Shown here: positions 1-23,093 of the stretch, one piece after another
Position numbering within the stretch: position 1 is the stretch's first letter
Layout: every line of letters starts with the position of its first letter
Assembly (NCBI GenBank): GCA_026692735.1
Contig: JAPLOD010000620.1
Location: forward strand, 1 to 23,093
From: Planctomycetota bacterium
GTDB taxonomy: Bacteria; Planctomycetota; SZUA-567; H5-PLA8
Direction: 5' to 3'
DNA length: 23,093 nucleotides
Notes under the pieces: model-generated
Told to the model about the DNA's origin: nothing
The model's input: only the letters and a program-made list of their open reading frames with translations
Databases searched by the model: none
Position numbers and translations under genes: made by a program

Positions 1-2
1 GC

Positions 3-1331
3 CGGGGCGACGCCGCGGCACTGCCGGCGGTGCTGGCCGCGGTCGAGGACAAGGACCCTGCGTTGCGGCTGGCGGCGCTGACTGCGCTGGCGGGCGTGGG
101 CGATGCGTCGGCGGTGCCGCTCGTGATCTCGAAAGCCACGACCGGGCAGGGCGCGGAACGCTCCGCAGCCCAGGCGTGCCTCCGGCGCATGGCGGCCAAG
201 GGCGTGGACGAAGCGCTCCTTGCTGCCTTGAAGAACGCGGAACCGGCGACGCGGGCGGAGCTGATTGGCCTGCTGGCGGCTCGCGCCGCGCGCGTGGCTG
301 TGCCGGCTCTGATGGACGCGGCCTCGGACGCCGACGGCAGTGTTCGCACGGCTGCGTTAGGAGCGCTGCGTACGCTGGCGACGGCGGATGATCTGCTCGG
401 GCTGGTCAGGTTGCTGAGCAAGGTCCAGGCGGACGCGGATCGCGCGTCGCTTGAGCCCGTCATCTTGTCCTTCTGCCGTGGCAGCAAGGAGCGCGAGAAA
501 CAGGGCGAGCCGTTGATCGCGGCTCTGCCGGATGCGAGCGTGCCCGCGCGGGCCTCTCTGCTGCGGATGCTGGGACGTTTGGGCGGCGCGAAGGCGTTGG
601 AGGCCGTGCGCGCTGATCTCAAGCACGCCGACGAGACCGTGCGCGACGCCGCGCTCCGCGCCCTGGCGGATTGGCCGGACGGCGCTCCCGCGCCGGACGT
701 GCTGGCCATCGCCGCCAACAAGGACGAAACGCTTCCGCACCACGTGCTGGCGCTGCGCGGTTATGTGCGCATGATCACACTGCCCGGCACGCGCAGCCGC
801 ACGGAGATGGCCGCGCTGCTGCCGGAAGCCGGGAAGGTTGCCCGCCGCGACGAAGAGAAGCAGATAGTTCTGGCCGCCATCGAGAAGACCCAGTGGGCCG
901 CCAACCTCGCGCTAAGCGGTACGGCCAGCAGTCCGGACGGCCTGGAATGCGACGGCGGCGCGACGGGCGACCAGGCCGCCATTGACGGCGACGCGTCCAC
1001 CTACTGGGACGAAGTGGACGACCAGAAGCTCTACATCCTGCAGGTTGACTGGCCGAACCCCGTGACGTTCACCGTCATTCGCATCATGGGCTATGAGCAG
1101 CAGGGCTTCGCCCCCAAAGACTTTGACGTTCTCTGCGACGGCAAGGTGGTGAAGGAGGCGCGCGGGGCCGCCTACACCAACAATCTTCTGCTCTTGGATC
1201 TCCCCAAGACCACGTGCGGGAAACTCCAGTTGAAGATCACCGGCTATTACGGCAAGTCGCCCGCCATCCGCGAGCTTGAGGTTTTCGACGAGGGCAAACT
1301 GCCGCCCCCGCCAGTCATCCCGAAGAAGTAA
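3..1331 (+). CDS. HEAT-repeat protein with C-terminal F5/8 type C (discoidin) domain; 5' end truncated by window
   Basis: ORF is open back to the window start (no stop in frame 3..29), so the GTG at 30 is probably not the true start. The N-terminal 300 aa are repeated helical units ending in GDASAVPxL / VR..A..ALG (PBS-lyase HEAT-like). The C-terminal ~130 aa match discoidin/F5-8C hallmarks (AIDGDASTYWDE..., QVDW..V.F..IRI, P..FDV.CDGK, IRELEVFD). Stop at 1329-1331. Confidence 0.6.
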   Translation, partial: RGDAAALPAVLAAVEDKDPALRLAALTALAGVGDASAVPLVISKATTGQGAERSAAQACLRRMAAKGVDEALLAALKNAEPATRAELIGLLAARAARVAVPALMDAASDADGSVRTAALGALRTLATADDLLGLVRLLSKVQADADRASLEPVILSFCRGSKEREKQGEPLIAALPDASVPARASLLRMLGRLGGAKALEAVRADLKHADETVRDAALRALADWPDGAPAPDVLAIAANKDETLPHHVLALRGYVRMITLPGTRSRTEMAALLPEAGKVARRDEEKQIVLAAIEKTQWAANLALSGTASSPDGLECDGGATGDQAAIDGDASTYWDEVDDQKLYILQVDWPNPVTFTVIRIMGYEQQGFAPKDFDVLCDGKVVKEARGAAYTNNLLLLDLPKTTCGKLQLKITGYYGKSPAIRELEVFDEGKLPPPPVIPKK

Positions 1332-1359
1332 TGGGCACCGGGACATGGGAGGGACTACG

Positions 1360-2760
1360 ATGAACGAGCGCAACCGCAAGACCACCCGCCGCGATTTCCT
1401 CAAAGCCGCAGGCCTGGCTGTGGCGGCCCCGTATGTGATTCCATCCAGCGCGCTGGCCGGCGGCGCCGCCGCGCCGAGCGAACGGATCGCGATCGGACTC
1501 ATCGGCGCGGGCAACATCAACACCAATTTCCATATGAACGTGCTGCTTGGTTGCGCGGATGCCCGCATCGTGGGCGTCGCCGACCCGTTCACCGACCGCC
1601 GCCAGCGCATGCGCGATACTGTCAACAAGCGCTACGGCCAGCAGGTCTGCACGGACCACGCCGATTTCCGCGAGATGCTCGCGCGCCCCGACGTAGACGC
1701 GGTGTGCATCGGCACGCCCGACCATTGGCACGCGCTCCACGCCGTCACTGCCATGAAGGCGGGGAAGGATGTCTACGTCGAGAAGCCGATGACGCACACC
1801 ATCGCGGAAGGGCGCATCCTGGCCGACACCGCCGCGGCGTACGGCCGCGTGCTCCAGGTCGGAATCCAGCAGCGCTCGGACGGCAACTTCCGTTTTGCCT
1901 GCGAACTCGCCCGCAACGGACGCGTCGGCAAACTGCAGGTGGTCAAGGTGGGCGTGGTAGGCATCAACGGCGACGTTCAGGCGGGCAAGAGTTTCCCGAC
2001 GCAACCGGTGCCGGCGGGCTTCGACTACGACATGTGGCAGGGGCCGGCCGCCGTCAGGCCGTATTGCCCCGAACGCGTGCACCGCGGCGACAACAGTTGC
2101 TACTGGTATTACATCTCGGACTACACGATCGGCTTCCTCAGCGGTTGGGGAGTTCATCACGTGGACATCGCTCAGTGGGGCATGGGCATGGACCACACCG
2201 GCCCCGTCGAAGTCCACTGCACCTCCGCCACCATTCCGCCTGACGGCCTGATTGACGACGTGATCTACTGGACGAGCGAATGCACCTACGCCAACGGACT
2301 GAAGATGATCTTCAGCAGCAACAACAATCCGGTGCCGCAGGGGATCCGGTTCGAAGGCGACGAAGGCTGGGTCTGGGTGGACCGCGGCCGCCTTGACGCC
2401 AATCCCAAGAGCCTGCTGAAGTCCGTCATCGGCCCGAGCGAGATTCACCTGTACGAAAGCCCGGAGCATCACCGCAACTGGCTGGACTGCATCCGCTCCC
2501 GAAAGCCGACCGCCGCGACCGCCGAGATCGGCCACCGCGCCACCAGCACCTGTAACCTGGTGGAGGTTGCCGCGCGCCTTGGCCGGACAGTGAAGTGGGA
2601 CCCGGCCAAGGAGCGCTTCATCGGCGACGACCAGGCCAATCGCCTGTTGAGCAAGGCCATGCGCGCCCCGTGGAGCCGTGAGGGCCTATGTCAGTCGGTG
2701 TCGAGACGCGCCGACCGCCGCAAGCAGACGCCGATGACGCCTACTGACATAGGCTCTTAG
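1360..2760 (+). CDS. Gfo/Idh/MocA family oxidoreductase with twin-arginine (Tat) signal peptide
   Basis: ATG at 1360 is preceded by GGGAGGG (1347-1353) at 7 nt spacing. The N-terminus MNERNRKTTRRDFLKAAGLAVAAPYV is a Tat signal. IGLIGAGNI...VADP...GTPDHWHA...VYVEKPM is the Gfo/Idh/MocA Rossmann signature. The ORF-track extension back to 1276 overlaps the upstream gene and lacks an RBS. Confidence 0.8.
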   Translation: MNERNRKTTRRDFLKAAGLAVAAPYVIPSSALAGGAAAPSERIAIGLIGAGNINTNFHMNVLLGCADARIVGVADPFTDRRQRMRDTVNKRYGQQVCTDHADFREMLARPDVDAVCIGTPDHWHALHAVTAMKAGKDVYVEKPMTHTIAEGRILADTAAAYGRVLQVGIQQRSDGNFRFACELARNGRVGKLQVVKVGVVGINGDVQAGKSFPTQPVPAGFDYDMWQGPAAVRPYCPERVHRGDNSCYWYYISDYTIGFLSGWGVHHVDIAQWGMGMDHTGPVEVHCTSATIPPDGLIDDVIYWTSECTYANGLKMIFSSNNNPVPQGIRFEGDEGWVWVDRGRLDANPKSLLKSVIGPSEIHLYESPEHHRNWLDCIRSRKPTAATAEIGHRATSTCNLVEVAARLGRTVKWDPAKERFIGDDQANRLLSKAMRAPWSREGLCQSVSRRADRRKQTPMTPTDIGS

Positions 2761-2773
2761 CTCGCCCCAGCGC

Positions 2774-4531
2774 CTACTGCTGGAAGAAGAGCTCATCCAG
2801 GTCCGGCGCCGTGCCGAAGCTCGTCAGCGCTTCCGAATAGCGGTAGTAGACTTCCAGGCACAGCGCGCCCAGCGCCGTCGTGTACACGCGGCCGGCGGCG
2901 GTGGCCCAGTGATCGCCCTTCGGGTCCCAGCTTCCGGCGTTGTCGCCTTCGCGGCACTGGTTCTCCAGCAGCACGTCGCGGATGCGCTGGTTCCACCAGA
3001 TGCGGTACTCGCCGCCCATGTTGTGCATGGCGTACGTGGCGTAGTACCAGTAGTAGAAGTCCTTGTTGTTCCACGACGGCGGCCTGGCGCGCGTCAGCTC
3101 GGCGCCCTTCACCAGCAGGTGGTTCTTCACGCCCATGCCGTTGAACTGCCGGATCAGCATGCCCGCGGAGGTGAGGGCGGGGTGGCTATTGGATTCGTAC
3201 TGCTGTCCGGGCTGGAACTGGTAGGTGACGACGCCGTTGGAGTCCTTGCTCGCGCCTTGGTCTGTCACGCTGTCCACGTACGAGAGCGCCTGTGAGAACA
3301 CCGCGTGATCGAACTTCAACTGCGCCAGCTTCGCCGTCTTCAGCGCCTGGATGAACCAGGCGGTAACCGACATGTCAGTGTCCTGTGACTTCGGCTTGTA
3401 GCGCCAGCCGCCGTCGGCGCTCACCGATTTCTCGCAGAACAGCACGGCCTTCTGCGCGGCCTGGCCGATGCGTTCATCGCGCGCGCGCCCGTACGCTTCA
3501 CACAGCGCGATGGTGCAGATCGCGTGAGTGTACATCAGGTGCGCGGCGTCCCCCTTGCCGGCGGCGACCGCGCCATCGTCGCGCTGGCTGCGCAGCAGGG
3601 CCTCGACGCCGCGCAGGACGTTGCGGGTGTACTCGCCCTTGCGCGTCGTGTGCCCGCCGCCCATGAAGGCCAGCAGTGCAAGCCCCGTGTCGGCCAGGCT
3701 GGCGCTCTTCTCGCCCTCGAACTTCTCCGCCAGCCACAGGCCGTCGGCCTCCTGATGCGCGGCCAGCCAATGCAGACCGGAATCAACCGACGACTTGGTC
3801 TTCACATCGCCGAACCGCGACATCACCCGGAAGAACTCGCCCGTGCCGTGCAGGTTGATGTTCGCCGGTCCCAGCTTGCCGATGGACGGCGCATCCTGGT
3901 CGCCGAACGCGCGGGGCATGATGCGCAACGCGCGCCCGGGACGCGGCCCGGCGTTGATGAAGTGCGTCGCGGGTTTGTCGCGCGGCGTGGGGTTGTCGTA
4001 CTTGAAGATGTCGGCGGGTGCGCCCGCGCGGGCATCCGCGGCGATCGGGTTGATGGCGTAGGCCACCGTATCGGTGACCTGCGAGATCTCCTGCGGCGCG
4101 TCGTCAATGCTGATCTCCGTCCCTCCGACTTCGATGCGCGGCGTGTCTATGGTGACGTTGGTGCTCTGGATGACCTCCTGCGCTTGCGCGGCCTCGGCCG
4201 CGCCGGGGTTCGTCGTGATGTGGATATCCGGCCGCTCTTCCTGCCGCCAGGCCGTGTCCGCCGCCGCTTCCGGCATGTCCACCGTGTGTTCCTGCACGAT
4301 CTCGCGGACGGGGTCGCGGATCCGGAACTCCTCCACCGCGTGCTCCTGGACGGCGAACTCGAACTCCGCCGGTTTCTTCAGCGGCGATTCAGTCCGCACC
4401 GCCACACGCCACACCGCTGCCGCGGCGCAGACGATGCCGATGATGAGCGCGCCGATGGTGAGCGCGCGCTTGTCGAAGATGGCGTCTTCGGCCCCTTGTG
4501 GCGGCCTGCCGGTGCTGCCTGTCTGCGCCAT
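2774..4531 (-). CDS. Membrane-anchored protein with acidic/Pro-Ala-rich linker and C-terminal prenyltransferase/squalene-cyclase-type (QW-repeat, alpha/alpha-toroid) domain; occupies the TonB position of an exbB-exbD operon
   Basis: 585-aa ORF. N-terminal hydrophobic segment LTIGALIIGIVCAAAAVW (signal anchor). About 200 aa of low-complexity acidic/Pro/Ala linker. C-terminal repeats with Q-x-x-DG-x-W motifs (QEADGLW, QRDDGAV, SADGGWRY) typical of terpene cyclase/prenyltransferase beta-subunit repeats. Lies 46 nt downstream of exbD on the same strand. Confidence 0.7.
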   Translation of the reverse strand: MAQTGSTGRPPQGAEDAIFDKRALTIGALIIGIVCAAAAVWRVAVRTESPLKKPAEFEFAVQEHAVEEFRIRDPVREIVQEHTVDMPEAAADTAWRQEERPDIHITTNPGAAEAAQAQEVIQSTNVTIDTPRIEVGGTEISIDDAPQEISQVTDTVAYAINPIAADARAGAPADIFKYDNPTPRDKPATHFINAGPRPGRALRIMPRAFGDQDAPSIGKLGPANINLHGTGEFFRVMSRFGDVKTKSSVDSGLHWLAAHQEADGLWLAEKFEGEKSASLADTGLALLAFMGGGHTTRKGEYTRNVLRGVEALLRSQRDDGAVAAGKGDAAHLMYTHAICTIALCEAYGRARDERIGQAAQKAVLFCEKSVSADGGWRYKPKSQDTDMSVTAWFIQALKTAKLAQLKFDHAVFSQALSYVDSVTDQGASKDSNGVVTYQFQPGQQYESNSHPALTSAGMLIRQFNGMGVKNHLLVKGAELTRARPPSWNNKDFYYWYYATYAMHNMGGEYRIWWNQRIRDVLLENQCREGDNAGSWDPKGDHWATAAGRVYTTALGALCLEVYYRYSEALTSFGTAPDLDELFFQQ

Positions 4532-4577
4532 AGCCTTCCGCTCCCGTCCGCCTCGTGGAACGAGCTTTCCAGCCCGC

Positions 4578-5012
4578 CTACTGTGCCTCGCGGATCTCGA
4601 CCGTGGCCGAGATCTTGGTGATGCCCGCCTGCGCGCAGCAACCCATCACGGCCGCGATGTGCTCCCATTTCACGTTCCTGTCGCCGCGGATCACGACGGC
4701 CTGGTTGACGTTCCTGACCTGCGCCCGGCTGAGGTTGGCGGTCAGGGCCGGCAGCGTGACCTGCTGGTTCTCCACGTGGTAGTACGCCCGTCCGCCCGGC
4801 AGGTTCCGGACATTGACAACGATCGGGCGCGAAGGCGGCGTCTTCACCTTCAATGCTTTGCCCTGCGTGGGCAGGTCAATCGAGAGGTCCTGCTCCATGG
4901 ACTCAACGAACGATGAGCACACCAGCAGGAAGAGGATGATCGCAAAGATGGCGTCCACGAGCGGCGTCATGTCAATGCGCATCTCCTCCTCGATCTCACG
5001 GTCGAACATCAT
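4578..5012 (-). CDS. exbD: ExbD/TolR family biopolymer transport protein
   Basis: 144 aa. Short N-terminus, then a single TM containing the conserved TPLVDxxFxxLLFLL motif (MTPLVDAIFAIILFLLV), then a periplasmic domain. Start ATGATG overlaps the stop of the upstream exbB (ATGA overlap at 5009-5012). Confidence 0.85.
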   Translation of the reverse strand: MMFDREIEEEMRIDMTPLVDAIFAIILFLLVCSSFVESMEQDLSIDLPTQGKALKVKTPPSRPIVVNVRNLPGGRAYYHVENQQVTLPALTANLSRAQVRNVNQAVVIRGDRNVKWEHIAAVMGCCAQAGITKISATVEIREAQ

Positions 5013-6298
5013 GGGCGCGCCTCCTTCGCCGGGTGTTTCGCCTTGGCGCTCGGCTCGTCCTCGCTGCCGTCCTTCTCCGCGTCCTCGTCTTTCTCTTCGG
5101 ACTCTTCCTTCGTGACAGTCTTCCTGGCCTTGGCAGGACGCTCCTCCGCCTCTTCCTCCTTTTCGCCCGCCTCGGCATCCTCGTCCACGGCGGCCTTCCT
5201 GGCCTTGGTGCGCTGTGGCGGAGGCTTCTCTTCGGCGTCGTTCTTCTGTTCTTCGTCAGCGTCCGGTTTCGGGCTCTTGCCGCTGCGCTTCAGCACGGCA
5301 ATGCGGTGCAGGAACTGCTCGGCGATCGTCTCGCAGTCGCCGATGATGCTCGTCAGCCGCTGGTTGAAGATGAAGTACAGGAACAGCGAGGGGATGGCCA
5401 CGATAAGCGCGGAGGCCGTCGAGAACAGCTTCACGCGGATGCCCGCCGCCAGCGCTGCGGCCTTGGCGGCTCCGGTGGCGCTCGCCACGGCGTCGAAGAC
5501 GATCACCATGCCGACGATGGTGCCGAGCAGGCCCAGCAGCGGCGCCGCGACCGCAATGAGATTCAGGGCCTTCACCGTTATCCTCAGACGCTGAATCTGC
5601 TTCGATGCCGCGATCGAGCAGCGCTCCTTGAGCTCCTCGACCGTCGAGGTGTCGTACCGGTCCGCCAGCGCCCTGGCCACATGCGGCAGCAGTCCCTTTG
5701 CCTGGAGGGCGAGTTCCTCGAACTTCTTCACGTCGCCCTTTTCCAGCGCCCTGCTTGCCGCTTCGACGAACTGCGGCGGACACTGCCGGTTCTTGCGGTA
5801 GATCAGGATGCTGTTGACGGCGAGGATGATGGCGAAGAACCCCAGCAGGGCGATGGGGTGCAGGAACGGCCCGCCCATGACGTACAGGTCCAGCAGCGTC
5901 AGGCGCGCAGCGATCGTCAGCGGCCCGGCGCCCGACACGCGCACGAGCCTTTGGCCCGGCTCGCCCTTCCCCGATGTGCGCTGCACGACAAAAGCCCCGC
6001 CCGAAATGCCTTGCGACTTGATGCTCGAGATCTTGAAGAAGGTCTTCTCGTCACTGCGGTAGACGTCGCCGAGCGCCAGCGTCGCGATGTTGTCGTCAGT
6101 GTTGATCGTGAACTCTTTGTTGTCGCCGGCGCCGGCCTCCTCCATCTCCGTCTTCAGGATTTCGGCCTTGTCCTTGTCGGCGAGGATGGACTCGAGATCG
6201 AGCTTGTCCGGCGGCTTCTCGGCGGGGAATGCTCCGGGCAGCGCGGCCAGCATCAGCAGTGCCGCCGTCCATGCAACCGTTCCAGTCCGTCTGCGCAT
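5009..6298 (-). CDS. exbB: MotA/TolQ/ExbB proton-channel family protein with long N-terminal periplasmic domain and charged KE-rich C-terminal tail
   Basis: Chosen start is the ATG at 6296-6298 (MRRRTGTVAWTAALLMLAALPGAF signal peptide), with GGGAGGA 5 nt upstream. The ORF-track start at 6421 lacks a signal peptide and an RBS. Three TMs carry the ExbB/TolQ signature (...LLGLLGTIVGMV..F...). The C-terminal ~100 aa are a polyampholyte (EEKPPPQRTKARK...EEEAEERPAKARK...). Confidence 0.8.
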   Translation of the reverse strand: MRRRTGTVAWTAALLMLAALPGAFPAEKPPDKLDLESILADKDKAEILKTEMEEAGAGDNKEFTINTDDNIATLALGDVYRSDEKTFFKISSIKSQGISGGAFVVQRTSGKGEPGQRLVRVSGAGPLTIAARLTLLDLYVMGGPFLHPIALLGFFAIILAVNSILIYRKNRQCPPQFVEAASRALEKGDVKKFEELALQAKGLLPHVARALADRYDTSTVEELKERCSIAASKQIQRLRITVKALNLIAVAAPLLGLLGTIVGMVIVFDAVASATGAAKAAALAAGIRVKLFSTASALIVAIPSLFLYFIFNQRLTSIIGDCETIAEQFLHRIAVLKRSGKSPKPDADEEQKNDAEEKPPPQRTKARKAAVDEDAEAGEKEEEAEERPAKARKTVTKEESEEKDEDAEKDGSEDEPSAKAKHPAKEARP

Positions 6299-6329
6299 CA
6301 CTGTTCCTCCCTTACGCTGCGGCCGCCCC

Positions 6330-9300
6330 TCACTGTTTCGCCTTCGCCAGCTCTTTTCGCACTTCCTGCAACAGGCGCTCTGCCTCCGCGACCACTGCGG
6401 CGCGGCCTTTGCGGAACTCACGCGTCACCCGCTCGAGATTCCCGTTTGCCTGGGCCCATTTCTGCAGCGTGACGCAGCACTTGGCCAGCGCCAGACAGGA
6501 GCTCTCGCGCGCGTGGAGCTGCACGCTCTTCTCAAGACAGTTGAAGGCCTCCTGCGTCGCCGGGGGCTTGCGGCTCAGCTCGTACTGCGCGAGCTGGTAC
6601 AGGGCGTCCGCGCGCACGTCCTCGTACGTGTCGCTTGCGGCCAGGCTCTTGAGCCTGCTCACGCCCGCATCCGTCTTGCCCTGGCCCACCTGCGCCATCG
6701 CCGCGTACAGGTCCATGCGCGGGCGGCGCTCCGAGTTTGGCCATTCGGCCACGAAATTCCTGTAGATCAGCTCGAGCTCCGGCCAGTTCTTCGTCTCGCA
6801 GTAGCCGGTCGCGGCATAGACGTAGGCTTCCTCGATGGCCTCGAACTTCGGATGCTCGCGGATCAGGGCGTGGATCAGCTTCACGCCGCCCGCGTGGTCG
6901 TCCCGGTTGTAGGCGCTCTGCCCGGCCATGAAGAGCGCCTTCTCGCGCGACTTGTTCTCGCGCAGCGCCGGATCGTCGAGGAACGGCGAAAGGGTCCTCA
7001 CCACCTTCTCCCATTGCTCCTGCTTCCAGTACAGGAAGCTGAGCGCGTAGCGGATCTCCCCCAGGTCCAGGTCCTTCGGCGGGTCCATCCGCAAGCCGTC
7101 CCAGTTGTGGCTGCTCTGACGCAGCCGTTCGCTCTTCGGCAGAGGGGCGGGGCTGTTGTTCCCATCAACGGCCGGCGGACCGTACTCGTCAAGCAGCGTC
7201 GCGTACGCCTCGATTGCCTCGTCGTAGCACTCCGCCTTGCCGGCATGATAGCCGAGCAGCTTCAGCGCCGAGGGGCGGAACTTGTCATCGCGCAGGCCGC
7301 TGATGCACGGCTTGTACAGCTCAATCATCTTCTGCGTGTCGCCCAGCGCGATGTACTCCCGCCCCAGCGCGTAGCGCGCGACCTGGTACATCTCGTCCGG
7401 CGGCTCGCTGTCGTCGCTCTTGCCCTTCTTCTGCGGCTTGTTGTGCTTGTTGAGGTCAATCGGGTAGCGGTCTATGTACGCCGCGAAGCACCCCGCCGCC
7501 GACTGGTGGTCGCCGCCCTCGCTGAAGAACTGCCCGGCCTTCAGCATGGCGGTCTTCACGTAGTGTTGAACGTCGGCGTACTGGGGCTCACGGCTGACCC
7601 AGGCGTGGAACTGCCGGTTGTGCTTCCTGTCCGTGAGGCCGAGCGAAGGGCTGACCACGTTCCTCCAGAGCGCCTCCGCCGCCGCGCGCTTGGCGTCCTT
7701 GCTCTGGCCTTTTTCGCCCTTCACCGCCTCCATGGCCAGCCAGTACTGCGCTTCGGCCACGTACTTGTCCTGGTGGCTCATGTTCTTCACAAGCCACTCA
7801 TAAGCCTTCACCATGTTCTGCTCGTGGCCCTGGACGTACCAGCAGTGAGCCACGCGCACGGCGGCCTCATAGACCTGCAGGACCTTCGCATCCACGTTCT
7901 GGGGCTTCCACGGGCCACCCGCGACATCGCCGTTGGCGTCCAGCTTCGGACCGTAAATCTGGATGTACTCCCGGTAGGCCTTCGCCGCCGCGGAGTAGTC
8001 TTTCTTCACGAAAGAGAGCTCGGCGATGTAGAAGCGGGCCTCCCGCGCTTCGTCCGACAGTTGCCCTTTCTCCGCGATCAGCTTCTGCAGGATGGCAATG
8101 CTTCTCTCGGTCAGATCGCCGCTGTCGGCCCGCGTGATCATGGCTTTCAGGTAGTCGAGGCTTTTGAGGTCGCTCTTGCCCGGCTTTCTGTCAGGCGGTT
8201 CCTGCGCGGCGGCCAGTTTCCACAGTTGCTCGTAGGTGTCGTAGGATTTCTTCTTGTCACCGGCGCGTTCGGCGAAGATGGCGATGTTCTCGAGAGCGGT
8301 GAGCTTGTACGGGGTGTTGGCGTCAATGGCCAGGGCCTGCTCGAAGGCCTTGACCGCCTCCGCGCAGTCGTCCCGCGTGACTCCGTTGCCATGGCACATG
8401 CCGATCTGCAGGTGGATGTACGACTCAAGACTGCCCTGTGCGAGAATGTCCCGCGGGTACTTCTTCAGGATTCCCTCGTAGTCGGACACGACTGTGGCGA
8501 AGCCCTTGCGCGTCCGGATGGCCTCGCTGAGCTTGCGGTCGGCGAGAAATACCTCGCCTTCGGCGGCGATCACCGTGCCGGCATTGGCGGCGACCTTCTT
8601 GCGGACCTGCTCAAGGTCCTCCTCCGTGTACGTCGCCTCGCGGCTGGTGCCGGCCTCGTCGAGCGCGGCCTGGCATGTTAGGATCCTGCCGGTGATGTTC
8701 AGGCGCGTGCCAAGCTGCCGGAGCTGCATGTAGCTCTCGAGCGCGGGGCCCCATTTCTTCTGCCGGAAGTAGTACTCGCCGATGCGGAAGTAACACTGTT
8801 CCAGGATCTCGCTTTTGCGTTCGCTGTCGCACTCGCGCGCCAGCTTGGCGGCTTCCTCGTAGCGCTCGACGGCCTTCGGCATGTCGCCCAGCTCGCTGAA
8901 GTAGATGTCGGCCGACTGCAGCACGGCCTCGGCCGCCAGCCCGCGCTTCTGGAACTCGGGCGTCTTGCCGATGCGGTCGAAGACTTCGATGGCCTTCGTA
9001 AAATCCTTCCGGTCGCGGGCGCACATCCCCAGGATGTAGCTCCCGGCCATGGCCTCGACTGTCTTGGGGTACCGGGCCTTGAGCTGTTCGCTGACGGAAA
9101 TGGCCTTGTCGAACTTCTGCTGCTTGCGGAACAGGTCGGCGAGCTGGAGCAGGAGCTCGGGCACGCTCTTGTTGTTGGGATACTGCGCCGCCAGATCCTC
9201 GATCGCGGCGATCGCCAGGTCCACCTTCTCGGCCTTCAGCCACAGGAGCGCGAGCTTGTACGCGGCCTGCTCAGCCAGCGGCGAGTCCTTCTTGCGCTTG

Positions 9301-9788
9301 AGGATGTTCAGCTTGGCCGCGGCCTCATCGTACTTGCCTTTCAGGGCGTAGTAGCCGCTGCACAGACTCTGTACCTCGTCCTCATACAGGCCCGCGCCGT
9401 CGGCGAGCATCTTCTCGAAGGTGGCGATGGCCTCGTCATACTTCTTGACGGACGCGTACAGCTTCCCCAGCATGAAGAACGCATCCTGGCGGTTCCTGAA
9501 CTGCTTCTTCTCGCTCTGCGTCGCCACCTGCAGATGCTTGATGCAGTCGTCAAGTGCTCCGAGGCTCTCCAGGGCCTTGGCCAGGCGGTAGTGGACATCA
9601 ACGACCTGCGTGTGATCGGGGTACTTCCGCAGGAACTCGTCAAAGACGCCGGCCGCCTTGGCCGTGTCGCCGCTCTTCTCAAGCTGGTACGCCTGCTTCA
9701 GCAGTTCCTCCGGCGTCTCGGCGGCCTGGCAGACGCCGGCGGCGAGGACCAAAGCTGCGATGAACGCCGACGTTCTCACGCGCGTCAC
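6330..9788 (-). CDS. Large secreted tetratricopeptide-repeat (TPR) protein
   Basis: 1152 aa. GTG start at 9786-9788 overlaps the TGA of the upstream gene (GTGA). Signal peptide MTRVRTSAFIAALVLAAGVCQAAE. Dozens of 34-aa TPR-like units with A/Y/L heptad pattern (e.g. ...AFFMLGKLYASVKKYDEAIATFEKML...). Confidence 0.75.
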   Translation of the reverse strand: MTRVRTSAFIAALVLAAGVCQAAETPEELLKQAYQLEKSGDTAKAAGVFDEFLRKYPDHTQVVDVHYRLAKALESLGALDDCIKHLQVATQSEKKQFRNRQDAFFMLGKLYASVKKYDEAIATFEKMLADGAGLYEDEVQSLCSGYYALKGKYDEAAAKLNILKRKKDSPLAEQAAYKLALLWLKAEKVDLAIAAIEDLAAQYPNNKSVPELLLQLADLFRKQQKFDKAISVSEQLKARYPKTVEAMAGSYILGMCARDRKDFTKAIEVFDRIGKTPEFQKRGLAAEAVLQSADIYFSELGDMPKAVERYEEAAKLARECDSERKSEILEQCYFRIGEYYFRQKKWGPALESYMQLRQLGTRLNITGRILTCQAALDEAGTSREATYTEEDLEQVRKKVAANAGTVIAAEGEVFLADRKLSEAIRTRKGFATVVSDYEGILKKYPRDILAQGSLESYIHLQIGMCHGNGVTRDDCAEAVKAFEQALAIDANTPYKLTALENIAIFAERAGDKKKSYDTYEQLWKLAAAQEPPDRKPGKSDLKSLDYLKAMITRADSGDLTERSIAILQKLIAEKGQLSDEAREARFYIAELSFVKKDYSAAAKAYREYIQIYGPKLDANGDVAGGPWKPQNVDAKVLQVYEAAVRVAHCWYVQGHEQNMVKAYEWLVKNMSHQDKYVAEAQYWLAMEAVKGEKGQSKDAKRAAAEALWRNVVSPSLGLTDRKHNRQFHAWVSREPQYADVQHYVKTAMLKAGQFFSEGGDHQSAAGCFAAYIDRYPIDLNKHNKPQKKGKSDDSEPPDEMYQVARYALGREYIALGDTQKMIELYKPCISGLRDDKFRPSALKLLGYHAGKAECYDEAIEAYATLLDEYGPPAVDGNNSPAPLPKSERLRQSSHNWDGLRMDPPKDLDLGEIRYALSFLYWKQEQWEKVVRTLSPFLDDPALRENKSREKALFMAGQSAYNRDDHAGGVKLIHALIREHPKFEAIEEAYVYAATGYCETKNWPELELIYRNFVAEWPNSERRPRMDLYAAMAQVGQGKTDAGVSRLKSLAASDTYEDVRADALYQLAQYELSRKPPATQEAFNCLEKSVQLHARESSCLALAKCCVTLQKWAQANGNLERVTREFRKGRAAVVAEAERLLQEVRKELAKAKQ

Positions 9789-12700
9789 TCCGTCGTGTTG
9801 GGCCGCGCCTGCGGCTTCACGTCTCCGCCGGCCGGCTTCTCCGGCAGCGCCGGCTGTGTTTCCTGGTAGAGCGGGTTCTTCCTGATCAACTCCACGTATG
9901 GAGACAGCGGATATCGCTCCACAATCTGCTTGAAGCGTTCGCGCGCCTTGTCGCGGAGGTCCAGGGCCTGGAAGGTAAGGCCGAGCGCATAGGTGGCCTT
10001 CACGGATGCTTCGGTCGAGCGCGTGGTGAAGAGCACGTACTCGAACGCCTCCTTGGCCTTGTCAAAGCTTCGCGCGGCGAGATGCGTCGCGCCGACCAGG
10101 TAGCTGGCCTCGCCGGCCAGCGCTTCGTCGGGCGAATTCGACGCGGCAGCCAGCTTCTGGATCGCCTCGGCCGTGCGGCCCTTCTTGAGGTCCACGAGCG
10201 CCATCACGTAGTAGATCCACGTGGCTCTTGCCAGAGCCGCGCCCGGCAGTTTCTGCCGCTCGCCGTCCGAGAGCTTCTCATACTCCAGTATGAAACGCTG
10301 CGCGTCCTCCGGGAACTCGCGCTCGGCGGCCTTGTCCAGGGCGAAGTTCAGGCAAAACACCATGAGCCGGTCAGTGAACTGCCCGATGTCGGTGGTATCC
10401 TCCTTGACCAGCACGGAGTACTGCGCCAGCGCCCCTTGCAGGTCGCCGTCTCTGAACAGCGAGCGGGCATAGGCTTCCTGGACGCCGGCCCGTTCGCCGA
10501 GGTCCTTCACGGACGCCAGCGCGGACCTGTACAGTTCGGCGGCCTTCTTGTAGTTGCACAGATCGAAATGGATGCTCGCCATTTCCAGGTCGAACTTGTA
10601 CTGCTCAAGGTCCGAGCCGCTCAGCGCCTTCAGTTCGTCCAGGGCGGCCAGTACGTTGCGGTAGTCTTTCAGTCCCTTGTAGATGTCCAGCTTCAGAGCG
10701 TAGATGTCCTTTTTGCGCGGCGTGTTGGGGAAGCGCGTCAGCAGCGCATTGCAGTTCTCGAGCGCCTGTTCCATCAGGTTGTCCTTGGCATAGACCGTGG
10801 CCAGGCGGAAGTACGCCTTCTCCGCAATCTCCTTCTGGACGTTCTCGCCGCGCACGCTCAGCCCGAGGTTCTGCAGGACCTCGCACAACACGTCGAAGCC
10901 GGCCACGTTCTTGAAGGCATCACGGTTGACGGGCGCATCAACCGCCTGAGCGGACGGATCGAGACGCACGGCCACATGCGAGTTCAGGTGCACGAAATCG
11001 GCGAAGTCGGCGAGCTTCATGTCCTTGAACTGCCCGCTGAGCTGCTCGCTGAGCGCGAACAGCAGGTCGTACGAGAACCGCTTCTTCAACTCCTCCTTTG
11101 GCGGCAGCGCCTCGCCGGCGGCCGGTTTGTAGAGCACCAGCGACTCCTCAGCGGCGCGGGCATAATACGCGCAGGCGTCGTGGAACTTGCGTTCGTACTC
11201 GAAGACCCAGCCCAGCCAGAAGCAGGCGTGGTAGTAGTACTCGTTGCCGGGGCTGTCGAAGACCTTCAGGTACTCCCGCAGGACGGCCTTCATCTTGGCG
11301 TAGTCGTTCTGGTTGTAGAAGTTCAGCGCCAGCGCGAAGAGCGACTTCTCGCCGTATTTGCTCTTGGGGTCAACTCTCCTGATCTTGTTGAAGGCGTCCT
11401 TGGCCCTTTCGTAGAGTTCCGTTGATACGTCGCGCGGCACGATCCGGTAGCGCAGTCCCTTTTCGGCGAGGGCGGCGGCCAGGACCTTCGCGCAGCTCAC
11501 GTTGTTGTTCCCGAGCGCGGCGGGCGCCTGCTTGAACTCGGCGGCGAGCTTGGCGTCCTTCTCGATCCCCTCGGCCCACAGGATCCTCGTCTGGCCCAGT
11601 TCCTCCACGCGCGCCAGGACCGTGTGCAGCATCACTCCCTGGCGTTCGCGGGCCCGATGGACCTTGTCCCACGCGCCGTAACTGCATGTCAGGGGAGCGA
11701 AGCGTTTGTCCGCAGACTTCTCATCGTAAATCTCGATGGGCTTGCTGGCCTCTTCCTGGGAAATCGGGGGACACGATTCCCAATTCAGTCCGCCTGGACG
11801 ACCACGAATGACTGAATTGGGATCGTGTCCCCCGATTTCCCTCAGCGTCGGCTGGCCATCGGTCAGGCCGATGTCGAGCGCCAGGCGGTGGCGGCTCAGG
11901 TCCAGGATCTGCGAGAGGAACTGCGCCACGGTGGCCTTCCCATCGCGCAGAGTGACGCGTCTTGTCTCGACGTATTCGGCGACCGAGTCCTTGCCTTTTT
12001 GCGGCGACCACACGAACGGCACGCCGCTGAGCTTGGACAGGTACACCAGGGCGTCGCGCGCGGTCATGTTGGCCCTGGGCCATTTGGCAGTGACCTCTTT
12101 CTGCAGCGGCCTATATGTCTTGAGCAGGTCGTCGCCGATAGCCAGCGTTTCGGCTGGGTACACGTAAATGCCGTAACTGGTCTCGCCCTTCTTCTGTTGC
12201 GCCTCATACGCCGCCTTGCTGTAGAGGCTGCCGGCCATGTACAGGGCCTTCAGCAGGTCCTCGTCGCCCAGCTCGCGGCCGCGGTCGGCCACGCCCTCAT
12301 ACGCCTTGGCAGCTTCGGCGTAGCGCCCCTGCTGCCGATACCACTCAGCCAGTTCCACGGCCAGTCTCTGGAAGCGTGGGTCGGCGCCGAAATCGTTCTC
12401 AAGTTCGCCGAAGCGCTTTTCCGCCGCGGCTTTGTCCTCTTTCCTCTCGGACTTGAACATGGCTTCGAGCAGGCCGATCTCGATCTGCTTGACCATGTCC
12501 AGCCTCTTTGGGTCAACCAGGCGCTTGGCCGCCTCAAAGCAGCGGAGCGCCTTTTCCGCATCGGCCTTCTCGAGGTATGTTGGCGCATTCCTGCCGCCCG
12601 CGGTTGCATGCGTGCCCACGCTGGCCAGCTCACAGACGCCGCGCTGATAGAGGATCTCCGTCCTCAACGCCTTCCAGGCGTCATCGGAAAGCCCTTTCCC

Positions 12701-14221
12701 CGTGTAGACCGACTCGTCCAGCAGCCTGTCGCAGGCGCCGGCGCAGGCGGCATTGTTGGGCGCCTGCACGACCTTCTTCGTCTTCTCGTCAACGATCTGT
12801 CTGGCGTAGTAGCGCATCAGGCTCATCAGGGCCTGAGCGCCCTCCGCGGAACCTTTCTTCTGCTCGGCCGTCTTCTGCCACGCGTTCGCGCCGTCGTCGC
12901 CGCTGGCCGCCGTGCCGACATCCACTCCCTTGGTGAGGAGGACCTGCACCTTCTCGCGCGCCTGCCTGGCTTCCGCGGAGAGAGGATACTTTGCGATCAA
13001 CTGGCCGAAGTGCGCCGCGGCGTTCTGGTGCGCTTTCGCCGCCGCCGCCTGGTCCTGGGTCTTGCTGGCTTCGTCCATGGCGATGCAGCCGAGGTTGAAC
13101 AACGCCGTGGCGGCATGCTCCGGGTTGCCGAGCGCATTGGTGTAGGCTTTGACGGCCTCGGGAATCACGCCGTGCTCGCGGTAGATTTCGCCCAGAGCGC
13201 ACTGTGCCTGAGCGTAGCCGCGGCTCTCGGCGCCGACCTTCTTCAGATATTCCTCGACCTTGGCGGCATTCGAGTCCTTTCTGCTCTTCTCGCACATGCC
13301 GAGGACCAGGTATATGTCGTGCTTCAGGGGGCCGTCGGGAACCGTGTCGAGGAACGCCTTGTCGTTCAGGTATCCCATGGCTTTACCGTAGTCCTGCTGC
13401 TCATAGGCAGCCTTGGCGAGCAGCAGCCGCGCCTTCATCTTCAGTTCCGGGTCATAGCGGACATTCTCGAGCCACTTGGCGGCGTCGGCGTACCGTTTCT
13501 TCTCGATACAGAGAACGCCGAGCTGAATGGCCGCGTTGTCGTGGTACTTCTCCAGACCCGCGGGGATCGGCAGCTTGTCCTGCTGGTATTCCGCGATGAC
13601 GTGGCGGAAATTGAGGACGACGCGCGTGAGGATCTCCTCGGCCTTTTCGGGCTGGCCCGTTTTGCGGTAGAACTCCGTGAGGATGGCGTCGGCTTCCATG
13701 CCCGTCGCGTAGCCGTTCTTCTTCAGGTCTGCCTGGACGCGTTGGTGCAGGCTCTCCAGTTCGCCTTGAGCGTCCTTGCCCCGGTTCGCAAGGATGGCCA
13801 TCTTGAACACCAGCAGCTTTGCGGCACGCTGGTCGTTGGGGAAGCGTTTGCAGAACGCGTCAATGCGTTCAGCCGCATTCGTGTAGTCGTTCATCCGGTA
13901 CGCGGTGCACGCCAGGCGGAAGGCTGCGGCGGCCTTGTCGTTCTCGTCGGTGAGGTTCTCCGCCGCCTTGATGAGGCACGTCTTCGCCTGGTCGAATTGC
14001 TTGGTCAGGTAGTAGCATTCGCCAAGCATCAGATACTGCGTGGCGGCCCCGGCCTCCGCTTTCCCACGAACGTCTTCCAGCAGAACCTTGATGGCGTCGT
14101 TGTACTGGCGGCTCTTCATGAGCCCCGACGCGCGCGAGACGGCTTCGCTGCCGGATGAGCCGGTACTGAGAACACAGAGAACCACGGGGAGCAGGCCAGG
14201 CCACAAGGAGCGTAAGCGCAT
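9785..14221 (-). CDS. Very large secreted TPR-repeat protein
   Basis: Start chosen at the ATG at 14219-14221 (MRLRSLWPGLLPVVLCVLSTGSSGSEA signal peptide); the ORF-track start at 14329 adds 36 aa without a signal. About 1478 aa of TPR-like repeats. Stop overlaps the start of the downstream TPR gene, which implies translational coupling. Confidence 0.7.
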   Translation of the reverse strand: MRLRSLWPGLLPVVLCVLSTGSSGSEAVSRASGLMKSRQYNDAIKVLLEDVRGKAEAGAATQYLMLGECYYLTKQFDQAKTCLIKAAENLTDENDKAAAAFRLACTAYRMNDYTNAAERIDAFCKRFPNDQRAAKLLVFKMAILANRGKDAQGELESLHQRVQADLKKNGYATGMEADAILTEFYRKTGQPEKAEEILTRVVLNFRHVIAEYQQDKLPIPAGLEKYHDNAAIQLGVLCIEKKRYADAAKWLENVRYDPELKMKARLLLAKAAYEQQDYGKAMGYLNDKAFLDTVPDGPLKHDIYLVLGMCEKSRKDSNAAKVEEYLKKVGAESRGYAQAQCALGEIYREHGVIPEAVKAYTNALGNPEHAATALFNLGCIAMDEASKTQDQAAAAKAHQNAAAHFGQLIAKYPLSAEARQAREKVQVLLTKGVDVGTAASGDDGANAWQKTAEQKKGSAEGAQALMSLMRYYARQIVDEKTKKVVQAPNNAACAGACDRLLDESVYTGKGLSDDAWKALRTEILYQRGVCELASVGTHATAGGRNAPTYLEKADAEKALRCFEAAKRLVDPKRLDMVKQIEIGLLEAMFKSERKEDKAAAEKRFGELENDFGADPRFQRLAVELAEWYRQQGRYAEAAKAYEGVADRGRELGDEDLLKALYMAGSLYSKAAYEAQQKKGETSYGIYVYPAETLAIGDDLLKTYRPLQKEVTAKWPRANMTARDALVYLSKLSGVPFVWSPQKGKDSVAEYVETRRVTLRDGKATVAQFLSQILDLSRHRLALDIGLTDGQPTLREIGGHDPNSVIRGRPGGLNWESCPPISQEEASKPIEIYDEKSADKRFAPLTCSYGAWDKVHRARERQGVMLHTVLARVEELGQTRILWAEGIEKDAKLAAEFKQAPAALGNNNVSCAKVLAAALAEKGLRYRIVPRDVSTELYERAKDAFNKIRRVDPKSKYGEKSLFALALNFYNQNDYAKMKAVLREYLKVFDSPGNEYYYHACFWLGWVFEYERKFHDACAYYARAAEESLVLYKPAAGEALPPKEELKKRFSYDLLFALSEQLSGQFKDMKLADFADFVHLNSHVAVRLDPSAQAVDAPVNRDAFKNVAGFDVLCEVLQNLGLSVRGENVQKEIAEKAYFRLATVYAKDNLMEQALENCNALLTRFPNTPRKKDIYALKLDIYKGLKDYRNVLAALDELKALSGSDLEQYKFDLEMASIHFDLCNYKKAAELYRSALASVKDLGERAGVQEAYARSLFRDGDLQGALAQYSVLVKEDTTDIGQFTDRLMVFCLNFALDKAAEREFPEDAQRFILEYEKLSDGERQKLPGAALARATWIYYVMALVDLKKGRTAEAIQKLAAASNSPDEALAGEASYLVGATHLAARSFDKAKEAFEYVLFTTRSTEASVKATYALGLTFQALDLRDKARERFKQIVERYPLSPYVELIRKNPLYQETQPALPEKPAGGDVKPQARPNTTE

Positions 14222-14726
14222 CGTGAAGGTTCCCGCCCGCGTGGCCGGCACCGCCGCTCCCAGACCGCGGCGGGCGGCGTTTTGCAGATGCGGCCCCCAG
14301 CTCATGTTTAGTGTACCCCGTGGCTGCACGCAAGTCCCCGGTTCTTTACGGCAATCCCTCGATGCCGGCGCCGGCGTAAGTCGTGGCCGCGCAACGGCAA
14401 AGCGGTCTGCCGGGGTTGCGCAAAGGGGTTGCGCGTCCGCGGGCCTTTCAGCGCGCGAAAAAAAATTCCGTCAGAGGCCTTGATTTTGTGCAAGTCATGG
14501 GGTTTGCTGTACGTTTAGTTGATGGGAGGCGTGTGCTTTCAAATGGTTTGTTGGCGGTTGTGCATACGAGCAAGATCACGGTCCTTGTCGCGGAAGCAGA
14601 CAGGACAAGGCGCCGTGCTGCCCTTCATTGGGCATCGCCTCGTCATGCGCCCGTATAAAAACAGTGAAACGGATCGCGTGGGAGGCGCCGCACCCTAGGA
14701 AGCAAGGGACAAGTCAGAGAGTCCTC

Positions 14727-14763
14727 AGCCTTCCGGGGTGCGAACCTCGGAAGGCTTTTTGTT
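14727..14763 (+). terminator. Rho-independent terminator (stem CCTTCCG/CGGAAGG followed by CTTTTTGTT)
   Basis: AGCCTTCCG-GGGTGCGAACCT-CGGAAGGCT followed by TTTTTGTT on the + strand. In the minus orientation there is no T-tract after the stem. Confidence 0.5.
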
Positions 14764-14956
14764 GCGTCGCGGAAGGAGGCACAGGCAATCGGCAGGAACA
14801 GGCGCTGTGAGAAAGGCCCCAGGCGCGGCAACGCCTGAGGCCTGAAGAGAGCCCGAGCGTCTCCGGTGAAGAGATGAACACAGTGACAGCGTCACTGTGC
14901 GCGGGGCCTCTTTGTCTTCAGAACGTAGCGCGAAAGGAGGGACAGTCAACACGGAC

Positions 14957-15030
14957 GCGGATGTAGCTCAATGGCAGAGTGCGAGCGTGCCAGGCTCGAG
15001 ACGCGGGTCCAACTCCCGCCTTCCGCTCCA
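14957..15030 (+). tRNA. tRNA-Gly (anticodon GCC), CCA encoded
   Basis: Manual fold. Acceptor GCGGATG/CTTCCGC (1 mismatch). D-arm TAGCTCAATGGCAGAG. Anticodon stem CGAGC/GCTCG with loop GTGCCAG. T-arm GCGGGTCCAACTCCCGC. 74 nt. Confidence 0.6.
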
Positions 15031-15041
15031 AAGTTGCACGC

Positions 15042-15112
15042 GCCGCGGTGTCACGGCGGCCTGCCTCTCTTGTAAGGAGGCGGCGCGGGTTCGACTCCCG
15101 CCTGCGGCTCCA
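15042..15112 (+). tRNA. tRNA-Thr-like (anticodon TGT), 71 nt with reduced D-arm
   Basis: Acceptor GCCGCGG/CTGCGGC. Anticodon stem CCTCT/GGAGG with loop CTTGTAA. T-arm GCGGGTTCGACTCCCGC. Discriminator T plus CCA. D region only 15 nt and does not fold canonically. Confidence 0.4.
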
Positions 15113-15142
15113 ACGAACGAAGGAGGTGCTTTCGCAAGCGGC

Positions 15143-15214
15143 GCCGCAGTGTGATGGGTCACAAGCCTCTTTCGTAAAGAGGCGGCGCGGGTCCGATTCC
15201 TGCCTGCGGCCCCA
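15143..15214 (+). tRNA. tRNA-Thr-like (anticodon CGT), 72 nt with mini D-arm
   Basis: Acceptor GCCGCAG/CTGCGGC. D region TGTGATGGGTCACAAG (stem GTGA/TCAC, 4-nt loop). Anticodon stem CCTCT/AGAGG with loop TTCGTAA. T-loop TCCGATT. CCA encoded. Confidence 0.4.
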
Positions 15215-15233
15215 GAACGGAAGGCACTTCAGA

Positions 15234-15307
15234 TGCGGTGTGGCGAAACGGTATCGTGCCTGCCTGTTACGCAGGAGTTGGAGGTCCGAGTCCTCCCGCC
15301 GCAGCCA
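15234..15307 (+). tRNA. tRNA-Asn (anticodon GTT)
   Basis: Acceptor TGCGGTG/CGCCGCA. D-stem GCGA/TCGT. Anticodon stem CCTGC/GCAGG with loop CTGTTAC. T-arm GGAGGTCCGAGTCCTCC. Discriminator G plus CCA. Confidence 0.6.
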
Positions 15308-15319
15308 GATAACAGGAGT

Positions 15320-15395
15320 GGCCCTGTCGTCTAGCGGTTGAGGACGCCGGCCTTTCAAGCCGGAAACCGGGGTTCGAGTCCCCGTGGGGCTGCCA
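15320..15395 (+). tRNA. tRNA-Glu (anticodon TTC)
   Basis: Glu-type body (TCGTCTAGCGGTTGAGGAC, 3-bp D-stem). Anticodon stem CCGGC/GCCGG with loop CTTTCAA. T-arm CGGGGTTCGAGTCCCCG. Acceptor pairs with 3 G-U. CCA encoded. Confidence 0.55.
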
Positions 15396-15490
15396 ACGAT
15401 TGCGGATTGAGGATTGACGATTGCGGATTGGCGTGGGTGTGATTGGGGACGTGTGTGGGACAATCCGCGATCCGCAATCTGACATCCGAA
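15396..15490. repeat. tRNA-3'-flanking palindromic heptad-repeat element, copy 1
   Basis: 5' arm ACGATTGCGGATTGAGGATTGACGATTGCGGATTGG (tandem GATTGNG heptads). 3' arm CAATCCGCGATCCGCAATCTGACATCCGAA is the imperfect reverse complement. Begins 1 nt after the CCA of tRNA-Glu. Confidence 0.7.
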
Positions 15491-15506
15491 GTGGGCAAAG
15501 CGGAGC

Positions 15507-15581
15507 GTCTCTGTCGGCTAATCAGCAGGCCGCCAGATCCTCGATCTGGAAACGCGGGTGCGAACCCCGCCGGAGACGCCA
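15507..15581 (+). tRNA. Noncanonical tRNA (possible Glu, anticodon CTC); C33, no G18G19, T-loop TGCGAAC
   Basis: Acceptor GTCTCTG/CGGAGAC. D-loop AATCAGCA lacks GG. Anticodon stem CCAGA/TCTGG with loop TCCTCGA (C at position 33). T-arm GCGGGTGCGAACCCCGC (G55). CCA encoded. Confidence 0.4.
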
Positions 15582-15658
15582 ACGATTGCGGATTGCGGAT
15601 TGACGATTGCGGATTGGTTTGCCGGGCAATCCAAAATCGCAAATCCAAAATCCAAAAT
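15582..15658. repeat. Palindromic heptad-repeat element, copy 2 (divergent 3' arm with CCAAAAT repeats)
   Basis: ACGATTGCGGATTGCGGATTGACGATTGCGGATTGG ... CAATCCAAAATCGCAAATCCAAAATCCAAAAT. Starts 1 nt after the CCA of the preceding tRNA. Confidence 0.65.
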
Positions 15659-15663
15659 GGGAA

Positions 15664-15737
15664 GGGGCGATGGTGAAACAGGATCACACGACCTCCGCAC
15701 GGTCGCGTTTCGGGTGCAAGTCCCGATCGCTCCACCA
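15664..15737 (+). tRNA. tRNA-Ala (anticodon CGC) with G3-U70; C33 and G55 variants
   Basis: Acceptor GGGGCGA/TCGCTCC gives G3-T70, the Ala identity pair. D-stem GTGA/TCAC with loop AACAGGA. Anticodon stem CGACC/GGTCG with loop TCCGCAC. T-arm TCGGGTGCAAGTCCCGA. Discriminator A plus CCA. Confidence 0.5.
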
Positions 15738-15740
15738 CAC

Positions 15741-15829
15741 GGATAGCGAACCGGCCAAGTGGCCGGCACCGTCTCGAAAACGGTTGGTCGCTTAACCGCG
15801 ATGAGGACCAGGACCTCCGCTATCCGCCA
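15741..15829 (+). tRNA. Class II tRNA-Ser (anticodon CGA) with aberrant T-loop (ACCAGGA); possibly nonfunctional
   Basis: Perfect 7-bp acceptor GGATAGC/GCTATCC, discriminator G, CCA. Anticodon arm ACCGTCTCGAAAACGGT matches the bacterial Ser(CGA) arm. Long variable arm. The T-arm lacks TTCRA. 89 nt. Confidence 0.45.
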
Positions 15830-15871
15830 GATTCGAGGAGCAGAGGGCCGGCAAGACGCCGGCGGCACAAC

Positions 15872-15962
15872 GGAAGCGCGCCAGAGCCAGGAGAGCTGGG
15901 CCGGTTTGCTACACCGGGGTCTGAAAGATGATCAGCGGGTTCGAATCCCGCCGCTTCCGCCA
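15872..15962 (+). tRNA. Class II tRNA-Ser (anticodon GCT)
   Basis: Acceptor GGAAGCG/CGCTTCC perfect. D-stem CCAG/CTGG. Anticodon stem CCGGT/ACCGG with loop TTGCTAC. 17-nt variable arm. T-arm GCGGGTTCGAATCCCGC. Discriminator G plus CCA. 91 nt. Confidence 0.6.
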
Positions 15963-15979
15963 GAAAGGAGAACGCGAGT

Positions 15980-16055
15980 GCGTCCGTAGCTCGAGCGGCA
16001 GAGCAACCGGCTCTTAACCGGTTGGGTGTGGGTTCAAGCCCCACCGGGCGCACCA
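15980..16055 (+). tRNA. tRNA-Lys (anticodon CTT)
   Basis: Acceptor GCGTCCG/CGGGCGC. TAGCTCGAGCGGCAGAGC D-arm. Anticodon stem ACCGG/CCGGT with loop CTCTTAA. T-arm GTGGGTTCAAGCCCCAC. Discriminator A plus CCA. Confidence 0.65.
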
Positions 16056-16057
16056 GA

Positions 16058-16128
16058 TAATTGCGGGTTGAGGATCTCGGATTGTGGATTGGGCTGACGC
16101 GAACACGAATGCGGAATCCGCAATCCGA
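16058..16128. repeat. Palindromic heptad-repeat element, copy 3 (degenerate)
   Basis: TAATTGCGGGTTGAGGATCTCGGATTGTGGATTGGG ... GAATGCGGAATCCGCAATCCGAGG. Arms recognisable but more diverged than the other copies. Confidence 0.5.
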
Positions 16129-16137
16129 GGTTGGAGC

Positions 16138-16214
16138 GCCGCAGTAGCCGAACAGGCACAGGCGCCTGCCTTAGAAGCAGGAGAGTGTGGGTTCAAATCA
16201 CACCTGCGGCACCA
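16138..16214 (+). tRNA. tRNA of uncertain identity: class-I structure with anticodon TAG (a Leu anticodon on a short-variable-arm body)
   Basis: Acceptor GCCGCAG/CTGCGGC, discriminator A, CCA. Anticodon stem CCTGC/GCAGG with loop CTTAGAA. 5-nt variable loop. T-arm GTGGGTTCAAATCACAC with one G-A mismatch. Confidence 0.4.
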
Positions 16215-16300
16215 AACGCACGCGGACTGAGCGCGCGAGGCTTGGCGGTTTCCTCCCGATGGCGGGAGGTGGTAGCGGGGGCGATGCGAAACAGAAAGGA

Positions 16301-16376
16301 GCGTTCGTAGCTCGAGTGGCAGAGCAGCCGGCTTTTAACCGGCAGGGTGTGGGTTCGAGCCCCACCGAGCGCACCA
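16301..16376 (+). tRNA. tRNA-Lys (anticodon TTT)
   Basis: Near-duplicate of the Lys(CTT) gene. Anticodon stem GCCGG/CCGGC with loop CTTTTAA. T-arm GTGGGTTCGAGCCCCAC. CCA encoded. Confidence 0.65.
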
Positions 16377-16378
16377 AG

Positions 16379-16474
16379 TGATTGCGGATTGGGGATTGAC
16401 GATTGCGGATTGGCTCGTGATGGCACGAGCGGCGTGCTGTTCCAATCCACAATCCGAAATCCGCAATCCGCAAT
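16379..16474. repeat. Palindromic heptad-repeat element, copy 4 (different central segment)
   Basis: GTGATTGCGGATTGGGGATTGACGATTGCGGATTGG-CTCGTGATGGCACGAGCGGCGTGCTG-TTCCAATCCACAATCCGAAATCCGCAATCCGCAAT. Confidence 0.65.
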
Positions 16475-16480
16475 GGAAGT

Positions 16481-16554
16481 TGCCGGGTCGGCCAGCGGTA
16501 GGCCGCCTGACTCTGACTCAGGAAAGCGGGGTTCGAATCCCTGCCCGGCAACCA
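16481..16554 (+). tRNA. tRNA-Gln (anticodon CTG)
   Basis: U1-A72 acceptor TGCCGGG/CCCGGCA. D-stem GGCC/GGCC. Anticodon stem CCTGA/TCAGG with loop CTCTGAC. T-arm CGGGGTTCGAATCCCTG. CCA encoded. Confidence 0.6.
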
Positions 16555-16577
16555 GAACCAGGAGGAGAGTGCTTCGC

Positions 16578-16649
16578 GCGGTCGGAGTGTTCACGGCGGC
16601 ACGCAACCCTTCCAAGGTTGAGGAGCGGGTTCGACTCCTGCCGGCCGCA
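16578..16649 (+). tRNA. tRNA-Gly (anticodon TCC), CCA not encoded
   Basis: Acceptor GCGGTCG/CGGCCGC. Anticodon stem CAACC/GGTTG with loop CTTCCAA. T-arm GCGGGTTCGACTCCTGC. 3' end ...CGGCCGC-A followed by CTT. Confidence 0.55.
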
Positions 16650-16661
16650 CTTAAGACCCAC

Positions 16662-16735
16662 TGGCCTGTCGTCCAGCGGGAGGACACTGGGCTTTGAACC
16701 CGGGGACCGAGGTTCGAATCCTCGCGGGCCAACCA
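16662..16735 (+). tRNA. tRNA-Gln (anticodon TTG)
   Basis: U1-A72 acceptor TGGCCTG/CGGGCCA. Glu/Gln-type D-arm TCGTCCAGCGGGAGGAC. Anticodon loop CTTTGAA. T-arm CGAGGTTCGAATCCTCG. CCA encoded. Confidence 0.6.
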
Positions 16736-16775
16736 GATGGGTGACGGTAAGCCTTTGTGGTGCGTGAGAAGTTGA

Positions 16776-16846
16776 CGGGCATTCGTTCCGGTTGAACGGG
16801 CGAGTCTTATAAACCCGCCGGCCAGGTTCAACTCCTGGATGCCCGA
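16776..16846 (+). pseudogene. tRNA-like element / probable tRNA pseudogene (good acceptor and T-arm, no foldable anticodon arm)
   Basis: Perfect acceptor CGGGCAT/ATGCCCG. D-stem GTTC/GAAC. T-arm CCAGGTTCAACTCCTGG. The anticodon region GGCGAGTCTTATAAACCCGCC gives only a 4-bp stem with a 13-nt loop. No CCA. Confidence 0.3.
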
Positions 16847-16864
16847 GATCGGCAACGGGGACCT

Positions 16865-16940
16865 CGGGGCGTAGCGTAGCGGCGAACGCGCCTGCGTCGG
16901 GAGCAGGAGAACGCTGGTTCGAATCCAGTCGCCCCGACCA
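16865..16940 (+). tRNA. tRNA-Pro (anticodon CGG)
   Basis: C1-G72 acceptor CGGGGCG/CGCCCCG. Anticodon stem CCTGC/GCAGG with loop GTCGGGA (G37). T-arm GCTGGTTCGAATCCAGT. Discriminator A plus CCA. Confidence 0.65.
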
Positions 16941-16963
16941 GACTAGGGAGGTGAAGAGGGAAA

Positions 16964-17041
16964 CGGGATGTAGCTCAGTTTGCGCAGAGCGCCTGGCTTG
17001 GAACCAGGAGGGCGTCGGTTCGAATCCGGCCATCCCGACCA
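16964..17041 (+). tRNA. tRNA-Pro (anticodon TGG)
   Basis: C1-G72 acceptor CGGGATG/CATCCCG. D-arm TAGCTCAGTTTGCGCAGAGC. Anticodon stem CCTGG/CCAGG with loop CTTGGAA. T-arm GTCGGTTCGAATCCGGC. CCA encoded. Confidence 0.6.
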
Positions 17042-17104
17042 GAACAGAACGTGCTGAGTGGAGAGCGACGAGTAGCGAGTGACGGGGAGAGGAGGGGAGG
17101 GCGT

Positions 17105-17179
17105 TGGGCGGTGTTGTAGCGGGCTGCATGTCTGCCTGATACGCAGACGGTGGAGGTCCAACTCCTCCCCGCCCAACCA
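17105..17179 (+). tRNA. tRNA-Ile (anticodon GAT), tentative
   Basis: Acceptor TGGGCGG/CCGCCCA. Anticodon stem TCTGC/GCAGA with loop CTGATAC. T-arm GGAGGTCCAACTCCTCC. D-stem imperfect. CCA encoded. Confidence 0.5.
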
Positions 17180-17201
17180 GAACGGGAAGCGCTGACGTTG
17201 T

Positions 17202-17276
17202 GTTGACCTCAGTGTAACGGCCGCACGCGAGAATGTGAGTCTCGAGGCACGGGTTCAACTCCCGTAGGTCAACCCA
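17202..17276 (+). tRNA. tRNA-His (anticodon GTG) with encoded G-1 and C73
   Basis: G-1 precedes acceptor TTGACCT/AGGTCAA; discriminator C (bacterial His signature). D-stem GTGT/GCAC. Anticodon stem CGAGA/TCTCG with loop ATGTGAG. T-arm ACGGGTTCAACTCCCGT. CCA encoded. Confidence 0.65.
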
Positions 17277-17278
17277 GA

Positions 17279-17367
17279 CGATTGCGGATTGATGATTGCG
17301 GATTGGGTTGGGTGTGATTGATGACGCGCGACGGCCAATCCGCAATCGTCAATCCGAAATTCGCAAT
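17279..17367. repeat. Palindromic heptad-repeat element, copy 5 (canonical)
   Basis: ACGATTGCGGATTGATGATTGCGGATTGGGTTGGGTGTGATTGATGACGCGCGACGGCCAATCCGCAATCGTCAATCCGAAATTCGCAAT. Starts 1-2 nt after the CCA of tRNA-His. Confidence 0.75.
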
Positions 17368-17373
17368 AAGAGG

Positions 17374-17449
17374 GGCCGCGTGGCCGAGCAGCGAAGGCGT
17401 CCGCCTGCAGAGCGGAAGAGCGCGGGTGCGAGTCCCGCCGCGGCCTCCA
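17374..17449 (+). tRNA. tRNA-Cys (anticodon GCA); T-loop TGCGAGT (G55), D-loop without GG
   Basis: Acceptor GGCCGCG/CGCGGCC. Discriminator T, the Cys identity U73. Anticodon stem TCCGC/GCGGA with loop CTGCAGA. T-arm GCGGGTGCGAGTCCCGC. CCA encoded. Confidence 0.6.
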
Positions 17450-17450
17450 G

Positions 17451-17518
17451 CGATTGCGGATTGGGCTGGGTGTGATTGATGACGCGCGACGGCCAATCCG
17501 CAATCGTCAATCGGCAAT
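17451..17518. repeat. Palindromic heptad-repeat element, copy 6 (short 5' arm)
   Basis: CGATTGCGGATTGGGCTGGGTGTGATTGATGACGCGCGACGGCCAATCCGCAATCGTCAATCGGCAAT. Confidence 0.7.
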
Positions 17519-17525
17519 GGGGAAC

Positions 17526-17602
17526 GTTCCCGAAGGCGAAGAAGTGGAGCCGCCACCCTGTCACGGTGGAGGAAGCCGGTGCGACTCCGGTCGGGAGCGC
17601 CA
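17526..17602 (+). tRNA. tRNA-Asp (anticodon GTC); T-loop TGCGACT (G55)
   Basis: Acceptor GTTCCCG/CGGGAGC. Discriminator G. Anticodon stem CCACC/GGTGG with loop CTGTCAC (canonical Asp loop). T-arm GCCGGTGCGACTCCGGT. CCA encoded. Confidence 0.65.
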
Positions 17603-17604
17603 GA

Positions 17605-17701
17605 ACGATTGTGGATTGATGATTGCGGATTGCGGATTGGGTTGGGTGTGATTGATGACGCGCGAGGACCAATCCGCAATCGTCAATCGGCAATCCGAAA
17701 T
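17605..17701. repeat. Palindromic heptad-repeat element, copy 7
   Basis: ACGATTGTGGATTGATGATTGCGGATTGCGGATTGGGTTGGGTGTGATTGATGACGCGCGAGGACCAATCCGCAATCGTCAATCGGCAATCCGAAAT. Confidence 0.75.
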
Positions 17702-17706
17702 GAGGA

Positions 17707-17782
17707 AGCGGGTGGCTAGGCCTGGTGGTCTGGCGGGTTTCATAAGCCTGCAAGGGTGGTTCGATTCCACTGCCCGTTACCA
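17707..17782 (+). tRNA. tRNA-Met (anticodon CAT; elongator, initiator or Ile2 not distinguishable)
   Basis: Acceptor AGCGGGT/GCCCGTT (with G-U pairs). D-stem CTAG/CTGG. Anticodon stem CGGGT/GCCTG (3 WC + 2 GU) with loop TTCATAA. T-arm GGTGGTTCGATTCCACT. Discriminator A plus CCA. Confidence 0.5.
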
Positions 17783-17784
17783 GG

Positions 17785-17880
17785 CGATTGGGGATTGATG
17801 ATTGCGGATTGCGGATTGGGCTGGGTGTGATTGATGACGCGCGAAAGCCAATCTGCAATCGGCAATCCGCAATCCGAAAT
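17785..17880. repeat. Palindromic heptad-repeat element, copy 8
   Basis: GCGATTGGGGATTGATGATTGCGGATTGCGGATTGGGCTGGGTGTGATTGATGACGCGCGAAAGCCAATCTGCAATCGGCAATCCGCAATCCGAAAT. Confidence 0.75.
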
Positions 17881-17886
17881 GAGGAC

Positions 17887-17960
17887 GGCCGCTTCGTCCA
17901 ACGGGAGGACACCAGTCCTACACACTGGGGACGAAGGTTCGATTCCTTCAGCGGCCACCA
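17887..17960 (+). tRNA. Glu/Gln-type tRNA body with anticodon TAC (Val) and C33; identity uncertain
   Basis: Perfect acceptor GGCCGCT/AGCGGCC. TCGTCCAACGGGAGGAC D-arm. Anticodon stem CCAGT/ACTGG with loop CCTACAC. T-arm GAAGGTTCGATTCCTTC. Discriminator A plus CCA. Confidence 0.4.
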
Positions 17961-18076
17961 GAAAGGAGACAGCGCAAGAGATTCGATGCCGCCGGGACCA
18001 GTGGCGCGCTTCGCCTCACCCAGTGATCGGCGCGGCGTGTTCCATGAAGGATTGTGACGAAGGCGGTGTCGGAAAA

Positions 18077-18151
18077 GGGGATGTAGCTCAACGGCAGAGC
18101 GCCGGGGATTGGCCCCGGAGGTTGCGGGTTCGAGTCCCGTCATTCCTGCCA
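18077..18151 (+). tRNA. tRNA-like gene of uncertain identity (anticodon loop GATTGGC has A at position 33; alternatively a 6-bp stem with 5-nt loop)
   Basis: Acceptor GGGGATG/CATTCCT (with G-U pairs). TAGCTCAACGGCAGAGC D-arm. Stem CCGGG/CCCGG. T-arm GCGGGTTCGAGTCCCGT. Discriminator G plus CCA. Body resembles the Gly(GCC) gene at 14957. Confidence 0.35.
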
Positions 18152-18224
18152 GGATGGCTAGCTCAGGAGGTAGAGCACCGAGCTCATAACTCGGACGTTG
18201 CGGGTTCGACTCCCGCGCCAACTG
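18152..18224 (+). tRNA. tRNA-Met (anticodon CAT), CCA not encoded; begins immediately after the CCA of the previous tRNA
   Basis: Acceptor GGATGGC/GCCAACT (one A-A mismatch at 3-70). TAGCTCAGGAGGTAGAGC D-arm. Anticodon stem CCGAG/CTCGG with canonical loop CTCATAA. T-arm GCGGGTTCGACTCCCGC. 3' end G followed by CCG. Confidence 0.55.
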
Positions 18225-18565
18225 CCGCCTTGAAAGCGGCTCGTAAACCAGGCTGGAGGGGGGCGGACGTTGCACCTGCCCGCCGGGACCGGACGCCCGT
18301 ACAGGCCCGATCCCGGCAGCACGCGACGGCGCCCTGAAGCTCGCGGATTCGCTCCGGCCCAAATCGCGGGACGTTCCTCGCGAACGCACTGGTCCACACG
18401 ACAGCGCGGGAGCGCGCGAACCGAACGCGAAAGTAGGCCGCAGCTCAAGTTGTGCTCCGCGCTGTTCGGTGTGGCGGGACATAGCTCCGCCTCCCGAAGG
18501 CCACAACGAAGAGATCAGACGGGCGACACAAGGGATCGCCCAACGAGGACGAGGAGGGACGAAAC

Positions 18566-19690
18566 ATGGTGGCGATGGGAGTGATGGTGGGCATGCGCAA
18601 GTTTAAGGTGAGGGCGCATGAGCGCGGCTTGCTGTTCAGCGACAACGAGTTCCAGGTCTTGCTCGAGCCGGGCCGCCACTGGTTCTTCGACCCGCTCTTC
18701 AAGATCAGGGTGGACGTGGTCTCGGTGCGCAACGTGTGGCTCAAGCACAGGGACCTGGACGTGATCGCCAAGTCGGGGGCGTTGGAGGGCCAGGCGCAGG
18801 TCGTGGACCTGAAGGACAACGAGCGCGCGCTGTTCTGGGTTGACGGCCGCTTTGAGGCTGTCCTCAAGCCCGGCCTGCACGCGCTGTGGACGGTCTTCCA
18901 CGACGTCAAGGTCGAGGTCGTGGACGCGCGCGCCGTGCGGTTCGAGCATGAGGGCCTGGCCGTGATCCTGAAGTCCGAGGGCGCGGGCGAGGCGTTCGAT
19001 GTGTTCAACGTGGAAGAGGGCCACGCCGGCCTCTTCTTCAAGGACGGCGAGCACAAGGCCACGCTCTCGCCCGGCGTGCACGCCTTCTGGAAGGGCCAGG
19101 GCAAGGTGAAGCTGTACCACGTGGACCTGCGTGAGCAGGTCTGCGACGTGGCCGGCCAGGAGATCATGACCGCCGATAAGGTCACGCTCCGTCTCAACGC
19201 AGTGGCGACGTACCGCGTTGTTAATGGGCTCAAGGCCGTGGCTGAAGTCGAGGACTACCGCCAGGCGCTGTACCGCGAAGCGCAGCTCGCGCTGCGCGCG
19301 GTGATCGGGACGCGCGAGCTGGATGCGCTGCTGGCGGAGAAGGACGCGGTGGCAAAGGAGCTTGAGGGCGTCCTCAAGAACCGTGCGGCCGCGCTTGGCC
19401 TGGAGGTCACGGCGCTGGGCATCAGGGACATCATCCTGCCCGGCGAGATGAAGGACCTGATGAACAAGGTCACCGAGGCCCGGAAGGCCGCCGAGGCGGC
19501 ACTGATCACGCGCCGGGAGGAGACGGCCGCGATGAGGATGCAGGCCAACACGGCCAAGATCCTCGAGACCAGCCCGACGCTGATGAGGATCCGCGAACTG
19601 GAGACCCTCGAGAAGGTTGTCGCCAAGGCCAACCTGCAGGTGGTGCTCGCGGAGAAGGGTCTTGCGGATCGTGTCATGAAGCTGCTGTGA
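18566..19690 (+). CDS. SPFH/band-7 (stomatin/prohibitin/flotillin-like) domain protein
   Basis: 374 aa. ATG at 18566 with GGAGGG 8 nt upstream. The central region carries the SPFH core with a C-terminal coiled-coil rich in E/K/A (...ITRREETAAMRMQANTAKILETSP...). Located between the two tRNA blocks on the same strand. Confidence 0.85.
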   Translation: MVAMGVMVGMRKFKVRAHERGLLFSDNEFQVLLEPGRHWFFDPLFKIRVDVVSVRNVWLKHRDLDVIAKSGALEGQAQVVDLKDNERALFWVDGRFEAVLKPGLHALWTVFHDVKVEVVDARAVRFEHEGLAVILKSEGAGEAFDVFNVEEGHAGLFFKDGEHKATLSPGVHAFWKGQGKVKLYHVDLREQVCDVAGQEIMTADKVTLRLNAVATYRVVNGLKAVAEVEDYRQALYREAQLALRAVIGTRELDALLAEKDAVAKELEGVLKNRAAALGLEVTALGIRDIILPGEMKDLMNKVTEARKAAEAALITRREETAAMRMQANTAKILETSPTLMRIRELETLEKVVAKANLQVVLAEKGLADRVMKLL

Positions 19691-19804
19691 GTGCGGCGGC
19701 TTGAACAAGGCAGTTGAAAGGAGGTGATCCGTTATCTCGTCGGCGTGCGAGGCTCCCGGGGAGGCAGCGTTCGGTCTGGCTCCTCGGGGGGCTCGCCGTC
19801 ACCC

Positions 19805-19890
19805 GCTCCCGTGGCGGAATGCAGACGCGGCCGGTTCAAACCCGGCCAGCCGTGAAGGCTGTGGAGGTGCGAATCCTCCCGGGAGCACCA
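19805..19890 (+). tRNA. Class II tRNA-Leu (anticodon CAA); T-loop TGCGAAT (G55), D-loop without GG
   Basis: Acceptor GCTCCCG/CGGGAGC perfect. D-arm TGGCGGAATGCAGACGCG (Leu-type). Anticodon stem GCCGG/CCGGC with loop TTCAAAC. Variable-arm hairpin CAGCCGTGAAGGCTG. T-arm GGAGGTGCGAATCCTCC. Discriminator A plus CCA. 86 nt. Confidence 0.65.
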
Positions 19891-19892
19891 GG

Positions 19893-19988
19893 CGATTGCG
19901 GATTGGAGATTGAGGATTGCGGATTGGGTTGGGCGTGACCGACGGCGTGCGAAGGCCAATCCGCAATCGTCAATCTGCAATCCGAAAT
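19893..19988. repeat. Palindromic heptad-repeat element, copy 9
   Basis: GCGATTGCGGATTGGAGATTGAGGATTGCGGATTGGGTTGGGCGTGACCGACGGCGTGCGAAGGCCAATCCGCAATCGTCAATCTGCAATCCGAAAT. Confidence 0.75.
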
Positions 19989-19994
19989 GAAGGG

Positions 19995-20069
19995 GCTCTC
20001 GTAGCTCAAGGGATAGAGCGGCCGGCTTCTAACCGGCTGATCGGGGTCCGAGTCCTCGCGAGAGCGCCA
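19995..20069 (+). tRNA. tRNA-Arg (anticodon TCT)
   Basis: Acceptor GCTCTCG/CGAGAGC. TAGCTCAAGGGATAGAGC D-arm. Anticodon stem GCCGG/CCGGC with loop CTTCTAA. T-arm CGGGGTCCGAGTCCTCG. Discriminator G plus CCA. Confidence 0.65.
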
Positions 20070-20080
20070 GATTGAAGGAT

Positions 20081-20156
20081 GCTCCTGTCGCTCAATGGAA
20101 CAGGGCGCTGCTCTCCTAAGGCAGAGATCCGGGTTTGAGTCCCGGCAGGAGCGCCA
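20081..20156 (+). tRNA. tRNA-Arg (anticodon CCT)
   Basis: Acceptor GCTCCTG/CAGGAGC perfect. D-stem GCTC/GGGC. Anticodon stem CTGCT/GGCAG with loop CTCCTAA. T-arm CCGGGTTTGAGTCCCGG (T-loop TTTGAGT). Discriminator G plus CCA. Confidence 0.6.
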
Positions 20157-20158
20157 GG

Positions 20159-20254
20159 CGATTGCGGATTGACGATTGTGGATTGCGGATTGGGTTGGGC
20201 GTGACCGACGACGTGCGAAGGCCAATCCGCAATCGTCAATCTACAATCCGAAAT
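20159..20254. repeat. Palindromic heptad-repeat element, copy 10
   Basis: GCGATTGCGGATTGACGATTGTGGATTGCGGATTGGGTTGGGCGTGACCGACGACGTGCGAAGGCCAATCCGCAATCGTCAATCTACAATCCGAAAT. Confidence 0.75.
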
Positions 20255-20260
20255 GAGGGG

Positions 20261-20335
20261 GCTCTCGTAGCTCAAGGGATAGAGCCGCTGGCTTCGAACC
20301 AGCAGATCGGGGTCCAAGTCCTCGCGAGAGCGCCA
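20261..20335 (+). tRNA. tRNA-Arg (anticodon TCG)
   Basis: Paralog of the Arg(TCT) gene with an identical acceptor and D-arm. Anticodon stem GCTGG/CCAGC with loop CTTCGAA. T-arm CGGGGTCCAAGTCCTCG. CCA encoded. Confidence 0.6.
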
Positions 20336-20337
20336 GG

Positions 20338-20412
20338 TCGCCCGTGGTGTAGCAGAGCGCACACGACCGTGCGAAGGTCGAGGACCGGGTGCGAGTCCCG
20401 GCGGGCGGACCA
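20338..20412 (+). tRNA. tRNA-Arg (anticodon GCG), tentative; T-loop TGCGAGT (G55), D-loop without GG
   Basis: Acceptor TCGCCCG/CGGGCGG. D-stem GTGT/GCAC with loop AGCAGAGC. Anticodon stem CGACC/GGTCG with loop GTGCGAA. T-arm CCGGGTGCGAGTCCCGG. Discriminator A plus CCA. Starts 2 nt after the previous tRNA. Confidence 0.5.
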
Positions 20413-20414
20413 GA

Positions 20415-20509
20415 CGATTGCGGATTGATGATTGTGGATTGCGGATTGGATTGGGTGTGACCGATGACGTGCGAAGGCCAGTCCGCAATCGGCAATCTGC
20501 AATCCGCAA
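20415..20509. repeat. Palindromic heptad-repeat element, copy 11
   Basis: CGATTGCGGATTGATGATTGTGGATTGCGGATTGGATTGGGTGTGACCGATGACGTGCGAAGGCCAGTCCGCAATCGGCAATCTGCAATCCGCAAT. Confidence 0.75.
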
Positions 20510-20516
20510 TAGGAAT

Positions 20517-20592
20517 GGGGCTTGAGCAGGTGTGGTCATTGCGCCCGGCTGAAAACCGGGAGAACTCGGTTCGATCCCGAGGGGCCCCACCA
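20517..20592 (+). tRNA. tRNA-Phe (anticodon GAA)
   Basis: Acceptor GGGGCTT/GGGCCCC (2 G-U). D-stem GCAG/TTGC. Anticodon stem CCCGG/CCGGG with loop CTGAAAA. T-arm CTCGGTTCGATCCCGAG. Discriminator A plus CCA. Confidence 0.65.
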
Positions 20593-20594
20593 GA

Positions 20595-20675
20595 CGATTG
20601 CGGATTGATGATTTTGGATTGCGGATTTGGTTGGGTGTGACCGATGACGTGCGGAGGCCAATCCGCAATCCACAA
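20595..20675. repeat. Palindromic heptad-repeat element, copy 12 (short 3' arm)
   Basis: CGATTGCGGATTGATGATTTTGGATTGCGGATTTGGTTGGGTGTGACCGATGACGTGCGGAGGCCAATCCGCAATCCACAAT. Confidence 0.7.
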
Positions 20676-20682
20676 TGGGAAC

Positions 20683-20771
20683 GGGGGTGGATGTGCGGAC
20701 TGGGAGCCGGGCGGGCCTGTAAAGCCCGCGCTCGATGAAGCTGGGAGGTTCGATTCCTCACGCCCCCACCA
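20683..20771 (+). tRNA. Class II tRNA-Tyr (anticodon GTA)
   Basis: Acceptor GGGGGTG/CGCCCCC. Anticodon stem CGGGC/GCCCG with canonical Tyr loop CTGTAAA. Long variable arm CGCTCGATGAAGCTG. T-arm GGAGGTTCGATTCCTCA. Discriminator A plus CCA. 89 nt. Confidence 0.6.
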
Positions 20772-20773
20772 GA

Positions 20774-20875
20774 CGATTGCGGATTGATGATTTTGGATTG
20801 CGGATTGGGTTGGGTGTGACCGATGACGTGCGGACGCCAATCCGCAATCCGAAATCCACAATCCAAAATCCAAAA
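20774..20875. repeat. Palindromic heptad-repeat element, copy 13 (3' arm extended with CCAAAAT units)
   Basis: CGATTGCGGATTGATGATTTTGGATTGCGGATTGGGTTGGGTGTGACCGATGACGTGCGGACGCCAATCCGCAATCCGAAATCCACAATCCAAAATCCAAAAT. Confidence 0.75.
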
Positions 20876-20881
20876 TAGGCC

Positions 20882-20955
20882 AAGGCGCGACGGCCCGGCG
20901 GCCTGTGCGGTCTCCAAAACCGCTCGACAGGGCTCGACACCCTGGCGCCTTGCCA
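20882..20955 (+). tRNA. tRNA-Trp (anticodon CCA)
   Basis: A1-U72 acceptor AAGGCGC/GCGCCTT perfect. Discriminator G. Anticodon stem GCGGT/ACCGC with canonical Trp loop CTCCAAA. T-arm CAGGGCTCGACACCCTG (C54). D-arm irregular. CCA encoded. Confidence 0.55.
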
Positions 20956-20959
20956 CTTG

Positions 20960-21053
20960 AGTGCGGATTGATGATTGCGGAGTGCGGATTGGGATGGGTG
21001 TGACCGCTGACGTGCGGACGCCAATCCGCAATCCGAAATCCACAATCCGCAAT
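20960..21053. repeat. Palindromic heptad-repeat element, copy 14 (5' end degenerate); lies directly upstream of the HNH gene
   Basis: GTGCGGATTGATGATTGCGGAGTGCGGATTGGGATGGGTGTGACCGCTGACGTGCGGACGCCAATCCGCAATCCGAAATCCACAATCCGCAAT. Ends 1 nt before the GGGAGGA RBS of the HNH CDS. Confidence 0.7.
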
Positions 21054-21065
21054 GGGAGGACAGCC

Positions 21066-21656
21066 GTGGTGCTGAACGATGCAACGCTGGTTCTGAACAA
21101 GCACTGGGTGCCGGTGGATTTCACCACGGTGTTGGACGCGCTATGCAAGCTGTACGCGGGTTCTGCGCGCGCCATCAAGCCTGACGATTACTCCGTGCAC
21201 GACTTCGAATCGTGGGCGCAGTTGAAGGTTGCCGAGGGCGCTCCCTGCGTGCGCACGGCCACCATCGCCATACCCGTGCCCGAGGTGATCATCCTGGCAC
21301 ACTATGGCCGCGTTCCAGACAGGGGCCTGGCGTTCTCGCGCGGCAATCTGTTCAGGCGTGACCGTTACACGTGTCAGTACTGCGGCAGGCGCCCGGGCAC
21401 CGCGGAACTCACGATTGACCACGTCAGCCCGCGCAGCCGCGGTGGCATCTCAAGCTGGACCAACTGCGTCGTTGCCTGCTTGAAGTGCAACTCCAGGAAG
21501 GCCAACAGGACGGCGGCGGAAGCCGGCCTTGTGCTGCGCCGGCAGCCTGCGAAGCCGGAGTGGAGCCCGCGGCTGGTTGTGGCTCGGATTCCGTGCAAGG
21601 CGAGCTGGGAGAAGTTCGTCTCGGACGCCTACTGGAACGTGGAACTGAAGGAGTAA
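21066..21656 (+). CDS. HNH endonuclease family protein
   Basis: GTG at 21066 with GGGAGGA (21054-21060) 5-6 nt upstream. 196 aa. Contains CQYCG(20)LTIDHVSPRSRGG(10)NCVVACLKCNSRK, a zinc-finger-flanked H-N-H motif. The ORF-track N-terminal extension back to 20961 is translation of the upstream repeat (MRIDDCGVRIG...). Confidence 0.7.
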   Translation: MVLNDATLVLNKHWVPVDFTTVLDALCKLYAGSARAIKPDDYSVHDFESWAQLKVAEGAPCVRTATIAIPVPEVIILAHYGRVPDRGLAFSRGNLFRRDRYTCQYCGRRPGTAELTIDHVSPRSRGGISSWTNCVVACLKCNSRKANRTAAEAGLVLRRQPAKPEWSPRLVVARIPCKASWEKFVSDAYWNVELKE

Positions 21657-21673
21657 GCATAGTCTGAAGGTGG

Positions 21674-21700
21674 GGGCCGGATCGCGGGCAGCGGTCCGGC
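21674..21700. terminator. Intergenic hairpin between convergent HNH and transporter genes (possible bidirectional terminator)
   Basis: GGCCGGA-TCGCGGGCAGCGG-TCCGGCC: 7-bp GC-rich stem, 18 nt after the HNH stop and about 40 nt after the minus-strand gene stop. No clear U-tract, so confidence is modest. Confidence 0.4.
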
Positions 21701-21740
21701 CCTCAGCGCAAGCTCCGAGAAACCTTGAGCCCGCCGGGAC

Positions 21741-22802
21741 TCAGAGCGCTTCGCCCATGGCGTTGCCCTTGCCCAGGATGCATACGCCGATGATGAGTAT
21801 GACAATCCCGGCGACGATCCAGGCAATGCTCTGCCGGCTGGCGCCTTTCCATTCGCCGCTGCGGAAACCATGCACGTTGCCGACGATGATGGCGAACGAC
21901 ATGAACGCGGCGTAGCCAACCGAAATGCCCAGTGTGCCGAGGTTCGAGAAAGCCAGGCCGAAGAAAAGGATCGCGCCATCGTGCAGGAAGGCCATCGTGG
22001 CGGCCAGCAGCAGGACCAGGCCCACGCCCGGCTTGGCAAAGCTGGACCACGTCTTGTTCTTCGTGAGCTGGAAGCCGCAGTAGAGACACGATGACACCGC
22101 GCCGCCCCACAGGATCAACGCCATCACCGCGAACGCGGCGCGCCATGACGAGTTGCCGAAGTTCTCCGCTGCAACGGTCCCGACTTTGCCGGCAAAACTC
22201 GCCGCCACCGCGTAGCACGCGCACAAGATGCCGGAGACGAGGCCGATGATCACGCCGACGAGCATCCTCGGTCTACGCGCGTCGGTCTCGGAAGCCGCTG
22301 CATCGGTTTTGCTTTCCTTGATGCTCTGTTCCTTCAGCAGGGCTGCCTTGCCGCACACGATCACGCCGAGCACGCACACGGCGACCCCCGCCAGGATCAC
22401 GTAGCCGGCAGGTGTCCCGACCTTGTCGGCGTTGTGGATGAGCATCGGCGCCATGGAGCCGAAGATGATCTGCGCGCCGTAGTTGATCGAATACGCGAGC
22501 GACAGGCCGATGAACGCAAAACTCATCCCCAGCGTCATGGAGCCGAGGCCCCAGAGGAAGCCGAAGACCAGGGGCATGATAAGAGCCTCGACGCCCGCGG
22601 TGGAGTAGATGGCGTAGAACTCGTTCACCAGGAGCGGACCGAAGATGACCGGGATCAGCACGGTGACGAAAAGGAAGAACGGCCCCCACAGGTTCTCCCA
22701 CGCCATGCTTTTGGGAGCGTACTTGCTTGGCAGTCCAAATGAGCCGCCGCAGATCGCGCCCAGAAGCACAAAGACGAACCCCCAGATCATCGCTGTAGTC
22801 AT
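21741..22802 (-). CDS. RhaT-family sugar:H+ symporter (L-rhamnose-proton symporter-like, DMT superfamily)
   Basis: Start chosen at the ATG at 22800-22802 (MTTAMIWGFVFVLLGAICGGSFGLPSKYAPK...); the ORF-track N-terminal 25 aa look non-native. About 10 predicted TMs. N-terminal motifs align with E. coli RhaT (IG..SA..YAPFKKV..WSWE..W and FG.MWG.GN.NYG). Confidence 0.75.
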   Translation of the reverse strand: MTTAMIWGFVFVLLGAICGGSFGLPSKYAPKSMAWENLWGPFFLFVTVLIPVIFGPLLVNEFYAIYSTAGVEALIMPLVFGFLWGLGSMTLGMSFAFIGLSLAYSINYGAQIIFGSMAPMLIHNADKVGTPAGYVILAGVAVCVLGVIVCGKAALLKEQSIKESKTDAAASETDARRPRMLVGVIIGLVSGILCACYAVAASFAGKVGTVAAENFGNSSWRAAFAVMALILWGGAVSSCLYCGFQLTKNKTWSSFAKPGVGLVLLLAATMAFLHDGAILFFGLAFSNLGTLGISVGYAAFMSFAIIVGNVHGFRSGEWKGASRQSIAWIVAGIVILIIGVCILGKGNAMGEAL

Positions 22803-22979
22803 TGGCCCGCCCCCGAACCGTGTGCCACACCATGGAATGGTGTCGTCCGCCACACCACGACCCCGTCCCGACGCCAACTCTGGAATGAAGCCCTATTGTA
22901 GTGTCCCTCGCGCGCCCTTGCCAGCAGCTTCACGGGACCGCGACTGCCACTGGGGTGTGTTTCATCACAGTTAGTGTTT

Positions 22980-23093
22980 TCAAGCCGGAATAGCAAGGAT
23001 TGGGACGGGCGGAGGCCAGCGGCGTTGCCAACGCCCATCTTGCGAGAGGATGGCGGCTTTGACCTGGTGGCCGGCGTTGGCGATGCGGCGCGT
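22980..23093 (-). CDS. Possible 3' end of a minus-strand CDS running off the window (low confidence)
   Basis: Reverse-strand frame reads ...TRRIANAGHQVKAAILSQDGRWQRRWPPPVPILAIPA-stop (TGA at 22980-22982) with no stop back to the window edge. Only 37 codons visible, not enough to classify. Confidence 0.2.
   Translation of the reverse strand, partial: TRRIANAGHQVKAAILSQDGRWQRRWPPPVPILAIPA

Follow-up and report, generated by a model that had tools for sequence, protein, structure and literature searches.

A conserved five-gene module joining an ExbB/ExbD-like motor, two giant TPR proteins and a membrane-anchored toroid protein in bacteria of the PVC superphylum

The window, that is, the whole 23,093-nt stretch of DNA analyzed here (Planctomycetota contig JAPLOD010000620.1), contains five co-oriented and tightly packed minus-strand open reading frames, and the five-gene cluster reported in a preliminary description of this DNA is confirmed, with each frame lying where it was first placed. 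Read along the minus strand, the genes encode the tetratricopeptide repeat protein TPR-A (9785..14221, 1478 aa), a second such protein, TPR-B (6330..9788, 1152 aa), an ExbB/TolQ-like motor subunit (5009..6298, 429 aa), an ExbD/TolR-like motor subunit (4578..5012, 144 aa), and a 585-aa protein of TonB/TolA topology with a toroid C-terminal domain (2774..4531). The TPR-A stop and the TPR-B start overlap in a GTGA (9785-9788), and the ExbB stop and ExbD start overlap in an ATGA (5009-5012). The ExbB ATG at 6298 is preceded by a 31-nt gap with a AAGGGAGG Shine-Dalgarno sequence, and a 46-nt gap lies upstream of the gene for the 585-aa protein. Both overlaps and both gaps had been described earlier and were located again. 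Together, these overlaps and the short, Shine-Dalgarno-containing gaps connect all five genes as an operon.

TPR-A and TPR-B are the two very large secreted TPR proteins that had been proposed from the sequence; both are periplasmic proteins with signal peptides, and each matches many TPR families in Pfam (for TPR-B, TPR_6 at E = 2.7e-35 and others). TPR-A has a signal peptide and two TPR arrays, with an insert of non-TPR sequence in its center, and is conserved over its entire length in 22 orthologues. Its start at ATG 14221 yields a signal peptide, as found in all orthologues, which have no conserved lipobox Cys; the NCBI gene call begins 34 codons downstream of this ATG. TPR-B orthologues have signal peptides with AxA-type cleavage sites. 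The insert of TPR-A (residues 680-960; 11342..12184, minus strand) comprises two alpha/beta domains of the secretin-N0/STN fold, STN being the signaling fold of TonB-dependent transducers. A match to PorW/SprE covers the TPR part alone and reaches 70 bits against a 250-bit cut-off.

ExbB and ExbD had also been recognized in the cluster, and matches to PF01618 (E = 1.6e-20) and PF02472 (E = 5.2e-21) bear this out. Counted from its likely start, the ExbB-like protein has a signal peptide (residues 1-25), a periplasmic N-domain and three transmembrane (TM) helices, of which TM1 spans residues 147-167. The periplasmic N-domain of the preliminary description therefore stands, but its size does not, as it measures ~120 aa plus the signal peptide rather than ~180 aa. 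This domain is conserved, and the E/K-rich cytoplasmic tail is not. Thr261 in TM2 and Thr295 in TM3 are kept in at least 95% of 44 orthologues, and Asp20 in the TM helix of the ExbD-like protein in at least 95% of 49. The pair thus resembles that of the Ton system, with its MotA/ExbB-family subunit bearing TM threonines and ExbD-family subunit bearing a TM aspartate, although the signal peptide and extra ~120-aa periplasmic domain set the ExbB here apart. The exbB equivalog score is below cut-off (36.6 vs. 206.2), so the protein is a superfamily member and not an ExbB orthologue. Among PADLOC defense-system models (e.g., Zorya), nothing matched except for a weak low-complexity hit to the ExbB tail.

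In NCBIfam, both motor subunits score slightly nearer to TolQ and TolR (3.8e-16 for TolQ, the best match, vs. 4e-9 for ExbB; 1.1e-13 for TolR vs. 2.2e-9 for ExbD, both under cut-off). These scores could point to a highly divergent Tol-Pal system, in which TolQ and TolR, together with a substitute for TolA and TPR proteins resembling CpoB, would act on the outer membrane of dividing PVC bacteria, stabilizing or constricting it. The order motor A, motor B, transducer is that of tolQ-tolR-tolA in tol operons, the TPR_6-type repeats resemble those of CpoB, and the module is strongly conserved as one unit, as a housekeeping system would be. Both TPR proteins also exceed the tol_pal_ybgF cut-off (TIGR02795; 156 and 96 vs. 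90.1 bits), but these scores sum TPR_6 repeats over two to three matched stretches in proteins of 1152 and 1478 aa, ~10 times larger than the 119-position model, and the CpoB equivalog PRK10803 scores 23 against a cut-off of 383. For TolQ and TolR, the scores fall far short of the equivalog cut-offs (59.5 vs. 221 and 51.9 vs. 127, respectively), TolB, Pal and YbgC are not linked in any locus, several metagenome-assembled genomes (MAGs) hold two copies, TPR-A embeds STN/N0-like domains, and the C-terminal domain of the third protein is not TolA domain III. Overall, a divergent Tol-Pal system appears unlikely.

The 585-aa protein begins with a single N-in TM helix (residues 21-48; 4388..4471, minus strand; AlphaFold model), followed by a disordered periplasmic linker (residues 49-246; 3794..4387; pLDDT <50), the toroid, and a conserved C-terminal tail outside the toroid (residues 567-585; 2777..2833) with the sequence FGxAPDLDELF, low pLDDT and invariant F572, G573, A575, D579 and L581. 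Some orthologues inside the same five-gene cluster carry an N-terminal FHA domain, a fusion that puts the N-terminus on the cytoplasmic side; most orthologues have only ~20 cytoplasmic residues. The FHA-fused part of the family also matches the YscD cytoplasmic-domain model. The TonB-like topology first suggested for this protein is thereby borne out and, as in the Ton system, an N-in single-pass helix and a long flexible linker lead to a globular periplasmic C-terminal domain. The linker is acidic and Ala and Pro rich, as had been noted (net charge -10 over 198 aa). It is not featureless: the alignment contains the invariant short motifs EFEF (57-59), EERPDI (99-103), PADIFKYxxPxPRDKP (172-185), AFGDQDAP and GPANINLFGTGDFFR, and the invariant columns F57, F59, E99, P101, P146, I163, F176, Y178, P183, P198, G210, G218 and G229. 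Unlike TonB, the window's orthogroup does not have the S-x3-H motif in its TM helix (0/120 orthologues by regular expression), and the orthologue alignment contains no conserved His or Ser in the helix. The helix may engage the motor in another way, or may not engage it.

The C-terminal domain (residues 247-566; 2834..3793, minus strand) is modeled as one (alpha/alpha)6 toroid of ~320 aa with QW-like repeats and pLDDT mostly >90. Pfam identifies PF13243 (SQHop_cyclase_C; E = 8.6e-7, 28.7 bits vs. a 26.1 cut-off) and no TonB_C at E <= 0.01, and a PDB profile search matches squalene-hopene cyclase (SHC; 4.6e-11). Foldseek aligns the toroid with AprG, GH76, SHC (3sqc, 8pak) and complement/A2M TED domains at E ~1e-5 (TM-score ~0.64 normalized to the target, ~0.39 when normalized to the full-length query). 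Ranks 1 and 2 both go to AprG, a sugar-binding transaldolase, and a GH76 mannanase and the CPF_2247 amylase are also among the top matches. Pfam, the PDB profile, AlphaFold and Foldseek thus agree on what had been predicted, a QW-motif alpha/alpha-toroid in place of a TonB C-terminal domain, and a genuine TonB_C is ruled out by Pfam and by the all-alpha fold. The protein shares QW-type repeats and the toroid fold with the SHC/prenyltransferase/A2M-TED superfamily (Pfam clan 6_Hairpin), but is periplasmic and membrane-tethered, lacks the CGEQ thioester, and has a single toroid rather than the two domains of a cyclase. An SHC enzyme was considered and rejected: DxDD is absent, the corresponding segment SDxSVTAW having a single Asp, and cyclase-subfamily scores fall far short (TIGR01787, 33 vs. 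322.7; TIGR01507, 27 vs. 431). The alignment and profile search revealed no recognized catalytic motif. Since the fold match is generic, covering hydrolases, cyclases and TED domains alike, any ligand of the toroid is a guess.

About 16,650 protein clusters contain the toroid domain. Among the 146 best-scoring representative clusters, 58 have a TonB/TolA-type helix with S-x3-H ("PxWxxS-x3-H"), compared with 4 when the sequences were reversed and 0-3 when other residue pairs were used as controls. The anchor shared with the Ton system is found here in distant toroid paralogues, and such anchored paralogues follow ExbB-ExbD in L067, L069, L070 and L071, with a TPR gene ahead of them in L070. In the window's own orthogroup, ExbD lies immediately upstream of the toroid gene in 41/45 loci. 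This near-universal adjacency, recurring in distant paralogues with a TonB anchor, argues against another reading of the 585-aa protein, as a membrane-anchored periplasmic sensor or enzyme that shares a pathway with the motor and transduces no force. Such a protein could be glycan-binding, hydrolase-like or isoprenoid-lipid-binding, and could signal to the cytoplasm or be regulated by it. The missing S-x3-H would fit, as would AprG and the two glycosidases among the Foldseek matches, the invariant, pocket-type toroid residues rich in Trp, Tyr, Arg and Asp, and the presence of the toroid both with N-terminal FHA domains and on the Ser/Thr-kinase receptor-like protein P0128. However, the ~20 cytoplasmic residues of most orthologues would not allow signaling by the toroid protein alone, and neither DxDD nor another catalytic motif was recognized. 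This reading is considered highly improbable.

A search for TPR-TPR-exbB-exbD-QW-repeat clusters, as had been proposed, found all five genes in 24/27 long loci, permuted orders included (e.g., ExbB-ExbD-toroid-TPRA-TPRB in L029 and L030). The relatives are all MAGs, labeled Planctomycetota, Verrucomicrobiota, Lentisphaerae and Kiritimatiellia, and linkage of the toroid gene to ExbB-ExbD and two TPR genes thus spans four PVC lineages as labeled and survives permutation. Clustering of genes across loci identified no conserved flanking gene and no flanking family common to more than four loci. Neither the window nor the flanking genes link the module to an outer-membrane partner, a TonB-dependent transporter, TolB or Pal, and no TonB-dependent outer-membrane transporter is encoded within the 23-kb contig, which differs from the Ton system, as does the obligatory presence of two giant TPR proteins.

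Two neighborhoods suggest an accessory motor of a type II secretion (T2SS) or type IV pilus (T4P)-like apparatus, with ExbBD, toroid and TPR proteins energizing or gating a secretin machine. L003 has the order secretin, GspE ATPase, MORN protein, ExbB, ExbD, FHA-toroid and a 2123-aa protein, and L030 has GspE and GspF directly upstream of its module. The STN/N0-like domains of TPR-A, with their secretin-N0 fold, would attach to secretin or GspC-like components, and the FHA domain of the FHA-fused, YscD-matching proteins would link the module to a basal body in the cytoplasm, by analogy with T3SS and T6SS. Yet such surroundings are limited to 2 distinct loci of ~55, no T2SS/T4P family is more widely common in the flanking-gene clustering, and the window itself has no T2SS/T4P gene. 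This accessory-motor reading is doubtful.

We favor, with a probability of roughly 0.6, a self-contained, PVC-superphylum-specific, Ton/Tol-like envelope machine driven by the proton motive force (PMF) and equipped with a toroid-headed transducer, and the interpretation in the preliminary description is supported on every point open to testing. Gene content, domain folds, topology, motor residues, synteny and the TonB-type anchors of related toroids are shown, and from synteny and architecture we infer that the motor energizes the 585-aa protein. The ExbB-like and ExbD-like proteins would form a proton-driven inner-membrane motor, with a 5:2 stoichiometry assumed from the family. The 585-aa protein would fill the TonB/TolA role, its N-in TM anchor continuing into a flexible linker of ~200 aa across the periplasm, and the beta-strand-like EFEF that immediately follows the helix could be a "motor box" contacting ExbD. 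The non-catalytic toroid probably binds a glycan or some other ligand of the envelope. The giant TPR proteins may serve as scaffolds, probably docking the conserved short motifs of the linker and the DLDELF tail, and the two STN/N0-like domains of TPR-A would tie the assembly to an outer-membrane or secretin-type partner; these TPR and STN contacts, like the toroid ligand, we likewise infer. Against this reading count the missing S-x3-H in the window's orthogroup, the lack of a linked outer-membrane partner, the generic nature of the toroid fold match, and the existence of stand-alone second copies of the toroid gene (L018 and L053). The process served might be maintenance of the envelope or division in the manner of Tol, outer-membrane transport, or assistance to a T2SS/T4P-like apparatus.

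The Agl-Glt gliding motor and GldLM/T9SS use TolQR-like or related PMF motors with TPR partners and periplasm-spanning parts. The module likewise pairs a PMF motor with TPR proteins, but has no linked Glt, Gld or Por homologues. The five-gene system appears to be undescribed, as our literature search found no paper on a toroid-headed motor operon. As precedents, the vWA "force transducers" reported from PVC bacteria, Bacteroidetes and Proteobacteria come closest; they include TM-linker-vWA proteins encoded behind TPR-tolQ-tolR genes in PVC bacteria and proposed to act in this way (Williams-Jones et al., 2025; PMC12204202). As in that family, a TM helix, disordered linker and non-TonB globular domain follow TPR and tolQ/tolR-like genes here. 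In contrast, the window encodes a toroid instead of a vWA domain, a single tolR-like gene where the vWA systems have two, and a pair of very large TPR proteins, and its helix is missing the SHLS histidine kept by the vWA proteins (Williams-Jones et al., 2025).

All five minus-strand genes of the module (2774–14221), encoding TPR-A, TPR-B, an ExbB-like protein, an ExbD-like protein and the 585-aa toroid protein, are confirmed, with junctions as in the preliminary description: TPR-A and TPR-B share a GTGA overlap (9785–9788), TPR-B and exbB lie 31 nt apart with a Shine-Dalgarno sequence (AAGGGAGG) present, exbB and exbD share an ATGA overlap (5009–5012), and 46 nt separate exbD from the gene for the 585-aa protein, all on the minus strand. 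No description of this five-gene module was found in the literature searched, and it is a conserved, apparently undescribed machine. It is a Ton/Tol-type motor-transducer system whose output domain and scaffold partners are new, and it lies outside the Ton, Tol-Pal, cyclase and vWA-transducer families because the defining features of these were looked for and not found. The best-supported reading, at a probability of about 0.6, takes it for a Ton/Tol-like machine driven by the PMF; its gene content, its folds and topology, its motor residues and its synteny are established, and all contacts within it, as well as its ligand, are proposed.

The toroid protein was modeled by AlphaFold as a single TM helix (residues 21–48), a disordered linker (residues 49–246), an all-helical domain (residues 247–566, pLDDT mostly >90) and a low-confidence tail (residues 567–585). 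The globular domain is an (α/α)6 toroid, matched by Foldseek at E of about 1e-5 to AprG, GH76 mannanases, squalene-hopene cyclase and complement/A2M TED domains. A squalene-cyclase-type toroid had been expected in place of TonB_C, and Pfam agrees, with SQHop_cyclase_C above cut-off and no TonB_C domain in the 585-aa protein; the family profile also matches squalene-hopene cyclase at 4.6e-11, across a QW repeat. A terpene cyclase enzyme was rejected, as DxDD is missing (the aligned segment is SDxSVTAW), there is one toroid and not two, and scores fall about tenfold under cut-off. An A2M/complement-type thioester domain was likewise discarded, since CGEQ is missing and the Cys of ‘ALCEAYG’ is not invariant. 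Numerous Trp, Tyr, Arg and Asp residues of the domain are invariant, which, together with its likeness to carbohydrate-active barrels, suggests a glycan or envelope polymer as ligand; invariant positions include W255, Q260, W266, Y334, H336, E345, R349, D352, W376, R377, Y378, D386, W392, Y493–Y500, H503, N504, W512–N514, W535, D536, R548 and Y550. As previously described, the linker is acidic with much Ala and Pro; it has no Pfam match even at E ≤ 10 and contains invariant short motifs, namely EFEF (57–59), EERPDI, PADIFKYxxPxPRDKP, AFGDQDAP and GPANINLFGTGDFFR, and the C-terminal tail FGxAPDLDELF is conserved as well. A sizeable subset of orthologues has an N-terminal FHA domain, and these fused genes remain inside TPR-TPR-ExbB-ExbD clusters. 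FHA domains are cytoplasmic, so the N-terminus is placed on the cytoplasmic side and the toroid on the periplasmic side. This is the topology of TonB and TolA, and the TonB-like arrangement first proposed thus agrees with both the model and the fusions.

The ExbB-like protein (429 aa from ATG 6298) starts with a signal peptide, followed by a conserved N-domain in the periplasm, three TM helices and an E/K-rich tail that is not conserved. Its N-domain is about 120 aa, shorter than the ~180 aa given in the preliminary description, and has no match in Pfam even at E ≤ 10. ExbB Thr261 and Thr295, the counterparts of the family’s pore threonines, and the ExbD TM aspartate D20 are conserved in at least 95% of orthologues, and the ExbB-ExbD-like motor therefore looks functional, as judged from its sequence. 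Against NCBIfam, both subunits score somewhat better with TolQ/TolR than with ExbB/ExbD, all scores being far below the equivalog cut-offs, so the motor is a branch of its own within the superfamily. A highly diverged Tol-Pal system would account for this lean toward TolQ/TolR and for TPR repeats like those of CpoB; however, no TolB or Pal gene is linked, and we think this explanation rather improbable. The cytoplasmic ExbB tail (residues 337–429; 5009–5290, minus strand) is a 93-aa stretch rich in Glu, Lys and Ala, missing or unalignable in orthologues (0–4% identity per block). It is the source of the sole PADLOC hit, a weak one, and with no other hits there an anti-phage defence system was rejected.

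TPR-A (1478 aa) and TPR-B (1152 aa) are both TPR proteins by Pfam, and signal peptides are present in all orthologues of each, in keeping with the two very large secreted proteins first proposed. An outer-membrane lipoprotein form has reportedly been proposed for ancestral CpoB. Here that form was rejected: the signal peptides are of SPase-I type and a conserved lipobox Cys is absent, which makes TPR-A and TPR-B soluble periplasmic proteins. The central non-TPR insert of TPR-A (residues 680–960) is confidently modeled as two alpha/beta domains (pLDDT 86.6), in agreement with a sub-threshold Pfam match to STN (2.4e-5). Foldseek on its own gave no significant match for the insert. Used by itself as query, the insert found nothing above threshold in a homologue search, and TPR-A homologues were found with the full-length query instead. 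The database counterpart of TPR-A matches at 100% identity over 98% of the query; this NCBI call (P0267, 1444 aa) begins 34 codons downstream of the ATG at 14221 (14119–14221, minus strand) and so leaves out the signal peptide found in all orthologues.

Full-length relatives of the 585-aa protein number more than 200, at 50–89% identity, and the closest are labelled Phycisphaerales or Phycisphaerae. A pattern scan using one genome per species returned 68 loci in MAGs labelled Planctomycetota, Verrucomicrobiota, Lentisphaerae, Victivallales, and Kiritimatiellia, and the module is strongly conserved, its toroid protein being 44–89% identical across MAGs labelled as four PVC lineages; all relatives are metagenome-derived and these labels are unreliable. 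Five loci (L008, L060, L006, L029, L020) are labelled ‘Akkermansia muciniphila’, ‘Akkermansia sp.’ or ‘Candidatus Kuenenia stuttgartiensis’ at 44–66% identity to the Planctomycetota-type module, for which labels such as ‘Akkermansia muciniphila’ look implausible to us. A synteny search had been suggested earlier, and when window proteins were searched against six-frame ORFs of the loci, ExbD lay directly upstream of the toroid gene in 41 of the 45 with enough sequence (a 42nd, L056, is broken by frameshifts); all five genes were present in 24 of the 27 having at least 9 kb upstream. Two loci, L029 and L030, retain linkage in the permuted order ExbB-ExbD-toroid-TPRA-TPRB. When flanking ORFs of 72 loci were clustered all against all, no extra conserved gene was common to more than four loci, which makes the module self-contained at five genes. 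Two copies occur in some MAGs, and a stand-alone second toroid gene in some (L018, L053); six pairs of loci are diverged toroid copies within one MAG (L031/L038, L035/L059, L034/L036, L047/L052, L018/L021, L019/L053), where motor genes may accompany both copies or one copy may stand alone. An MFS-acyltransferase-AMP-binding fusion, LplT/Aas-like and of the lysophospholipid-recycling type, adjoins the toroid gene in two otherwise different loci (L018, 6233–9766; L073, 12881–16315). Locus L003 (3055–19355) reads secretin, GspE, MORN protein, ExbB, ExbD, FHA-toroid and a 2123-aa protein with no Pfam domain; L030 (4831–19650) reads GspE, GspF, a 166-aa ORF, ExbB, ExbD, toroid, TPR-A, TPR-B. The secretin and GspE of L003 and the GspE and GspF of L030 would suit an accessory to a T2SS/T4P-like apparatus, a role whose basis is these two loci and which we consider unlikely.

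Beyond the orthogroup, a full HMMER scan found the toroid domain in 16,652 of 1.84 billion cluster representatives, only about ten of which match the profile full-length. Among the best new toroid-domain representatives, 58 of 146 carry S-x3-H in a hydrophobic helix, mostly inside ‘PxWxxS-x3-H’, vs. 4/146 for the same sequences reversed, 0–3/146 when other residue pairs replaced S and H, and 0/31 for TPR proteins. This is the SHLS signature of TonB and TolA. In four distant loci labelled Pirellulaceae/Pirellulales (L067, L069, L070, L071), S-x3-H toroid genes lie directly behind ExbB-ExbD, in L070 with a 420-aa TPR gene also upstream. Anchor frequency relative to controls and the ExbB-ExbD-linked loci together mark the pairing of a TonB-type anchor with a toroid C-terminal domain as a recurrent design. 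The noncanonical toroid-headed TonB-like partner proposed for the window is strongly supported in general; however, S-x3-H occurs in 0/120 members of the window’s own orthogroup, where the helix motif has been replaced or lost, and this is the chief internal weak point when the window gene is likened to TonB. Alternatively, the toroid protein might be an enzyme or a sensor that has no more than its regulation in common with the motor; toroid domains are also found on a Ser/Thr kinase protein, and we regard this reading as the least probable of the alternatives. Named members of the S-x3-H clusters are ‘hypothetical’ or ‘terpene cyclase/mutase family protein’ entries from Planctomycetota. Two toroid-domain representatives are larger combinations: P0128 (2074 aa) joins a toroid to a Ser/Thr kinase at its N-terminus, a beta-helix and a CarboxypepD_reg domain, and P0134 (1799 aa) has two toroids and an S-x3-H helix together with PD40 (TolB-like) repeats.

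In the Ton/Tol-like machine that we favor, an ExbB-ExbD type complex would be the motor and the toroid protein the output crossing the periplasm. The EFEF strand (residues 55–61) behind the TM helix is a candidate ‘motor box’, a feature described for TonB and TolA (PMC12204202). The TPR giants may act as scaffolds holding the linear motifs of the linker and the acidic C-terminal tail, and the N0/STN domains of TPR-A could join an outer-membrane or secretin-type partner. The nearest published concept is the ‘force transducer’ of PVC and other bacteria, a TM-linker-vWA protein whose gene follows TPR-tolQ-tolR-tolR, in a paper that does not mention toroid, cyclase or prenyl domains (PMC12204202). 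A 2025 survey of MotAB relatives includes ExbB-like proteins with unexplained N-terminal appendages, and the five-gene toroid system is not among them. Tentatively, and with doubt somewhat outweighing confidence, the toroid-headed TonB-anchored proteins of Planctomycetota and other PVC bacteria may be periplasmic transducers coupled to the PMF, a large class so far unrecognised (thousands of clusters), with the five-gene module as the lineage’s own Ton/Tol-equivalent trans-envelope machine, in which a glycan- or envelope-binding toroid and N0/STN TPR scaffolds replace the TonB_C-TonB-box or TolA-TolB contacts. If so, the module could serve in envelope maintenance, FtsZ-less division or the uptake of macromolecules. 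Ion-driven 5:2 motors (MotAB, ExbBD, TolQR, AglRQS, GldLM, ZorAB) are a general route for energy across the periplasm, and to our knowledge every new output module has brought a further envelope process to light. The envelopes, division and uptake biology of PVC bacteria are unusual, and which Ton/Tol components they possess is poorly defined; the module and the large TonB-anchored toroid family are a concrete, testable candidate for PMF coupling to their outer envelope. Toroid-headed proteins are now annotated as ‘terpene cyclase/mutase’ or hypothetical, and thousands of database entries under the names ‘terpene cyclase/mutase family protein’ or ‘prenyltransferase/squalene oxidase repeat-containing protein’ probably represent proteins other than terpenoid enzymes.

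The surroundings of the operon are unrelated to the module: convergent genes for a HEAT/F5-8-type-C protein and a Gfo/Idh/MocA oxidoreductase on one side, and a divergent tRNA array on the other. A scan for promoters and terminators was uninformative; the 735-nt intergenic stretch that separates the TPR-A start from the array contains a strong terminator-like hairpin (14727–14766, plus strand; 13-bp stem and T run), with no ORF or Rfam match upstream of it. The dense array (14957–20955, plus strand) comprises 30 tRNA genes by ARAGORN and one further tRNA by Rfam (15507–15578), spans 18 amino acids with none for Ala or Asp, is broken by an SPFH/Band-7 gene (18566–19690) and is followed by an HNH endonuclease gene (20961–21656); it may be a mobile or phage-derived tRNA island.

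Follow-up and report, generated by a model that had tools for sequence, protein, structure and literature searches.

A long accessory tRNA array with a partner slipin gene and a putative leader attenuator in a Planctomycetota contig

Results

The tRNA array

Default ARAGORN places 30 tRNA genes, all on the plus strand (as are all features below), at 14957–20955 of the window, the whole 23,093-nucleotide stretch analysed, and none in the rest of it. Rfam model RF00005 is reached by 24 tRNAs at its gathering score and reports 27 in E-value mode, in which a further four ARAGORN genes match the tRNA-Sec model alone, and below threshold. Three tRNAs beyond the default ARAGORN set (Glu-CTC, Asp-GTC and Ala-CGC) are recovered with Rfam, relaxed ARAGORN and orthologs, and Ser-CGA is one more candidate, by manual folding alone. 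The 6.0 kb thus hold 34 tRNA-shaped units (5.7 per kb), namely 31 credible decoders, one doubtful unit and two tRNA-like units (18077–18151 and 18152–18226). The decoders have 31 distinct anticodons and represent all 20 amino acids, and a CCA end is encoded in 31 of the 34 units. These counts bear out a preliminary description of 31–34 tandem, same-strand tRNA genes for essentially every amino acid, almost all encoding CCA. That description had proposed an ARAGORN run with about 25 calls as the lower limit; the run returns 30.

Except where stated, the following genes are supported by both ARAGORN and Rfam. The array opens with tRNA-Gly GCC (14957–15030; T loop U55C), tRNA-Thr TGT (15033–15112; low score, 39.2 bits), tRNA-Thr CGT (15143–15214; U55C, 36.6 bits), tRNA-Asn GTT (15234–15307; U55C) and tRNA-Glu TTC (15320–15395). 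tRNA-Glu CTC (15507–15581; U55G) was missed by default ARAGORN and is found by Rfam (49.7 bits) and relaxed ARAGORN. tRNA-Ala CGC (15664–15737; U55G) was called by relaxed ARAGORN, and its orthologs, 82–88% identical, by default ARAGORN. The doubtful Ser-CGA-like unit (15739–15829) has a perfect acceptor stem, G73, CCA and an aberrant T loop; neither Rfam nor relaxed ARAGORN calls it, and no homolog was found. tRNA-Ser GCT (15872–15962; ARAGORN) and tRNA-Lys CTT (15980–16055) are followed by a 77-nt tRNA with the Leu anticodon TAG and A73, without a long variable arm (16138–16214; 62.9 bits), which is homologous to short 'Leu' tRNAs of the related loci L013 and L006 and 74% identical to a tRNA of the Anabaena array locus.

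Then come tRNA-Lys TTT (16301–16376), tRNA-Gln CTG (16481–16554), tRNA-Gly TCC (16578–16650; without CCA), tRNA-Gln TTG (16662–16735), tRNA-Ile TAT (16776–16846; ARAGORN; without CCA, conserved in related arrays), tRNA-Pro CGG (16865–16940), tRNA-Pro TGG (16964–17041; 68.8 bits), tRNA-Ile GAT (17105–17179; U55C) and tRNA-His GTG (17203–17276; ARAGORN, Rfam E-value mode), whose sequence contains the G-1 noted earlier. They are followed by tRNA-Cys GCA (17374–17449; U55G) and tRNA-Asp GTC (17526–17602; U55G), the latter missed by ARAGORN, scoring 41.7 bits with Rfam and having counterparts 76–90% identical in three related arrays. An anticodon-CAT tRNA (17707–17782; ARAGORN; orthologs 88–91% identical) is a candidate Met, fMet or Ile2 tRNA, and tRNA-Val TAC occupies 17887–17960.

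Downstream of the slipin gene lie the type II tRNA-Leu CAA (19805–19890; U55G; ARAGORN, Rfam E-value mode) and, as previously described, four tRNA-Arg genes: TCT (19995–20069), CCT (20081–20156), TCG (20261–20335) and GCG (20338–20412; U55G). Arg-TCG belongs to a 205-nt hairpin-plus-tRNA unit that is 90% identical to 19866–20070 and, judging by this identity, is a recent copy of Arg-TCT whose anticodon has changed. tRNA-Phe GAA (20517–20592), tRNA-Tyr GTA (20683–20771; ARAGORN, Rfam E-value mode) and tRNA-Trp CCA (20882–20955; T loop CTCGACA; ARAGORN) complete the array. The amino acids listed in the preliminary description were all found, but Val-TAC, Ile-TAT and Leu-TAG had not been named.

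Spacers are either 0–41 nt or 63–116 nt long, with a repeat in 14 of the long class, close to the 0–40 nt or repeat element first reported. The motif GATTGCGGATTG (at most one mismatch) occurs 62 times versus 0.19 expected, always within 15398–21054. This repeat, a heptamer hairpin of generic type, is scattered through soil metagenomes as well. In order, the 14 heptamer-hairpin spacers are 15396–15506, 15582–15663, 16056–16137, 16377–16480 (z −6.3), 17277–17373 (z −9.2), 17450–17525, 17603–17706, 17783–17886, 19891–19994 (z −9.2), 20157–20260, 20413–20516, 20593–20682, 20772–20881 and 20956–21065, the last of which ends at the HNH ribosome-binding site.

T-loop position 55, otherwise near-universally U, is a different base in 12–13 of 33 members (about one third), in line with the divergent members anticipated, and several array tRNAs score 36–45 bits; some may therefore be non-functional. 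The cloverleaf is kept in approximately 31 distinct tRNA genes, and orthologs in L006, L013 and L001 are 75–91% identical with compensatory stem changes and are mostly still called as tRNAs, with an unchanged anticodon wherever this was checked. Orthologs also retain the U55G T loop in Ala, Cys, Asp and Arg-GCG. On this comparative evidence, the tRNA structure of the array is under selection. Within the clade the genes keep their order, and the flanking genes show no synteny with any of 83 related loci. An assembly artefact, raised earlier as a collapsed or misassembled repeat, is ruled out: no two of the tRNAs are the same, identity among the repeat copies is 61–96%, unlike in a collapsed repeat, and many independent assemblies contain equivalent arrays, among them the complete genome of a cultured strain.

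Decoding capacity and the HNH gene

Under standard wobble, 15 of the 61 sense codons, amounting to 18% of the 5,665 codons in the window's genes, cannot be read by the array anticodons; 8.8% are still unreadable with U34 superwobble, GCC (Ala) alone 359 times. The array is thus not the only tRNA set, and from the 18% unreadable codons canonical tRNAs must be present elsewhere in the genome. Since the array has no isoacceptors for GCC, CTC, GTC and ACC, the commonest codons, its value as a backup set is limited.

The HNH endonuclease gene (21066–21656; Pfam HNH) belongs to an L-array-associated family. Over its full length, its product is homologous to the HNH protein encoded on the delta plasmid of Nostoc PCC 7120 (34% identity over 169 amino acids), whose gene adjoins 24 tRNAs (the Anabaena trn array). 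HNH homologs occur in 18 of 83 loci, mostly large arrays, and a high-GC viral contig with a major head protein (IMG/VR) has a 38-tRNA array and a 49% identical HNH.

The locus qualifies as a tRNA array unit as defined in the literature and represents a known type, the long accessory tRNA array ("L-array"), which the preliminary description had named from cyanobacteria, mycobacteria, phages and plasmids. Of the accessory or mobile origin suggested there, the accessory part is upheld by the codon gap and the HNH homology, but the mobile part is not for this copy: the window contains no integrase or transposase, and at the DNA level it matches neither phages nor plasmids.

The slipin gene and its leader

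The slipin (SPFH/Band 7) gene, of a family associated with the Rtc RNA-repair system, lies at 18566–19690; Pfam matches (PF01145 for slipin) agree with the original assignment of both protein genes. Residues 145–360 are stomatin-like. Its relatives sit in rtcR–slipin–rtcA–rtcB operons of Geobacter, where locus L044 has the order rtcR, sigma-54 promoter, tRNA-like element, slipin, rtcA, rtcB; a Desulfobacteraceae locus (L053) has rtcR, tRNA-like element, rtcB, slipin. In 11 of 83 loci RtcB is encoded no more than 6 kb away. The Pseudomonas aeruginosa rtc locus has an embedded SPFH gene (PMC13086221). Because the window contains no rtcR, rtcB or sigma-54 promoter, the Rtc link of its slipin is by orthology only.

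A same-strand tRNA call precedes slipin in 63 of 80 genome loci, in most at a distance of 240–800 nt, and about 20 of the 80 have arrays of 16–39 tRNAs. In the window, the tRNA-like element of the slipin leader (18152–18226; model R1, 85.3 bits) lacks CCA and is called 'Met-CAT' by ARAGORN. At 62 bits or more, the model finds it upstream of slipin in 73 of 82 loci, with ordinary same-strand array tRNAs scoring at most 60 bits. Its cloverleaf shows 97.8% pairing and 93 double-change cells, which none of 500 shuffles reaches, and its anticodon loop is hypervariable. The adjacent unit 'X' (18077–18151; ARAGORN, Rfam) has a CCA end and the anticodon loop GATTGGC with A33; at 54.5 bits with the tRNA-like-element model it is the top non-element hit of the window. 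Immediately 5′ of these units, a conserved non-tRNA element (17970–18075) gives 10 nhmmer hits (nine distinct loci) in both phyla, at the same relative position. The remaining slipin 5′ leader (18227–18565) has conserved sequence blocks and no Rfam family match. The slipin gene, first taken for an interruption of the array, is instead a conserved partner with its own tRNA-like leader, around which the array appears to have grown.

The upstream leader unit

A leader-ORF/antiterminator/terminator unit, kept in two phyla, lies upstream of the array (14543–14761). Because a sigma-70 consensus scan found no promoter, the putative promoter region (14470–14542), with a −35-like TTGATT at 14480–14485, is alignment-based only: two boxes, TTGAC(A) and a purine-rich one, are conserved in register with 14 related loci. 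A Shine-Dalgarno-like GGGAGG in the same interval precedes the leader ORF (14543–14698; 51 codons, Pro-TAG end). Of 15 loci from two phyla, 14 have an in-frame ATG-to-CCC-TAG ORF of 26–58 amino acids (111 amino acids in two loci if the farthest upstream ATG is taken). The encoded peptide shows little conservation, but its Pro-stop end is invariant. The antiterminator strand CCCTAGGAAG (14693–14702) spans the leader Pro codon and stop codon, and CCCTAG.A is invariant across loci. With the 3′ arm withheld, antiterminator and terminator 5′ arm pair in all 15 loci (ΔG −17.6 to −25.6 kcal/mol). The intrinsic terminator (14727–14761; 13-bp stem and T-run) has a hairpin that is maintained by compensatory changes in both Planctomycetota and Acidobacteriota. 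It is the only plus-strand terminator found in 14300–21800 and lies upstream of the array, approximately 195 nt before the first tRNA.

Discussion

We find it somewhat more probable than not that the locus is a backup tRNA operon, gated by translation stress and set into the 5′ leader of an Rtc-type slipin gene; array, slipin and HNH are probably transcribed as one unit. Transcription would start near 14480–14520. A ribosome finishing the leader ORF would rest on its Pro-TAG end and cover CCCUAGGAAG, so that the terminator folds and the operon is off. If translation is impaired (tRNA damage or scarcity, ribosome inhibitors), the ribosome would lag, and the free CCCUAGGAAG could pair with the terminator 5′ arm, allowing RNA polymerase to read through. 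The long transcript would be cut, presumably by RNase P and 3′ processing enzymes, with the hairpin spacers as candidate RNase III sites, freeing a pool of supplementary tRNAs as well as the slipin and HNH mRNAs.

A separate promoter may instead lie in the unconserved 195 nt between terminator and first tRNA. Alternatively, the leader ORF could encode a small protein and the terminator belong to that gene.

The L-array of Anabaena has been studied experimentally. Ribosome inhibitors induce it, aminoacylation is seen for 23 of its 26 tRNAs, and it shares its regulation with HNH and rtcB (PMC8421152); the TrcR regulon comprises the trn operon, HNH, rtcB and a slipin (PMC10272220). For the Anabaena trn operon a backup role in translational stress has been shown by experiment; for the present locus it is proposed from sequence. 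We found no published account of array–slipin–HNH wiring behind a predicted attenuator. Long tRNA arrays are already known; new are the slipin partnership, the tRNA-like element, the predicted leader attenuator unit and the make-up of the inter-tRNA repeat. If the proposed mechanism is true, the locus would provide its host with reserve tRNAs when translation is under stress or tRNAs are damaged.

Composition of the tRNA array

ARAGORN finds 30 tRNA genes between positions 14957 and 20955, all on the + strand, and none elsewhere in the window. With the Rfam tRNA model, 24 genes reach the gathering score and 27 are recovered in E-value mode. The array members score 36–69 bits, and the Tyr, Trp and Ile-TAT genes and the CAT tRNA at 17707 appear in Rfam solely as sub-threshold matches to tRNA-Sec. 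Three further genes, Glu-CTC (15507–15581), Asp-GTC (17526–17602) and Ala-CGC (15664–15737), were added on the strength of a second method or of orthologs. A Ser-CGA-like unit at 15739–15829 was called manually; its acceptor stem is perfect, G73 and CCA are present, its T loop is aberrant and a homolog search with it returned nothing.

The total comes to 34 tRNA-shaped units: 31 credible decoders, one doubtful unit and two tRNA-like units. The decoders carry 31 different anticodons, Ile-UAU and Arg-GCG among them, and represent all 20 amino acids; the CAT tRNA is present in a single copy. A CCA end is encoded in 31 of the 34 units. The preliminary description had proposed a dense same-strand array of about 34 tRNA or tRNA-like genes, covering essentially every amino acid and nearly all encoding CCA. 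This picture holds, and the ARAGORN count of 30 lies above the roughly 25 genes on which that description had staked its case.

A tRNA array unit is defined by at least 20 tRNA genes per region and at least two per kb (Tran et al. 2016). ARAGORN alone finds 30 genes in the region, the number rises to 33 when a second method or orthologs are admitted as support, and 34 units in 5,999 nt amount to 5.7 per kb, with the 1.6-kb slipin segment included. As described for L-arrays (Santamaria-Gomez et al. 2021), all genes share one orientation and are spaced closely enough for co-transcription, with spacers of 0–116 nt; no + strand terminator was found inside the array. The array is formally a tRNA array unit and shows most of the L-array features tested.

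The slipin gene and its tRNA-like leader element

The slipin (SPFH) gene at 18566–19690 has more than 6,700 database relatives, the best 120 of which are 63–85% identical. Genome matches fall into Planctomycetota, Acidobacteriota (Vicinamibacteria and Thermoanaerobaculia), Desulfobacterota and Victivallales. At 63 of 80 genome loci, ARAGORN places a same-strand tRNA 5′ of the slipin gene, mostly 240–800 nt away, and about 20 of the 80 loci have arrays of 16–39 tRNAs. Judged by this recurrent placement, the slipin is a conserved partner of the array and not the interruption for which it had initially been taken.

Slipin residues 1–140 (18566–18990) have no Pfam match and contain repeated modules of about 65 aa; some homologs (P0003 and P0020) have one or two additional modules of this kind. 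In two Planctomycetota loci, a GNAT acetyltransferase gene lies inside the array or leader 5′ of the slipin gene (L001, 7044–7598; L005, 8558–9103). GNAT genes are also TrcR-regulated in Anabaena (PMC10272220).

The tRNA call nearest to the slipin gene is often odd, with A34, a stop anticodon or a malformed loop. Thirty slipin-proximal units from three phyla align as one homologous tRNA-like element, which in the window corresponds to the ARAGORN 'Met-CAT' call at 18152–18226. In the 30-unit alignment, the D arm is invariant and the anticodon and T stems covary; conservation of the acceptor stem is limited to four pairs, and the anticodon loop is hypervariable, with no constant U33. The stated cloverleaf pairs 97.8% of the cells, with changes on both sides in 93 cells. 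None of 500 shuffles equals the cloverleaf statistic, and structures shifted by 1–3 columns pair 26–46%.

With a covariance model of the element, 73 of 82 slipin loci give a score of 62 bits or more, once per locus and rarely twice; four of the nine loci lacking a match have less than 360 nt of upstream sequence. Ordinary array tRNAs on the same strand score at most 60 bits with this model. The window element reaches 85.3 bits, and the neighbouring tRNA-like unit (18077–18151), which has A33, is next best with 54.5 bits. The unit at 18152–18226 does not qualify as a canonical tRNA, since it lacks CCA and its homologs have only four conserved acceptor pairs, a variable loop and no conserved U33. 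A few loci contain two copies, which are in tandem in L034 (9553–9697) and L005 (9344–9507); those of L035 lie at 9324 and 11163, one of them downstream of the slipin gene.

The 339-nt slipin leader that follows the element contains conserved sequence blocks. In a consensus fold of this leader, RNAalifold gave one 4-bp long-range helix only. Just 5′ of the tRNA-like units lies a conserved non-tRNA element of about 100 nt (17970–18075), for which 10 nhmmer matches at the same relative position were obtained from nine distinct loci in Planctomycetota and Acidobacteriota. No Rfam family matches the tRNA-like element, the slipin leader blocks or 17970–18075. Rfam was likewise of no help in identifying spacers and leaders, as the only matches beyond tRNA (YrlA, miRNA and Tymo-tRNA-like) were far below threshold.

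Relatives of the slipin in RNA repair operons

In a Geobacter locus (L044), a divergent rtcR gene is followed by a sigma-54 promoter (TGGCAC-N5-TTGTA), the tRNA-like element, a slipin gene, rtcA and rtcB. A Desulfobacteraceae locus (L053) has the order rtcR, tRNA-like element, rtcB and slipin. The two slipins are 61–62% identical to that of the window, over residues 6–374 and 15–374, and rtcB lies within about 6 kb of the slipin gene in 11 of 83 loci. Full-length orthology and the same tRNA-like leader place the window slipin in this Rtc-associated family. An SPFH gene is also embedded in the rtc locus of P. aeruginosa (PMC13086221). tRNA halves with a terminal cyclic phosphate activate RtcR, and in Salmonella the tRNA-like YrlA RNA is encoded in the rtc operon (PMC7790460).

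The genes of these relatives of the window slipin open or close RtcR/sigma-54 operons that contain rtcA and rtcB, and the YrlA tRNA mimic occupies the 5′ end of the Salmonella rsr-yrlBA-rtcBA operon in the same way as the tRNA-like element. Nevertheless, the window itself is not an Rtc operon, since it contains no rtcR, rtcA, rtcB or rsr gene and no sigma-54 promoter; promoter matches did not rise above chance, whereas the Geobacter relative has one. The element also differs from YrlA in being a full cloverleaf with an anticodon arm. It is not a bacterial Y RNA by the Rfam model (RF02553), with which it scores 29.7 bits against a gathering score of 69, and a TROVE/Ro gene (rsr, Ro60) is absent among the window proteins scanned.

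In Citrobacter, a distant slipin (35% identity) follows rtcR in a locus from which rtcB is absent (L206). On an E. coli STEC replicon (L004, 6004–7928) and in Citrobacter freundii (L206, 3960–7913), such a slipin gene and a nucleotidyltransferase-domain gene lie between yjbD (DUF3811) and lysC. The C. freundii pair is found behind a divergent rtcR and a sigma-54-like promoter, with a T-arm-like sequence in the leader, and looks like a second RtcR-controlled operon without rtcB. A Burkholderia locus has a tRNA-like unit of 55 bits 264 nt upstream of a distant-type slipin gene.

A predicted attenuator upstream of the array

The sole intrinsic terminator on the + strand within 14300–21800 is located at 14727–14761, about 195 nt 5′ of the first tRNA. 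The terminator hairpin is kept in 14 related loci from Planctomycetota and Thermoanaerobaculia, together with an invariant CCCTAG[G/A]A motif 26–31 nt upstream of the hairpin. The pair is mostly found about 150–260 nt (35–600 nt overall) before the first tRNA, and in array-less loci it precedes the tRNA-like element instead. Farther 5′, the aligned loci have in common a TTGAC(A) box, a purine-rich box and an ATG. An open reading frame from ATG to CCC-TAG (14543–14698 in the window) is present in 14 of 15 loci, the sequence of the fifteenth ending short upstream. It has 26–58 codons, or 111 in two loci if counted from the farthest upstream ATG, and apart from the Pro-stop end the leader peptides are poorly conserved.

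In folds computed without the 3′ arm of the terminator, the minimum free energy structure of all 15 sequences has CCCUAGRA joined to the 5′ arm, with 7–10 of ten bases paired at −17.6 to −25.6 kcal/mol. In the window, the corresponding antiterminator strand is CCCTAGGAAG (14693–14702). With a leader ORF in 14 of 15 loci, the alternative pairing in 15 of 15, a U-run and a conserved terminator, the upstream unit has the predicted architecture of a ribosome-mediated attenuator. In such a mechanism, a ribosome terminating at the end of the leader ORF would cover the antiterminator strand and transcription would end at the terminator; if the ribosome lagged behind, the polymerase could read through into the array. 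Control of the array and the slipin gene by such folding is hypothetical. L-arrays are described as silent under normal conditions and induced by translational stress, and in the window the predicted attenuator is the one feature that speaks for such behaviour. A sigma-70 promoter scan gave zero matches, and a separate promoter may lie 3′ of the terminator.

The predicted unit resembles attenuators of the trp/his/thr type and the leader-peptide control of antibiotic-inducible genes in its short leader ORF, its mutually exclusive antiterminator and terminator hairpins, its U-run and its stop codon inside the antiterminator strand. However, attenuators of the trp/his/thr type precede biosynthetic genes, whereas that of the window precedes tRNA genes and a slipin gene. 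In addition, the window leader peptide is variable save for Pro-stop, no regulatory codon run was found in it, and the upstream leader has no Rfam family. The array occupies the stretch from the attenuator to the tRNA-like element, which is most simply explained by its insertion into, or growth within, the leader of the slipin operon.

Hairpins in the tRNA spacers

Fourteen spacers fold as long imperfect hairpins (−29 to −57 kcal/mol, z down to −9.2). Their arms are made of tandem heptamers, GATTGNG in one arm and CNCAATC in the other, and each hairpin spans its spacer, beginning 2–4 nt past the CCA. Other arrays have other heptamers, namely GATCTGT (L001), GGATTCA (L013) and GGGTTCA (L073). 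The hairpin core of the window, GATTGCGGATTGG...CCAATCCGCAATC (15398–21054), occurs in at least 120 metagenome contigs with a GC content of 0.42–0.72 (L085–L164 inspected), usually as a single copy and in some cases right after a stop codon; of the 80 copies inspected, just five have a tRNA within 150 nt. This distribution rules out an array-specific repeat. Because the metagenome copies are mostly away from tRNAs, the hairpin is a generic, dispersed sequence that has colonised the array, and it looks like a widespread REP-like or terminator-like element.

Cyanobacterial STRR heptamer repeats are an example of intergenic hairpins built from tandem heptamers. The window hairpins have in common with REP-like and heptamer elements the tandem 7-nt arms and the long imperfect intergenic fold, and the GATTGCG hairpin is likewise dispersed; they differ in that 14 copies are packed into a 5.7-kb array, each filling an inter-tRNA spacer. 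They may be RNase III processing sites. A 205-nt cassette of hairpin and tRNA-Arg is duplicated with 90% identity (19866–20070 and 20132–20336), and in the copy the anticodon has changed from TCT to TCG, with the anticodon stem altered to match. This recent duplication with an anticodon shift suggests that the hairpins may act as recombination substrates.

Maintenance of the array genes

Two types of array can be distinguished, and gene order is conserved within planctomycete clades. The window belongs to type A, which is nearly the same in the Planctomycetota contigs L006, L013 and L001 and reads Gly, Thr, Asn, Ala, Glu, Lys, Gln, Gly, Gln, Ile, Pro, Pro, Ile, His, Cys, ..., Met, Val, two tRNA-like units, slipin, a Leu/Arg block, Trp or Tyr, and HNH. 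Type B comprises about 15 loci, mostly labelled Pirellulales, Planctomycetaceae or Planctomycetia, with HNH within the array and slipin at the array end. The related array of the cultured Lacipirellula limnantheis I41 is of type B and is not accompanied by the attenuator motif. Type B (Planctomycetia) arrays almost never encode CCA (0–4 of 16–39 genes in L023, L036, L058, L073 and others), and five non-array tRNAs in type B loci also lack it. CCA is almost always encoded in type A, acidobacterial and high-GC viral-contig arrays (compared: window, L001, L006, L013 and L009). Weighed as a mark of foreign origin, encoded CCA is ambiguous.

The window tRNAs are 75–91% identical to their type A orthologs, with compensatory changes in the stems; most of these orthologs remain tRNA calls, and the anticodon is unchanged where checked. 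At T-loop position 55, 12–13 of 33 members have G or C rather than the near-universal U. U55G is kept in nearly all detected orthologs of Ala-CGC (3/4), Cys, Asp and Arg-GCG. U55C is limited to the window lineage in Gly-GCC, Thr-CGT, Ile-GAT, Arg-TCT and Arg-TCG, and in Asn it is common to L006. The six U55C genes are the tRNAs at 14957, 15143, 15234, 17105, 19995 and 20261; except for Asn in L006, their orthologs have TTCGA. Six identical changes in different genes are unlike random decay.

One explanation, which we consider rather unlikely, is that the array serves defence or anti-defence rather than a general stress backup, supplying nuclease-resistant or modification-independent tRNAs, and that the tRNA-like element is a sentinel or decoy targeted by anticodon nucleases. 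Decoding through lysidine-CAU and ACG/inosine depends on modification enzymes, and the array anticodons avoid both, with Ile-UAU and Arg-GCG instead; in addition, Lys, Glu, Gln and Arg have pairs of U34 and C34 isoacceptors. The replacement of U55 in 12–13 genes and the hypervariable anticodon loop on a strongly conserved tRNA-like body point in the same direction, as does a viral contig with a major head protein gene that carries a 38-tRNA array and the same HNH family. Furthermore, slipin relatives belong to operons under RtcR, a regulator that cleaved tRNAs activate (PMC7790460), and mycobacterial arrays have been discussed as anti-defence systems (PMC12803027). Nevertheless, genes for toxins, nucleases or defence were not seen in the window, PADLOC yields no match for the slipin and just weak generic (PtuB-like) matches for the HNH protein, and the hypervariable loop may be simply unconstrained.

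It is unlikely that the array was acquired horizontally and is now cryptic and decaying, with little or no transcription and with slipin and HNH as mere neighbours. Cryptic status was long assumed for published L-arrays (PMC8421152), and several features of the window agree with it: many members score 36–50 bits in the covariance-model search, about one-third have a non-canonical T-loop position 55 (five of the six U55C changes being lineage-specific), isoacceptors of L013 and L001 such as Ala-GGC, Val-GAC/CAC and Leu-CAG/GAG are missing, and a generic repeat has colonised the spacers. However, gene order and cloverleaves have been preserved, with compensated stems, despite divergence to 75–91% identity. 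The array retains 31 distinct anticodons for 20 amino acids and intact CCA ends, and the upstream attenuator and slipin leader are conserved across phyla. Decay would not predict a U55G common to orthologs, and the repetition of U55C in six genes is more suggestive of selection or conversion than of random decay. By these signs the array is kept up rather than merely decaying.

Decoding capacity

We applied standard wobble rules to the 31 anticodons and the 5,665 codons of ten window genes. The array has no reader for 15 sense codons, which make up 18.4% of the codon usage of these genes and include GCC (359 occurrences, the most used codon), CTC, GTC and ACC; the unreadable share is still 8.8% if every U34 reads all four bases. 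Since these 15 codons have no reader in the array, further tRNA genes presumably exist outside it. It is therefore highly improbable that the array is the main tRNA operon of the organism, even though all 20 amino acids are present, anticodons are never duplicated and similarly ordered arrays, some with up to 39 tRNAs, are widespread in Planctomycetota. Apart from the unread codons, GCC among them, a single CAT tRNA leaves no separate initiator and elongator Met, many members have low scores, and a terminator/attenuator lies upstream of the array.

The HNH gene and the question of mobility

The 196-aa HNH protein (21066–21656) is 34% identical over 169 aa, full length, to the HNH protein of the Nostoc PCC 7120 delta plasmid (BLASTP E 9e-31), the gene of which is directly upstream of the 24 ARAGORN-called tRNAs of the trn operon. 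A linked HNH gene of the all8564 type is a further L-array feature of the window. Co-oriented HNH homologs are found in 18 of 83 slipin loci, chiefly in large arrays.

In IMG/VR, 54 contigs encode relatives of the HNH protein. The closest are 47–49% identical, have a GC content of about 0.60 and adjoin arrays of up to 38 CCA-encoding tRNAs. One high-GC viral contig (IMGVR_UViG_3300043178_000075; L212, 76–9851) carries 38 CCA-encoding tRNAs and an HNH gene whose product is 49% identical, and the array is flanked by a gene for a major head protein (phrog_138, E 1.9e-73) and a head–tail adaptor-like gene. HNH-plus-array modules of this kind are therefore found on viral contigs. Recent exchange with these arrays was rejected, since none of the window tRNAs exceeds 79% identity to the viral-contig tRNAs that were sampled.

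The genes flanking the window array are of chromosomal type and do not indicate a phage- or plasmid-borne array. They encode two giant TPR proteins, ExbB, ExbD, a prenyltransferase-like protein, a TAT-signal GFO/IDH/MocA oxidoreductase, a HEAT-repeat protein and RhaT, and no flank synteny with related loci was found. GC content is 0.60–0.72; GC skew becomes positive within the array, which is what G-rich tRNA genes on the + strand would produce. The preliminary description had suggested an accessory or mobile origin, and proposed to check for breaks in GC skew or codon usage at the array borders and for similar arrays in phages and plasmids. There is no compositional break at either border. 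With blastn of the whole array, phage and plasmid collections gave single-tRNA matches only, and a phage or plasmid identity was rejected on this basis. Spread by horizontal transfer is favoured by the non-syntenic flanks and by the related HNH-plus-array module beside a phage major head protein gene on a viral contig; against it stand the gene order conserved within planctomycete clades, the uniform composition across the borders and the lack of phage, integrase or transposase genes in the 23-kb window.

That the array is prophage or mobile cargo at this site, spread by the HNH protein as a homing endonuclease, is hardly credible: the HNH family does lie beside tRNA clusters in 23 of 58 IMG/VR loci (nine with at least 10 tRNAs, one by the major head protein), the array flanks are non-syntenic with those of relatives and a homing role has been proposed (PMC8421152), but mobile genes and border breaks are lacking, phage and plasmid DNA matches are limited to single tRNAs, identity to viral-contig tRNAs does not exceed 79%, and the position and orientation of the HNH gene are fixed per array type, which suggests a resident gene.

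Discussion

The window array as such is of a type already known, and L-arrays have previously been recorded in a few Planctomycetes (PMC4758250, PMC8421152). A close parallel is the trn operon of Anabaena sp. PCC 7120 (Santamaria-Gomez et al. 2021; Wang et al. 2023). Both are long same-strand arrays with short spacers, an adjacent homologous HNH gene (34% identity) and a short tRNA that has a Leu anticodon and no long variable arm; as in Anabaena, the window tRNAs are presumably supernumerary, judging by codon coverage. The Anabaena array is induced by ribosome inhibitors, upon which 23 of its 26 tRNAs become aminoacylated (PMC8421152), and a trcR mutant jointly de-represses the L-array, HNH, rtcB and slipin (PMC10272220). 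The link to rtcB and slipin is thus one of co-regulation in Anabaena and of physical linkage in the slipin family of the window.

The two systems differ in several respects. The window slipin gene lies inside the array and has a tRNA-like element ahead of it. Anabaena trn is controlled through TrcR repeats over the promoter, whereas the window has a predicted leader-peptide attenuator. The window array, from a planctomycete, also has many spacers with long heptamer hairpins, Ile-UAU and Arg-GCG.

The Leu-UAG gene (16138–16214) is 77 nt long and lacks a long variable arm. The Anabaena array has four short (75–78 nt) 'Leu' tRNAs (L207, 4326–4862), and the window Leu-TAG gene is 74% identical to a sequence in this locus. 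The short Leu tRNAs hint at a common ancestry of planctomycete and cyanobacterial L-arrays.

Arrays of Mycobacterium, Firmicutes, Acidithiobacillus and phages (Tran et al. 2016; Morgado and Vicente 2018) share with the window the formal definition, divergent members and frequent HNH neighbours. In contrast to these, the window has no plasmid, ICE or phage backbone, and similarity is limited to single tRNAs. A slipin, tRNA-like element or attenuator is not described for them in the literature searched, and the same literature describes neither the physical fusion of an L-array with an Rtc-type slipin nor the conserved tRNA-like leader element nor the leader-peptide attenuator.

We tentatively propose, as a possibility somewhat short of probable, that the array is an outgrowth of a conserved, hitherto undescribed translation-surveillance module consisting of the Pro-stop attenuator, a tRNA-mimic RNA and the Rtc-type slipin. 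The mimic would serve as a sentinel or decoy for tRNA cleavage, and arrays would have been inserted repeatedly between attenuator and mimic. The range of such a module would include at least Planctomycetota and Acidobacteriota, and some of its parts would also occur in Desulfobacterota and at a Burkholderia locus. Its tRNA mimic, with a free-running anticodon loop, would possibly feed the RtcR signal, and a backup decoding set would have come to be governed directly by how well ribosomes perform.

Long accessory tRNA arrays are widespread, and functional data exist for the Anabaena array only, the control of which by a cyanobacterial repressor is not transferable to other phyla. The window neighbourhood, with slipin, tRNA mimic and, in relatives, rtcB, corresponds to the gene set under joint regulation with the array in Anabaena, which makes the association look old and functional, not a matter of chance. 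The conserved and parallel U55 replacements and the modification-independent anticodons bear on the possible escape of alternative tRNA pools from tRNA-targeting enzymes. Lacipirellula limnantheis I41, as a cultured carrier, makes expression and slipin experiments possible. The predicted switch, with the leader stop codon inside the antiterminator, would tie tRNA supply to ribosome performance.

Follow-up and report, generated by a model that had tools for sequence, protein, structure and literature searches.

The window analysed here, a 23,093-nt stretch of a Planctomycetota contig (JAPLOD010000620.1), harbors a tRNA array of 33 genes within 6 kb, more than five per kb and every one on the + strand (Table 1). 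Two tRNAs located upstream of palindromic copies, at 15507–15581 and 17526–17602, were called by Rfam and not by ARAGORN, and the tRNA-like sequence behind copy 2 received no call from either program. Arrays like it are known: it belongs to the long tRNA arrays (L-arrays) that have spread horizontally and include genes for a slipin and an HNH endonuclease. The searched sections of two papers (PMC8421152, PMC10272220) describe L-arrays with HNH, slipin and RtcB partners, and the array in the window matches them in its co-oriented tRNAs, adjacent HNH gene, slipin gene and patchy taxonomic distribution. Slipin homologues elsewhere are also embedded in tRNA arrays, and a 2.6-Mb Planctomycetota contig carries a syntenic array with both slipin and HNH. 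Neither promoter-like nor terminator-like signals were detected between the array tRNAs within the window, which makes co-transcription of the array plausible.

In contrast to most of the related arrays retrieved, whose spacers measure 1–20 nt, the spacers in the window hold palindromes at 14 junctions. Spacer palindromes go unmentioned in the searched sections of both L-array papers, and the words 'spacer' and 'hairpin' have no match in those of PMC8421152.

Table 1. Position of the tRNA array, its marker genes and the 14 palindromic copies in the window.
Feature	Position	Strand	Remarks
Long tRNA array (L-array type)	14957–20955	+	30 ARAGORN tRNAs, 2 Rfam-only, 1 tRNA-like
Slipin (SPFH/Band 7) gene, within array	18566–19690	+	marker of L-array type
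HNH endonuclease gene, directly 3' of array	21066–21656	+	same arrangement in L124 and L313
Copy 1, after tRNA-Glu	15396–15492	+	5 heptads; divergent core
Copy 2, after Rfam-only tRNA 15507–15581	15582–15662	+	short loop; 3' arm decayed into AAATC units; z −2.6
Copy 3, after tRNA-Lys ctt	16056–16132	+	outer 5' arm degenerate; z −3.7; family D8, duplicated with tRNA-Lys
Copy 4, after tRNA-Lys ttt	16377–16478	+	own core; 104-nt spacer; family D8
Copy 5, His to Cys	17277–17372	+	core family TGGGTGTGATTGATGACGCGCGA; family D4; z −7.9
Copy 6, after Cys	17450–17522	+	short form, 2 heptads in 5' arm; family D4, 96%
Copy 7, odd tRNA-Asp-like gene to Met	17604–17704	+	104-nt spacer; z −6.1
Copy 8, Met to Val	17783–17884	+	104-nt spacer
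Copy 9, Leu caa to Arg tct	19891–19992	+	core variant GACCGACGGCGTGCGAAGG; family D3; z −7.7
Copy 10, Arg cct to Arg tcg	20157–20258	+	segmental duplicate of copy 9 and downstream tRNA-Arg; family D3
Copy 11, Arg gcg to Phe	20413–20515	+	z −8.2
Copy 12, Phe to Tyr	20593–20681	+	GATTTTG variant heptad, common to copy 13
Copy 13, Tyr to Trp	20772–20878	+	GATTTTG variant heptad, common to copy 12
Copy 14, Trp to HNH start codon	20956–21058	+	missing at same junction in close relative L313

All 14 copies listed in the preliminary description were found. In each, a 5' arm (GATTGNN)n is separated by a variable core from its complement, the 3' arm (NNCAATC)n. The reported dimensions required small corrections: the copies are 73–107 nt long (70–105 bp claimed), and the 5' arm contains 2–5 clear heptads instead of the claimed 3–5, copy 6 having two and copy 3 being degenerate. 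Every copy follows a CCA end, at an offset of 2–4 nt instead of 1–3 nt. The gap to the next gene spans 4–27 nt rather than about 5–15 nt, and what follows is not always a called tRNA, copy 14 preceding the HNH start codon and copy 2 the uncalled tRNA-like sequence. Together the elements occupy about 6% of the window and contain 64 of its 73 GATTG (15 expected) and 40 of its 53 CAATC (12 expected). The repeat also accounts for spurious open reading frames, as had been proposed, with the peptide strings DCGL, RIGL, IRN, NPQS and QSAI appearing in all six frames.

No heptad run lies beyond the array in the window, in agreement with the earlier claim. On this one contig of the metagenome-assembled genome, a copy follows 14 of the 33 gene ends in the array versus none of 10 protein-gene ends (Fisher p = 0.010), in agreement with local amplification; 19 of the 33 array junctions are without one. 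The confinement of the copies to the array, in the one contig of the source genome, runs counter to the interpretation preferred below.

The predicted hairpin of about 30 bp per copy was borne out by folding. RNA minimum free energies range from −29 to −57 kcal/mol, far better than those of shuffled sequence; four well-kept copies (5, 7, 9 and 11) reach z-scores between −6.1 and −8.2, and the degenerate copies 2 and 3 have −2.6 and −3.7, respectively. The predicted duplexes are imperfect and display regular 2×2 internal loops; heptad positions 6–7 are variable and often unpaired. As described previously, the arms are conserved while the cores vary: copies 5–14 share one core family (D4, 79–96% identity), from which copies 1–4 differ. 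However, arm conservation could not be attributed to selection on structure. Covariation is absent, a double change occurring in 1 of 20 consensus pairs, and although the sense strand folds better in 14 of 14 window copies, independent copies show no such bias (9 of 19 from other arrays and 13 of 21 behind protein genes). The arms are conserved as sequence, not via compensatory change.

Part of the copy number arose locally. Over 205 nt, the unit of copy 9 and its tRNA-Arg matches that of copy 10 and its tRNA-Arg at 90% identity (family D3), the two units of tRNA-Lys with copies 3 and 4 are 84% identical (family D8), and derived variants are common to neighbouring copies. The copies have therefore multiplied partly by segmental duplication along with their tRNAs, and the fact that neighbours resemble one another most suggests exchange between neighbouring spacers.

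Comparison with related arrays revealed that the presence of the repeat is polymorphic. Heptads are absent from two of three array architectures and recur as palindromes within the architecture group of the window, but in the related arrays palindromes are missing, lie at other junctions or are built of other heptads. L124 lacks the GATTG type and carries GATCTGT and CGGAATG palindromes instead, several heptad families are mixed in L129, L130 and L141, and further heptads (GGTTTCT, AGGACTG, GTTTTGA and others) build the same architecture in sister arrays. The Trp–HNH junction, occupied by copy 14 in the window, measures 24 nt in L313 between near-identical flanks. On the other hand, the Arg-gcg to Tyr junction is filled in L313, L130 and L141, and both the window and L129 fill the junction between the Asp-like tRNA and Met; since such junctions are occupied in several distant group members, the palindromes could be inherited with that array lineage and have a function in it. 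Between the window and L313, L130 and L141, as across phyla, the heptad sequence is kept and the cores are unrelated.

Outside the window, the pattern GATTGCGGATTGNNGATTG matched at least 120 loci on genome contigs, and about a dozen phyla are represented among the matches listed, including Acidobacteriota, Planctomycetota, Verrucomicrobiota, Gemmatimonadota, Chloroflexota, Bacteroidota, Nitrospirota and deltaproteobacterial lineages. It also matched 107 viral contigs. The apparent invariance of heptad positions 1–5 is partly due to the detector, which required them. In a sample of 227 listed loci (genome and viral), retrieved by the heptad pattern alone, a tRNA directly precedes the arm in only 1 of 377 arms, which contradicts the supposed specificity for tRNA ends. 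The arrays and palindromes mostly adjoin protein genes. Among the matches listed, 23% of hairpin arms start no more than 5 nt past a protein-gene stop codon versus 1.3% of random positions (crude open-frame gene calls, frames of at least 100 codons). Many begin 2–5 nt after the stop codon, matching the offset from CCA in the window. They occur between convergent protein genes, directly after gene ends, and the next co-directional start codon may follow about 10 nt or less past the hairpin. About a third or more form inverted-arm hairpins with a fixed polarity, the GATTG arm being the 5' arm (118 arms pair downstream versus 19 upstream with at least 80% of arm bases paired; 27 versus 0 by motif). 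At many loci the array stands alone without an inverted partner and may reach 22 units, in some cases immediately before a start codon.

Several known systems resemble the element. Cyanobacterial STRR heptamers are comparable intergenic repeats. Long imperfect hairpins also form the intercistronic RNase III sites of phage T7 and the REP-stabilised 3' ends of E. coli, where they are cut and/or block 3' exonucleases; the likeness lies in the predicted inter-gene hairpin, whereas those sites are not known to be built of repeated heptads. The tRNA arrays of Entamoeba likewise have spacers filled with short tandem repeats, but these are direct repeats of unrelated sequence in a eukaryote. Among the closest counterparts are the intergenic heptamers GGGAATC of Xanthomonas and GGGGA(T/C)T of Nostoc, which form tandems of typically about 4 units, are about 90% intergenic, lie far closer to the upstream than to the downstream gene, occur as about 70 inverted pairs per genome with stem-loop potential, vary in length between close relatives and have no known function (Rehm et al. 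2015, PMC4692102). The GATTG repeat shares their tandem, intergenic arrangement near the 3' end of the upstream gene and their inverted pairs. It differs in its heptad, which lacks a G-tract and thus quadruplex potential, in spanning many phyla and viral contigs, and in a hairpin whose 25–30-nt core defines a local family and which abuts gene ends at 2–5 nt inside a tRNA array. Similar, too, are TAACTGA repeats (PMC4679880), found in Beggiatoaceae, Cyanobacteria and Bacteroidetes, in that one intergenic heptamer occurs across distant phyla, mixed with other heptamers and sometimes directly upstream of start codons; unlike the GATTG heptads, they are nearly always direct, with 1 inverted case among 170 sets. 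REP/BIME elements are extragenic palindromes with many copies per genome, often touching stop codons, between convergent genes or within operons; REPs, at 20–40 bp, are marked by a GTAG or CGTC tag and contain no tandem heptads (PMC3733652, PMC2817692). GTAG-type REPs go with the RAYT transposase, CGTC-type REPs with no associated transposase (PMC3733652). The window elements are longer and lack both tags, and no RAYT was seen. The claim of novelty accordingly holds in part: the repeat has no Rfam match and its heptad string was not found in the searchable literature, but repeats of this kind are known (PMC4692102).

The 14 elements are best read as REP-like palindromes of repeated heptamers, similar to the GGGAATC repeats of Xanthomonas, that have been amplified locally in a tRNA array. 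On balance, we consider it moderately probable that they belong to a widespread class of extragenic palindromes with tandem GATTGCG-type heptamer arms and no specificity for tRNAs, within which they form a sub-family multiplied locally.

Alternatively, the copies could punctuate a polycistronic pre-tRNA, each duplex being an entry site for RNase III (or RNase E/G) and the short trailer being trimmed to CCA by exonucleases. Their position just past CCA with the next gene 4–12 nt behind, the duplex length and 2×2 loops, the plausible co-transcription, the sense-strand bias in the window and the junctions filled across distant group members agree with such a role. We nevertheless regard it as rather unlikely, because 19 of the 33 junctions here and all junctions in most related arrays lack a hairpin, in many phyla this element is found behind protein genes, and neither covariation nor a recurring strand bias was found. 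A comparably doubtful proposal takes the heptads as iterated DNA or RNA sites for a sequence-specific protein, one subunit per GATTG core at 7-nt spacing with the hairpin secondary, much as ribbon-helix-helix repressors bind heptad iterons or cold-shock proteins bind G/U-rich heptamers. It would explain heptads kept beside unrelated cores, the variable, often unpaired positions 6–7, the strict polarity and the long uninverted arrays, but no candidate protein was identified, one factor is insufficient for the other heptads of the sister arrays, and the invariance of positions 1–5 partly reflects the detector.

A MITE whose transposase recognises the CCA end or tRNA structure, as suggested initially, is largely refuted and very improbable: the arms resemble terminal inverted repeats, copy number and size are fitting, all window copies follow CCA and the Trp–HNH site is empty in one relative, but target-site duplications are absent at the 14 copies and at that empty/filled site, tRNA adjacency is nearly nil among the matches listed, segmental duplication carried some copies along with their tRNA, and between distant arm pairs no transposase, only Mu-F-like head-protein genes, was found. 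Equally implausible are terminators or attenuators between tRNA genes, for although strong hairpins lie directly past gene ends, including between convergent protein genes elsewhere, none of the 14 copies is followed by a U-tract (a canonical terminator is present in the contig at 14727–14756), the gap of 4–12 nt to the next tRNA is too short for a promoter, and elsewhere co-directional start codons follow closely.

With regard to the preferred reading, a locally amplified extragenic palindrome, the analysis turned up neither a transposase nor target-site duplications nor an autonomous partner. Heptad number may change through replication slippage, and in an acquired, probably weakly expressed array the dense gene 3' ends would offer many tolerated sites. 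On transcription, a copy would fold into an imperfect hairpin of about 30 bp directly behind the upstream tRNA; rather than terminating transcription, it may serve at the 3' end or in processing, as REPs and the RNase III sites of phage T7 do. The arms are probably recognised by a factor specific for their sequence, either a protein or a nuclease, because lineages with diverged cores retain the same heptads. The element may thus function as a transcript 3'-end hairpin or as a protein-binding array.

The locus that hosts the heptad palindromes is a long tRNA array (L-array), a kind of locus reportedly also named 'tRNA array unit' by Tran et al. Arrays of this type comprise at least 20 tRNA genes at a density of at least two per kb (PMC4758250) in a single orientation; here, 33 tRNA or tRNA-like genes follow one another on the + strand. 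L-arrays are portrayed by Santamaria-Gomez et al. (PMC8421152), and according to a study on Anabaena, HNH endonuclease, slipin and RtcB are co-regulated with the array (PMC10272220). By its partner genes, too (the set in Anabaena being an HNH or homing endonuclease and the translation-stress genes slipin and RtcB next to the array), the window array belongs with the L-type, and the related array L122 additionally has RtcB. Since the layout matches the published L-array, the host locus is of a known kind. The same succession of tRNAs, slipin, tRNAs and HNH is found in L124, an array on a 2.6-Mb Planctomycetota contig, and in L313, a close relative on a metagenome contig, the slipin of which is 83% identical to that of the window. 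Close homologues of the window slipin number in the thousands, those at 72–73% identity being named from both Planctomycetota and Vicinamibacteria, and the occurrence of array architectures among slipin-linked loci is patchy. L-type arrays are described as travelling by horizontal transfer and bringing supernumerary tRNAs, which may hold for the window array. The majority of 80 metagenomic loci fetched via slipin are tRNA arrays, with up to 41 genes.

Coordinates of features in the window and in the loci compared with it
Feature	Coordinates	Strand	Content
Ordinary chromosomal genes	1-14,300 and 21,700-23,093		HEAT-repeat protein, GFO/IDH/MocA oxidoreductase, ExbB/ExbD, two giant TPR proteins, RhaT
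Non-coding stretch	14480-14756	+	~250 nt, closed by the terminator
Canonical intrinsic terminator	14727-14756		13-bp stem, then TTTTTGTT; ~200 nt upstream of the tRNA array
tRNA array	14957-20955	+	30 ARAGORN tRNAs, 2 Rfam-only tRNAs, 1 tRNA-like sequence
Element-free tRNA spacers	15031-17202 (e.g. 15113-15142, 15308-15319, 15963-15979, 16555-16577, 16941-16963)
Rfam-only tRNAs	15507-15581 and 17526-17602	+	found with Rfam
tRNA-like sequence	15663-15871	+	CCACCA end at 15737, then ~130 nt assigned by neither tRNA tool
Conserved non-tRNA segment	17975-18076	+	~100 nt, directly upstream of the zero-spacer pair preceding slipin
Counterparts of this segment	L124 9255-9368, L129 1375-1479, L130 9340-9445, L141 1000-1114
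Zero-spacer pair tRNA-Gln(ttg) and tRNA-Met	18077-18226	+	zero-nt spacer, just ahead of the slipin upstream region
Slipin (SPFH) gene	18566-19690	+	inside the array
HNH endonuclease gene	21066-21656	+	after the array
Direct GTGATGA heptads	L313 2325-2378		six uninverted units filling the tRNA-Leu(cag) to tRNA-Arg(tct) spacer
Composite palindrome	L004 4780-4950		GATTGCG arms nested within second-heptad arms GTGACAG/CTGTCAC
Palindrome	L111 2519-2930		400 nt, other tandem repeats in the loop
Composite palindrome	L086 195-725		~200-nt arms of mixed GATTG units
Single-arm arrays	L280 487-7171		(GATTGCG)n, viral contig

Several features of the array itself were observed alongside. Nearly all element-free spacers begin with GA after the CCA, and shortly ahead of the next tRNA, at a distance of a few nucleotides, they contain purines resembling a Shine-Dalgarno sequence (AGGAG or GGAGG); the spacers of L124 do likewise. 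The second of the Rfam-only tRNAs (41.7 bits) displays the anticodon loop CUGUCAC (GUC, Asp) and an extended 5' half; its homologue is located after tRNA-Cys in the related arrays L124, L129 and L141. Rfam scores are low for several array members, and the array may therefore contain decaying genes. The zero-spacer tRNA pair recurs in the related arrays L130, L141 and L122. The conserved segment upstream of it shares the motifs CCAGYGGCG, GTGATC, GTTCC and TGACGAAGG with its counterparts, and an RNAalifold consensus of the five sequences contains 33 pairs; compensatory changes are seen at 16 of these. An Rfam search with this segment gave no match, and it is a candidate for an undescribed structured RNA or an aberrant tRNA-like gene. 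The non-coding stretch ahead of the array, likewise without an Rfam match, could be a small RNA.

The window, with a G+C content of 63%, contains 73 GATTG and 53 CAATC, compared with expected numbers of 15 and 12, respectively. In strict 7-nt spacing, 64 GATTG and 40 CAATC fall within 14 spacer elements, and no heptad run is found elsewhere in the 23,093 nt, which bears out the preliminary description of 14 GATTG-heptad palindromes confined to the array. In each element, which measures 73–107 nt and has the ends (G/A)C-GATTGCG ... CGCAAT-G(A/G)G, GATTGNN units form the 5' arm and NNCAATC (or AAATC) units the 3' arm, on either side of a core of about 25–30 nt. Adjacency to the tRNA genes was correctly noted there, but the distances of 1–3 nt after the CCA and 5–15 nt to the next tRNA have to be revised to 2–4 nt after the CCA and 4–27 nt to the next gene. 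In six cases the spacer is exactly 104 nt long. The cores of copies 5–14 form one family with 79–96% identity, and those of copies 1–4 differ. Because copies are located at 14 of the 33 array gene ends and at none of the 10 protein-gene ends of this contig (p = 0.010), they are locally enriched at the ends of array genes. As had been suspected, the heptads give rise to long spurious ORFs with IRNPQSA-like peptide repeats, of which annotators should beware.

Slipin-linked arrays fall into three architectures. Heptads are absent from the two architectures with spacers of 1–20 nt, and the window's own architecture group carries heptad palindromes of several kinds. GATTGCG heptads are found in L313, L129, L130 and L141; in addition, GGTTTCT occurs in L129, AGGACTG and GTTTTGA in L130, GATTTGC and AATTTTG in L141, CATTTGT in L122, and GATCTGT and CGGAATG in L124, where CGGTTGC palindromes lie beside protein genes adjoining the array. 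Some junctions are filled recurrently: three related arrays (L313, L130 and L141) have a copy between Arg-gcg and Tyr, and both the window and L129 have one between the Asp-like tRNA and Met, in these cases with the same arms and unrelated cores. The Trp-HNH junction measures 24 nt in L313 and harbors copy 14 in the window, between near-identical flanks, whereas the slipin to Leu-caa junction holds a copy in L313 and none in the window. A further L313 spacer is filled by direct heptads (Table). Within the window, copy 9 with its tRNA-Arg and copy 10 with its tRNA-Arg constitute a 205-nt segmental duplication with 90% identity, and two units of tRNA-Lys with copies 3 and 4, respectively, a second one with 84% identity. 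These duplicates, which include the tRNAs, and the derived variants common to neighbouring copies point to local duplication and exchange, and not long-range hopping, as the probable origin of the window copies.

Outside the array lineage the repeat is widespread. A scan with the pattern GATTGCGGATTGNNGATTG, using one genome per species, yielded at least 120 loci, and a complete viral scan 107 contigs with the heptad pattern, some with 4–7 arrays. The genome matches listed include Acidobacteriota, Planctomycetota, Verrucomicrobiota, Gemmatimonadota, Chloroflexota, Bacteroidota, Nitrospirota and deltaproteobacterial lineages as well as Methylomirabilota, Binatota, Hydrogenedentota and others. 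Of 377 arms in 227 loci among the matches listed, a single one, in a small tRNA cluster (L089), lies just after a tRNA. The heptad repeat is not tRNA-specific, and its copies are not always tRNA-adjacent. The core-specific pattern had no match in the viral contigs, and for copy 7 BLAST found none among the plasmids of PLSDB or the phages of INPHARED, to which the low-complexity filter may contribute.

The polarity of the arms is fixed: among the matches listed, the GATTG arm is by motif the 5' arm in 27 cases versus none, and of the arms that are at least 80% paired on folding, 118 pair with downstream and 19 with upstream sequence. Single arms, with up to 22 units, make up about half or more of the arrays listed, and some sit directly upstream of start codons. 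The position relative to protein genes was assessed as the distance to the stop codon of frames of at least 100 codons; this was preferred over crude ORF calling, which placed about half of the arms 'inside ORFs', an artefact since the heptads contain no stop codons. Among the matches listed, 23% of 104 hairpin arms start at most 5 nt past a stop codon, with a mode of 2–3 nt, compared with 1.3% of random positions; clear examples of such hairpins are found between convergent genes and within operons. The offset of 2–4 nt after the CCA in the window is this gene-end positional rule extended to tRNA genes.

Composite palindromes were observed in three genome loci (L004, L086 and L111; Table). 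In the viral contigs L280 and L271 there are 4–6 arrays of the single-arm type, (GATTGCG)n with n up to 22, and all of them precede a conserved GAAGAGAAATA motif. An ATG follows the arrays of L280 at a distance of about 18 nt, suggestive of a 5'-UTR or promoter-proximal module.

Comparison with known element kinds places the palindromes among the heptameric intergenic simple repeats, as they are tandem heptamers of at least two units in intergenic position. The close inverted pairs, the stem-loop potential and the location nearer to the 3' end of the upstream gene agree with the GGGAATC heptamers of Xanthomonas, which in a genome amount to 186 arrays and about 70 inverted pairs and lie on average 28 nt away from the upstream ORF (PMC4692102). 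The intergenic heptamer repeats of Nostoc belong to the same class (PMC4692102), as do the cross-phylum TAACTGA repeats (PMC4679880), and in many bacterial genomes intergenic heptamers are reported to surpass all other long simple repeats in over-representation (PMC4692102, PMC4679880). The kind of element is thus already known. At gathering thresholds and at E≤1, tRNA is the only Rfam family to pass in the window; no bacterial family corresponds to the hairpins, which yield only chance hits below the threshold, to families of eukaryotic miRNA precursors. A full-text search for the literal heptad strings returned chance primer matches only. In the absence of an Rfam family or a literature match, the GATTGCG family and its occurrence in tRNA arrays appear undescribed, so that the novelty proposed initially would hold for the family and not for its kind. 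REP sequences in the strict sense (20–40 bp with a terminal GTAG or CGTC tag, the GTAG type going with a RAYT (Y1 HUH) transposase) differ in length, and neither tag is present at the ends of the elements. The core sites of integron attC (RYYYAAC ... GTTRRRY) are, by inspection, absent from the element ends; the only trait shared with attC is the position after gene ends.

The 14 elements fold as RNA with −29 to −57 kcal/mol, and the z-scores of four intact copies lie between −6.1 and −8.2, whereas copies 2 and 3, which are decayed, have values of −2.6 and −3.7. The stems consist of 5-bp GATTG/CAATC helices, between which the 2-nt positions are mostly unpaired. The copies thus fold, yet when ten copies of the window were aligned with four from a relative, a double change was seen at only 1 of 20 consensus pairs, and the pairs are nearly invariant. 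This is evidence for conservation of sequence rather than of covarying structure; conserved arms and variable cores had been recognized correctly, but the selection on structure deduced from them does not follow. In all 14 window copies the sense strand is predicted to be more stable (in total −626 versus −498 kcal/mol), with 50 G·U pairs in sense and 10 in antisense orientation; this asymmetry comes from the G/T-rich core common to the copies, which therefore do not count as independent. The sense strand is favoured in 9 of 19 heptad hairpins of other arrays and in 13 of 21 hairpins behind single protein genes. A general signature of selection on the transcript is therefore absent, and transcript-level selection by way of G·U asymmetry was rejected.

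The best-supported interpretation is that the elements are REP-like extragenic palindromes, composed of heptamer repeats, which have multiplied locally within an L-array. At the 3' end of a gene, an imperfect hairpin of about 30 bp could block 3' exonucleases or provide an entry for RNase III/E. The heptad is kept across lineages and phages while the cores diverge, which suggests that a sequence-specific reader exists. This keeps two other proposals of the preliminary description alive, that the hairpins are processing signals, which seems rather unlikely, and that the heptads are protein-binding sites, for which the prospects are similarly slim. A MITE targeting tRNA 3' ends is largely excluded: terminal inverted repeats, small size and multiple copies are present, but no consistent direct repeat flanks the 14 copies, no target-site duplication is seen at the Trp-HNH junction, where the window has a copy and L313 has none, and only 1 of 377 arms among the matches listed follows a tRNA. 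Arm pairs 0.4–3.5 kb apart in the 227 loci enclose no shared transposase among the clustered open frames of this small sample, in which a Phage_Mu_F-like head protein is the sole recurrent product among the matches listed, so that this sample offers no candidate for an autonomous partner element. Transcription terminators are largely excluded as well, since the terminator-like sites of the contig do not include any of the 14 copies and no copy carries a U-tract, although a canonical terminator exists upstream of the array. Promoter-like sites were not found between the tRNAs.

Beyond the interpretation as REP-like palindromes, it is conceivable, if doubtful, that GATTGCG and sister-heptad palindromes represent an undescribed cross-phylum gene-end punctuation, the 5'-arm heptads of which are read by a conserved sequence-specific factor. 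Such a factor, possibly an RNA chaperone, a nuclease or a recombinase reading the G/T-rich 5'-arm heptads, would account for the fixed arm polarity, the 2–5-nt offset after stop codons and CCA ends, and the retention in phage genomes. Any mechanism must explain the presence of one heptad in some twelve phyla of soil and sediment, most of them uncultured, and in their viruses, the strict arm polarity, and the sharp position 2–5 nt past gene ends. With 14 filled and 19 empty junctions on one probable transcript, the tRNA array constitutes a compact natural test bed, and in relatives the same junctions are empty. If the heptads do act as punctuation, the tRNA cassettes that they delimit in this L-array lineage would measure about 180 nt.

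What the first reader, a model, noticed from the sequence alone, without database searches (positions are those of the whole stretch)
15507..20412. Cluster of noncanonical tRNAs: recurrent T54-G55-C56 T-loop, loss of G18G19, C33, and a class-I tRNA with a UAG anticodon
Seven otherwise well-formed tRNAs have T-loop GGTGCGA/GGTGCAA, i.e. G at the near-universal pseudouridine-55 position. They start at 15507, 15664 (Ala, confirmed by G3-U70), 17374 (Cys, U73), 17526 (Asp), 19805 (Leu), 20338 (Arg) and 15507.

Four of these also lack the D-loop G18G19 that normally pairs with positions 55/56, which suggests compensatory change of the D-T tertiary interaction.

Three genes have C at position 33 (15507, 15664, 17887).

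The gene at 16138 has a short variable arm but a Leu anticodon TAG.

The Ser(CGA) gene (15741) has a perfect acceptor and anticodon arm but a T-loop ACCAGGA.

The element at 16776 has a perfect acceptor and T-arm but no anticodon arm.

The two Thr genes are 71-72 nt with a minimal D-arm.

Such mixtures of intact, variant and decayed tRNAs are typical of horizontally acquired arrays. They may include tRNAs with altered identity or decoding.
Basis: seen in the sequence. Interest (0 to 1): 0.6.

Follow-up and report, generated by a model that had tools for sequence, protein, structure and literature searches.

The report
Spare tRNA operon with rewired elbows
This is a phage-related spare set of 34 tRNA genes in a planctomycete, and six of them replace a near-universal structural contact of tRNA (G18 with U55) by a matching A18 with G55, a swap that recurs in related arrays of bacteria and phages.

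Summary
Window 14957-20955 holds 34 same-strand tRNA or tRNA-like genes covering all 20 amino acids. An SPFH gene lies inside the cluster and an HNH endonuclease gene follows it. This is a long horizontally spread tRNA array ("L-array"), a kind already described in cyanobacteria, mycobacteria and Planctomycetes.

Six genes, not seven, have a T-G-C T-loop. G19 is kept. Only G18 changes, to A.

Across HNH-linked arrays from genomes, metagenomes and phage contigs, G55 goes with A18 and U55 with G18. Among 141 aligned unique tRNAs the counts are G:U 94, A:G 37 and G:C 9, with no mixed combination. G55 genes have intact stems, A58, R57 and identity elements, and several stay G55 in orthologues. They are therefore compensated tRNAs, not decay products.

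C33, the short-arm tRNA-Leu and tRNA-Ile(UAU) are also conserved traits of this array family. A few members (15741, 18077, 18152) look degenerate.

I found no description of the A18:G55 swap in the searchable literature. Function is inferred only: a backup tRNA pool under translational stress or tRNA-targeting attack.

The parts
14957..15030 (+). tRNA-Gly(GCC), T-loop TCC (C55), CCA encoded; first gene of the array
   Evidence: ARAGORN; Rfam 56.3 bits
15042..15112 (+). tRNA-Thr(UGU), short, aberrant D-arm, U55
   Evidence: Rfam 39.2 bits; R1 49.8 bits; ARAGORN proposes an alternative start at 15033
15143..15214 (+). tRNA-Thr(CGU), 4-nt D-loop, C55
15234..15307 (+). tRNA-Asn(GUU), C55
15320..15395 (+). 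tRNA-Glu(UUC), canonical loops
15396..15506 (+). spacer hairpin copy 1 (GATTGCG-heptad arms)
15507..15581 (+). tRNA-Glu(CUC): A18, G19, G55, C33
   Evidence: Rfam 49.7 bits with alignment; ARAGORN -ps90; R1 57 bits
15582..15663 (+). spacer hairpin copy 2
15664..15737 (+). tRNA-Ala(CGC): G3:U70, A18, G19, G55, C33
   Evidence: ARAGORN -ps90; R1 65.6 bits; not reported by Rfam RF00005; orthologue in L001 keeps TGC
15741..15829 (+). tRNA-Ser(CGA)-like class-II cloverleaf, T-loop ACCAGGA; probably degenerate
   Evidence: MFE cloverleaf, z = -3.9; missed by ARAGORN, Rfam and R1; no orthologue in close relatives
15872..15962 (+). tRNA-Ser(GCU), class II
15980..16055 (+). tRNA-Lys(CUU)
16056..16137 (+). 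spacer hairpin copy 3
16138..16214 (+). class-I tRNA with Leu anticodon UAG, A73, 3-bp D-stem and 11-nt D-loop
   Evidence: Rfam 62.9 bits; ARAGORN; the same type is found in 44 of 68 Leu genes of related arrays and in Anabaena
16301..16376 (+). tRNA-Lys(UUU)
16377..16480 (+). spacer hairpin copy 4
16481..16554 (+). tRNA-Gln(CUG)
16578..16650 (+). tRNA-Gly(UCC), no encoded CCA
16662..16735 (+). tRNA-Gln(UUG)
16776..16846 (+). tRNA-Ile(UAU)-like, A.C mismatch in the anticodon stem, no CCA
   Evidence: ARAGORN; R1 35.8 bits; positional orthologue at L001 6640-6710
16865..16940 (+). tRNA-Pro(CGG)
16964..17041 (+). tRNA-Pro(UGG), D-loop AGTTTGCGCA without GG
17105..17179 (+). tRNA-Ile(GAU), C55
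17202..17276 (+). tRNA-His(GUG) with G-1 and C73
   Evidence: G-1 read from the sequence
17277..17373 (+). spacer hairpin copy 5
   Evidence: -53.3 kcal/mol, z = -9.2
17374..17449 (+). tRNA-Cys(GCA): U73, A18, G19, G55
   Evidence: Rfam 58.9 bits with alignment; L006 orthologue also TGC
17450..17525 (+). spacer hairpin copy 6 (shortened)
17526..17602 (+). tRNA-Asp(GUC): G55, with A18 and G19 by Rfam alignment
   Evidence: Rfam 41.7 bits with alignment; R1 40.2 bits; orthologues in L001 and L006
17603..17706 (+). spacer hairpin copy 7
17707..17782 (+). tRNA-Met(CAU) type with an unusual D-arm
   Evidence: R1 30.3 bits
17783..17886 (+). spacer hairpin copy 8
17887..17960 (+). tRNA-Val(UAC) with C33
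   Evidence: C33 is shared by Val-UAC in L001, L031, L047 and L113
18077..18151 (+). tRNA-like gene with a 6-bp anticodon stem and 5-nt loop AUUGG; probably non-decoding
18152..18226 (+). tRNA-Met(CAU)-like, acceptor mismatches, no CCA
18566..19690 (+). SPFH/Band-7 (slipin/HflK-like) protein gene embedded in the array
   Evidence: Pfam Band_7 1.3e-33; the same synteny in L001, L002 and L004, with a Band_7 fragment in L006
19805..19890 (+). tRNA-Leu(CAA), class II, G55, D-loop GAATGCAGA
   Evidence: ARAGORN; Rfam 47.5 bits
19891..19994 (+). spacer hairpin copy 9
   Evidence: -57 kcal/mol, z = -9.2
19995..20069 (+). tRNA-Arg(UCU), C55
20081..20156 (+). tRNA-Arg(CCU), T-loop TTT (U56)
20157..20260 (+). 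spacer hairpin copy 10
20261..20335 (+). tRNA-Arg(UCG), C55
20338..20412 (+). tRNA-Arg(GCG): A18, G19, G55
   Evidence: Rfam 41.2 bits; R1 57.7 bits and alignment; L003 and L087 orthologues are TGC
20413..20516 (+). spacer hairpin copy 11
   Evidence: -54.1 kcal/mol, z = -7.6
20517..20592 (+). tRNA-Phe(GAA)
20593..20682 (+). spacer hairpin copy 12
20683..20771 (+). tRNA-Tyr(GUA), class II
20772..20881 (+). spacer hairpin copy 13
20882..20955 (+). tRNA-Trp(CCA), T-loop CTC (C54)
   Evidence: R1 21.9 bits
20956..21065 (+). spacer hairpin copy 14, ending at the HNH ribosome-binding site
21066..21656 (+). HNH endonuclease (196 aa), the array-linked family

Best explanation
What it is:
- The finding sits inside a roughly 6-kb operon-like array of 34 tRNA or tRNA-like genes (14957-20955).
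- All genes are on the + strand, all 20 amino acids are covered, and nearly all genes encode their CCA end.
- An SPFH gene lies inside the array and an HNH endonuclease gene lies at its end.
- The contig comes from a Planctomycetota metagenome-assembled genome.
- It belongs to the known class of long, horizontally spread, supernumerary tRNA arrays ('L-arrays' or tRNA array units). That class is shared between bacterial chromosomes, plasmids and large phages.

The G55 genes:
- The six G55 T-loops are genuine.
- They are half of a compensated swap of a tertiary contact in the tRNA elbow. The near-universal G18 with U55/pseudouridine-55 is replaced by A18 with G55.
- G19:C56, the U54-A58 pair, R57 and G53:C61 are kept.
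- These are therefore most likely correctly folding, chargeable tRNAs with a rewired elbow, and not pseudogenes.
- Such tRNAs cannot carry pseudouridine-55 or Gm18.

Other oddities:
- C33, C55, A19:U56 or C19:G56 in relatives, short-arm tRNA-Leu and tRNA-Ile(UAU) are likewise conserved traits of this array family.
- A minority of genes (15741, 18077, 18152, perhaps 16776) are degenerate.

Inferred working (not shown here):
- The array is transcribed as one or a few precursors.
- The roughly 30-bp spacer hairpins and the usual tRNA end-processing enzymes release the tRNAs.
- The set serves as a spare tRNA pool when the housekeeping pool or translation is compromised, as shown for the homologous Anabaena array.
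- In phages the equivalent role would be to counter host tRNA-targeting nucleases.
For: Array membership:
- 30 genes by ARAGORN, 24-27 by Rfam and 32 by an array-trained model, with none outside 14957-20955.
- The HNH is 34% identical (E = 3e-21) to the HNH beside the Anabaena trn operon and 37% identical to the HNH of the Mycolicibacterium pCBMA213_1 array.
- HNH homologues sit in or next to arrays of 15-41 tRNAs in Pirellulales and Thermoguttaceae MAGs, in an acidobacterial MAG and in metagenome contigs.
- The same holds for phages: Rctr197k, Tunturi_5, and IMG/VR contig L172, which has a major head protein at E = 5e-82.
- Literature: L-arrays spread by horizontal transfer, are linked to an HNH gene and are listed for Planctomycetes. 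In Anabaena 23 of 26 array tRNAs are aminoacylated and the array is induced by translational stress (PMC8421152). Planctomycete 'degenerate tRNA gene clusters' carrying tRNA-Ile-UAU have been described (PMC4807772).

Compensation:
- Rfam alignments give A18, G19 and G55.
- In 141 unique aligned tRNAs, 18:55 is G:U 94, A:G 37, G:C 9, with no mixed states. Mutual information for this pair ranks 18th of 2415 column pairs, directly after the 17 Watson-Crick stem pairs that outrank it.
- ARAGORN set: Fisher p about 1e-67. Viral replicate: p about 3e-52, and every apparent exception also contains an AG.
- 32 of 51 anticodon families contain both states.

Integrity:
- G55 genes average 20.8 stem pairs, 92% Watson-Crick, with 1.07 mismatch positions against 1.53 for U55 genes. 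A58 is 86 of 86 and R57 is 86 of 86.
- Stems are 97.6% paired and G53:C61 is 141 of 141.
- Identity elements are kept: G3:U70 in Ala, U73 in Cys, G-1 and C73 in His, A73 in Leu.
- Orthologues in relatives with 64-78% HNH identity keep the G55 state for Ala, Cys, Asp and Arg-GCG.
Against: - No expression, processing, modification or charging data exist for this array. Function is by analogy with Anabaena and phages.
- The rest of the source genome is not available, so 'supernumerary' is not shown here.
- The related arrays share ancestry, so the Fisher p-values overstate independence.
- ARAGORN and covariance models under-detect the most deviant genes.
- The D-loop register of Leu-CAA (19805) is ambiguous. 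Asp is assigned A18 only in the Rfam alignment.
- The geometry of an A18:G55 contact has not been modelled or solved.
- Published work on planctomycete clusters reads their low Cove scores as degradation (PMC4807772).
- Several members of this array do look broken.
Confidence: 0.75

Rival explanations
1. Decaying pseudogene cluster. The array is a cryptic, horizontally acquired relic, and G55, C33, C55, short arms and odd loops are random degradation.
For: - Planctomycete clusters were described as holding 'partially degraded tRNAs' with lower Cove scores (PMC4807772).
- Here 15741 (T-loop ACCAGGA), 18077 (5-nt anticodon loop) and 18152 (acceptor mismatches, no CCA) look defective.
- Rfam scores of several G55 genes are low, at 41-50 bits.
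Against: - Random decay does not give a clean A18:G55 against G18:U55 partition with no mixed states.
- It does not give stems as good as those of canonical members.
- It does not explain kept identity elements, or the same state in orthologues of diverged arrays.
- Low covariance-model scores follow simply from penalised invariant columns.
Confidence: 0.1
2. Adaptive disguise. The A18:G55 elbow, and C33 in the anticodon loop, are selected because they make array tRNAs invisible to a factor that reads the canonical elbow or loop. That factor could be a tRNA-targeting toxin, a defence nuclease or a modification enzyme. On this reading the variants are not neutral compensated drift.
For: - The same module occurs in true phages.
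- Phage tRNAs are proposed or shown to escape host tRNases through loop changes (PMC10264068; PMC11555353 and PMC13056530).
- In some arrays G55 is the majority state: L121 19 of 38, L114 15 of 27, L115 8 of 9, L175 8 of 12, L177 12 of 27. Drift alone explains that poorly.
- C33 recurs in the same isoacceptors across distant arrays.
Against: - To my knowledge (not searched) no nuclease or toxin that reads G18 or pseudouridine-55 is known, and none was identified here.
- Most arrays carry only 1-2 G55 genes.
- The linked HNH is a generic DNA-type HNH fold.
- Nothing in the window encodes a tRNase.
Confidence: 0.25
3. Altered identity or recoding. Some members, above all the class-I tRNA with anticodon UAG, are charged with a non-cognate amino acid or decode differently.
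For: - Bacterial tRNA-Leu normally has a long variable arm, and 16138 has none.
- Aberrant acid-gel mobility of two Anabaena array tRNAs (Phe-GAA and Ile-GAU) raised the possibility of misacylation there (PMC8421152).
Against: - Class-I forms exist for all Leu anticodons in these arrays (44 of 68 Leu genes), with A73 in 41 of 44 and a Leu-type 10-11-nt D-loop in 41 of 44.
- The Anabaena array has four of them, and only 3 of its 26 tRNAs are uncharged.
- From my own knowledge, E. coli LeuRS does not need the variable arm (not tested here).
- No mistranslation was detected in Anabaena for the UUC codons that were tested.
Confidence: 0.07
4. Register artefact. The manual stem assignment is off by one, and U55 and U33 are in fact canonical.
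For: None found.
Against: Three independent methods (ARAGORN, the Rfam tRNA model and an array-trained model) place G at 55; ARAGORN places C at 33 in all three genes and the Rfam alignment confirms it for 15507.
Confidence: 0.01

Closest known systems
Anabaena/Nostoc sp. PCC 7120 trn operon on plasmid delta (L-array; Santamaria-Gomez et al. 2021, PMC8421152; TrcR regulon, PMC10272220)
   Same: - A long same-strand tRNA array next to a homologous HNH gene (34% identity).
- It contains class-I tRNA-Leu for several anticodons and one A18/G55-type tRNA, Glu-CUC with T-loop TGCAACT.
- Its co-regulated set includes a slipin/SPFH protein and the HNH gene all8564. Both gene types are physically inside or beside the array here.
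   Different: - The Anabaena array is plasmid-borne, with the HNH upstream and only 1 G55 among the 24 tRNAs ARAGORN found there.
- It lacks the GATTGCG-heptad hairpin spacers, and only part of its genes encode CCA.
- Induction and charging are shown there and not here.
'Degenerate tRNA gene clusters' of Planctomycetes (Kim et al. 2016, PMC4807772)
   Same: - The same phylum.
- Clusters of many low-scoring tRNA genes thought to be horizontally acquired.
- tRNA-Ile(UAU) is found only in such clusters.
   Different: - That work read the low scores as degradation and did not report T-loop and D-loop covariation (no T-loop mention in its text or supplements).
- Here the deviation is shown to be compensated.
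Phage tRNA arrays with embedded HNH endonucleases (Virus Rctr197k KX853510, Tunturiibacter phage Tunturi_5, IMG/VR contig L172)
   Same: - A homologous HNH (36-57% identity) inside or next to arrays.
- Class-I tRNA-Leu are present.
- L172 has 6 G55 and 6 C55 tRNAs, like the window.
   Different: The window has chromosomal-type neighbours (TPR proteins, ExbB/ExbD, RhaT) and no phage structural genes within 23 kb.
Tymovirus tRNA-like 3' element (Rfam RF00233)
   Same: Its consensus has a T-loop UGCAACU and a D-loop CAGU, that is G at the position equivalent to 55 and A-G in the D-loop. This is the same loop pairing style as the G55 genes (alignment).
   Different: - It is a viral mRNA 3' end with a pseudoknotted acceptor.
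- Window hits reach only 16-25 bits against a gathering score of 40, so there is no membership, only a structural parallel.
Mitochondrial and other reduced tRNAs lacking canonical G18/G19 and U55/C56
   Same: They depart from the universal elbow nucleotides.
   Different: Those tRNAs lose or weaken the elbow contact. Here the contact partners switch together, and the rest of the T-loop stays canonical.

Membership tests
tRNA array unit / L-array (Tran et al. 2016; Santamaria-Gomez et al. 2021) | At least 20 tRNA genes at a density of at least 2 per kb | tested here: met
   34 tRNA or tRNA-like genes in 5,999 bp, 14957-20955
tRNA array unit / L-array (Tran et al. 2016; Santamaria-Gomez et al. 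2021) | Same orientation and short intergenic distances (potential operon) | tested here: met
   All genes are on the + strand. Gaps are 0-110 bp except around the SPFH gene.
tRNA array unit / L-array (Tran et al. 2016; Santamaria-Gomez et al. 2021) | Linked HNH endonuclease homologous to the one at other L-arrays | tested here: met
   tblastn match to the HNH beside the Anabaena trn operon (which I take to be all8564), E = 3e-21, and to the pCBMA213_1 HNH
tRNA array unit / L-array (Tran et al. 2016; Santamaria-Gomez et al. 2021) | Patchy distribution and horizontal spread | tested here: met
   - Close relatives carry the module between different flanking genes.
- Most HNH loci have no array.
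- Homologous modules occur in phages and plasmids.
tRNA array unit / L-array (Tran et al. 2016; Santamaria-Gomez et al. 2021) | Supernumerary to a dispersed housekeeping tRNA set | not testable with these tools
   Only this 23-kb contig of the source genome is available.
tRNA array unit / L-array (Tran et al. 2016; Santamaria-Gomez et al. 2021) | Silent, then induced under translational stress | not testable with these tools
   Needs expression data. No sigma-70 consensus promoter was found.
Canonical elongator tRNA (universal nucleotides) | U55 paired with G18 | tested here: not met
   In the window position 55 is G in 6 genes and C in 6 tRNA genes, 7 counting the degenerate 15741. Position 18 is A in the G55 genes.
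Canonical elongator tRNA (universal nucleotides) | U33 | tested here: not met
   C33 in 15507, 15664 and 17887; A33 or a 5-nt loop in 18077
Canonical elongator tRNA (universal nucleotides) | Cloverleaf with 7/4/5/5-bp stems, G19:C56, U54-A58 and G53:C61 | tested here: met
   Stems 97.6% paired; 19:56 is G:C in 139 of 141; G53:C61 in 141 of 141; A58 in 86 of 86 G55 genes
tRNA pseudogene | Broken stems, lost identity elements, no conservation in orthologues | tested here: not met
   Not met for the six G55 genes. It is met or plausible for 15741, 18077 and 18152.
Bacterial tRNA-Leu (class II) | Long variable arm | tested here: not met
   16138 has a 5-nt variable loop.
Bacterial tRNA-Leu (class II) | A73 and a Leu-type D-arm (3-bp stem, 10-11-nt loop) | tested here: met
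   16138 has A73 and D-loop GAACAGGCACA. Family-wide, A73 is 41 of 44 and a 10-11-nt D-loop is 41 of 44.
Bacterial tRNA-Leu (class II) | Charged with leucine by LeuRS | not testable with these tools
   Needs an aminoacylation assay.
Tymo_tRNA-like element (RF00233) | Score at or above the gathering threshold of 40 bits | tested here: not met
   Best window hits are 16-25 bits.

The most novel reading that the evidence does not exclude
The A18:G55 elbow, together with C33 and the arm-less tRNA-Leu, is a selected 'orthogonal' tRNA design of phage origin.
- It would keep ribosome, synthetase and EF-Tu function.
- It would escape a still unidentified host factor that reads the canonical G18/pseudouridine-55 elbow, the canonical anticodon loop or the long variable arm. 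Candidates are a tRNA-targeting defence nuclease, a toxin or a modification-dependent checkpoint.
- L-arrays would then be nuclease-proof spare tRNA sets, which bacteria have in turn domesticated for translational stress.
Probability: 0.2. Interest if true: 0.85.

Novelty: new variant of a known kind. Interest (0 to 1): 0.62.

Why it matters
G18 and pseudouridine-55 are among the most conserved nucleotides in biology and are treated as fixed parts of the tRNA elbow (PMC7912444).

What is new here:
- A natural family of tRNAs replaces them with A18 and G55 in a strictly coupled way.
- The family covers many isoacceptors and occurs in bacteria and phages. In some arrays it accounts for half or more of the genes.
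- This gives a ready-made test set for what the canonical pair, and its modifications by TruB and TrmH, are actually needed for.
- It shows that low-scoring 'degenerate' array tRNAs should not be dismissed as pseudogenes.
- It offers natural scaffolds for orthogonal tRNAs.
- It ties planctomycete, cyanobacterial, acidobacterial and phage arrays into one HNH-linked family that shares unusual tRNA designs, including arm-less tRNA-Leu.

Limits:
- The array itself is not new.
- The functional reading is still inference.

Tried and rejected
- Exact look-up of the SPFH protein found no record.
They returned only homologues of 64% identity or less, so close relatives came from protein look-ups instead.
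- Rfam does not report Ala 15664 or Ser-like 15741 even at E = 10. ARAGORN at its default threshold misses 15507, 15664, 17526 and 15741.
- The HNH protein was modelled (pLDDT 88) and compared with solved structures. Only generic Cas9/IscB/McrA-type HNH matches came back, with nothing tRNA-specific.
- PADLOC gives only weak PtuB-type HNH-domain matches and nothing for SPFH. I do not read the locus as a known defence system.
- No sigma-70-like promoter was found in 14300-21800, and terminator-like sites are at the chance level apart from one upstream hairpin.
- The flanks of the G55-rich array L121 gave no clear phage or host signal.
- Text searches for A18-G55, U55G plus arrays, and T-loop variants in array papers found no prior description. 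The library is partial, so this is absence of evidence only.
- I considered allo-tRNA-like 8/4 or 9/3 architectures and rejected them, because the stems are the standard 7 and 5 bp.
- I considered the Tymovirus tRNA-like family and rejected it, because the hits are below threshold.

Full report
**What is in the window**

ARAGORN finds 30 tRNA genes, all on the + strand, between 14957 and 20955. Rfam finds 24 at gathering score and three more at relaxed thresholds.

Lowering the ARAGORN threshold adds Glu-CUC at 15507 and Ala-CGC at 15664. Asp-GUC at 17526 is seen by Rfam (41.7 bits). A Ser(CGA)-like cloverleaf at 15741 is seen only by folding.

That makes 34 tRNA or tRNA-like genes in 6.0 kb. 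They cover all 20 amino acids, and nearly all encode CCA.

A covariance model trained on array tRNAs finds 32 of them, and nothing convincing elsewhere in the 23 kb.

Inside the array is an SPFH/Band-7 gene (18566-19690). Directly after it is a 196-aa HNH endonuclease gene (21066-21656). The flanks are ordinary chromosomal genes: TPR giants, ExbB/ExbD, a TAT oxidoreductase and RhaT. The HNH protein is identical to one annotated on a 23,093-bp contig of a Planctomycetota MAG.

Six genes, not seven, have the T-loop T-G-C: 15507, 15664, 17374, 17526, 19805 and 20338.

It does not.
- Rfam's tRNA model aligns GGUGCGA to the consensus GGUUCGA, with G in the U55 column at top posterior probability, for 15507, 17374 and 17526.
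- It aligns C to the U33 column in 15507.
- My own model agrees on G55 for all six.

The same alignments show that the D-loop has not lost both guanines. The G18 column holds A and the G19 column holds G: AAUcAGCA in Glu, AGCAGCgA in Cys and AAGaAGUgGA in Asp. Ala (AACAGGA) and Arg-GCG (TAGCAGAGCG) behave the same way. Leu-CAA (GAATGCAGA) is ambiguous.

Other items:
- C33 is confirmed in 15507, 15664 and 17887.
- The class-I tRNA with anticodon UAG at 16138 is confirmed (62.9 bits).
- The odd T-loop ACCAGGA at 15741 is confirmed.
- The element at 16776 does have an anticodon arm. It reads as tRNA-Ile(UAU) with one A.C mismatch and no CCA.

**Relatives**

Close HNH homologues (74-87% identity) sit on contigs with the same order of tRNAs, Band_7, tRNAs and HNH. 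Their flanking genes differ: A2M and succinate dehydrogenase in one, glutamine synthetase and sulfate-assimilation genes in others.

More distant homologues (45-57%) lie in or next to arrays of 15-41 same-strand tRNA genes in several settings:
- Pirellulales, Thermoguttaceae and Planctomycetaceae MAGs;
- a Solibacteraceae (Acidobacteria) MAG;
- many metagenome contigs;
- IMG/VR viral contigs.

One viral contig (L172) has a major head protein gene just upstream (E = 5e-82) and four HNH copies scattered through a 29-tRNA array.

In annotated collections the HNH matches the following:
- the HNH next to the Anabaena PCC 7120 trn operon (E = 3e-21), which I take to be all8564;
- the HNH of the Mycolicibacterium pCBMA213_1 array;
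- HNH genes beside arrays in Virus Rctr197k and Tunturiibacter phage Tunturi_5.

Most HNH loci have no array.

**Fit to the literature**

This matches the published class of long tRNA arrays.
- They are defined by at least 20 genes at 2 or more per kb (PMC4758250).
- They are called L-arrays, spread by horizontal transfer, are linked to an HNH gene, and are listed for Planctomycetes (PMC8421152).
- In Anabaena the array is silent, is induced by translational stress, and 23 of its 26 tRNAs are aminoacylated in vivo.
- Its TrcR regulon also contains the HNH gene all8564, RtcB, a RimK-like gene and a slipin (SPFH) protein (PMC10272220). The SPFH gene inside the window's array therefore looks meaningful rather than accidental.
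- Phage Tunturi_5 places the HNH and array next to a CCA-adding enzyme, RtcB and a RimK-like gene.
- Planctomycete 'degenerate tRNA gene clusters' with low Cove scores, and an exclusive tRNA-Ile(UAU), were noted in 2016 (PMC4807772).

The array as such is therefore a new member of a known kind.

**The G55 loops are part of a coupled swap**

I pooled 490 unique + strand tRNAs from 30 array loci (ARAGORN, relaxed threshold).
- 351 of 356 TTC loops come with GG in the D-loop.
- 76 of 86 TGC loops come without GG, and 72 of those have AG instead.
- Most of the ten apparent exceptions read cAGG, that is A18-G19-G20 (Fisher p about 1e-67).

For a register-safe test I built a covariance model from 28 equal-length array tRNAs and aligned its 150 best hits over 31 loci.
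- In the 141 unique rows the 18:55 pair is G:U 94, A:G 37 and G:C 9. There is no A:U and no G:G.
- Mutual information for this pair ranks 18th of 2415 column pairs, immediately behind the 17 Watson-Crick stem pairs that outrank it.

The result repeats in 647 unique tRNAs from HNH-linked viral contigs.
- 536 of 543 TTC loops go with GG.
- Of 57 loops with G55-C56, 47 lack GG, and the other 10 all contain an AG in a suitable place (p about 3e-52).

The neighbouring pair also covaries in a few cases. TTT loops (U56) go with G-A in the D-loop, and TTG loops (G56) go with G-C.

Because the arrays are related, these p-values overstate independence. Even so, 32 of 51 anticodon families contain both states. 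The state also differs between orthologues: Thr-UGU is G55 in seven arrays and U55 in the window, while Arg-GCG is G55 in the window, L003 and L087 and U55 elsewhere. Many switches must have happened, each time on both sides.

**The G55 genes are not decaying**

- They average 20.8 stem pairs, 92% Watson-Crick, with fewer flagged mismatch positions than U55 genes (1.07 against 1.53).
- They keep A58 (86 of 86) and a purine at 57 (86 of 86).
- Over the model alignment the stems are 97.6% paired, against 61.6% in shuffles, and G53:C61 is invariant.
- The window's genes keep known identity marks: G3:U70 in Ala, U73 in Cys, G-1 and C73 in His.
- Ala, Cys, Asp and Arg-GCG are also G55 in relatives whose HNH is only 64-78% identical.

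**C33 and the short tRNA-Leu are family traits**

C33 occurs in 61 of 485 array tRNAs. It recurs in the same isoacceptors (Glu-CUC, Ala-CGC, Val-UAC, Leu-GAG) in distant arrays.

Class-I tRNAs with Leu anticodons account for 44 of 68 Leu genes in the bacterial and metagenome loci and 39 of 82 in the viral loci. In the bacterial and metagenome loci, A73 is present in 41 of 44 and a 10-11-nt D-loop in 41 of 44.

The Anabaena array has four of them, and only three of its 26 tRNAs fail to be charged. From my own knowledge, E. coli LeuRS does not require the variable arm. I therefore read 16138 as a leucine tRNA, not a recoding device, but this is untested.

**How it most likely works**

Shown:
- The genes form a dense co-oriented array of the HNH-linked family.
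- The elbow swap is coupled, and the rest of the tRNA is intact.

Inferred:
- The array is transcribed as a polycistron.
- Fourteen copies of a roughly 100-nt spacer form hairpins of about 30 bp (-53 to -57 kcal/mol, z = -7.5 to -9.2 for three copies; a fourth, more degenerate copy gave -38.5 kcal/mol, z = -1.9). They start right after the upstream CCA. Together with RNase P and 3' trimming, they would release the tRNAs.
- A18:G55 tRNAs fold into the usual L-shape but cannot receive pseudouridine-55 or Gm18.
- The set acts as a spare pool when translation or the housekeeping tRNAs are damaged. In phages the equivalent job would be to replace tRNAs destroyed by host nucleases (PMC10264068, PMC11555353, PMC13056530).

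It is open whether A18:G55 is merely tolerated or is selected as an escape from some elbow-reading factor. The high share of G55 in some arrays (L121 19 of 38, L115 8 of 9, L177 12 of 27) hints at selection, but no such factor is known to me or seen here.

One structural parallel exists. The Rfam consensus of tymovirus tRNA-like elements has T-loop UGCAACU and D-loop CAGU.

**Novelty**

The array, its HNH link, tRNA-Ile(UAU) and low-scoring members are all published. I found no mention of an A18:G55 replacement in the array papers or anywhere in the searchable library. That library is incomplete, so the claim of novelty is provisional.

I rate the finding as a new variant of a known kind, of real interest to tRNA structure and phage-defence specialists. 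It lacks any experimental support so far.

Noticed in passing
window 15396-21065 (14 copies; coordinates under parts): A roughly 100-nt spacer element is repeated 14 times between tRNA genes. Its 5' arm is made of tandem GATTGCG-type heptads and its 3' arm of their complement, with a conserved apex GGGTTGGGTGTGAYYGATGACGYGCGAAGGCC. There are 62 near-matches to GATTGCGGATTG, all inside the array, against 0.19 expected. Three of the four copies folded have z between -7.5 and -9.2. All six G55 genes abut a copy. Only traces exist in the closest relative, L001. It could be an RNase III processing site or a small invasive palindrome.
   Followed up: partly
window 18566-19690: An SPFH/Band-7 gene is embedded in the array and is kept there in the close relatives L001, L002 and L004, with a fragment in L006. 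In Anabaena a slipin (SPFH) gene belongs to the same TrcR stress regulon as the tRNA array and its HNH gene (PMC10272220). This suggests a functional link between SPFH proteins and these arrays.
   Followed up: partly
window 14957, 15143, 15234, 17105, 19995, 20261: Six further tRNAs have C at position 55 (T-loop TCC) with G18 and G19 kept. This could form a G18:C55 pair. The same state occurs in relatives and in phage contig L172 (6 of 29).
   Followed up: partly
window 18077-18151: This tRNA-like gene has an anticodon arm that folds as 6 bp plus a 5-nt loop AUUGG. It abuts the next gene (18152) with no spacer. The positional orthologues in L001 carry different anticodons (UAC and GGA), so anticodon turnover or decay is happening at this spot.
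   Followed up: partly
window 16964-17041 and L001 6833-6910: tRNA-Pro(UGG) is the best Rfam scorer in the window (68.8 bits). Its D-loop is AGTTTGCGCA with no GG, although it has a canonical TTC T-loop. The same is true of the L001 orthologue.
   Followed up: no
window 14727-14756: A strong terminator-like hairpin (13 bp plus a T-run) lies on the + strand about 200 bp upstream of the first tRNA. It implies a separate short upstream transcript in 14480-14760 and a promoter for the array between 14760 and 14956.
   Followed up: no
L121, L114, L115, L092, L175, L177: In some HNH-linked arrays the A18/G55 form is a large share or the majority of the tRNAs found: 19 of 38 in L121, 15 of 27 in L114, 8 of 9 in L115, 8 of 13 in L092, 8 of 12 in L175 and 12 of 27 in L177. 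Variants CGC and GGC at positions 54-56 also go with AG in the D-loop.
   Followed up: partly
L172 (IMG/VR contig, 102 kb): This is a true phage contig, with a major head protein next to a 29-tRNA array interrupted by four HNH endonuclease genes. It carries the closest viral HNH to the window's (57% identity).
   Followed up: partly
L171 (Tunturiibacter phage Tunturi_5, 230157-250582): The HNH gene and a 26-tRNA array lie next to a CCA-adding enzyme, an RtcB ligase and a RimK-like gene. This is the same gene set as the Anabaena translational-stress regulon.
   Followed up: no
all array loci: There are two array subfamilies. One encodes CCA in nearly every gene (the window clade, L081, L087, L092, L113-L118, L121, L129). 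The other never does (Pirellulales-type L019-L053), and there the HNH gene sits inside the array between His and Trp.
   Followed up: partly
L121 2933-3514: A class-I SAM methyltransferase gene (Methyltransf_24) is embedded in a G55-rich array.
   Followed up: no
L087 1585-1659 and L081 8851-8926: Two tRNAs have T-loop TTG (G56) with D-loops AACGCACA and GAGCGCCTTGA (G18, C19). This is a reversed C19:G56 pair. Arg tRNAs in L001 and L003 have TTT (U56) with G-A in the D-loop (A19:U56).
   Followed up: partly
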